Part shown: piece by piece, positions 1 through 29,601 of the stretch | How the letters are laid out: each line of letters begins with the position of its first letter | How positions within the stretch are numbered: the first letter of the stretch is position 1 | Assembly: GCA_029856365.1 (NCBI GenBank) | Contig: JAHQWW010000033.1 | Coordinates: 1 to 29,601, forward strand | From: Candidatus Hodarchaeota archaeon | GTDB lineage: Archaea > Asgardarchaeota > Heimdallarchaeia > Hodarchaeales > Hodarchaeaceae | Direction: 5' to 3' | Length of the DNA stretch: 29,601 nucleotides | Notes under the pieces: model-generated | Told to the model about the DNA's origin: nothing | Databases searched by the model: none | Seen by the model: the letters and a program-made list of their open reading frames with translations, nothing else | Translations under genes and position numbers: made by a program

Positions 1-903
1 TCGGAAGGGGGGATTTAAGACATCTTTTATGATTTCAAATTGGATTTCATGGTTGTTTCGTTCTTTTTGAGGAGTTAATCGTTGTAAGAATAAAACACAG
101 GTCTCCACATGAAATCCAAGGAATATTTGACGGTCTAAATTTGCAATTTTAAGTATTTTAACATTATCCAATAAATATTGCCTGATATTCTGATAACGGT
201 AATTGCTTAATAAATTACTAGGAATGATAAGACCAATAAAACCGCCCTCACGCGTTAATTGAATGGAACGTTCTATAAAGAGGATATAACTTTCCATCTC
301 AGGGTCGAATCCTTGATATAACTTACGGAAGAGAATTTTCTCCTCACGTGAGAAACTTATGCCATAAGGGGGATTTCCAAGAACAATATCAAAACCACTA
401 TGCCTTATTACCTCAGGCCACTCTAGGAACCAGTGAAAAAGATGTTTTTTTCTTTGGATATCCATCTCTTTGAGATTATGACTTGAAATATATGAATTGT
501 TGAGCTTATGTTTTGACCATGTCTTATTCCACCCCTCTGGTCTAGAAATAAATCCTAACAGGGCATTACCTATTTTAAGGGATACTTCAACTAATTCTAG
601 ATCTTTACTCTCCTCAATGTTTGTATTAGCCGATTCCGTTGTTTTTGGATTGATATCTAGTCCATAGCAATGAAGAGTTTCTTTCCAATTCTTTTTATCG
701 ACACGTTCTTTAAAATTCATAGCAAAATTGATTAAAAAACGTCCATCACCAACAGCTGGGTCTAAAATGTTAAATTTTTCAGCAATTCGTGTTGTTCCGC
801 GATGTTCATCCCAAAATTTAAGGAGTACATCGACCATATATTGGATAATTTGAGGTGGTGTCGCGACAGCACCAAATTTACTTACTGAATATTCAGTTGT
901 CAT
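1..903 (-). CDS. N6-adenine DNA methyltransferase, TaqI/Eco57I-like (3' end runs off the window edge; not in the ORF track)
   Basis: Manual translation from ATG at 903: MTTEYSVSKFGAVATPPQIIQYMVD...FNILDPAVGDGRFL (motifs X and I) ...LFHWFLEWPEVIRHSGFDIVLGNPPYG (motif IV NPPY). An in-frame TAA lies upstream of the ATG. Confidence 0.9.
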   Translation of the reverse strand, partial: MTTEYSVSKFGAVATPPQIIQYMVDVLLKFWDEHRGTTRIAEKFNILDPAVGDGRFLINFAMNFKERVDKKNWKETLHCYGLDINPKTTESANTNIEESKDLELVEVSLKIGNALLGFISRPEGWNKTWSKHKLNNSYISSHNLKEMDIQRKKHLFHWFLEWPEVIRHSGFDIVLGNPPYGISFSREEKILFRKLYQGFDPEMESYILFIERSIQLTREGGFIGLIIPSNLLSNYRYQNIRQYLLDNVKILKIANLDRQIFLGFHVETCVLFLQRLTPQKERNNHEIQFEIIKDVLNPPFR

Positions 904-1097
904 GATGTTTTCCTTTGAAGTTACATTATCTTTTGTGGTCCATTTCAGGATATGAAAACTATTCCAGAACAGTCTTTAAGGCCACTTAATTAGATCTATA
1001 AAGATCCTCATATATTTACGTTACTCTCAGTAAGAAATCATTAATAAATGATAATAATTGATTATGAAAAAAGAGAAAACTAAGGAAAACAATAAAT

Positions 1098-2477
1098 GTG
1101 AGGAATATGAAATTTGAAGAGTTAAGTTTTAGCGAAGCACCCAAGATAGTTGGAGAACTTCCAGGAAAAAAATCGAAGAAGCTATTACAACTGCAGAGAG
1201 ATATTGAAGGAAGTGCACTCTCTTATCCAATAGGAATTCCGATTGTTATAGAAGAAGGTAGAGGGGCCACAATAAAAGATGTTGATGGTAATGTATTTAT
1301 TGACTTTTTTGCTGGAGCAGGGGTTGTCGCGCTTGGACACTGCAACCCTTACGTTCTAGAAGCAGTAAGAAAACAACAAAATAAAATCACACACACATTG
1401 GATTTTCCGACTGAAATTCGACTGGAATTAATCGAAAAAATCAGAATGATAATGCCAGGAAAATTAAGAGACGGTGTAAAAGTCCAATTTGGAGGGCCAA
1501 CAGGATCTGATGCAGTAGAAATGGCCATTAAGCTAGCTAAATACAACACAAATCGCCATTCATTAATCGCTTTTGAAGGTGCGTATCATGGAATGACAGC
1601 TGGAGCATGTTCTTTAACCTCTGGGAAATTTTGGAAAGAAAAATATATTCCTATGCTACCGGAGGTTCACTTTGTTCCTTATGCCTACTGTTATAGATGT
1701 GCTTTATATAAATCAAGGAATAATTGTAACCTTGAATGTGTCTCAGTATATGAACGAGTCCTTGAGGATCCGCATTCTGGAGTTGTTCACCCCGCAGCGA
1801 CCATTATAGAACCTATTCAAGGAGAAGGCGGATCTATCGTTCCTCCTAATGATTATATCAGCAAAATAGCAGAAATCAGTAAGAAATATGAAGTTCCAAT
1901 TATTTTTGACGAAATACAGTCAGGTTTCTGTAGAACAGGTAAAATGTTTTCTTTCCAACATTCTGGAGCTATACCAGACATTATTACAATGTCAAAAGCC
2001 TTGGGTGGAGGCTTTCCCCTCTCTGCTATTGCTTATAAAGAAGAACATGACGGATGGAGGAAAGCAGCACACATAGGTACTTTCAGAGGAAATGTTACAG
2101 CGATGGCAGCTGGAGTAGCTTCAATAGATTTCATAATAAAAAATAAGCTTGATAATCATACTACGGAAATTGGAAATCATATTCTAAATAAGCTTGAAAA
2201 AATCAAAGAAAATTCTGAAATTATTGGCGATGTACGAGGTAAAGGTCTCATGATTGGAGTCGAAATAGTGGAAAACAAAGAAACTAAAAAGCCTTCCGGA
2301 AAGCTCGCAGCTGATTTACGAACCGAGAGTTATAAAAGAGGAGTTCTTATCGAAATAGGGGGACATTACAATAACGTAGTAAGATTCTTACCTCCTCTCA
2401 TCATAACAAAGGAATTAGCAGAAATTGGAGTAGAAATTTTTGAAGAAGTTATAAATAATGTCGAGAACGAATTATAA
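1098..2477 (+). CDS. Class III PLP-dependent aminotransferase, diaminobutyrate:2-oxoglutarate transaminase (Dat/EctB)/GabT-like
   Basis: DFFAGAGVVALGH, QFGGPTGSDAVEMAIK, YHG, EPIQGEGG, FDEIQSGFCRTG, PLP lysine in MSKALGGG, HIGTFRGN. Alternative start ATG 1107. Confidence 0.9.
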   Translation: MRNMKFEELSFSEAPKIVGELPGKKSKKLLQLQRDIEGSALSYPIGIPIVIEEGRGATIKDVDGNVFIDFFAGAGVVALGHCNPYVLEAVRKQQNKITHTLDFPTEIRLELIEKIRMIMPGKLRDGVKVQFGGPTGSDAVEMAIKLAKYNTNRHSLIAFEGAYHGMTAGACSLTSGKFWKEKYIPMLPEVHFVPYAYCYRCALYKSRNNCNLECVSVYERVLEDPHSGVVHPAATIIEPIQGEGGSIVPPNDYISKIAEISKKYEVPIIFDEIQSGFCRTGKMFSFQHSGAIPDIITMSKALGGGFPLSAIAYKEEHDGWRKAAHIGTFRGNVTAMAAGVASIDFIIKNKLDNHTTEIGNHILNKLEKIKENSEIIGDVRGKGLMIGVEIVENKETKKPSGKLAADLRTESYKRGVLIEIGGHYNNVVRFLPPLIITKELAEIGVEIFEEVINNVENEL

Positions 2478-2485
2478 ATCCATCA

Positions 2486-3685
2486 CTATTCGCCCCAATG
2501 CTTAACAAATTGTGAATAGAATTCCATCGCTTTTACAAGGTGCTCTATAGGAACTTGATCCTCTATAGTGTGAGCAAATTTATCATCCCCAGGTCCAAAC
2601 CCTATTGTAGGAATATCAAAAATCCCTTTAGTAGCTGCACCATTTGTAGAAAATCGCCAGTAATAAAGGACAGGTTCTTTATTAAATTGAGTCTTGTAAG
2701 TCTTAATAGCCATCTGAACTAATGGATGAGATTCCTCCATTGACCATGTAGGATAATACGCTTTTATGGGGTAAATAACTCCACTTTTACTTCTATATTC
2801 GTGTTCTGGGATATTTACTTTTGCTTTCGCTTTCTTAATTGAATTTAAAGATCTTATTTCGCTAATTACACTCTTTTCAGAATCTTCTAAATTTAACCTT
2901 CTATCTACATGTATTGTTGCACTATCTGCAGTGGCATTAATCGATGGAGAAGTTGAACTAATCTTTGTGACAGTTATATTTCCTCTACCAAACGTTGGAT
3001 CAAGAGGAAGTACTGAGTTCATTTTCTCAATATCTAATACAATTGGTGCAATTTTGTAAATGGCATTTTCCCCTAATTCTGGGGCCGCACCATGACTTGA
3101 GATACCTGTGGTATGCACTACAATATCAACCCGACCCCGATGACCAATAGCGATGTTTAAGTTCGAAGGTTCGGTAAGAATGATTGCATCTGGTTTTATT
3201 TCATCTTCTTTAATAATATATTGCCAGTTCAATCCTTCATAAATTTCCTCTTGAACGGAAGCAACTACAAGGAGTGTAATATTTTCAGGTACTCCAATTT
3301 CTGTTAAAATTTTCCCAGCATAAACCGCGGAAGCAAGTCCTCCTTTCTGATCACATGCCCCCCGACCATATATAACTCCATTTTCAATTTTCCCTATAAA
3401 AGGATCATATTTCCAGTTTTGTGGATTCCCAATTTCAACTGTATCTACATGTCCATCGATAGCAAGAATTTTATCTCCATTTCCAATTCGTCCAATTAGA
3501 TTTCCCATCTCATCAATTTTTATATCATTATAACGAATTTTTTCCATTTCTTTTCTTATCCTTTCAATGACTTGAGCTTCATTACCAGTTATTGAGGGAA
3601 TGGCTATTAATTCTCTAGTAAACTCTGTTATATTGTTCTTTAAGGATCCAGCTATGTTTTTTATTGTGTTAATCATGATTATCAC
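2486..3685 (-). CDS. ygeY: M20 family metallohydrolase, YgeY-like
   Basis: DGHVDTV, GRGACDQKGG, QEE, TEP, GHRGR, SSHG, the WRFSTNG motif typical of YgeY-like proteins, GFGPG and AHT. Alternative start ATG 3676. Confidence 0.85.
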   Translation of the reverse strand: MIIMINTIKNIAGSLKNNITEFTRELIAIPSITGNEAQVIERIRKEMEKIRYNDIKIDEMGNLIGRIGNGDKILAIDGHVDTVEIGNPQNWKYDPFIGKIENGVIYGRGACDQKGGLASAVYAGKILTEIGVPENITLLVVASVQEEIYEGLNWQYIIKEDEIKPDAIILTEPSNLNIAIGHRGRVDIVVHTTGISSHGAAPELGENAIYKIAPIVLDIEKMNSVLPLDPTFGRGNITVTKISSTSPSINATADSATIHVDRRLNLEDSEKSVISEIRSLNSIKKAKAKVNIPEHEYRSKSGVIYPIKAYYPTWSMEESHPLVQMAIKTYKTQFNKEPVLYYWRFSTNGAATKGIFDIPTIGFGPGDDKFAHTIEDQVPIEHLVKAMEFYSQFVKHWGE

Positions 3686-4090
3686 TTAAATAACTTGTTC
3701 TGTATTGGTCTTTAATCATTAATCATAAAAATTAACCTTCGCTTATGTAAGATCATCAATGAATTTTTCAAATTATTCTCTTAGTTTTAAAGTCATAAAT
3801 AATTTTTCCTTTTACGAAGGAGGAAGAGTATGGTGACTTAAGATCTACCTCATAAATCCAATAACTATTTATAGTTGATAAACGTTAGAATATCTAGCAT
3901 AGTTTAGCACTAAAATTTGCCGTAAGAGAAGAAGTAAAATTATACAAATAGACAATGAAGAATCGAGAATCTTCGATTGGTGATTATTAGAGACAAAACT
4001 CTTATGATTCGCCTTTAACATAGGAATTCATCTAGAATATAGATTAAAAGGTCAGTTAACTGAAATACGAATATATAGCACAATTATTAG

Positions 4091-5218
4091 GTGTCTAGTG
4101 AATCGAGGTATAATGAATTGCAAAATGATGTAATCTTTTCAGTATTTGACCGCAAAAAAGGCCCTGTGATACTATATTCTTCGATAGATTCACCAGATAA
4201 CGCAAAAAAGATAGCTGTGAGATCTTTTATTGCCATTGGTGCAATGGAAGAAAGGGAAGACCTTAGCGGAAAACATGCTGTAGTTCCTCTACCTACTCTT
4301 GATAAAATCGCTTTCTGTTATATGTTTAGAGTAGATAGAAAAGATTCCAGTGAGGATCCTGCTTGTTGGGCAACTATTGGTTATATGAATGAAAGCTCTG
4401 CGTCAATTGATTTTTACCGTACATTACCTCTTATTCAAGAGAATATCGCAAAAATTGTTGAATTAATACAAAAGAACTTCGCATATTCAGAAAAAGAACA
4501 AAAACTAGACCGTGTAATCATCGAGTCTATTGCCTCCCTCCAAACACCTATCAAAGAAGAACCAATAGCTGCAGTAACTACCCCTGTTTCCACTATGGCA
4601 CCAAAAGAAGCTGTCACCGAAGTGGTTTATGAAGATTTCAAGATTGGTGATCTAGCTTTTCTTTTTGAATATTTTCCCGAAGATCTTGATAAAGTGATGT
4701 ATTCTCTTTTACTGGAAGAACCAGTGTTAATCATTAGTGATATCAGGGATATAATGCAAAAAGTTGTTGCTTCTCTTGAATTTCTTATCCCTCATAGACT
4801 CTTAACGAAACAATATTTAACTACTTACATTGATCCTAAAGGTAGAGATCTATTACTCTGTTCATCTCATGTCAATTTCTTAAAGAAGTATAAAAATTAT
4901 ACAAATATTAATGTAGATAAACGTCGGATTACTTCAAAAATAAAAGGCGTTCCATCAATTAATAATCTAATTAATACTCTTCAAATTGCTCCGAAGGAAA
5001 CCCAGAAAGCTGTTATCAACTCATATGTTGATAAGCTTCTTGCAAAAGCAGCTGAACTTATGGAATTATGCGAGAAAGAGCAAATAACCAGCCATGAGAT
5101 TCATAATTTTCGTGATGACTTAAAAGGGGATGAATTAAACATTGTTATTGCAATGGTTCGAAGATATGCACCTCATTTTGAAGATAAATTATTTCATTTT
5201 GCTAGATCATTTGTCTAA
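4091..5218 (+). CDS. DENN-domain-like protein (uDENN/longin plus cDENN), eukaryotic signature protein type
   Basis: N-terminal VIFSVFDRKKGPVILY resembles the uDENN/Avl9 'F(D)xxxGP' start. After a Pro/Thr/Ala linker, LFEYFPEDLDKVMYSLLLEEPVLIISD...VVASLEFLIPH matches the cDENN pattern. Confidence 0.7.
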   Translation: MSSESRYNELQNDVIFSVFDRKKGPVILYSSIDSPDNAKKIAVRSFIAIGAMEEREDLSGKHAVVPLPTLDKIAFCYMFRVDRKDSSEDPACWATIGYMNESSASIDFYRTLPLIQENIAKIVELIQKNFAYSEKEQKLDRVIIESIASLQTPIKEEPIAAVTTPVSTMAPKEAVTEVVYEDFKIGDLAFLFEYFPEDLDKVMYSLLLEEPVLIISDIRDIMQKVVASLEFLIPHRLLTKQYLTTYIDPKGRDLLLCSSHVNFLKKYKNYTNINVDKRRITSKIKGVPSINNLINTLQIAPKETQKAVINSYVDKLLAKAAELMELCEKEQITSHEIHNFRDDLKGDELNIVIAMVRRYAPHFEDKLFHFARSFV

Positions 5219-5478
5219 TCTCCCTCATTCTGAACATCAACACAATTGATTACGAAATATAGTTCAAAAGTATTTCCCAACATAAACTGGCATATGTTTA
5301 TTAGAAAGTCTTCATATTAAATAATATTACAGTTGGGGTTGATTTATGATTTTTTATAAACCAAATTCCTTTGTCTAATAAAGACTATAATAAAGACACA
5401 CATCATAAAAACTAATGCTCAAGATCCATTCTATTAACTTTATTATGAATTTTGATAATAAAAAAGGTTGATGAAAGA

Positions 5479-6312
5479 ATGCCATCGTGGATTGATATTC
5501 TCATTTTTTATATTGTTTACTTTTTACCAAGTATTACGCTGACACTTCTTGCTCTAATAACTGGTATTCTTGTGTACTTTCTAGGGAAAAGAAAGAACCT
5601 CATTATCATGAATAACACCTTTAAAAAAACAAAGCAATGTAGTAAAGACTGGATAACAAATTTTAAATTAGCTGAAGAGAGTACAACAGGTAGAACATAC
5701 CTTCTTGAGGTGAAACCAAATCTATCCTTAAAGGACTTTCGTGTCCATTTTACAATGGTAAATAGACATCTCATTTTAAGCAAAATTGCTTCCATTCTAA
5801 GAAAACGTCGTGATTACATCCTTCTAGAAGCTGACCCAAGCGATAATGTTGTAAAACGATATCAGCTAGAAGTACTCCCAAGACGAGAAGAAAAAATGAT
5901 CAAAGCACTTTTAGATATGCTCGGAGAATTGGAACCATTAGAACTTGGAAGCTCTAAACTTGAAGAAATGTTCATATTTAGGGTTAATGATTCAGAATTA
6001 TTTCTTACAGCTTTTAAGAAAGGAAAACATATTATCAGAAATCTCTATTCCCTGAGAAATCAAATAATAAGACTTTCATATTATCCACTTGAAAGTCCTT
6101 CCATTCGAATAGTTGCAGTATTGAGCGAAAGTCTCAACCTTAAACCATTGATGGATCTATTATTCACCCTAACAGCTAATATCGCAGATCTTGGCAAAAA
6201 AGGATATTATTCAAAACAAAGAACCGTTGGGTTACGTATCCATGAAGATAAAACTGTTGAGAAAGATAAACGAAAATATAAAGGTCGAGGAAGAAATCTA
6301 GATTTATCCTAA
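5479..6312 (+). CDS. Membrane-anchored protein, CCDC47/DUF1682-like
   Basis: N-terminal hydrophobic segment followed by YFLGKRKN, later FTMVNRHLILSKIASILRKRRDYILLE, and a basic C-terminal tail. ATG 5479 is preferred over the ORF-track TTG 5452. Confidence 0.55.
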   Translation: MPSWIDILIFYIVYFLPSITLTLLALITGILVYFLGKRKNLIIMNNTFKKTKQCSKDWITNFKLAEESTTGRTYLLEVKPNLSLKDFRVHFTMVNRHLILSKIASILRKRRDYILLEADPSDNVVKRYQLEVLPRREEKMIKALLDMLGELEPLELGSSKLEEMFIFRVNDSELFLTAFKKGKHIIRNLYSLRNQIIRLSYYPLESPSIRIVAVLSESLNLKPLMDLLFTLTANIADLGKKGYYSKQRTVGLRIHEDKTVEKDKRKYKGRGRNLDLS

Positions 6313-6851
6313 GGTTTGTTTTCTACCAATTGAGCTTGAGTGCCACGAATTTTCTCTTCGATCTGATTTCGAATGTCGAACACATCAATAGATTTAGAAA
6401 AACGGTAGATTGGTAATTCTACGTACTCTCCTTCAAGATCATCTTCATATATACGAATACTAAAACCTTTTATGCCAGCAGCAGAAGTAGCTACTGATAA
6501 AGCTACAAGTGAGAAATCTTCCCATTTGTATTCAAATAAACGTTTTCCTACCTTTAATGAGAAATTATCTTTTCCTAGAGTTATCACCCTCTTAATATAA
6601 CGAGTATAGTACAGATAGGTAATCGTAAATGCTCCCACAATTAACACAATTACCGAGGGTATGTCTATAATAATCATTGGTTCACCAACAGATTGAGCTA
6701 TTGAGGATCGAATCAGAAAAAATCCAAACACTTCGATAGCAAGAATTGTTAAGAAAATTAAGATTATTGTGAAACCCCTTCTACTTTCCATAATAATTGG
6801 AAATGATTCTTCTTGAGTAGAGGTTGACTGTTGATCTCCTTTTTCAATCAT
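6309..6851 (-). CDS. Two-TM membrane protein with a C-terminal PH-like domain
   Basis: Two hydrophobic helices, then VITLGKDNFSLKVGKRLFEYKWEDFSLV, a bacterial-PH-like beta pattern with a 'W-x-D' signature. Stop overlaps the convergent gene's stop. Confidence 0.6.
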   Translation of the reverse strand: MIEKGDQQSTSTQEESFPIIMESRRGFTIILIFLTILAIEVFGFFLIRSSIAQSVGEPMIIIDIPSVIVLIVGAFTITYLYYTRYIKRVITLGKDNFSLKVGKRLFEYKWEDFSLVALSVATSAAGIKGFSIRIYEDDLEGEYVELPIYRFSKSIDVFDIRNQIEEKIRGTQAQLVENKP

Positions 6852-6864
6852 TAAAAACTCTTCC

Positions 6865-7440
6865 TCAAGACCAGAACTTTAGTCTAGACTTACCTTTTGG
6901 TAAATTTTTTGGGTGAAAGAGTTTCACACCATGTCTAGCAATAAAACTATCTGAGTTGAATATTTCAATATTTTTTAGATCAGCATAAAGTAATCCCAGT
7001 TCACGGGATGTATGACGATTAATATTATGTATAGTTTTGGTTGGTAACTCACCTTCACCAAAAAATAATAACCACATCCACTCAAAATCCATTGCTCCCA
7101 TGAGACTGGTAACATCACGTATCCAACCAACTAATACAGACCATTTTGCATTTTTAACATTTTTAAGGTGTATAGTAGCACATCCAACTCTATAAGTAGG
7201 GGAAGCCATGAATGAAAAGGCTCTAGATAAAACGAAACCTCTATGTCTCACTCCACCATAAATCAAGGAATCTATAGAGTTTTTTGAATGATTCTTCTTC
7301 TCTTTTTTGAACATCTGAGTAATGCTATAGTCTCTAATAGCGATATTAAAAGTTGCGATCCAGCGTCCCCCTTTGATCATTAATTCATGTTCTACGTAAC
7401 GAAGATATTCTTCTTTTTTAGTTAATTTTGTAGCAGACAC
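6865..7440 (-). CDS. Hypothetical protein, possibly an inactive restriction-endonuclease-like alpha/beta fold
   Basis: 191-aa ORF with alternating strand/helix pattern (IDSLIYG, YRVGCATI, EWMWLLFFG, LGLLYAD). Ends 13 bp before the next minus-strand gene starts. TATA-like GAAGAATTTAAA upstream. Confidence 0.6.
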   Translation of the reverse strand: MSATKLTKKEEYLRYVEHELMIKGGRWIATFNIAIRDYSITQMFKKEKKNHSKNSIDSLIYGGVRHRGFVLSRAFSFMASPTYRVGCATIHLKNVKNAKWSVLVGWIRDVTSLMGAMDFEWMWLLFFGEGELPTKTIHNINRHTSRELGLLYADLKNIEIFNSDSFIARHGVKLFHPKNLPKGKSRLKFWS

Positions 7441-7482
7441 AATCGTTCGTTTTTCTTTAGCTTTTTAAATTCTTCCATAATA

Positions 7483-7581
7483 AAAAAAAAGGTTGAGGTG
7501 GGTAGTTCTTAGTGAAAGTGAATTTTTATAATTTTGTTTTATCAATGATAAAAAAAAGGGGGGGGAATAGAGAAAAGGGTC
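7483..7581 (-). terminator. Pyrimidine/oligo-T tracts, probable terminator of the permease gene
   Basis: Minus strand directly after the stop reads as a C run followed by a long T run. A second tract (CCACCTCAACC then a T run) lies near 7483-7501. Confidence 0.5.
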
Positions 7582-9372
7582 CTATTCTGGTGGGATAGAA
7601 GCATAGATTGTTGAGAAGTCGACACCTTTTTTGGTATAGTAGCTTTTCATGTAGAAATAGATTACAATACCAATAATGACGAGTACCAAGACTGTATAGA
7701 ATCCCCAATTGAAGGTATCCATAATACCCTCTATACTACTCGTGTCGGTAGGAATGAATCCATCAACATTCGGTATAATTGGCATCGCCCCAATAAGCGG
7801 TAATGCCTCCATACCTTCCACTGGTATAAGGATGTTAAATTCTCCTAGGATGACTAGATCCAAGTAGATGTTCGCAATTAATGCGATTACACCGATGACG
7901 ACTACTGCTTCCATACCTCCTATCTTGGGACGCCAAGCAGTTCTTTCGTACACCTCTTTGAGTTTCCTGGGAAGCAATATTGCTGCTAAACAAGCCATAG
8001 TGAAGAATATACCATCTAACAGGTCTGTTGCGGTTATACCGTTTCCGAGAATCTGATCTAAGACAGGGATATTTATTGCCCCTTCTTTCGTGCCAAATAC
8101 ACCACTTTCAGCAAAAGCACCAAAAATAGCAACTATCGCACAAAAGAGAATTGCCACTGTGGGTGAGTGCCATCGCTCATCAACCTTAGCAAATGCCTCA
8201 GGAAGTGCTCTGTCAAAGGACATTGCAAAGAGAATTCGTGATGAGGTGGTGATGAATGGTGGGAGGTCATTAGCTAACCAAAGGACTGCCGCAGTTGCAA
8301 ACAGTAAAGGTACAATGCCACCAAAAGCCATATCAAGTCCATCAGCTGCAATAACAGCTATAAAAGGCATCCAACCAAAGCCAGAAATTGCAGGATCCCC
8401 AGTTGTTTCTCCATAATTCAAGAATCCGTTTGCTTGGAAGAACGTCCAACCACTAGCGTGATCGCCAACAGAAGCGCAAATACTTAGTAGTGTACTGATA
8501 GACATATAGACACCCAAGATGATGAACCCTGCTGCAAGATGAGAAATTGGTAGTGATCTGTTTGCTTCTTTAACTTCTCCAGCTGCGAATGAAATCGCTG
8601 CATAGCCGATCCATGACCAATAGGCTCCTAAAATTGCCGTATTTACTGCTGAAAAGTAATCTGGTGCCCTTGCATCCTCGATTCCTTGAGCTACTGCTTC
8701 TGTAATCCATTCATTGGGAGTATTTCCTGTGACTGCCAAAACACCATCTTCAACGGCTCCAGAGTTCAAAGCACCTAGGAGAAGAGATAGATAGATTCCT
8801 ACTGTGATAATTGCAGGAATCCAAAACATGATGTGTAGGAATTTGCCAGTCATTGATGTCCCAAAGTATGCAATAGCTGCGAAAGCGAATATAAATATAA
8901 TACCAATAACACACATCGCAAGCGGTGTGCCTATGGCACTCCAATCAATATCTGGTAGCGCAACTGGCATGAATAGAACAGTAAAATCTACGACAGCAAC
9001 AGCAATCAATCCATATGAGATAGCAATCCCTAGAAATTCAGCCCATGCTGACACAAAACCAACACCAGGACTAATTGTTCTTGAGATGTAAACATATCCA
9101 CCACCTGCTCGTGGCATAGCGGTAGCCATAACTGCGAAAACGAAGACAGTGGCAATCGCTGCTATTCCAGTTAGTAGAAATGCAACTACCAATGGATCTA
9201 TGTAGAATGGATTGTCTTCTGGGTGAAGAGGGGCCCAACCTGTGGTTTGGAAAACTCTTTTCTGCCAGCCACCACCAATAACGTTGCTGAGGATAAAGAT
9301 GGTAGCGGTTATAACCCCTATTTCTCTAACGAGTCCGGTTGCGTCACGGACATAAGTTTTTGATTCACTCAT
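7582..9372 (-). CDS. APC superfamily amino acid/polyamine permease
   Basis: YVRDATGLVRE N-terminus, MPRAGGGYVYISR, AGEVKEA, SSRILFAMSFDRALP, about 12 TM segments, C-terminal IYASIPPE. AGGTGA RBS precedes ATG 9372 (the ORF track starts at GTG 9381). Confidence 0.93.
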   Translation of the reverse strand: MSESKTYVRDATGLVREIGVITATIFILSNVIGGGWQKRVFQTTGWAPLHPEDNPFYIDPLVVAFLLTGIAAIATVFVFAVMATAMPRAGGGYVYISRTISPGVGFVSAWAEFLGIAISYGLIAVAVVDFTVLFMPVALPDIDWSAIGTPLAMCVIGIIFIFAFAAIAYFGTSMTGKFLHIMFWIPAIITVGIYLSLLLGALNSGAVEDGVLAVTGNTPNEWITEAVAQGIEDARAPDYFSAVNTAILGAYWSWIGYAAISFAAGEVKEANRSLPISHLAAGFIILGVYMSISTLLSICASVGDHASGWTFFQANGFLNYGETTGDPAISGFGWMPFIAVIAADGLDMAFGGIVPLLFATAAVLWLANDLPPFITTSSRILFAMSFDRALPEAFAKVDERWHSPTVAILFCAIVAIFGAFAESGVFGTKEGAINIPVLDQILGNGITATDLLDGIFFTMACLAAILLPRKLKEVYERTAWRPKIGGMEAVVVIGVIALIANIYLDLVILGEFNILIPVEGMEALPLIGAMPIIPNVDGFIPTDTSSIEGIMDTFNWGFYTVLVLVIIGIVIYFYMKSYYTKKGVDFSTIYASIPPE

Positions 9373-9576
9373 TTGTGTCACCTTTTAAATCTAAAAAGAT
9401 TTTTTGAGGTTTATTGAGATAGTAGTAGATTTCTCATTGATTATGTCTTTGAGAAAAAATATTTCCTTTTTTCTACTGCGAACCACAAAGTCTAATTAAG
9501 CGTAATGCTTACATTGGTTAGAACTTCTCTAGCCAATTAAACATTCAGCACAGAAATTCACGCGGTTACTTTTTGA

Positions 9577-9590
9577 TTATAAAACTTTCG
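9577..9590 (-). promoter_or_regulatory. Archaeal BRE-TATA promoter of the permease
   Basis: Minus strand CGAAAG-TTTTATAA is close to the BRE+TATA consensus and implies a TSS near 9550. Confidence 0.6.
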
Positions 9591-10016
9591 CACAAATTTG
9601 ATTTATCTGACACTATCAATTAAGAGTAAGAACTTATTCTAAATATAAAATTAAACATGATATTATTCATTCTTCAATATAAGAGTATAGACCATTATCT
9701 CTCTCTCCAGTATTAGAACTACATATATTCAGTTCTTAGATAATCAATTTATTATAAAAGGCATCTAGTGCGGATCCCTAACGAAAAAAATTTTTTGTGT
9801 AAATAAGATTACATTAACCTATACACAGATTGTATTAGGACTTTTCTTTAATAGATAAAGAAAATATGCGATTTAAGAATAATTTTTAACAGGTAATTGA
9901 TTAAATCTTCGAAGTTATAATTAATGTAAGAAAAAAGCTTTTACTTTAATTTACATTTTCATAATAAAATCAAAAGTTAAACAAAAATGCATTAGAAATT
10001 CGAGTTCCTTGTTATT

Positions 10017-10030
10017 CGAAAAATTAATAA
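10017..10030 (+). promoter_or_regulatory. Candidate BRE-TATA promoter of the metallophosphoesterase
   Basis: CGAAAAATTAATAA about 80-95 nt upstream of the CDS. Confidence 0.4.
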
Positions 10031-10111
10031 TATAATATCTAATAGCCAAATGTGTAGCCTAACAAAAGAACAAATCCCCTGATACGATAAAACAGATCAA
10101 TTAAAAAGCTG

Positions 10112-11131
10112 GTGAAAATACTGGTAAGATTATTTTTTTGCACTGATATTCATGGTTCAGAGGCCGTTTGGAGAAAGTTCATTAATTCAGCTAAATATCT
10201 AAAAGCTGATACTTTGATTATGGGTGGAGACATTACAGGTAAAAGAATAGTACCGATAATTCAACAACCTGATGGTACTTGGAAAGGTAGCATATATGGA
10301 GTATCCGAACAGAATGTCATAATGAAAACCGAAGAAGAGATCTTAGATTTTGAAAAACGCGCAAGGTTTGCTGGCTGCTACCCACACCGCTTAACAGCAG
10401 AAGAGGACGAAATATTATCATCCATAGAGTCTGTTACAGAAGATGGTAAGATGATCAAAGGCGGACCTCTCGATAAGTTGTTTGACCAAGTAGAAGCTGA
10501 AGGATTACAACTCTGGATTGATATGATAGATGATATAATGGATGATGGAACGAAACGTGTACCAGAAGGAACAAAAATTATCATCTGCCCTGGAAACGAT
10601 GACAAATTTGCCATTGATGATATTATAATTAAAGATCCCAGAGTCATTTTCGGTGAAGGAGCAAAAGTGGATCTTGACGATCACCACGAAATGATAAGCT
10701 ATGGTTGGACGAACCCCACACCATGGAATACCTACAGAGAGACTGATGAAGAAACCATCGAAAGAAAGATCGAAGAGTTAGTTCCACTTATTAATGATAT
10801 TAAAAACGCAGTTTTTTGTTTTCACTGTCCTCCTTATGACTGCATTATTGATGAGGCACCACTTCTAAAACCAGATCTAACATATGTTGGTTACAGTGGT
10901 GGAGAACCTATACGTGGACCCACTGGAAGTAAAGCAATTAGGAAAGCAATTGAAAAATATCAACCAATGCTTGGCCTCCATGGTCATATTCACGAATCCG
11001 CTGGGTATACAAAGATCGGTAGAACATATGTTCTCAATCCTGGTAGCGAATATACTGAAGCTATTCTGAAAGGATTCCTGATAGAACTTAAGAAAGGAAA
11101 AATAACAAAAATGCAAAGAGTAGAATCCTGA
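10112..11131 (+). CDS. Calcineurin-like metallophosphoesterase (Icc-related)
   Basis: All five metal-binding motifs are present: TDIHG, GGDITG, PGNDD, FHCPPY, LHGHIHES, followed by LNPGS. Confidence 0.92.
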   Translation: MKILVRLFFCTDIHGSEAVWRKFINSAKYLKADTLIMGGDITGKRIVPIIQQPDGTWKGSIYGVSEQNVIMKTEEEILDFEKRARFAGCYPHRLTAEEDEILSSIESVTEDGKMIKGGPLDKLFDQVEAEGLQLWIDMIDDIMDDGTKRVPEGTKIIICPGNDDKFAIDDIIIKDPRVIFGEGAKVDLDDHHEMISYGWTNPTPWNTYRETDEETIERKIEELVPLINDIKNAVFCFHCPPYDCIIDEAPLLKPDLTYVGYSGGEPIRGPTGSKAIRKAIEKYQPMLGLHGHIHESAGYTKIGRTYVLNPGSEYTEAILKGFLIELKKGKITKMQRVES

Positions 11132-11291
11132 CTTCAAAATTCATTAAACTTTTACCAATGCAAGTAAGAATACTAATATAATATATTTTGTGACAGATAA
11201 AGAAATTTAAATCCTCATTTTCATAAAAAAAGCTTTTAAATAGTTGAACGTTGAAGCCTTGAATGTTAAAAAAAAACATGAAGGATAAACA

Positions 11292-12152
11292 ATGGAAATT
11301 TCAGCAAAAAATCACAATGATGAACTTATGAAAGTCGGATATCAAATCTTACAAGAATGTCTTGATGAAAATATTCCTTGTTTTCTATGGGGTGGTGGAG
11401 CAATCTACCATATGCTTGGTGGGAAGCTTGATTATAGAAAAATGAGTGATCTCGAGTTTTTCATTCCAAAAAAAGTTGATAATCAAATGAAGAAAATTCT
11501 CAAGCAAATGGGATTTTATGCTAATAGACCTTTTAATATGATGCAAAATATGTCGAAAACACCTAGAAGAGAGTTTTACCGTCCTGATCGTGAACTCACT
11601 GAGATAGAAGTGGAAGAAATAGAACACGGTAGAAAGGGTAATATTCAAGACGTTGAATTTCAGAAAGTTGAAATATTTGTTGTCGGTATTAAAATGTGCT
11701 GGACTTTCAAATTCAAAGAACTACCATCAAGTTATACAAACACCTTAATATGCCCCCCAGGGTTTCAGTTAGCTCTTAAAGCAAACGCAATCCATTCTGA
11801 TGACTTTGATCTCAAAGATATTCAAGATATTTCAAGTGTTGTTAGTTCGAGCTGTTGTGGAGAAGTCACAACGAGAGATACAATTTTTACAGAGCCACAC
11901 TTGGATGAAAATATCAGATACTCCGTTGGAACAGAGATATTTAAACATTTATCGAAAAGAAAGTTTGAATTTCCCTCTACCATTATCAGAAATTTTACTG
12001 AATGTCTAAACTATTCAGGGTTATCTGAAGATGGTAAAACGACATTGTTAGAATTGATTGACTTCTTAAAACCTTTCGAGGAAAGTGATAAAAGCGGAAG
12101 TCTTCTATCAAAAGCTAGGAAGGAAAGACCTAGACGGGTTGACGCTAGATAA
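11292..12152 (+). CDS. Pol-beta-superfamily nucleotidyltransferase-like protein (paralog A)
   Basis: FLWGGGAI...RKMSDLEFF (hGG...DxE), third acidic strand KVEIF, and C-terminal K...KDIQD motif as in AbiEii/DUF2204-like NTases. Confidence 0.7.
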   Translation: MEISAKNHNDELMKVGYQILQECLDENIPCFLWGGGAIYHMLGGKLDYRKMSDLEFFIPKKVDNQMKKILKQMGFYANRPFNMMQNMSKTPRREFYRPDRELTEIEVEEIEHGRKGNIQDVEFQKVEIFVVGIKMCWTFKFKELPSSYTNTLICPPGFQLALKANAIHSDDFDLKDIQDISSVVSSSCCGEVTTRDTIFTEPHLDENIRYSVGTEIFKHLSKRKFEFPSTIIRNFTECLNYSGLSEDGKTTLLELIDFLKPFEESDKSGSLLSKARKERPRRVDAR

Positions 12153-12417
12153 ACATCAAACTCAAGTTAGATATGGGTATTCTTTTTCCGTTAAACATTG
12201 AAAAGTCAATAATCCAAACGTGAGAGTAACTAAAGCATTGTTTCAAGTATTCTAATATTGTTTTAAACAGTTAATTTAACCTGCTGACTGATCTCAACGT
12301 GTCAACAAAAACAGTGGAATATTTTTTTGACTTTAATTCTTGTTGTGTAATAACAGAACGTATTAAAGGTACAGTAATCCTCGTTAACAGAGGTGTTCTT
12401 GTTCTGAAAGAGAGCTG

Positions 12418-13341
12418 TTAATCTTTAGGTTTCTCAAGAAGGTGTTTACCACTAAAGATCCCGAATTCACCAACAGTTGCAGTTGTTTCGACTGGCCTGT
12501 ACCATCGTTTTGATGTTCCAATTTTAGCTCTAGCACGCCAGCTACGATTCTTGGGAACATTTTCAAAGTATTCAACCATTTCGTCAATTTTCGTTCTGAT
12601 AGTATTTTGTTGTTCCTCTGAAAGTTCTTTAAATTCTGGTAATACATTTCTGATATTGGTTAAGTTTGTGTTCACAGTGTGATAGAAACCCCAGGCATAC
12701 CCTCCTTTTCGAAAATACTTTTCAGCGATATGTTTGATATTTATTGTCTCTGGACTATCATCATAACCAATCTCGTGACCCAGTAATAACATTATTGTGT
12801 CAGCAACATCTTTATAGTTCATATATACAATCTGAGTTTTCCCTAAAAAGAGCTCAGCTAAAGGAAGAGTTGGAGAATCCAATTTTAGTCTGTTGAGATC
12901 TAATTCAATATCATGATTAAATTTCATTGCACCGTAAAAACAGTCCACAAACCACCAATTTTTGGGGTGGATGTAGATTTTACGTTGACTAGCAGCTGTA
13001 GATAATGTTGTCGCTCTTTTGAAGTAACCAAACTTTTCCATGAATTTGTCCATTTTACCACGATGTTTCATGGCTATTGCTCCATCAATATCTGTAATTT
13101 CACTGACATTCTCTCCCAAACGCTTCATTCGCATGTATAAATCTTCTAAATTATGTTGTTGACAATGGAGACGTATTGCTAAACCACCAACCAATCGAAA
13201 TTGAACACCAAATTCTTCAGCTTGTGATACCATTTTTGTAGCTTCATCAATAAAAACTTTTAGAGGAATAATTCCAGCCCATTCTTCGGGCATATCTACA
13301 GGTACGCCCTCTTTTTCTTGTAAAATTATTGTAACCTCCAT
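12418..13341 (-). CDS. Pol-beta-superfamily nucleotidyltransferase-like protein (paralog B)
   Basis: RLVGGLAI...EITDIDGA (hGG...DxD), FVDCF, LFLGKTQI...NYKDVAD, and basic tail KNRSWRARAKIGTSKRWY. Confidence 0.75.
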   Translation of the reverse strand: MEVTIILQEKEGVPVDMPEEWAGIIPLKVFIDEATKMVSQAEEFGVQFRLVGGLAIRLHCQQHNLEDLYMRMKRLGENVSEITDIDGAIAMKHRGKMDKFMEKFGYFKRATTLSTAASQRKIYIHPKNWWFVDCFYGAMKFNHDIELDLNRLKLDSPTLPLAELFLGKTQIVYMNYKDVADTIMLLLGHEIGYDDSPETINIKHIAEKYFRKGGYAWGFYHTVNTNLTNIRNVLPEFKELSEEQQNTIRTKIDEMVEYFENVPKNRSWRARAKIGTSKRWYRPVETTATVGEFGIFSGKHLLEKPKD

Positions 13342-13548
13342 TACTTATTATGTATCAGATTATCTGAACAAGGCTTAAAAAATACTTCTATGTTTATATT
13401 CTCCCTTCGGACAAATTTTATTTTTTCTTAAAACAAGACTATTCGTAAATATTTATCATTTGAGTAGTTATTTAATGATAATCTAACGAGATGTACTCTG
13501 CAATATCCCCCATTCTTACACTTGCTATCGCAATGAATGAGAGTGTGT

Positions 13549-15324
13549 TCATGATGATTCTCCTTTGATAAGCCTTTGTTCATTGGGAGTAATTTTATAA
13601 AGAGAAAAAGCAATTTCATCAATATAATTTTGTAGTTGTTGAAGTTCCTTATAATTACGGACAATTGAAGCAAGATAATTTGAAGCTTGCTGTTCTCCTA
13701 GTGTGGACTCTTGGAATATTTCATTGATATCTTTTTCTTTTATCAATTGTTTGTAAAACCATCTGAAACTATGAAATTCTGTTTTTCTTGGATATAAAGG
13801 GTAAGTTCTCTTATCCCGTATCAATTGAGTTATTCTCGTCTTTAAATTCTCCCCTCCTTTCTGATACTTAGAATAAAATTCTCCCAAGGTATAAAATTTA
13901 TCAATATCTGTTTGTGATTTCATCTCTTTCAATATTTTCTCATATTGATTAAACTGCAAAAGTTCTGATAGTCTTTTACGATACTTAATGCTCTTTGAAT
14001 CAGAAATATGTGGAATCCTTATCAGATTAATGTAAGCTCTATCAAAATCCTTGCTAGTGACAAACTCTTTTGTATAGACAGCATGACACAGCCACCATTC
14101 AATAAATGATGATTTCAACAAACCAGCTATAGCAGTTAAAGATAGAACTTCTTGTGGATAATTAGGAATGATGTTAATCACAGTCTCATGTGTTAAAACA
14201 GCTCCTTTTTGATCTACCCATGTCTTCACATCTAGAGAATAAGTTGGTTTTGTTTGGTAAGAAATTATTCGCTGAGCAATGATTTTAGGTATTTGTTGCC
14301 TCATGATTCTCTGTTTCGGAGTATTTTCTTTTAAAAAACCACGTGGTGGTAGTAAAAAACCAGAAGCAATATTAGCTTTTTCTATCAGGGGAATGGTTCC
14401 ATTTTTTTCACGAAATTTACTACTTAATCCACGAAATGCATTTACATTTAAGAATTCAAACTCATTGCTATAAAGACGCCGAATGATTTCTAACTCAGAA
14501 TTATTAACTCCTACCAAAAGATTATCTATGATTAATGCATCAGAATTGAAAATAAAACTTCTTTGCTTGAATTTTTTTTCTATAGGATTCCAAATACCTG
14601 TTTGATACTTGTGATACTTGATATCAGGAAGAATTTTCTTTAAAATCAGTACAATTTGCTCTTGCAATTGTCCAGAAAACTGATTACCAAGGTCTAAAGC
14701 TTCAATTAGACAATAATTGGTTAGGAGAAGTTTTCTAAACTTTCTCCATCTTTTGGAATAAATAATTGGTTTTGGTAATAGATAACAGAGGATACCACCT
14801 GATTTAAGAAGTTTAAGCGATTTTAAAGTGAAAAAAATGGAACTTTCAGGATAGATATGAAGATTTTGACCAAAAAGACAATTTTCTCTAATTTTCTTCC
14901 ACTCAGCACGTGAATAACGTGCATTATGAGGTGGGTTTCCAATAATAACATCAAACTCTTTTGTTGGTATGTCTGAAGGAAAATCTAAAAAAAAATTCCC
15001 AATCTTTAGTACAATATCGTAAGAAGATTCAATTACTAGAGGAAATAACTCTTTTTCTGCTATTTTAATTACAGAAGAATCGATATCTAACCCATAAAGT
15101 TTTACGGAAGGAAATAATGGAGAAATCAATGGAATTAAAGTGGAAAAAAAAACACCTTTTCCTATTGCTGGGTCTAATACTGTTATTATTTTTGATCGAT
15201 GATCAATAGGAAAATAATCTACTACGCGCTTTAACACGGCTTTTACTATTGGTTTAGGGGTGAAGAATTGCCCTTTGTCCTTTTTTATTTGGTTATAATT
15301 GACCATTCGGATTCTTGTCCGCAT
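13549..15324 (-). CDS. N6-adenine methyltransferase (TaqI-like, NPPH variant) with a C-terminal target-recognition region
   Basis: KGQFFTP (motif X), LDPAIGKGVF (motif I), YGLDID, FDVIIGNPPH (motif IV). Start overlaps the upstream stop (TAATG). Confidence 0.88.
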   Translation of the reverse strand: MRTRIRMVNYNQIKKDKGQFFTPKPIVKAVLKRVVDYFPIDHRSKIITVLDPAIGKGVFFSTLIPLISPLFPSVKLYGLDIDSSVIKIAEKELFPLVIESSYDIVLKIGNFFLDFPSDIPTKEFDVIIGNPPHNARYSRAEWKKIRENCLFGQNLHIYPESSIFFTLKSLKLLKSGGILCYLLPKPIIYSKRWRKFRKLLLTNYCLIEALDLGNQFSGQLQEQIVLILKKILPDIKYHKYQTGIWNPIEKKFKQRSFIFNSDALIIDNLLVGVNNSELEIIRRLYSNEFEFLNVNAFRGLSSKFREKNGTIPLIEKANIASGFLLPPRGFLKENTPKQRIMRQQIPKIIAQRIISYQTKPTYSLDVKTWVDQKGAVLTHETVINIIPNYPQEVLSLTAIAGLLKSSFIEWWLCHAVYTKEFVTSKDFDRAYINLIRIPHISDSKSIKYRKRLSELLQFNQYEKILKEMKSQTDIDKFYTLGEFYSKYQKGGENLKTRITQLIRDKRTYPLYPRKTEFHSFRWFYKQLIKEKDINEIFQESTLGEQQASNYLASIVRNYKELQQLQNYIDEIAFSLYKITPNEQRLIKGESS

Positions 15325-17300
15325 TAATCATATTCTAAGACATTATTTTCTTCTAAATACTTTTGAATAGTATAAGCAGCATATGTTTTTCCGCTAAGGA
15401 CGTTTCCACTCATCACAACAAAGCGATGCTTGTTTTGATGAATTTTTTTTACAATTTCATGAACCAAGGTGGGAAATTCAGGTTGGCGTGTAGAGATTTG
15501 AATTAACTTACACTCATTAGGAGTAAGTAAGGCTCTTGGATAGCGTTGGATTAATTCCTGATAACGTCTAAAAATAGTTAAATCAGCGTCACTCTTCTTT
15601 ATAGACGGTTCTTCATGGTTACGTGATTGCATGTTAAGTTTTACTTCAGTTTCTGTGGCATTAGCATGAATAAATAATGGGTGATACTTTTTAAATCTAT
15701 TACCTAATGATTCACGATGAGTAGGATGAGAAGGCGTGTTGAAATTCGTTCCATCAAAAATAACAATGGAAACACTGTCTTTTCGAAGAAGGCAGAGAAC
15801 AAGCCACTTGGCTAATAGATATGTATGGTTATTTTCCCACGGTAAATATTCAGGAGAACCTGCTCGATATAATCTTCTAATATGATCGGTTGAAATGACA
15901 CGAACCCGCCGAGTAATATGTGTTGTACATTGTGATACTATTCTATTAAGATTTTCAAAAATAGTAAAGATTCCACGCTTATGATTGATTTGGGGATTTA
16001 CCTCTACTTGTTCACGAATAATTTGTAGACATAAGCCAATAAACTCTCTTTGCGAAGCATATTTTTTATTTAGTTGAAAGTATTGGATGATATCCTCACC
16101 ATCAACCGCGAGATCTTTCAATTCTATTGCTGGTTGGATTTTTGCTCTTTGGAGAATATCTTTTCTAAGCTCATCAGTCAATTCTTTTTCATTACGTAAA
16201 GCCTGCTCTTTTGCAGCATAGAACATCAAATAATCTGTTAAATATTCAAATCTAACATCATATTGAAATTTTCTTATTGAGTAATCTTTTAATTCTTCTT
16301 TTTCTTCAATAGAATATGGAAGACGAAATAGATGTATTTTTAAGATATGAGATATGTCTGTTATTTGCTTATTAGAAAATTTCATCCTCTTAAGGAGTTC
16401 TTGAATATAAGGTTCTTTGAAAGGAGGAAAAACCTTCATTGATCTTGTTGGTATAGCTGTTACTTGGTGAAATAATGACGCGAAGCGTAATCTGAGTGAA
16501 GAATCCTTTGGAAGTTCTGAGATTATACATAAGGTCAATTCTATTCTGTTTAAATCGATCCCAGATAGTTTTTTTGAGAATTCCTTGTCATTAAATTCTA
16601 GTACAAGCTGATATAACAGACCACTTTCTTCCAATAATAGAATAGCTTTCTGAAAAAAGGTTCCTTGCATTAATTTTTGAAATTCTGTGTGTATTCGTTC
16701 CTTAGCCACCTTAGAAAAAATATCAAAATGATAAGGAACCGCTGCTAGGGTTTTACAATCAATATTAAACCCTAATTGAGCCACAAATCTAAAAATTCGA
16801 ATTAATCGTAATCCATCTTCTTGTAAGCGTTCATGTGGATCACCAACCATTCTAATGACTTTATTTTTAATATCATTGATACCATCAAAAGGATCAGAAA
16901 GCAAATTACTAATAGGATCATATGCTATCGCATTTATTGTCAAATCACGTCTGGATAAATCTTCTACTAAGTTGTCAACAAAGTGAATATCTGAAGGTCT
17001 TCGACCGTCAATATAGTCTTTTTCCACACGAAAAGTTGTTATCTCAATGGATAAATTATTATATAGAACAGTAACTGTTCCATGTTTAATTCCTGTTGGG
17101 ATAATACGAAATTTCTTCTCAAAAACCTTTATAACCTCAGGAGGTTTAGCATCTGTTGCAATATCCCAATCTTGGGGATCTAATCCTTCTAGAATTGTGT
17201 CTCGAATGGATCCACCTACAATAAAAGCTTGAAATCCATAGTTTGTTAATAATTGACAAACTTCTATAACTTCAATTGGAAAACGATCCTTTACCAACAT
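15324..17300 (-). CDS. cca: Class II CCA-adding tRNA nucleotidyltransferase fused to a C-terminal circularly permuted P-loop kinase
   Basis: VGGSIRD...DWDIAT, HGTV, TTFRVE..Y.DGRRP flexible loop, EDLSRRDLTINA, EDGLRLIRIFRF, AKERI. HD is degenerate (LFHQ). C-terminal ISTDHIR, IFDGTN, SDAD and a terminal SGNVLSGKT. Confidence 0.9.
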   Translation of the reverse strand: MLVKDRFPIEVIEVCQLLTNYGFQAFIVGGSIRDTILEGLDPQDWDIATDAKPPEVIKVFEKKFRIIPTGIKHGTVTVLYNNLSIEITTFRVEKDYIDGRRPSDIHFVDNLVEDLSRRDLTINAIAYDPISNLLSDPFDGINDIKNKVIRMVGDPHERLQEDGLRLIRIFRFVAQLGFNIDCKTLAAVPYHFDIFSKVAKERIHTEFQKLMQGTFFQKAILLLEESGLLYQLVLEFNDKEFSKKLSGIDLNRIELTLCIISELPKDSSLRLRFASLFHQVTAIPTRSMKVFPPFKEPYIQELLKRMKFSNKQITDISHILKIHLFRLPYSIEEKEELKDYSIRKFQYDVRFEYLTDYLMFYAAKEQALRNEKELTDELRKDILQRAKIQPAIELKDLAVDGEDIIQYFQLNKKYASQREFIGLCLQIIREQVEVNPQINHKRGIFTIFENLNRIVSQCTTHITRRVRVISTDHIRRLYRAGSPEYLPWENNHTYLLAKWLVLCLLRKDSVSIVIFDGTNFNTPSHPTHRESLGNRFKKYHPLFIHANATETEVKLNMQSRNHEEPSIKKSDADLTIFRRYQELIQRYPRALLTPNECKLIQISTRQPEFPTLVHEIVKKIHQNKHRFVVMSGNVLSGKTYAAYTIQKYLEENNVLEYD

Positions 17301-17356
17301 TTAGCGAAACACAGCCAAATTTTTTGAAGTAAAAGGTCTTTTTTATAGGATTTAAG

Positions 17357-17368
17357 TATAAAGTTTTT
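17357..17368 (-). promoter_or_regulatory. Candidate BRE-TATA promoter of the cca-MTase operon
   Basis: Minus strand AAAAAC-TTTATA about 60 nt upstream of ATG 17300, in the divergent intergenic region. Confidence 0.4.
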
Positions 17369-17453
17369 AACAATTAGGAAGAAGAACTAATTATCTAAAC
17401 AGTAAATGAAAGATATAAATCCATACTAAGATGATTGACCTGAGTTATTTATT

Positions 17454-20054
17454 ATGTTCCGATTATATTCTAGTTTGAAACCTTTTTATGATAGGTTTCT
17501 TAAGAGGGGCCAGTCTTATGGACTACCTTCTTACGAAATCCATGAAATGGCCCTAAATCTTTTTATTAAATTCCTAGGGGTAATTATTTTAGCACCATGG
17601 GAAAATTGGAGCATTAAAAATCCGAATTCACTCACAGGTACTCGTAAAATTAGAATGTTGATTCATGAAATTCTATTTCAATTAGATGTTCAACGGTCTC
17701 AACTGTTCACTGATAGAATACCACCCATCCTTGATGAAATACTCAAACTATCACCTCAAGAGGCCCAATTTAAGGATTCATTATCATCTGAAGAATGGGA
17801 TGCACTTGTAGAGATGCTTCTCGCACAGCAATGGACAATAGCTGAAAATTTCGATAGCATCTCAGAGGAAGAAAAACAATTTTCTCCTGAATTTCTTTCT
17901 TATTTTTATGAAAATATTCTAAATGATTTTGAAAATTTCTTTCGTTTAACTCCCAAAATTTCAAAGAGAAAACATAAGGGGGTGTTTTATACTCCTTGGC
18001 GTATTATCCGCGAGATTACTAATAAATGTCTCGATTACCATGAGTCAAAAAATTCTCACCTGTTCAAGGACAAGGAAAGAAATGTAAGAATCCTTGATCC
18101 AAGCTGCGGAACGGGCTCATTTCTTCTTTATAGTGCTGATAGCCTTTATCAACGTTATAAAAGGAACCAAAATCTAAATTCTCTCCCTCACGAAATTATT
18201 GAGCGTTGCATTTATGGGATAGACCTTTCTCCAAGCAGTATAACTGTAGCTAAAATTAGATTATTATTTTGGATCCTGAATCTGAGTCCTAATGTTATGG
18301 ATTCACTTCCCTCCTGGCTTTTTAGAAATATTTGTGTTGGAAACAGTCTATTTGGGCTTTGTAAAGAGAGAATTCAATATCCTCTAGATTACTCCGCAGC
18401 TCTTTCGCGGATCAACATGTATTTAAAATCAGATACTGAGAATAATTCAGGAAAATTAACAGGAGTAAGTGAAAACTGGATTATAATAAGTCTTCGGGTT
18501 AAGGAAGAAAAAACTCAGCCATTGTTTTCAAGCTCTCATCGAAGAGAGATTTGTAAAGCTGAAAAAGAACTTTCATCGCTTGTAAATATTTTTTATCAGA
18601 ATTGGTTAAAAAACCGTCTACATAATTTTCCACGTCCTGTTCCCCTAAAGAAAAGAGATCTAAACACAATTCTTCCCTTTCATTGGGGGGTCGCATTTCC
18701 TGAAGTTATTCTCCAAGGTGGATTTGATCTAATAATAGGAAATCCTCCTTATGGAAGGTCAATCCTTTCAAAATCGGAAAAATCTTTGTTGAAATTAGTT
18801 TACAAATCGTGTTCAGGTCAAAATCCCAAAAAGTACAGCTTAAATGCTGCTAGCGCTTTTATTGAAAGATCTATCACTCTTCTGAGACAGAATGGAACAT
18901 TAGGTTTAATTGTCCCGTTTTCTATTCTGAGAGTTGAAGAATTCGAAACTCTGCGTGAATTCATGTTAGAAAGAACAATGATCTGGAGAATTAATGATGA
19001 ATCAGCCGCTTTTACTGATGTTACTCTAGAAATGTGTTCTATCTTCTTATCTAAGAAAATTAAATCTGATTATGAAGTTTCCATCAATCCTCGTCCTAAA
19101 ATTAAAGCAGAACCTAGTGTTCATATTAGTGTTTTTAAAAAGTACAACCGCTTCATGATTTATTATAATAATTTATGGGATAAAGCTACTAGTCAAGGAT
19201 TGGTCTTAAATGGTGTTGTAAGCGGTGATTATGGAATAGATCATAGAATTTTAAAAAAAGATTTAAGCTCTGAATTCACTTCAAAATATCCTATTTGTTA
19301 TTTACATTCTGGACGAAGTGTGGCAAAATTTGCATTAAATCCACAATATTTCCAATGGTCAAAACCTCATCCAACTAATAAGCGTTTCACAACTTATTTT
19401 CGGGAGCCTCGTCTTGTGAACACTGCCATTGGTAATCGATTTAAGGTCGCTTATAAACCAGAAAAGATTATACCTGGTACCAATGTTTCCATATTAGAGA
19501 TTGGAAACTCCTATCACTACTTTCCTATGCTAATCCTATTAAATTCTGACCTTATAAATTATCTTTTAAAGAGATATATTCTTAATTTCAGTCATTTAAC
19601 CGTCTATCTTCACAAATATTATACAAAACTAATTCCAATAAAGTACCCCCATGAATTTGAAGAAGAATTCAAAACTCTTGCTAGTTATCTTATTTTTCTT
19701 AATCAAGCTCATCTCTGTGGGAAATTGCTTATTGATAAAAGAAATGAGTATCTACTTAACTTGGCGAACTATCTAGTTTTTGACCTTTATTTCCCAGAAA
19801 TTTTAGGAATCTCCTCAAACTTAGCGGTCAATGTGGGAAAATACTTGAAGCCCATTGAAATTGAGTCTTTTCTTGATCTAATTCTCTTTCAAGAATCTGA
19901 AACTGATCCAGCAATAATATCTCGGATCATTACTTCAAATTGGAAAATCGTTCGCCACGTTACTAATCGGTTGAGAGAGGATGAGGAAATAAGGCAGTAT
20001 AAGAAGACCATTTTTAATCATAAAATTGTGAAATGTATTCGTAAAGAACTTTAA
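17454..20054 (+). CDS. Large Eco57I/type IIG-like N6-adenine DNA methyltransferase without a recognisable nuclease domain
   Basis: KGVFYTP, ILDPSCGTGSFL, YGIDL, GNSL, FHWGVAFPEV...GGFDLIIGNPPYG, FIERSI, and a TaqI_C-like C-terminus (LLNSDLINY). Confidence 0.9.
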   Translation: MFRLYSSLKPFYDRFLKRGQSYGLPSYEIHEMALNLFIKFLGVIILAPWENWSIKNPNSLTGTRKIRMLIHEILFQLDVQRSQLFTDRIPPILDEILKLSPQEAQFKDSLSSEEWDALVEMLLAQQWTIAENFDSISEEEKQFSPEFLSYFYENILNDFENFFRLTPKISKRKHKGVFYTPWRIIREITNKCLDYHESKNSHLFKDKERNVRILDPSCGTGSFLLYSADSLYQRYKRNQNLNSLPHEIIERCIYGIDLSPSSITVAKIRLLFWILNLSPNVMDSLPSWLFRNICVGNSLFGLCKERIQYPLDYSAALSRINMYLKSDTENNSGKLTGVSENWIIISLRVKEEKTQPLFSSSHRREICKAEKELSSLVNIFYQNWLKNRLHNFPRPVPLKKRDLNTILPFHWGVAFPEVILQGGFDLIIGNPPYGRSILSKSEKSLLKLVYKSCSGQNPKKYSLNAASAFIERSITLLRQNGTLGLIVPFSILRVEEFETLREFMLERTMIWRINDESAAFTDVTLEMCSIFLSKKIKSDYEVSINPRPKIKAEPSVHISVFKKYNRFMIYYNNLWDKATSQGLVLNGVVSGDYGIDHRILKKDLSSEFTSKYPICYLHSGRSVAKFALNPQYFQWSKPHPTNKRFTTYFREPRLVNTAIGNRFKVAYKPEKIIPGTNVSILEIGNSYHYFPMLILLNSDLINYLLKRYILNFSHLTVYLHKYYTKLIPIKYPHEFEEEFKTLASYLIFLNQAHLCGKLLIDKRNEYLLNLANYLVFDLYFPEILGISSNLAVNVGKYLKPIEIESFLDLILFQESETDPAIISRIITSNWKIVRHVTNRLREDEEIRQYKKTIFNHKIVKCIRKEL

Positions 20055-20289
20055 TTGATTTATATTTTCTTGAAATATTGCATGGTGCTATAGGAGATTT
20101 GATATCGTATAGCTGCAGAATCAACTAGGAATACCCTTGTTTCTTTTTTCATAGCAAAAAAGGCCCTATTTAATAACCATTCTTTATGTAAAAAGTGGTA
20201 TTGACTCCTTCTGGATATATCAATCCTAGTTTATATTCACCTCCTAATGAAAATTTAAAAGAATTAGGACAGAAAACACCAAGGACTAC

Positions 20290-21051
20290 CTAGTAGAAAC
20301 CGTCAATAAAAGAACGTACATTTTTACCAAGAACATTATGATTATATCCACCTTCTAAAACAGCAAACCTTCTGCCTTCACATTTATCTTTTGAGAACTT
20401 TTTAATGATTTTACCGATGGTATGATAATCTCCAGTTGTTAATAATCCACCCCAATCATCTTTGTGCCTATCAAAGCCAGCTGATACAGCAATTAGATCA
20501 ACATTTACTGTATTATCGCAAAAATCCTTCAGATTTTGGATAAATTGGGTTCTAGTACCCCCTCTCACATGATAATAGACTACTTCAGGTGAAGCAGAGA
20601 AAGTATTACTGGTACCATCCCCAAAATGCATATCAAAATCTATTATTGCAGCTTTGTTAATTTTCTTGTCGTAGAGAAGTTTTTTAACTCCAATCGCAAT
20701 ATTATTAAAATAGCAAAATCCCCAAAATCCTTCAGGGCTCGCGTGATGCCCTGGGGGTCGTATAAGAGCAAACATAGCTTCACGATACTTACATGTATAT
20801 TCACTTGCGAGAAGCGCTCCTCCAGCAGCAAGTAATGCCATAGGATAGACTTGTCCTCGAGACAACTTTACACGTGAAAGATGAGTTTCAGTATGAACTA
20901 GTAAAATCTCTCTATCTTTCGATGGTTTGGGATTTATAAATTTACAATCTTGCAATTCTTTAATAATAGCTTCCATACGACCTGCATCAGCTGCAGGATC
21001 GGATGTATAGACTTTACAATAATCCTCATGAAATACAATTTGTTTTTTCAT
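20290..21051 (-). CDS. Zn-dependent histone deacetylase family protein (compact)
   Basis: RPPGHHA, GFCYFNN, DFDMHFGDGT, SAGFD and LEGGY. Catalytic and Zn-binding residues appear intact. Confidence 0.93.
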   Translation of the reverse strand: MKKQIVFHEDYCKVYTSDPAADAGRMEAIIKELQDCKFINPKPSKDREILLVHTETHLSRVKLSRGQVYPMALLAAGGALLASEYTCKYREAMFALIRPPGHHASPEGFWGFCYFNNIAIGVKKLLYDKKINKAAIIDFDMHFGDGTSNTFSASPEVVYYHVRGGTRTQFIQNLKDFCDNTVNVDLIAVSAGFDRHKDDWGGLLTTGDYHTIGKIIKKFSKDKCEGRRFAVLEGGYNHNVLGKNVRSFIDGFY

Positions 21052-21056
21052 TGATA

Positions 21057-23417
21057 TTATCTCTTTTCTTTTGCTAATCTCCAGTTGATCTCAAATTTAA
21101 GTATTTCTCGGATTCTAAAAATATCATTTGGAGTCAAACCTAGACATTCTATAAGTATTAATTTATTAAGCTTCTCTTGAATTTTTGAATATTCTGAATT
21201 TAAACTATCGACATTACTGAGAGAATCTATTTTTAAGCTACCAAGCATATTGACAAGAGTTTGGAAGCGTTTGTTTGTTCCTTTAGGAATTTTTCGTGGA
21301 TCAAGTACAAGTAGATTTTGACATTCTTGAAGAGAAAGTTTTAATGAACCAAGACCGAGAGTTCGTGTACCCTGTATCTCCCGAAGTAATATCCCTAAAG
21401 TTGAATTGAAGAAACCAAGAAGGAAAAAAACCCAGTCTCGATTATTTGCCCAAAAACCGATCCATTGCTTATCAATGTGGAGGTTATCACGATTGTATGC
21501 TACAAAAGATCGTTTATAAGTCATATTCGGGAATAATATATCTGGTTGAATTAATGGTACCTGATACCAATTATCTATTGTTTTATTCTTGAAATAAGGT
21601 CGTTTTAATATAATATTTTGAATACTATAGACATAGTCACGAAGCTTGCTGGAACTGCGTTCTGATAATTTTTCAGGGATATATAGAAAATGTTTCATAT
21701 TTTCCTTGTTAGGGGAGAAAATTGTTTGCCATTCTTTCGGGGATTTCGTCATAAGATATATGTTTTCCTTAGGAATATCATAATTATTAATTGTTTCTTT
21801 ATCGAGATAAAAAAAACGATTTGCTCCTGTCGTTGACCCCATCTCTAATTTCCCCACTTCTTTCAATAAACAAAAGTGATCCTTCTTTTTAATAAGTAAA
21901 TTTAGGAGAAATGGAGACATTGTTAAATAATCAAACCTGATTATAGGAAATGATTTTCTAGAATTAATTAACAGAGGGGTCACATCTGATACTTGAATAA
22001 ATCTAAAAAGATCCTTTTCTACTGCTTTAATCTCCAATTTCCAGTCTTGATTATCAAGTACAATGATTTCTAAATCATTTATGTCTAGAATTGAACTTTC
22101 AATTTGTAATAAAGATTTAACTGGGGCATTCCAAACAATAAAGTTCATGGTTTTTGGCTTAGTATGATCTTTGACTTTATGACCTAATATAATATGGGTA
22201 CGAATCTCTGCACTCTTCCAAACTTCTAATGGTAATTCTATGATTAGATCTAAATTGAAATAAGATGATAAAATTCGTTTGAGAGGTGTTGCATAACGAG
22301 AAGAAAACCACGCTCTTGATAGTACAAATGAAATAACACCTCTGTTGCTTAGATGGGTTATCGCTTTTAACCAAAAATAAATATATAAATCTGCTTTTTT
22401 ATCCCATTTGAATGATATTTTTGGAAAAAATGACTTGAGATCTTGATGAAATTGAGATTTACCTTTTAGTCCCTTAATAGAAGTAGTGCTGAGCCAATGG
22501 TGTCTGATATAAGGAGGATTTCCAATAATAATATCAAATTTTAAAAAAGAGGAGCTTCTCTCTGAAATGAAATTTTTTTTGTATATTTGAAGCTCTTTAT
22601 CAACAAAAATCGATATTTCTTTTTCTGAATACGTGGTAAATTGAAAATATTGTTGTGTAAGTATGATTTTAGCAAGATTGATATTATCGGAGTCGATGTC
22701 ATATCCATAAAGACGCGAAAAAATTCCCCGTGTTATTTTTAATTTTTCTCCTGTTGATATATTCTTATATGTTGGATTGTTCATAATAAGCAAAATTAAA
22801 AGTTGAGACATTTCTGCAAGAAAAATTCCTGTACCACAGCTTGGATCTAAGATCTTGATGGATGTTAGAATATGAGCTATTTGGTGACAATCCTTCATTC
22901 GAAGATCCAAAGGATACTTACTTTGAAATACAATTTGATAAAGTGTCTTATCATCTATATCCAAGCTGATTCTATCACGAAGAAAGAAGAATAAGGAATA
23001 ATAGCATATTAATTTAATTTGATTTCTGGGAGTGAAAAATACTCCAGAAATCTTTCGTTTTTTCGGTGTACCCAACGATTCATGAAAATTGGACAAAGTA
23101 TAGAGCTTAACAGGGTTATTTTCGATGTCGATTTGTTCAAGGATGTGCCACCACCAATCTTCTTTTAATAAATAATCTCTCATCAATGAATTCGTTTTAA
23201 ACTGAAAAAAGTTTTTTAGCCATCTCATCTCCCAAGAATCAGCTTTGTGACACAATTGATTCACAAATTCCTTTTTAGTTGACAATAACATTTGATTCAA
23301 ATATGGAAATAAAAAGAAAAGACTAATGATCAATCTGAAAAATCTTTTCATTTGTGGAGACTTTTGAGAACGTTCTTCTATTTGTGTACAGCAATCAATC
23401 CACCTAATTCTTTTCAT
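21057..23417 (-). CDS. Eco57I-like N6-adenine DNA methyltransferase
   Basis: SGVFFTP, ILDPSCGTGIFL, YGYDID, FDIIIGNPPYIR, ADLYIYF, TGANRFFYL, FFNST, GLGSL. Confidence 0.9.
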   Translation of the reverse strand: MKRIRWIDCCTQIEERSQKSPQMKRFFRLIISLFFLFPYLNQMLLSTKKEFVNQLCHKADSWEMRWLKNFFQFKTNSLMRDYLLKEDWWWHILEQIDIENNPVKLYTLSNFHESLGTPKKRKISGVFFTPRNQIKLICYYSLFFFLRDRISLDIDDKTLYQIVFQSKYPLDLRMKDCHQIAHILTSIKILDPSCGTGIFLAEMSQLLILLIMNNPTYKNISTGEKLKITRGIFSRLYGYDIDSDNINLAKIILTQQYFQFTTYSEKEISIFVDKELQIYKKNFISERSSSFLKFDIIIGNPPYIRHHWLSTTSIKGLKGKSQFHQDLKSFFPKISFKWDKKADLYIYFWLKAITHLSNRGVISFVLSRAWFSSRYATPLKRILSSYFNLDLIIELPLEVWKSAEIRTHIILGHKVKDHTKPKTMNFIVWNAPVKSLLQIESSILDINDLEIIVLDNQDWKLEIKAVEKDLFRFIQVSDVTPLLINSRKSFPIIRFDYLTMSPFLLNLLIKKKDHFCLLKEVGKLEMGSTTGANRFFYLDKETINNYDIPKENIYLMTKSPKEWQTIFSPNKENMKHFLYIPEKLSERSSSKLRDYVYSIQNIILKRPYFKNKTIDNWYQVPLIQPDILFPNMTYKRSFVAYNRDNLHIDKQWIGFWANNRDWVFFLLGFFNSTLGILLREIQGTRTLGLGSLKLSLQECQNLLVLDPRKIPKGTNKRFQTLVNMLGSLKIDSLSNVDSLNSEYSKIQEKLNKLILIECLGLTPNDIFRIREILKFEINWRLAKEKR

Positions 23418-23477
23418 TAGAATTATTTCCTATATCTAATTCTTGAGAGCTTAATAATTCTATTCTGAATCATTGAT

Positions 23478-23969
23478 CTATTGAGTTTGATTTATTACAT
23501 CGAGGTTGGGGGATCCGTCAGGTAAGAGGAGATTTTTCTTCATTAGTTGGATTAGAACACCATGAGCGGATTTAGGATGAAAAAATACTGATAGAACCTC
23601 TTCTGTAGGAGTTCTTCCTGCAAGTGGAAACCCCGCTTCTTCAAACGTTTCTATTGAGCTTAAAATATCATCAGATTCAAAAGCAATATGAAATAACCCC
23701 TCACCTTTTTTTTCTAGATACCTCTTTGTTGGGCCTTCTGAGAGGGGGAAAACAAGTTCTATATAGCAATTATTTCCGAGAGGAATGAAAGCATAATCAA
23801 ACTCCTCCTCTTCACCTTTTCCAGTGATATAATATTGTGTATGGATTTGAATATCACCGCTATCATGTCCAAATGCCCTACAATACTTTTCAATAGCGAG
23901 TTTCAAATCATGGACGACAATTCCAACATGATGAAAGTTTGTATTCAAGTTCAAAAACTCCAATGCCAA
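23478..23969 (-). CDS. VOC family protein, methylmalonyl-CoA epimerase-like
   Basis: HHVGIVV, IELV, RYLEKKGEGLFHIAF, FFHPKSAHGVLIQL. Confidence 0.85.
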   Translation of the reverse strand: MALEFLNLNTNFHHVGIVVHDLKLAIEKYCRAFGHDSGDIQIHTQYYITGKGEEEEFDYAFIPLGNNCYIELVFPLSEGPTKRYLEKKGEGLFHIAFESDDILSSIETFEEAGFPLAGRTPTEEVLSVFFHPKSAHGVLIQLMKKNLLLPDGSPNLDVINQTQ

Positions 23970-24067
23970 ATTTGAATTAATATCCTTAATTATTACAGAT
24001 TGATCATAAATTATCGGGACTGATAATTATTCCAGCAAAGAATTTAATTATGTGTCTATTGGATTGA

Positions 24068-25306
24068 TTGTGTATGAAAGCACTTCGATTTCATGCGAAT
24101 ATTCCTAGATATATAACAACAAAACTACTAGGAAAAATAACTAAAGCCGCCTATTTGAGTTTTTTTCCTCCAACTAGATTAGATGATATACCTGAACTAG
24201 AGATTCGAAATGGATGGGTGAAGATAGAAACTAAATATGCAGGAATTTGTGGTTCGGATGTAAATACTATCCTATTACGAGAAAGTCCGCTTTTAGAACC
24301 GTTGTGTTCCTTTCCTGCAGTACTTGGTCACGAAAACGTTGGAATAGTTGCAGAGATAGGTCCAAATGTGACTGGTATAAATGTAGGAGATCGTATTGTA
24401 CTGGATCCCATTCTAAGTTGTCAAACTCGAGGAATCACACCAACTTGCCAAAATTGTGAGAATGGGGATACTATTCGATGTGATAACTTCGATTTAGGAG
24501 ACCTTAGTCCTGCATTTGATACAGGTTGGTGCCATGATACAGGAGGAGCCTTTAGTCGTTATTATCTTGCACATAAAACACAAGTATACAAAGTCCCTGA
24601 TATTGTTACTGATGAAAATGCTGTCTTAGTTGAACCTTTCACAATAGGAATTCATGCAGTTTTACGACATTTACCTAGGCCTAATGCAACCGTAATCGTT
24701 ATGGGTACAGGTGTTATTGGTTTAATGGTTATAACGGCCCTCAGAGCATTAGGAAGTAAAATCAAGATAATTGCAATCGATAAAAGTGAATATCAAGGAA
24801 AATTAGCGATAGAAAAAGCAGGAGCGGATATTTTTATACAAGTTAAAAAGAGATACTACCAAAAAATTGCAGAAGAGTTTAATGGTAGGATATATAAGCC
24901 CATTTTAGAGAAAAAGGAGTTAATTGTTGGAGGAGGAGCTGACATTGTTTTTGAATGTGTTGGAATACCGAGTACTATTGAAGATGCTTTACGATTTATC
25001 AAGACTGGAGGGCAGATGATTTTAATTGGAAATCCGCATAAAATAAATATTGACTGGTCATTAATTTGGTCTAGAGAATTACAAGTATTAGGATCATTTG
25101 CTTCCTCAATGGAAAAAGATGAATCTGGATCAATGAAACATGCGTTTAAAATCGCACTAGATCTAATGGTTTCAGGGAAGGTTGACCTTTCATGGATGAT
25201 AACTCATAAATTCAGTTTTCCTAGGGAGTATAAGAAGGCTTTCAAATATTCAATGAACAAAGGAAGATATAAAGTAGTTAAAGCAATCTTTGCTTTTAAT
25301 GAATAA
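24068..25306 (+). CDS. Zinc-dependent alcohol dehydrogenase (MDR family)
   Basis: GICGSD, LGHE, four-Cys structural Zn lobe (CQTRG...CQNC...C), VEP, Rossmann GTGVIG. Likely start ATG 24074. Confidence 0.92.
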   Translation: MCMKALRFHANIPRYITTKLLGKITKAAYLSFFPPTRLDDIPELEIRNGWVKIETKYAGICGSDVNTILLRESPLLEPLCSFPAVLGHENVGIVAEIGPNVTGINVGDRIVLDPILSCQTRGITPTCQNCENGDTIRCDNFDLGDLSPAFDTGWCHDTGGAFSRYYLAHKTQVYKVPDIVTDENAVLVEPFTIGIHAVLRHLPRPNATVIVMGTGVIGLMVITALRALGSKIKIIAIDKSEYQGKLAIEKAGADIFIQVKKRYYQKIAEEFNGRIYKPILEKKELIVGGGADIVFECVGIPSTIEDALRFIKTGGQMILIGNPHKINIDWSLIWSRELQVLGSFASSMEKDESGSMKHAFKIALDLMVSGKVDLSWMITHKFSFPREYKKAFKYSMNKGRYKVVKAIFAFNE

Positions 25307-25333
25307 AAAAAAAGAGTTTAATGATGCAAGGCG

Positions 25334-27049
25334 CTAATCTAAACATCCTTCTAACCATATTCCTGCAAGTGTTTCAAAATCAGGAGGCTCAAGATTAATT
25401 TCTCTATCAACGACTATATCAAGAACAGCTGGAACCCCAGAATCACTAGCTTTCTCTAAGGCTGGCTTAATGGCATTAGGTTCACTCACACGAATACCAA
25501 AACAATCCATTGATTCAGCTAACTTATCATAACGAACATCAAAGAAATCGACGCCTATATACCGTTGTTCATAAGCGATCTTTTGACCAGCTTTGATCAT
25601 ACCATATGCTCTGTCATTCGCGACAATAATGACAATTGGTAGCTTCAATCGACGAGCTGTCTCTAGTTCTTGGACATTAAACATAAAGGAGCCATCACCC
25701 ATGATTGCGTACACTTTCTTATCGGGTTTAGCTAATTGTGCAGCAATTGCATATCCAATTCCTACTCCAAGGTGTCCTGAATCACTTGGCCATAAGAAAG
25801 TGTTGGGTTCATAAATCCTATTTAAATAATGAGCCCAAACACCAGTGTTTCCACCATCTACAATTGAGATAGCATCTCGAGGGAAGAAATCTCTCACTTC
25901 TTGGATAACTCTGAGCGGATGAATTGGTGTTTGATCTGACTTTCCTTGCTTTAAAAAATCCTTTAACCATTCATCTTGAGCTCCATGGCATTCTTCTACC
26001 CATGAAGATGGCTTGCGAGGTCGTTCATGCGATTTTATCACTTCTATAAGTTGTTTTACTGTAGACTTTGCGTCTCCGATAATACCCAATTGCACTGGAC
26101 GGTTTAATCCAATCATTTCAGGATCAATATCGATCTGAATTACTTTCTGTGGTTCTTGTTCTCCCCAAAAAGGTGGGCGTCCCCAATTATCTAAATCACC
26201 AAAGCGACCACCAATTAACACAATTAGATCTGCCCCAGATTGAGCTGCAATAGCACCATAACCAGCTGGTAATAATAGTAATGGATGGTCATCAGGAAGA
26301 ACCCCACGAGCAAAAACTGTGCTAGTAACTGGACATTGTAAATGTTCAGCTAGGGCTTGAATTTCACCACTAGCATTAGATCGAAGAGCGCCTCCTCCGA
26401 CATGAATTAATGGATACTCTGCTTTCATTATTAAATCAGCAGCCTTTTCAATCAGATCATGTTGGGCAACTGGATTCAGTAAGCAGCGATAATTCTCGGG
26501 TTTCGACACGGGAAGCATGAGTTCCGAGATATCATTCTTTTCAAATAAAACATCGGAAGGGACATCAAGTAAGACTGGTCCAGGTCTACCAGAAATGGCC
26601 ACTCGAAAAGCCCATTGCACTAAGCTTGGGATTCGCTTCCAAGGAGAAACAACAGCTTGCCATTTTGTAATTGGTTTGAAAAGATTAATTTGGTCCAGGT
26701 CTTGTGTCATCCCATGCCCTGGGTAAATATTCCACGTTTGATTTTGAGCTGTAATAATTACCATTGGGATGCTATCAGCGAATGCCGCATATACACCAGG
26801 TACTAAGTCAGCTGCACCTGGACCAACAGTGCCTAAACAAACCCCTGGTCTACTAGTTACTCGAGCCCATGCGTCAGCCGCATTTGCACAAGATTGTTCA
26901 TGTCTAAAAGTCACGAAATCAATGGAATCCTCTTTATAAATCGCATCTAGTATTGGATATAGCTGATCTCCAGGTATTCCAAATACAAATTTCACTCCCT
27001 CTTCTTTAAGACAGTCTATTATTACTTCTCCACCAGTCTTTTGAACCAT
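25334..27049 (-). CDS. Thiamine-diphosphate-dependent enzyme, acetolactate synthase large-subunit-like family
   Basis: FGIPG, FRHEQ, GPG, GRPGPV, QIDID, ThDP motif GDGSFMFN...NDRAYGMI. ATG 27049 is preferred over the ORF-track GTG 27061. Confidence 0.9.
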   Translation of the reverse strand: MVQKTGGEVIIDCLKEEGVKFVFGIPGDQLYPILDAIYKEDSIDFVTFRHEQSCANAADAWARVTSRPGVCLGTVGPGAADLVPGVYAAFADSIPMVIITAQNQTWNIYPGHGMTQDLDQINLFKPITKWQAVVSPWKRIPSLVQWAFRVAISGRPGPVLLDVPSDVLFEKNDISELMLPVSKPENYRCLLNPVAQHDLIEKAADLIMKAEYPLIHVGGGALRSNASGEIQALAEHLQCPVTSTVFARGVLPDDHPLLLLPAGYGAIAAQSGADLIVLIGGRFGDLDNWGRPPFWGEQEPQKVIQIDIDPEMIGLNRPVQLGIIGDAKSTVKQLIEVIKSHERPRKPSSWVEECHGAQDEWLKDFLKQGKSDQTPIHPLRVIQEVRDFFPRDAISIVDGGNTGVWAHYLNRIYEPNTFLWPSDSGHLGVGIGYAIAAQLAKPDKKVYAIMGDGSFMFNVQELETARRLKLPIVIIVANDRAYGMIKAGQKIAYEQRYIGVDFFDVRYDKLAESMDCFGIRVSEPNAIKPALEKASDSGVPAVLDIVVDREINLEPPDFETLAGIWLEGCLD

Positions 27050-27270
27050 AATTTTAGTCACACCTTGATTAAATTTAAAATTATTGCAGTTTTAGTTGAG
27101 TAGGCCTTATTCTATAGATCTTAATAGATTAAATAGCATCATATTTATCAAAATAAATAATTTGATATTAAAGGGTTAATCTTTACCTTATGAATAAAAT
27201 CCTTTATTATCTAAAAGGAGTTCTAGAATGTCTCTAAACCTATTTTTAACTTTATCACTTGTTTATTCAG

Positions 27271-27894
27271 TTAACTATTTACAGGTGGATAAGCAAATAT
27301 CGAATAGACATATCCTTCAGATTCCTCAAGAATCTTAGAAACATCGGCTTTTGAAATCTCTTGAATTATTTGCGAGGTTAGTGAGTAAAATCGTAAGAAT
27401 TGCTCTTTTTTAAGAAAAAGTACGTCACAAATTGGTTTTTTCTCTTTGTAATATTCATTGAATTTATCATCTGACATATTACGATAAGTTCGAATTGCTT
27501 CAACTAATGCCCCGATTGCAATGTACATTTCAGCAAGAAATGCAAGCCTGGGGTTGTCTTCAATGAGAACCTTCCATTCAGGTTCTTTCTTCAGTTGAAA
27601 AAATTGTGGATTGATATAGAAAATCTTTCGACTCAAATTCGTGCCAGGTACAGGTTCTCTTTTCATTGAAAGAATTCCCACATCTTCAAGCTTGTTGAGA
27701 TGATAGTAAATGGTGTTCCCCTTAATATTAAGAACTGTTCTTAGATAGTCAACTGTTACTTCCTTTTCGCGTAAGATGATGAAAAAAAGAGCCATGCGTG
27801 TTGTGCCTTCTATAGAGTCCTCTACAGAGTCTTCTATAGTTTTAAGAAATTTTTCGAGTTGAGAATATTGTTCGGAACTTTCTTGGTTCTCCAT
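27271..27894 (-). CDS. Winged helix-turn-helix (ArsR-like) transcriptional regulator
   Basis: TRMALFFIIL...TVDYLRTVLNIKGNTIYYHLNKLEDVGIL...RKIFYIN. Confidence 0.8.
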   Translation of the reverse strand: MENQESSEQYSQLEKFLKTIEDSVEDSIEGTTRMALFFIILREKEVTVDYLRTVLNIKGNTIYYHLNKLEDVGILSMKREPVPGTNLSRKIFYINPQFFQLKKEPEWKVLIEDNPRLAFLAEMYIAIGALVEAIRTYRNMSDDKFNEYYKEKKPICDVLFLKKEQFLRFYSLTSQIIQEISKADVSKILEESEGYVYSIFAYPPVNS

Positions 27895-27962
27895 GAGAGG
27901 ATACCCCTATATTTACTAAGTAATTCAGATTTAACTGAAATCAAAAAGTATTTAAACTTTTT

Positions 27963-29129
27963 GTGATGTTCAAATTAATTGAATATAAGCGTTCAAAAGA
28001 TTTGAATAAGAGGAAAAAACCTTTGAAATATACAAAAATACCTAAAACTAATAAAAAGATTTCAAAAATTGGTTTTGGTACCCGTCAATTAAAATTAAAT
28101 GCAAATTCAGATTACTTAAGGAGATTAATTGACACCTCCATTGATCTAGGAATTAATTTTTTTTGCACATCTTCAAATTATCAAGAAGGGAAGGTTGAAG
28201 CCAAGCTTGGTCAACTTCTCTCAGGAGTTAGGGATGAAGTGATGGTAGCAACTTCTGGTGGAGTTTCACATCGAGATGGGAAAATTATTGTTGATTCAAG
28301 TCCTGTAGCACTTGAAAAAGGTATTCAACAGAGTCTTAAGAATCTGAAGATTGACTATTTAGATCATTTTGAAATCCATTTTCATGATCCTCTTACACCT
28401 TTAGAAGAGTCATTATCATACCTCTCAGATTTGCTAGAGAATGATATCATCAAATCTGTTGGTACATCTAGTTTTCACACTGATATACTCAAAAAATGGG
28501 AGGAGCTTATTCCAACAAGTCTTGTTCAAGTTCCTCTAAATCCAATGCAGACAAAGGCATATAATTCAGTTTTAGGAACTTGTCAGCAATTAAATATAGG
28601 AATTTTGACATATTCACCCTTACTCGGTGGATTTTTAGCAAAAAAACTCAATCAATTTCCAAGTTACTTAAACAAGATGTTTTATTCTCCTGACAATTGG
28701 CAGAATAGTGTAATTCAACTAACACACAATTTAGCAGAATTAAGTCAAGAAACCAACAAGACGATTTCTCAATTAATCTTAAATTGGATTTTAACCCATG
28801 AGGAATTAACCAGTGTTCTTGTAGGTACGAATAGTATTGACCATTTAATAGAAAATGGGTTAATTGTTGATCATCCCATTTCATCGTTATTAGTGGAACG
28901 TATTGATAAAATTATCAATTCTCAGATTGAACTTCTACAAACTAACAACATTAGAGATAAACCAAGATTTGAAGCAATAGTAGAATCTATTTCCACTAAT
29001 CCTGAGGGAGATTATGTTGCAACTTTCGAATCAGGATTAAAAATATCTGTCCCTCGACAGTACAAAGTTGGGGCTAAACTCTATTTAGATATTGAAACAG
29101 GGGAAGTAATAAAACATGTTTTCTCTTAA
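27963..29129 (+). CDS. Aldo-keto reductase-fold protein (degenerate catalytic tetrad) with a C-terminal EF-P domain-III-like OB fold
   Basis: ISKIGFGT, GINFFCTSSNY, SLKNLKIDYLDHFEIH, YSPLLGGFL, QLILNW, VLVGT..IDHLIEN. Tail ATFESGLKISVP...VGAKLYLDIETGE. Likely start TTG 28023. Confidence 0.85.
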   Translation: MMFKLIEYKRSKDLNKRKKPLKYTKIPKTNKKISKIGFGTRQLKLNANSDYLRRLIDTSIDLGINFFCTSSNYQEGKVEAKLGQLLSGVRDEVMVATSGGVSHRDGKIIVDSSPVALEKGIQQSLKNLKIDYLDHFEIHFHDPLTPLEESLSYLSDLLENDIIKSVGTSSFHTDILKKWEELIPTSLVQVPLNPMQTKAYNSVLGTCQQLNIGILTYSPLLGGFLAKKLNQFPSYLNKMFYSPDNWQNSVIQLTHNLAELSQETNKTISQLILNWILTHEELTSVLVGTNSIDHLIENGLIVDHPISSLLVERIDKIINSQIELLQTNNIRDKPRFEAIVESISTNPEGDYVATFESGLKISVPRQYKVGAKLYLDIETGEVIKHVFS

Positions 29130-29601
29130 TGGTACACATTCTTTCTCAACGATTGAAAGTTAGAAAAAATAGTATCGGTACAAAATGCCTTTTAAATTAA
29201 CGATCTATTCAAATAAAAAGAACTCTGATCTAAAAAGCCTGTAATCAATATTAAAGACTTCACATTGAATCTATGAGTGATATTGATCTATATAGCTCTG
29301 TTGATTATTTACAAGATAAATAAGAAGTTCTGATCCTCACAATTGGTTTTACATTTAGGTAAAGATAATCCTATTGGTGAGTCTTTCTTTTTTCTCCTAC
29401 CAGAAGCTTATACTTTTGGTAAATGGTCGAAACCTGATAATGTAAAATCTCTTATGAGTGATATTAAACATTTGCCTGAATATTGGGGTAGAGGACTAGG
29501 TTCGGAGGGAATGCGTTTGGTTGTCCGTTTCGTTTTTACTAATACGAAGTGTGAACTCTTTGTTATCCCCCCTTCATTGACTCAATACTGCAGTAAGTCG
29601 A
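29129..29601 (+). pseudogene. Disrupted RimJ/RimL-type GNAT acetyltransferase
   Basis: ATG 29129 overlaps the AKR stop (TAATG) and encodes MVHILSQRLKVRK..., which stops at 29198-29200 with further stops in that frame. A different frame after TGA 29331-29333 encodes PEYWGRGLGSEGMRLVVRFVF (GNAT motif A) and runs off the edge. Confidence 0.6.

Follow-up and report, generated by a model that had tools for sequence, protein, structure and literature searches.

The question raised by this locus is whether six adjacent genes in the genome of a Candidatus Hodarchaeota archaeon constitute a single module and, if so, what that module does. The genes lie within the window, the 29,601-nucleotide stretch of contig JAHQWW010000033.1 that was analyzed, and the open reading frame listing of the window placed all six exactly at the coordinates given in a first-pass annotation of the sequence. 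The genes acc180 (6309–6851; 180 aa, two hydrophobic helices and a small soluble domain), acc191 (6865–7440; 191 aa, soluble) and an APC-superfamily permease of the 'long' subtype (7582–9381; 599 aa) occupy the minus strand. An AT-rich divergent intergenic region of 730 bp (9382–10111; GC 0.26) separates the permease operon from a plus-strand operon encoding a metallophosphoesterase (MPE; 10112–11131; 339 aa) and the nucleotidyltransferase NTA (11292–12152; 286 aa). This intergenic region is poorly conserved across the genus and contained no Rfam family and no tRNA match. The second nucleotidyltransferase, NTB (12418–13341; 307 aa), is on the minus strand. Thus, the permease is divergent from the phosphoesterase as first described, and two nucleotidyltransferases follow the latter, but NTB is convergent with NTA. 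The membrane protein TM286 (5452–6312, plus strand) is convergent with acc180 and adjoins it in 11 loci of the genus, including rearranged ones. As no TM286 homologue was found in any locus examined outside the genus and synteny within the genus is the sole support for its inclusion, membership of TM286 in the module is uncertain.

The gene arrangement is far beyond chance. Synteny of the six-gene block is maintained in 12 genomes of the genus, including those with different flanks, and the core of the block is found again in other phyla. This core trio comprises the APC permease, MPE and NTB. At least 449 NTB loci are present among GTDB species representatives, and linkage was assessed in a sample of 80 from about eight phyla in which neighbors were counted within 8 kb. 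MPE was near NTB in 63 of the 80 loci and the permease in 57. The trio occurs in at least six gene orders, and the loci are from Chloroflexota, Actinomycetota, Bacillota, Methylomirabilota, Acidobacteriota, Bathyarchaeia and Nitrososphaeria. Among 200 genomes of the window's phylum, 71 possessed both NTB and MPE, 123 possessed neither, and each protein was found without the other in only three. Moreover, the five genomes whose NTB locus was without MPE all had copies of MPE elsewhere. One 2.5-Mb archaeon harbors ten copies of the module. In some Chloroflexota, NTB is instead part of a catabolic operon, and MPE and the permease are several kb or even more than 8 kb away. The recurrence of permease, phosphoesterase and nucleotidyltransferase genes in unrelated archaea and bacteria, which the first-pass annotation had noted, is borne out by both gene neighborhoods and phyletic profiles: the homologues co-occur and co-localize across phyla. 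The trio is a real conserved unit across archaea and bacteria, and the six genes of the window represent one instance of a conserved permease module. A literature search found no paper describing the permease/MPE/NTB unit, and the gene set, which stays clustered in many archaea and bacteria, is undescribed so far.

The NTB protein had no match in Pfam or NCBIfam. Nevertheless, residues G52, D84-x-D86 and D133 of the predicted catalytic set (GG...DID...D) are invariant among 110 family members, R49 also is conserved, and the helical C-terminal domain ends in the motif PKxxxWxxRxxxGxxxxWY in which K264, W268, R271 and W280 are invariant. The AF2 model of NTB (pLDDT 85.3) matched the solved nucleotidyltransferases MenT1, 5uvd, ANT(2'')-Ia, JHP933 and LnuA with Z scores of 11.2–9.4. 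With ANT(2'')-Ia, LnuA, JHP933 and the MenT/AbiEii proteins, NTB has in common a nucleotidyltransferase core and helical C-terminal domain over 139–182 residues and the catalytic set hG[GS]...Dx[DE]...D, although identity is only 9–17% and the C-terminal motif is its own. NTB thus belongs to the Pol-beta-fold nucleotidyltransferases and has intact catalytic residues. In NTA, residues G35-G36, D53-x-E55 and E127 (GG...DxE...E) are invariant in 15 orthologues. Its score against Pfam NTP_transf_5 (PF14907) was 29.4 bits, just below the gathering cut-off of 31.2, and many NTA orthologues bear this label in precomputed annotation. NTB did not match this family, although the label is attached to one distant relative of NTB. 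The paralogy of NTA and NTB that had been asserted was invisible to BLASTP (E 0.29), but emerged in profile-profile comparison with hhalign (probability 95.7%, E 1e-8, 202 columns). On this comparison, NTA is a remote, divergent NTB paralogue of the Pol-beta type, and the earlier fold assignment holds for NTB by structural matching and for NTA by its profile tie to NTB. The description of the system as having twin nucleotidyltransferases is apt for this locus, but is not universal: most bacterial copies have a single enzyme, and NTA is known only from the window's genus, with all 55 homologues in Hodarchaeales and none found in 80 + 34 related loci elsewhere.

The best structural match of NTB, with a Z score of 11.2, was the MenT1 toxin, and several restriction-modification-type methyltransferases are encoded in the window. 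It nevertheless is very improbable that the genes are a toxin-antitoxin or phage-defense element built around a MenT/AbiEii-like toxin, or unrelated neighbors. No AbiEi/MenA antitoxin is adjacent, and PADLOC produced no match for NTA or NTB and only a partial generic match for MPE. In contrast to ANT, LnuA and MenT proteins, NTB is found not in a resistance or toxin-antitoxin context but with MPE and permease partners, embedded in catabolic loci and with near-perfect phyletic pairing with MPE. The block also is kept across phyla, whereas the adjacency of the methyltransferases and of a CCA enzyme to it is lost even within the genus.

The MPE protein scored 24.9 bits against Pfam Metallophos (cut-off 21.5), and every metal-ligand motif of the superfamily is present (D12-x-H14, G39-D40, N162-D163-D164, H238 and H290-G-H292-x-H294), in agreement with the earlier description of the phosphoesterase as intact. 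Across 95 family members, residues D12, H14, D40, N162, D163, H238, H292 and H294 do not vary; H290 alone does. Motif III reads GNDD instead of GNHD/E. The same dinuclear-metal motif set with a non-histidine residue in motif III characterizes MPEs of the YfcE/MJ0936 and SapH/PrpE types, which are phosphodiesterases and Ap4A hydrolases; motif III of YfcE is GNCD. The module family, whose members are ~315–340 residues in total, differs from these types in a conserved insert of ~100 residues between motifs II and III and in an invariant K44. A profile match to SapH (3qfm) was weak (E 0.004), and no solved relative was found by sequence search. MPE is probably a phosphodiesterase.

Six protein clusters consist of natural NTB-MPE fusions, and a protein with four CBS domains follows NTB in 27 of the 80 loci. 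Fusion of a synthase to a hydrolase is a typical feature of messenger turnover, and the CD-NTases have the same fold as NTB, which raises the possibility that NTB makes a (cyclic) nucleotide that MPE degrades, with the permease or the CBS and accessory proteins as receptors. We consider this decidedly improbable: the CD-NTases CdnB and CdnE matched with a TM of only ~0.2, PADLOC recognized neither CBASS nor any other defense family, and a diffusible signal would cross-talk among ten parallel copies in one genome.

The permease matched Pfam AA_permease_2 across residues 63–584 with 80.4 bits (1.6e-22; cut-off 27 bits), and its family retains PxxGGxYxY, GExKxxxR and RxxxAxSxDRxxP, the motifs usual for APC proteins. 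The trio-linked permeases are defined here as a subfamily by a C-terminal G[IV][DN]....[FY].[EQS][IV]PP[EVL]-COOH and an N-terminal [FY]xRxx[ST]GLxR, which are common to 83 of 84 relatives, the remaining one being cut by a contig end. In the window the protein starts ...TYVRDATGLVRE, with the N-terminal cytoplasmic motif at residues 10–19 (9325–9354, minus strand), and terminates in KKGVDFSTIYASIPPE at residues 584–599 (7585–7632, minus strand). This tail is the distinguishing mark of the subfamily and may act in docking. In the 84 trio-linked permeases, whose overall identity is ~29%, the tail ...G[IV]D....[FY].E[IV]PPE is conserved, with G586 at 96%, P597 at 98% and P598 at 90%. It was absent from two permeases that are not linked to the trio, and the window permease is the only open reading frame of its genome that ends with the motif. 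As phenylalanine is as frequent as tyrosine at the aromatic position, the tail is not itself a universal tyrosine acceptor. At the opposite end, R12, G16 and L17 were present in 83 of 83 sequences, as was serine or threonine at position 15; this Ser/Thr15 is a candidate modification site.

The first-pass annotation had included two accessory genes in the set. Bathyarchaeia and other Asgard genomes retain both immediately after the long permease, often with a second nucleotidyltransferase; the accessory pair belongs to the set in the Asgard/Bathyarchaeia subtype. In Bathyarchaeia loci, long-permease matches had HMM E values of 1e-115 to 1e-149, and acc191 homologues were directly downstream in 13 of the 13 genomes of this class that have one. 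Fusions of acc191 and acc180 occur in both orders (loci L107 and L120–L124). The acc191 family is small (64 representatives), with conserved residues E17, G62, G68, S72, P81, Y83, W121 and W123 and a near-invariant SPTY motif that contains a tyrosine; no D/ExK set or catalytic motif is found among the conserved residues. The AF2 model of acc191 (pLDDT 86.5) gave borderline fold matches (Z 8.9–8.0), the best of which were AF1548, VC1899 and the nuclease domain of Can2 (Z 8.9–8.5), suggesting a soluble protein with a restriction-endonuclease-like alpha/beta fold. ESM Atlas leads for acc180 were two-TM and bacterial PH families (0.92–0.96), hinting at a membrane anchor of two TM helices that carries a small soluble domain of the PH-like type.

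Two leading hypotheses for the function of the module, both already raised in the first-pass annotation, are a regulatory writer and eraser, and the import and processing of a solute. Loci of the trio are rich in genes for choline/ethanolamine kinase, MttB, DMGDH, aminotransferases and aldolases. The permease may import an amine or an amino alcohol (choline or ethanolamine, for instance) that NTB would O-nucleotidylate on entry, much as ANT or Lnu enzymes do with their substrates, with MPE cleaving the resulting phosphodiester, for example to a phospho-compound and a nucleoside for neighboring catabolic enzymes. The coupling logic would be similar to that of PnuC-NadR. The proximity of the NTB fold to MenT1, ANT(2'')-Ia and LnuA (see Z scores above) and the many diverged paralogues per genome, which are typical of catabolic modules, fit this possibility. 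So does a class-III aminotransferase, possibly of the phospho-lyase type, that is beside the trio in 7 of 80 loci, adjoins NTB in one genome (G010), and is also encoded at 1098–2477 in the window. An MttB-family demethylase acts on phosphocholine rather than choline (PMC12155760), and a phospho-amine product would suit such an enzyme. However, the neighboring pathways, which include amidase, proline racemase and adenine deaminase, are too varied for one shared hydroxyl-bearing substrate; a kinase already is encoded in many loci; and making a phosphate ester via a nucleotidyltransferase and a diesterase would be costly. Trapping of a substrate also explains neither the non-enzymatic partners nor the conserved tail of the permease, and does not sit well with a permease that is less conserved than the enzymes. 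We regard it as unlikely, albeit the main competitor, and the evidence leans toward the regulatory hypothesis.

Tentatively, we favor a switch in which the permease complex would be reversibly nucleotidylated and nutrient uptake thereby tuned. The soluble enzymes would assemble on the permease, probably via the conserved C-terminal tail, and the nucleotidyltransferase(s) would transfer NMP from NTP to a hydroxyl of the complex, with Ser/Thr15 before TM1 or the tyrosine of the acc191 SPTY motif as candidate acceptor sites. The phosphoesterase would take the NMP off again, and the uptake of organic nitrogen compounds thereby would be adjusted to the state of the cell. This logic is that of GlnD/PII/AmtB assembled from unrelated parts. 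In GlnD-PII (GlnK)-AmtB and GlnE-glutamine synthetase, a Pol-beta-type nucleotidyltransferase likewise is paired, and sometimes fused, with a metal-dependent phosphohydrolase, and the former system shares with the module a genetic tie to a nitrogen-compound transporter and, presumably, a reversible covalent NMP mark. However, the transporter of the module has an APC fold and is not an Amt protein, the candidate eraser is a calcineurin-like MPE, and the NTB fold is closer to MenT/ANT/Lnu than to GlnD or GlnE. No PII, HD or ACT domain and no Amt channel were found in the window or in the annotated 80 + 34 loci, and the resemblance is one of analogy, not membership.

Several observations argue for a switch rather than a pathway step. 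Copies of the trio neighbor unrelated catabolic genes: choline kinase, MttB and DMGDH in some loci, FGGY kinase with an aminotransferase in others, and elsewhere the amidase, proline racemase and adenine deaminase noted above or glutamate dehydrogenase. The catalytic residues never decay; the permease tail hardly varies from one domain of life to another and is missing from unlinked permeases; and the additional partners (the 4xCBS protein, restriction-endonuclease-like acc191 and PH-like acc180) are of non-enzymatic adaptor or sensor types. A writer fused to an eraser is the architecture of GlnD, which the NTB-MPE fusions resemble. The enzymes also are more conserved than the permease (mean p-distances of 0.56 and 0.56 versus 0.71), but this gradient is weak evidence because sequence divergence is often faster in membrane proteins than in soluble ones. 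Against a switch, the nearest folds to NTB include small-molecule O-nucleotidyltransferases (ANT(2''), LnuA) and toxins that modify tRNA, but no protein AMPylators; where a genome has up to ten copies with one tail motif, an enzyme that docks there could not discriminate among the permeases; and NTB is distant from MPE and the permease in some Chloroflexota.

The same tail also could dock NTB and MPE as obligate catalytic subunits whose cycle of NMP transfer and hydrolysis spends NTP to drive or gate the APC-fold transporter, turning a secondary fold into a primary pump. ArsA energizes ArsB, and in both ArsB-ArsA and PnuC-NadR a permease is tied to a soluble nucleotide-using enzyme encoded alongside, although the protein families are unrelated and the module has two opposed activities, transfer and hydrolysis. 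Highly conserved soluble enzymes are encoded anew with each permease operon, much as ATPases are in ABC operons, which is compatible with such coupling, as are the invariant catalytic residues, the conserved tail and the presence of both half-reactions in one fusion protein in some lineages. However, we know of no precedent for an NTP-driven NMP cycle coupled to an APC-fold transporter, NTB can be distant from the permease, and some Asgard genomes have MPE and acc191 but no permease nearby (loci L130 and L140). Coupling of this kind is improbable, and the reversible switch remains our preferred interpretation. If obligate coupling were true, hundreds of species of bacteria and archaea, the Asgard archaea included, would couple a 'secondary' transporter to nucleotide energy in a previously unknown way.

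The window constitutes an entire 29.6-kb contig of a 4.24-Mb metagenome-assembled genome (MAG) that is 84% complete. Its proteins have near-identical database entries whose names assign it to Hodarchaeales (Heimdallarchaeia, Asgard archaea). On the minus strand, the gene for a 599-aa APC permease (7582-9381), which scored above the cut-off for AA_permease_2, is followed in an operon-like row by the gene for the soluble 191-aa protein acc191 (6865-7440) and by that for acc180 (6309-6851), a 180-aa protein with two transmembrane helices and a small domain. A 730-bp AT-rich gap separates this row from the plus-strand genes for the metallophosphoesterase MPE (10112-11131) and the nucleotidyltransferase (NTase) NTA (11292-12152). 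The gene for the second NTase, NTB (12418-13341), is on the minus strand and convergent with NTA. The block, which reads TM286, acc180-acc191-APC, MPE-NTA and NTB, is intact in approximately 12 genomes of the genus, four of which have rearranged flanks. Homologs of the membrane protein TM286 (5452-6312, plus strand) were restricted to the genus in the searches made. The divergent 730-bp spacer is poorly conserved within the genus, and neither an Rfam family nor a tRNA was detected in the window. Eco57I/N6_Mtase-type methyltransferase domains are present in four other genes of the window (1-903, 13549-15324, 17454-20054 and 21057-23417), one of which overlaps the stop of a class-II CCA enzyme. 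For one 29.6-kb contig, so many methyltransferases of restriction-modification-like type are unusual.

The module exists and its genes are linked across genomes. A search of GTDB species representatives with a narrowed NTB alignment gave at least 449 loci of the NTB family. An MPE homolog accompanied NTB in 63 of the best 80 of these loci and a permease homolog in 57, although many of the 80 are from related Chloroflexota and the raw counts therefore overstate independence. The stronger argument for linkage is the spread of the loci over Bathyarchaeia, Nitrososphaeria, Chloroflexota, Actinomycetota, Bacillota, Methylomirabilota and Acidobacteriota, together with at least six gene orders and orientations. 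Moreover, NTB (residues 5-252) and MPE (265-581) are fused in proteins of ~580 aa that form six clusters, one of them from Planctomycetota, and five of five genomes with an MPE-less NTB locus had three MPE copies elsewhere. In a fixed sample of 200 genomes from the phylum of the window, 71 possessed both enzymes, three MPE only, three NTB only and 123 neither; related genomes in the sample do not count as independent, although 24 or 25 of its 59 genera are involved, and all six discordant genomes were at most 88% complete. Among 16 loci of this phylum, NTB was beside MPE in 13 and a permease was nearby in 12. One 2.5-Mb Bathyarchaeon carries ten copies each of MPE and NTB, with eight of the ten MPE genes within 3 kb of an NTB gene.

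Homologs of acc180 and acc191 were not detected by tblastn in the 80 loci. HMMs built from the genus orthologs matched a Bathyarchaeial protein of 325 aa, in which the N-terminal half corresponds to acc180 and the C-terminal half to acc191; it is encoded between a permease with 46% identity to that of the window and an MPE-NTB pair. When 121 genomes from the Bathyarchaeia class were searched by profile, acc191 was found in 13, in every case immediately downstream of a long permease, and with MPE and NTB alongside wherever the contig was long enough (L112 and L121 end short). At these loci acc180 adjoins acc191 or is fused to it in the order acc191-acc180. A second, diverged NTase is present at four of the 13 loci and at two Asgard loci. 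As the accessory genes, MPE, NTB and a second NTase recur elsewhere, the six-gene architecture is a subtype that recurs and is not peculiar to the genus. The acc191 family has 64 representatives among 1.84 billion proteins. Its AF2 model (pLDDT 86.5) matched restriction-endonuclease-like folds at borderline Z scores of 8-9, and no nuclease motif is conserved in acc191; the likeness of acc180 to proteins with two transmembrane helices and a bacterial PH domain was seen in language-model features only. In two loci of the Asgard genus g36 (L130:5793-7486 and L140:7249-8939), MPE adjoins an acc191 homolog with no permease or NTB within ~7 kb; NTB is on a separate contig in these genomes.

The first-pass annotation described NTA and NTB as paralogous, which proved right, but the kinship is remote: BLASTP gave no match between the two, whereas both carry the hG[GS]...Dx[DE]...acidic motif and profile-profile alignment gave a probability of 95.7%. 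Homologs of NTA were restricted to the genus in the searches made, and comparison with the second NTase of Bathyarchaeia gave an hhalign probability of only 60%, so orthology is not claimed. Tandem NTB duplicates in a Peptococcaceae MAG (L029:1811-3862) and in a closed Asgard genome (L126:5757-7912), in which an additional N-terminal region is present in one copy (451 aa), indicate that NTase doubling arose more than once.

Residues R49, G52, D84, D86, D133, H143, K168, Q170, D181, W217, G218, K264, W268, R271 and W280 are invariant in 110 NTB members. No Pfam model exists for NTB, and searches of PDB sequences with NTA, NTB and the permease returned nothing useful. The predicted NTB model (pLDDT 85.3) matched MenT1, a fungal NTase-like protein, ANT(2'')-Ia, JHP933 and LnuA with Z scores of 11.2-9.4. 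By its modeled fold NTB belongs with the MenT/ANT(2'')/Lnu/JHP933 group of NTases, but it lacks their gene contexts. A tRNA-directed role, prompted by the likeness to MenT and by the neighboring CCA enzyme, was rejected because the CCA adjacency is lost even within the genus. That the genes form a toxin, a defense element or a set of chance neighbors is highly improbable; PADLOC gave no match for NTB, and the defense reading was rejected on this result and on gene context.

The metal ligands of MPE are invariant in 95 of 95 members, motif III is GNDD, and a conserved insert of ~100 residues separates motifs II and III. Its sequence relatives in the PDB are weak ones only, SapH and aq_1956. It is improbable that MPE and NTB act as a second-messenger pair. 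A second MPE fragment with 62% identity and an in-frame TGA is present on another contig of the window's genome (G000:C161:7123-7443). Hodarchaeales also possess a paralogous MPE group (~55% identity; e.g., G011:C19, locus L026:9001-10029), in which the region of the GHxH motif contains an insert and no other module gene lies within 9 kb.

An alignment of 84 trio-linked permeases, that is those encoded with MPE and NTB, showed ~29% overall identity. Beyond generic APC motifs these proteins have in common an N-terminal [FY]xRxx[ST]GLxR, in which R12, G16 and L17 were present in 83 of 83 and position 15 was always S or T. Straight after the last helix, a tail of the form (K/R)xxG[IV][DN]....[FY].E[IV]PP[EVL] ends the protein. 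Two APC permeases without linkage to the trio lack this IPPE tail, and no other long open reading frame in the window's genome has an IPPE-type ending. The tail is the strongest candidate handle for a physical link to a soluble partner. Covariation of its last residue (E versus V/L) with MPE or NTB columns revealed no clean charge-swap and was confounded by phylogeny, and a mirror-tree test with five paralogous trios of one genome was not significant. That the enzymes spend NTP to energize or gate the permease is improbable, if marginally less so than a second-messenger role. The sole other APC-family permease found in the window's genome (G000:C107:2836-5268) comprises 810 aa, extends at its C terminus into a long soluble region and lacks the IPPE tail.

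The neighbors of the trio differ by lineage and by paralog. Those in Chloroflexota include choline/ethanolamine kinase, MttB, DMGDH-type oxidases with ETF, aldolases, an aminotransferase and a HAD phosphatase; the gene directly after NTB encodes a 4xCBS protein. GntR, an aminotransferase and an FGGY kinase are neighbors in Anaerolineae, DeoR and a class-III aminotransferase in Thermoleophilia, and adenine deaminase, an amidase, a proline-racemase-type enzyme and glutamate dehydrogenase in Bathyarchaeia. An MttB-family enzyme demethylates phosphocholine produced by a dedicated kinase (PMC12155760), which fits the choline flavor of several loci; the families of the module are not involved there. 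Large conserved islands in Chloroflexota (L088, L092, L094, L060 and similar) have the arrangement DMGDH< ChoK< APC< MPE< DeoR< then NTB> CBS> ChoK> DMGDH> transaldolase> class-II aldolase> aminotransferase> HAD, and MttB and ETF are often present too. The islands resemble an undescribed pathway that would demethylate choline/phosphocholine and lead on to a phospho-aldehyde and sugar phosphates (compare PMC12155760). In the window, genes for a 459-aa class-III aminotransferase (1098-2477) and an M20 peptidase (2486-3685) lie ~4 kb upstream of the block and may be a downstream catabolic partner of the module. This pair directly flanks NTB in another genus member (G010, locus L025), and aminotransferase homologs adjoin the trio in seven of the 80 loci (Thermoleophilia and Bathyarchaeia).

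We infer every mechanistic step from these patterns. An imported amine or amino alcohol might be nucleotidylated vectorially and then cleaved, a possible but rather unlikely scheme that ranks second. The pathways next door change while the trio stays, the permease has diverged more than the two enzymes, whose catalytic residues are never lost, the permease tail is near-invariant, and the extra partners are non-enzymatic (CBS; restriction-endonuclease-like and PH-like). These four features point to an unchanging part of the permease complex, and not the varied solutes, as what the enzymes act on. On this basis a covalent nucleotidyl switch on the permease complex ranks first, as a tentative proposal. 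The closest system by logic is GlnD/PII/AmtB, but its defining PII, HD, ACT and Amt parts are all absent here and the module is therefore not a member.

APC permeases are among the most-studied transporters, and we know of no member that needs, or is controlled by, its own nucleotidyltransferase and phosphodiesterase. No paper describing the module was found in the literature searched. A covalent switch, vectorial trapping or energization, if any of these is true, would be a new principle in transport biology. The conserved tail, invariant Ser/Thr and natural fusions leave the module open to direct testing, and solving the mechanism would provide a function for three families without a Pfam model, NTB, acc191 and acc180. 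Of the genomes sampled from the window's phylum, more than one third carry the module, which reaches ten copies in some archaea and occurs in loci for choline, betaine, amino acid and purine breakdown. Given this wide spread and presence in catabolic loci, the module likely shapes the uptake of organic nitrogen by uncultured microbes of soil, sediment and peat.

Follow-up and report, generated by a model that had tools for sequence, protein, structure and literature searches.

A circularly permuted P-loop kinase of the DxTN group joined to the CCA-adding enzyme of Hodarchaeales

In the window analysed here (the whole stretch of 29,601 nucleotides, contig JAHQWW010000033.1 of a Candidatus Hodarchaeota archaeon) an uninterrupted open reading frame on the minus strand encodes a protein of 658 amino acids that combines a CCA-adding enzyme of class II with a P-loop kinase (Table 1). 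As judged from its sequence and from structure models, the N-terminal part is a complete CCA-adding enzyme of the bacterial type, and the part behind it is a kinase of the DxTN group (AAA_33: PSTK, Kti12, Pnk) in circularly permuted order; the permuted kinase fold is close to certain. A preliminary description had proposed a permuted PNK/AAA_33-type kinase on a CCA-adding enzyme, and this was borne out by the position of the strand in the model, by the match of the re-permuted sequence and by conservation. Every kinase motif quoted there was found, in the order claimed. The position given for Walker A holds for the octapeptide, whereas the whole strand-loop-helix element that moved is wider. 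The closest sequences belong to the uncharacterised 'predicted kinase' AAA_33 subfamily with the SDA motif and not to Pnk or gluconate kinase.

Table 1. Positions of the fusion gene, its parts and its constant neighbours in the window
Feature	Position	Strand	Remarks
Fusion gene	15324..17300	-	AF2 model: mean pLDDT 88.5, pTM 0.81
Complete CCA enzyme (aa 1-459), motifs A-E	15924..17300	-	PF01743, E 5e-37
CCA flexible loop	16995-17030	-	
CCA EDxxR motif	16806-16820	-	
CCA ERxxxE motif	16683-16700	-	
Degenerate HD motif, His-Gln (H278, Q279)	16464..16469	-	Upstream metal His also absent
Kinase core (aa 464-622)	15435..15911	-	hhalign to canonical kinase and VIA structure match
Order of elements in the kinase core			Strand 2 with D472xxR475; helix with Y485/E489/Y494; strand 3 with DGTN; strand 4; lid N556xxxR560; SDA; strand 5; last helix as linker
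STDHIR	15876-15893	-	
DGTN	15744-15755	-	
Lid NxxxR	15621-15635	-	
SDA	15585-15593	-	
Kinase strand 5	15489-15509	-	
Moved segment (aa 623-651): strand 1, Walker A, helix 1	15348..15434	-	
Walker A GNVLSGKT (aa 632-639; K638, T639)	15384-15407	-	
Abutting downstream N6-adenine methyltransferase-like gene, 591 aa	13549..15324	-	NPPH/NPPY; constant neighbour
Divergent upstream N6-adenine methyltransferase-like gene, 866 aa	17454..20054	+	NPPY, TaqI_C-like domain; constant neighbour

When strand 1, Walker A and helix 1 were shifted to the front of the domain, a single colinear match to canonical kinases was obtained, as had been expected of a re-permuted P-loop kinase, whereas the native order gave a split match. 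The moved segment aligned with positions 13-42 of the canonical kinase profile. The kinase core itself matched the canonical AAA_33 kinase P0033 in hhalign (probability 96.4, E 1.2e-9), and in a weak match to PFKFB3 (E 0.017) profile positions 161-200 and 51-102 corresponded to residues 5-44 and 94-143, respectively. Structure comparison with VIA aligned the core with residues 32-171 of PSTK (3a4l; Z 9.1). The leading structure matches, PSTK, Kti12 and Pnk, all begin at chain residue 24-33, missing only the first element. In the model the strand formed by residues 627-631 pairs with 512-515 and 542-544, that is, it lies between strands 3 and 4, in the central sheet, where the C-terminal GKT strand had been predicted to sit. 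Split-domain modelling gave a score of 0.86 as compared with 0.02 for the best control, with the caveat that halves of one domain may pass through resemblance to solved kinases; the runs shared at least 96% of contacts, and partner pLDDT was at least 85. The mark set for this score was attained by 58 of 80 solved complexes and by 2 of 110 mismatched pairs. The old C-terminal helix continues straight into strand 1, so that by sequence and model the normal five-stranded fold is restored, and the new chain ends fall between helix 1 and strand 2. A Foldseek search of the PDB with the kinase domain model returned no kinase match, although VIA did find kinases, because the Foldseek search depends on sequence order and fails on a permuted fold. 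Similarly, the 658-aa protein had no match to Pfam AAA_33 in its native order; 6 of 26 homologues did match (best E 9.3e-6).

The fusion was detected in 16 of 21 Asgard genomes of the same genus (Hodarchaeales-type). All 25 full-length homologues contain a sole Walker A, always 20-40 aa before the C-terminus, and residues G632, N633, V634, L635, G637 and K638 are invariant among 26 sequences of 45-82% identity. The pN/pS ratios of 0.19-0.44 indicate purifying selection. Since the same order is present in 16 other, independently assembled genomes and the sequence is under purifying selection, an assembly artefact was ruled out. More broadly, the view that there is no permutation, and that a truncated kinase is followed by the leftover N-terminus of a second P-loop gene or the order is an assembly artefact, is scarcely credible and was largely refuted. 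The chain does stop shortly past helix 1, and Cmk-EngA-like fusions can imitate such an order; however, the identical order and end point recur in those 16 genomes and in three unrelated proteins, the chain lacks any second Walker A, the segment occupies the strand-1 slot of the core in the model, and purifying selection acts on the moved segment.

Residues 4-459 aligned with residues 1-404 of the Bacillus CCA-adding enzyme (1miv; 390 aligned, Z 31.8, rmsd 2.9) and have the head-neck-body-tail fold. CCA motifs A-D, including DxD, RRD and the EDxxR template motif, are present, the last in all long paralogs. There is a second, short CCA paralog without the canonical loop and ERxxxE motif: the full loop together with ERxxxE was found in all 18 distinct long paralogs and in none of 17 short ones. 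Class II CCA enzymes are distinguished by a full flexible loop, which is deleted in CC-adding enzymes, and by ERxxxE rather than sRxxxE (PMC2910056). Because both are kept, the long paralog looks like a full CCA enzyme, and a division of CC- and A-addition between the two paralogs was rejected. The tRNA genes of the lineage, in the copies found, do not encode CCA. Hodarchaeales CCA2 'A and B paralogs' were described in a 2026 preprint in which CCA enzymes were expressed in E. coli and one Hodarchaeum CCA2, either A or B, performed full CCA addition (bioRxiv 10.64898/2026.05.29.728689); its main text makes no mention of a kinase, P-loop, fusion or permutation. HD-fold matches span residues 202-387. 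H278 and Q279 are invariant in 25 homologues, and by its residues the HD phosphatase motif is dead.

In the kinase, strand 2 is followed by DxxR and strand 3 by DxT(N), and D472, R475, T518, N519, R560 and K638 are invariant in homologues. The permuted Walker A has Leu where canonical members have Gly. The lid reads NxxxR in 14/14 fusion proteins, whereas the first Arg is present in 69/69 canonical relatives; the distal Arg is retained. The domain is probably an active NTP-dependent hydroxyl kinase, since it retains Lys and Thr of Walker A, the Asp in the general-base position (D472), DxT and the distal Arg of the lid, and only the adenine-stacking lid Arg is altered, to Asn. A catalytically dead structural appendage, for which the odd Walker A, the lost lid Arg and the decay of the adjacent HD domain in the same protein could speak, is very improbable: K638, D472, R475, T518 and R560 do not vary, and mean pairwise identity is 60% in the moved segment but 46% in the CCA body. 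In PSTK, the K17, S18, D41 and R120 mutants fail in vivo, whereas R116A is partly functional (PMC2275090). R116 of PSTK is the counterpart of the lid Arg replaced in the fusion kinase.

As a tentative best guess overall, the fusion would transfer phosphate to a hydroxyl of RNA, with a 5'-OH as the likeliest acceptor. The CCA body would deliver a tRNA-like RNA to the kinase, and a single polypeptide would restore tRNA-like substrates, damaged or immature, at their two ends. Assignment of an RNA end as substrate is likewise tentative. In its favour, the partner is a tRNA enzyme in each full-length Hodarchaeales copy and the best structure matches include tRNA/RNA enzymes. RNA end-healing, which the preliminary description had offered as a possibility, gains support because one permuted relative (P0086) carries two PNKP-type HAD phosphatase domains. 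It loses some support with the dead HD phosphatase, which would be the one to heal 3' ends, and with the failure to find an ATP-dependent RNA ligase above the cut-off in the 84%-complete genome, where weak matches of ~572 aa look like a DNA ligase. RtcB, which joins 5'-OH ends without a kinase, is present; Thg1 was not found in the genome. There is no linked ligase among the neighbouring genes, which are methyltransferase and not RNA-repair genes. RNA kinases and small-molecule kinases score equally well as structure matches (Z 9.1-7.9), and that the closest sequences are uncharacterised stand-alone proteins also argues against an RNA role. In known CCA-tRNA complexes the tail domain grips the elbow of the tRNA, at a distance from its 5' end; the kinase comes after the tail domain in the chain, which counts against a role at the RNA 5' end. 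Net positive charge is not above that of canonical relatives and is no guide to RNA binding.

It is somewhat unlikely that the kinase acts instead on a small-molecule hydroxyl (nucleoside, nucleotide-sugar or other metabolite), having retained the acceptor used by its stand-alone AAA_33 relatives; the fusion would then be a convenience or would link CCA addition to the supply of nucleotides. On the acceptor side its residues (DxxR, Y485, E489, Y494, SDA), like DxT, are those of stand-alone canonical kinases, two permuted relatives stand alone, and 6PF2K, chloramphenicol and gluconate kinases lie within ~1-2 Z of PSTK. Retention of the fusion to the tRNA enzyme in all full-length Hodarchaeales copies, at 30-82% identity, points the other way, as does the canonical family member already held by the genome (on contig C96), and a general-base Asp such as D472 speaks against an NMP kinase that recycles CMP or AMP. 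Still more unlikely is a tRNA-stimulated NTPase or nucleotide-sensing switch like Kti12, which would control CCA addition or some partner (perhaps the flanking methyltransferases) and yield no phosphorylated product. PSTK and Kti12 are the two best structure matches, the PSTK ATPase is turned on by tRNA (PMC2275090), the donor pocket is remodelled (P-loop Leu, lid Asn), and the same two methyltransferase genes flank the gene in 9/9 long loci. However, the C-terminal tRNA-binding domain of PSTK and Kti12 is missing, as the chain ends past helix 1, and strong conservation marks the putative acceptor pocket, as it would in a transferase. The role of PSTK itself was rejected: the C-terminal tRNA(Sec)-binding domain is lacking and no SepSecS or SelD was found in the genus or genome (only weak partial PLP-enzyme matches to SepSecS in 22 genomes, selD below the cut-off). 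The overall picture of a circularly permuted DxTN kinase family, with one member built into the main Hodarchaeales CCA enzyme to mature or repair both tRNA ends (3' CCA synthesis and 5'-OH phosphorylation) or to couple CCA addition to an NTP-sensing switch, and passed on together with the two adenine methyltransferases as one constant unit, is possible though doubtful. A promoter scan of the locus gave results at chance level.

Three unrelated permuted proteins share two derived residues, the Walker A Leu and the lid Asn; two of the permuted relatives, P0093 and P0086, exceed the Pfam AAA_33 cut-off. In the tree, which is unreliable for the three solo proteins owing to long branches, the permuted clade and the canonical copy of the genome are not sisters, and an origin from that paralog is unsupported. 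The kinase may have been acquired in permuted form, from a small family that has stand-alone members as well. No permuted kinases were found in viral contigs, metagenome contigs or annotated phages by searches that reach close relatives only.

Among GTPases, P-loop domains with a natural circular permutation are well known. For the DxTN-type kinase class, the literature searched, thin in subscription journals, contained no report of it, in agreement with the earlier impression that the architecture is undescribed. Since permutation lets the domain escape Pfam and Foldseek, further cases may have gone without annotation. The kinase is attached to an essential tRNA enzyme, in a lineage that is often regarded as the nearest to eukaryotes, and could reveal a first substrate in a large subfamily of uncharacterised kinases; since Hodarchaeales CCA enzymes have already been expressed in E. 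coli, kinase activity can be assayed directly.

The polymerase half has all catalytic motifs, the full flexible loop, ERxxxE and the head-to-tail fold in common with the Bacillus stearothermophilus enzyme (1miv) and Hodarchaeales CCA2, but bears an extra kinase of 195 aa. With PSTK (3a4l), Kti12 (6qp0), T4 Pnk (1ly1) and bacterial Pnk (4gp6) the kinase shares strands 2-5 and the lid (Z 7.9-9.1, rmsd 2.7-3.9) as well as Walker A, DxxR, DxTN and the distal lid Arg (PMC2275090); it differs in the C-terminal location of strand 1, P-loop and helix 1, in the P-loop Leu, in Asn for the first lid Arg and, from PSTK and Kti12, in lacking their C-terminal domain. The AAA_33 (PF13671) 'predicted kinase' subfamily with PxY..E..Y and SDA (P0033 and the C96 copy) is ~30% identical, but unlike the fusion its members are stand-alone, with canonical order, a GxPGxGK Walker A and an RxxxR lid. 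In Runella HD-Pnk and T4-type Pnk-phosphatase (PMC6097658, PMC7824862) a kinase of the DxTN group is also joined to a nucleic-acid end-processing domain, C-terminal to the HD-fold region as in the fusion, where in contrast the HD is inactive, a permuted kinase is paired with a polymerase, and there is no linked ligase gene. The circularly permuted GTPases YlqF, YjeQ and Lsg1 (PMC1262696) likewise represent a natural P-loop permutation that retains activity, in proteins acting on translation RNAs, but they are of the GTPase class with the order G4-G1-G2-G3 and a P-loop in mid-domain, whereas the P-loop of the fusion kinase is at the extreme C-terminus.

The quoted kinase motifs were present in the last 195 aa of the fusion protein in the order given by the preliminary description: STDHIR, DGTN, a lid with NxxxR, SDA, a fifth strand and a helix, and then a hydrophobic strand, the Walker A sequence GNVLSGKT and a helix. 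Pfam reported no domain above cut-off in this region. A profile built from 25 AAA_33 kinases of canonical order matched the native domain in two swapped pieces (profile 44-155, then 13-42). When the last 35 aa were placed first, a single colinear match was obtained (18-155) and the median best-domain score of 37 sequences rose from 45.7 to 54.6 bits; the canonical set had been gathered with the native-order profile, hence the core match is not independent evidence, whereas the place where the Walker A piece matches is. A cut-point scan along the domain was consistent with permutation, and a weak match to PFKFB3 was also in swapped order.

The kinase domain was modelled confidently (pLDDT 84, pTM 0.84). 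Its top structural match was PSTK (Z 9.1, rmsd 2.7, 131 aligned), other best matches being Kti12, a Chloroflexus kinase and polynucleotide kinases. Model residues 9-170 aligned to each matched kinase from its residue 24-33 on, only the first element being missing. With aa 460-622 and 623-654 folded as two chains, strand 627-631 was predicted to lie with 512-515 on one side and 542-544 on the other, where strand 1 sits in canonical kinases, placing the C-terminal strand in the central sheet as had been anticipated. The two-chain model scored 0.86 against 0.02 for the best control (contacts agreeing at least 96% between runs, partner pLDDT at least 85; mark attained by 58/80 solved and 2/110 mismatched pairs), although halves of one domain can score through likeness to solved kinases and the model speaks for fit to the fold, not for activity. 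In the ESM Atlas, a 259-aa phage AAA/adenylate-kinase cluster (row 1) aligned to model residues 9-203, moved segment included (TM 0.63); it is possibly a tandem or further permuted kinase.

All 25 full-length homologues have one Walker A per chain, each time near the C-end. This order, found in independent assemblies, excludes the assembly artefact considered earlier. Kinase core and moved segment gave pN/pS values of 0.19-0.44, and the moved segment was more conserved than the CCA body. Profile, structural matches, two-chain model and conservation thus agree with the proposed natural circular permutation joined to a CCA-adding enzyme, and by sequence and model the last 195 aa are a circularly permuted kinase. 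Within the genus, the domain was present in 16/21 other genomes; of 39 genomes of the same order and class but of different families, none had it. Full-length matches were confined to the genus among 399 genomes of the phylum.

Coordinates of the genes discussed
Feature	Location	Strand	Remarks
Fusion gene	15324-17300	-	ORF, 658 aa
N6-adenine methyltransferase-like gene	13549-15324	-	downstream neighbour of fusion gene
N6-adenine methyltransferase-like gene	17454-20054	+	other flank of fusion gene
Permease-containing gene set	6309-13341		
Third methyltransferase-like gene	20290-23417; L092:5170-6795; L093:5226-6851		
P0093	L019:1593-2228		stand-alone permuted kinase, 211 aa, on 2.4-kb contig
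P0086	L020:1826-6433		1535 aa; permuted AAA_33 kinase, two PNKP-type HAD phosphatase domains
Canonical-order AAA_33 kinase, same subfamily	C96:17854-18399 (window's genome)		relatives L039-L051
Short class II paralogs	L054-L070, e.g. L055:1610-2851	-	also contig C174 of window's genome

The class II CCA-adding enzyme is complete at residues 4-459 (PF01743, E 5e-37), and the AlphaFold model covers the Bacillus enzyme 1miv end to end (Z 31.8); the HD motif is degenerate, an invariant His-Gln. Sixteen genomes of the genus, the window's included, have two class II genes, mostly the long fusion and a short paralog (373-414 aa), and class I was seen in only 2/21. The Bacillus-type loop and ERxxxE (for their meaning see PMC2910056) occur in 18/18 distinct long paralogs versus 0/17 short ones, so the fusion looks like the main CCA enzyme. 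The tRNA genes found do not encode CCA. The 17 short copies keep EDxxR and lack the YxDGRRP loop consensus; they may be A-adding or otherwise re-purposed nucleotidyltransferases. Some gene sets are odd (short paralog alone in G003 and G006, class I alone in G005, class I alongside the two class II genes in G014, two fusion copies in G018), which may reflect incomplete or mixed bins.

In 9/9 long loci the fusion gene lies between the same two methyltransferase-like genes, even for a homologue with a kinase domain only 30% identical. With these queries both were undetected in the five genomes without the fusion, so that genes and fusion co-occur in each genome. At 35-81% identity across the genus, the two are unusually stable for restriction-modification-like genes; in the downstream one NPPH often replaces NPPY. 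An APC permease, a metallophosphoesterase and two convergent nucleotidyltransferase-fold genes adjoin the cassette in 5/9 loci, all of one subclade. Some genomes carry a third methyltransferase-like gene nearby (786 aa in the window, beside a histone-deacetylase-family gene; 541 aa with NPPF in L092 and L093).

An exhaustive profile search found three unrelated proteins colinear with the permuted order: P0093, P0086 and P0089, a stand-alone kinase of 209 aa flanked by a RecA-family gene (224 aa) and a gene with a Fic domain. In P0086, Pfam AAA_33 positions 29-132 precede KTI12 positions 4-70; it also has three MIB_HERC2 matches and repeated acidic 'LELLG' linkers, and among its neighbours are a SUI1 gene and proteins that match Mind-bomb SH3 weakly. 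Leu occupies a P-loop position in 17/17 permuted sequences tested versus 0/69 canonical relatives, and the first lid Arg, kept in 69/69 canonical relatives, is Asn in 16/17. In the careful tree 9/10 permuted rows grouped at 89/95, not starred and on long branches, with P0086 unplaced; the canonical paralog on contig C96 fell apart from them, among other Asgard canonical copies. Given the shared residues, the grouping and the position of this paralog, one origin followed by import would be the simplest reading, although Leu and Asn could be convergent. C96-type kinases are conserved in another Heimdallarchaeia family. Two canonical-order kinases that fell outside the fusion group in the tree, P0070 and P0073, have a Walker A starting G-N-V as in the fusion.

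PSTK no longer functions in vivo when the Walker A Lys or Ser, the Asp after strand 2 or the distal lid Arg is mutated, and partial function remains in the proximal lid Arg mutant (PMC2275090). By motif position K638, T/S639, D472 and R560 are invariant in the fusion, the only change being at the proximal lid Arg. Since residues essential in PSTK are kept and only a partly dispensable Arg is replaced, the kinase is probably active, its donor pocket having been remodelled, and a dead appendage seems highly improbable. For Pnk, the Asp after strand 2 has been proposed as general base; D472 would thus favour a hydroxyl as acceptor over an NMP.

Our best guess, held tentatively, is that the CCA body would bind tRNA-like RNA and the permuted domain would phosphorylate an RNA hydroxyl, probably a 5'-OH. 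The fusion itself, the DxTN motifs, tRNA/RNA enzymes among the top structural matches and the phosphatase domains of P0086 favour this; the dead HD domain, the missing ligase partner and the position of the kinase after the tail domain oppose it. In the window's genome RtcB is present, no ATP-dependent RNA ligase scored above cut-off, and SepSecS and SelD were searched for and not found. Small-molecule kinases tie with RNA kinases in structural score, which also counts against an RNA hydroxyl and makes a small-molecule kinase conceivable, if somewhat unlikely. A Kti12-like tRNA-dependent switch, Kti12 being among the structural matches, appears a little less probable, and that there is no true permutation is hardly credible.

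Class II CCA enzymes with A/B paralogs have been reported from Hodarchaeales, one of them shown to add CCA (bioRxiv 10.64898/2026.05.29.728689); the main text of that study, whose alignments had C-termini trimmed, mentions no kinase, P-loop, fusion or permutation. No permuted kinase of the DxTN class or CCA-kinase fusion was found in the literature covered, most subscription journals lying outside it. The fusion of CCA enzyme and permuted kinase is real and conserved, and apparently undescribed. Circularly permuted GTPases (PMC1262696) are the known precedent; here a known kinase class appears in a new form on a known enzyme.
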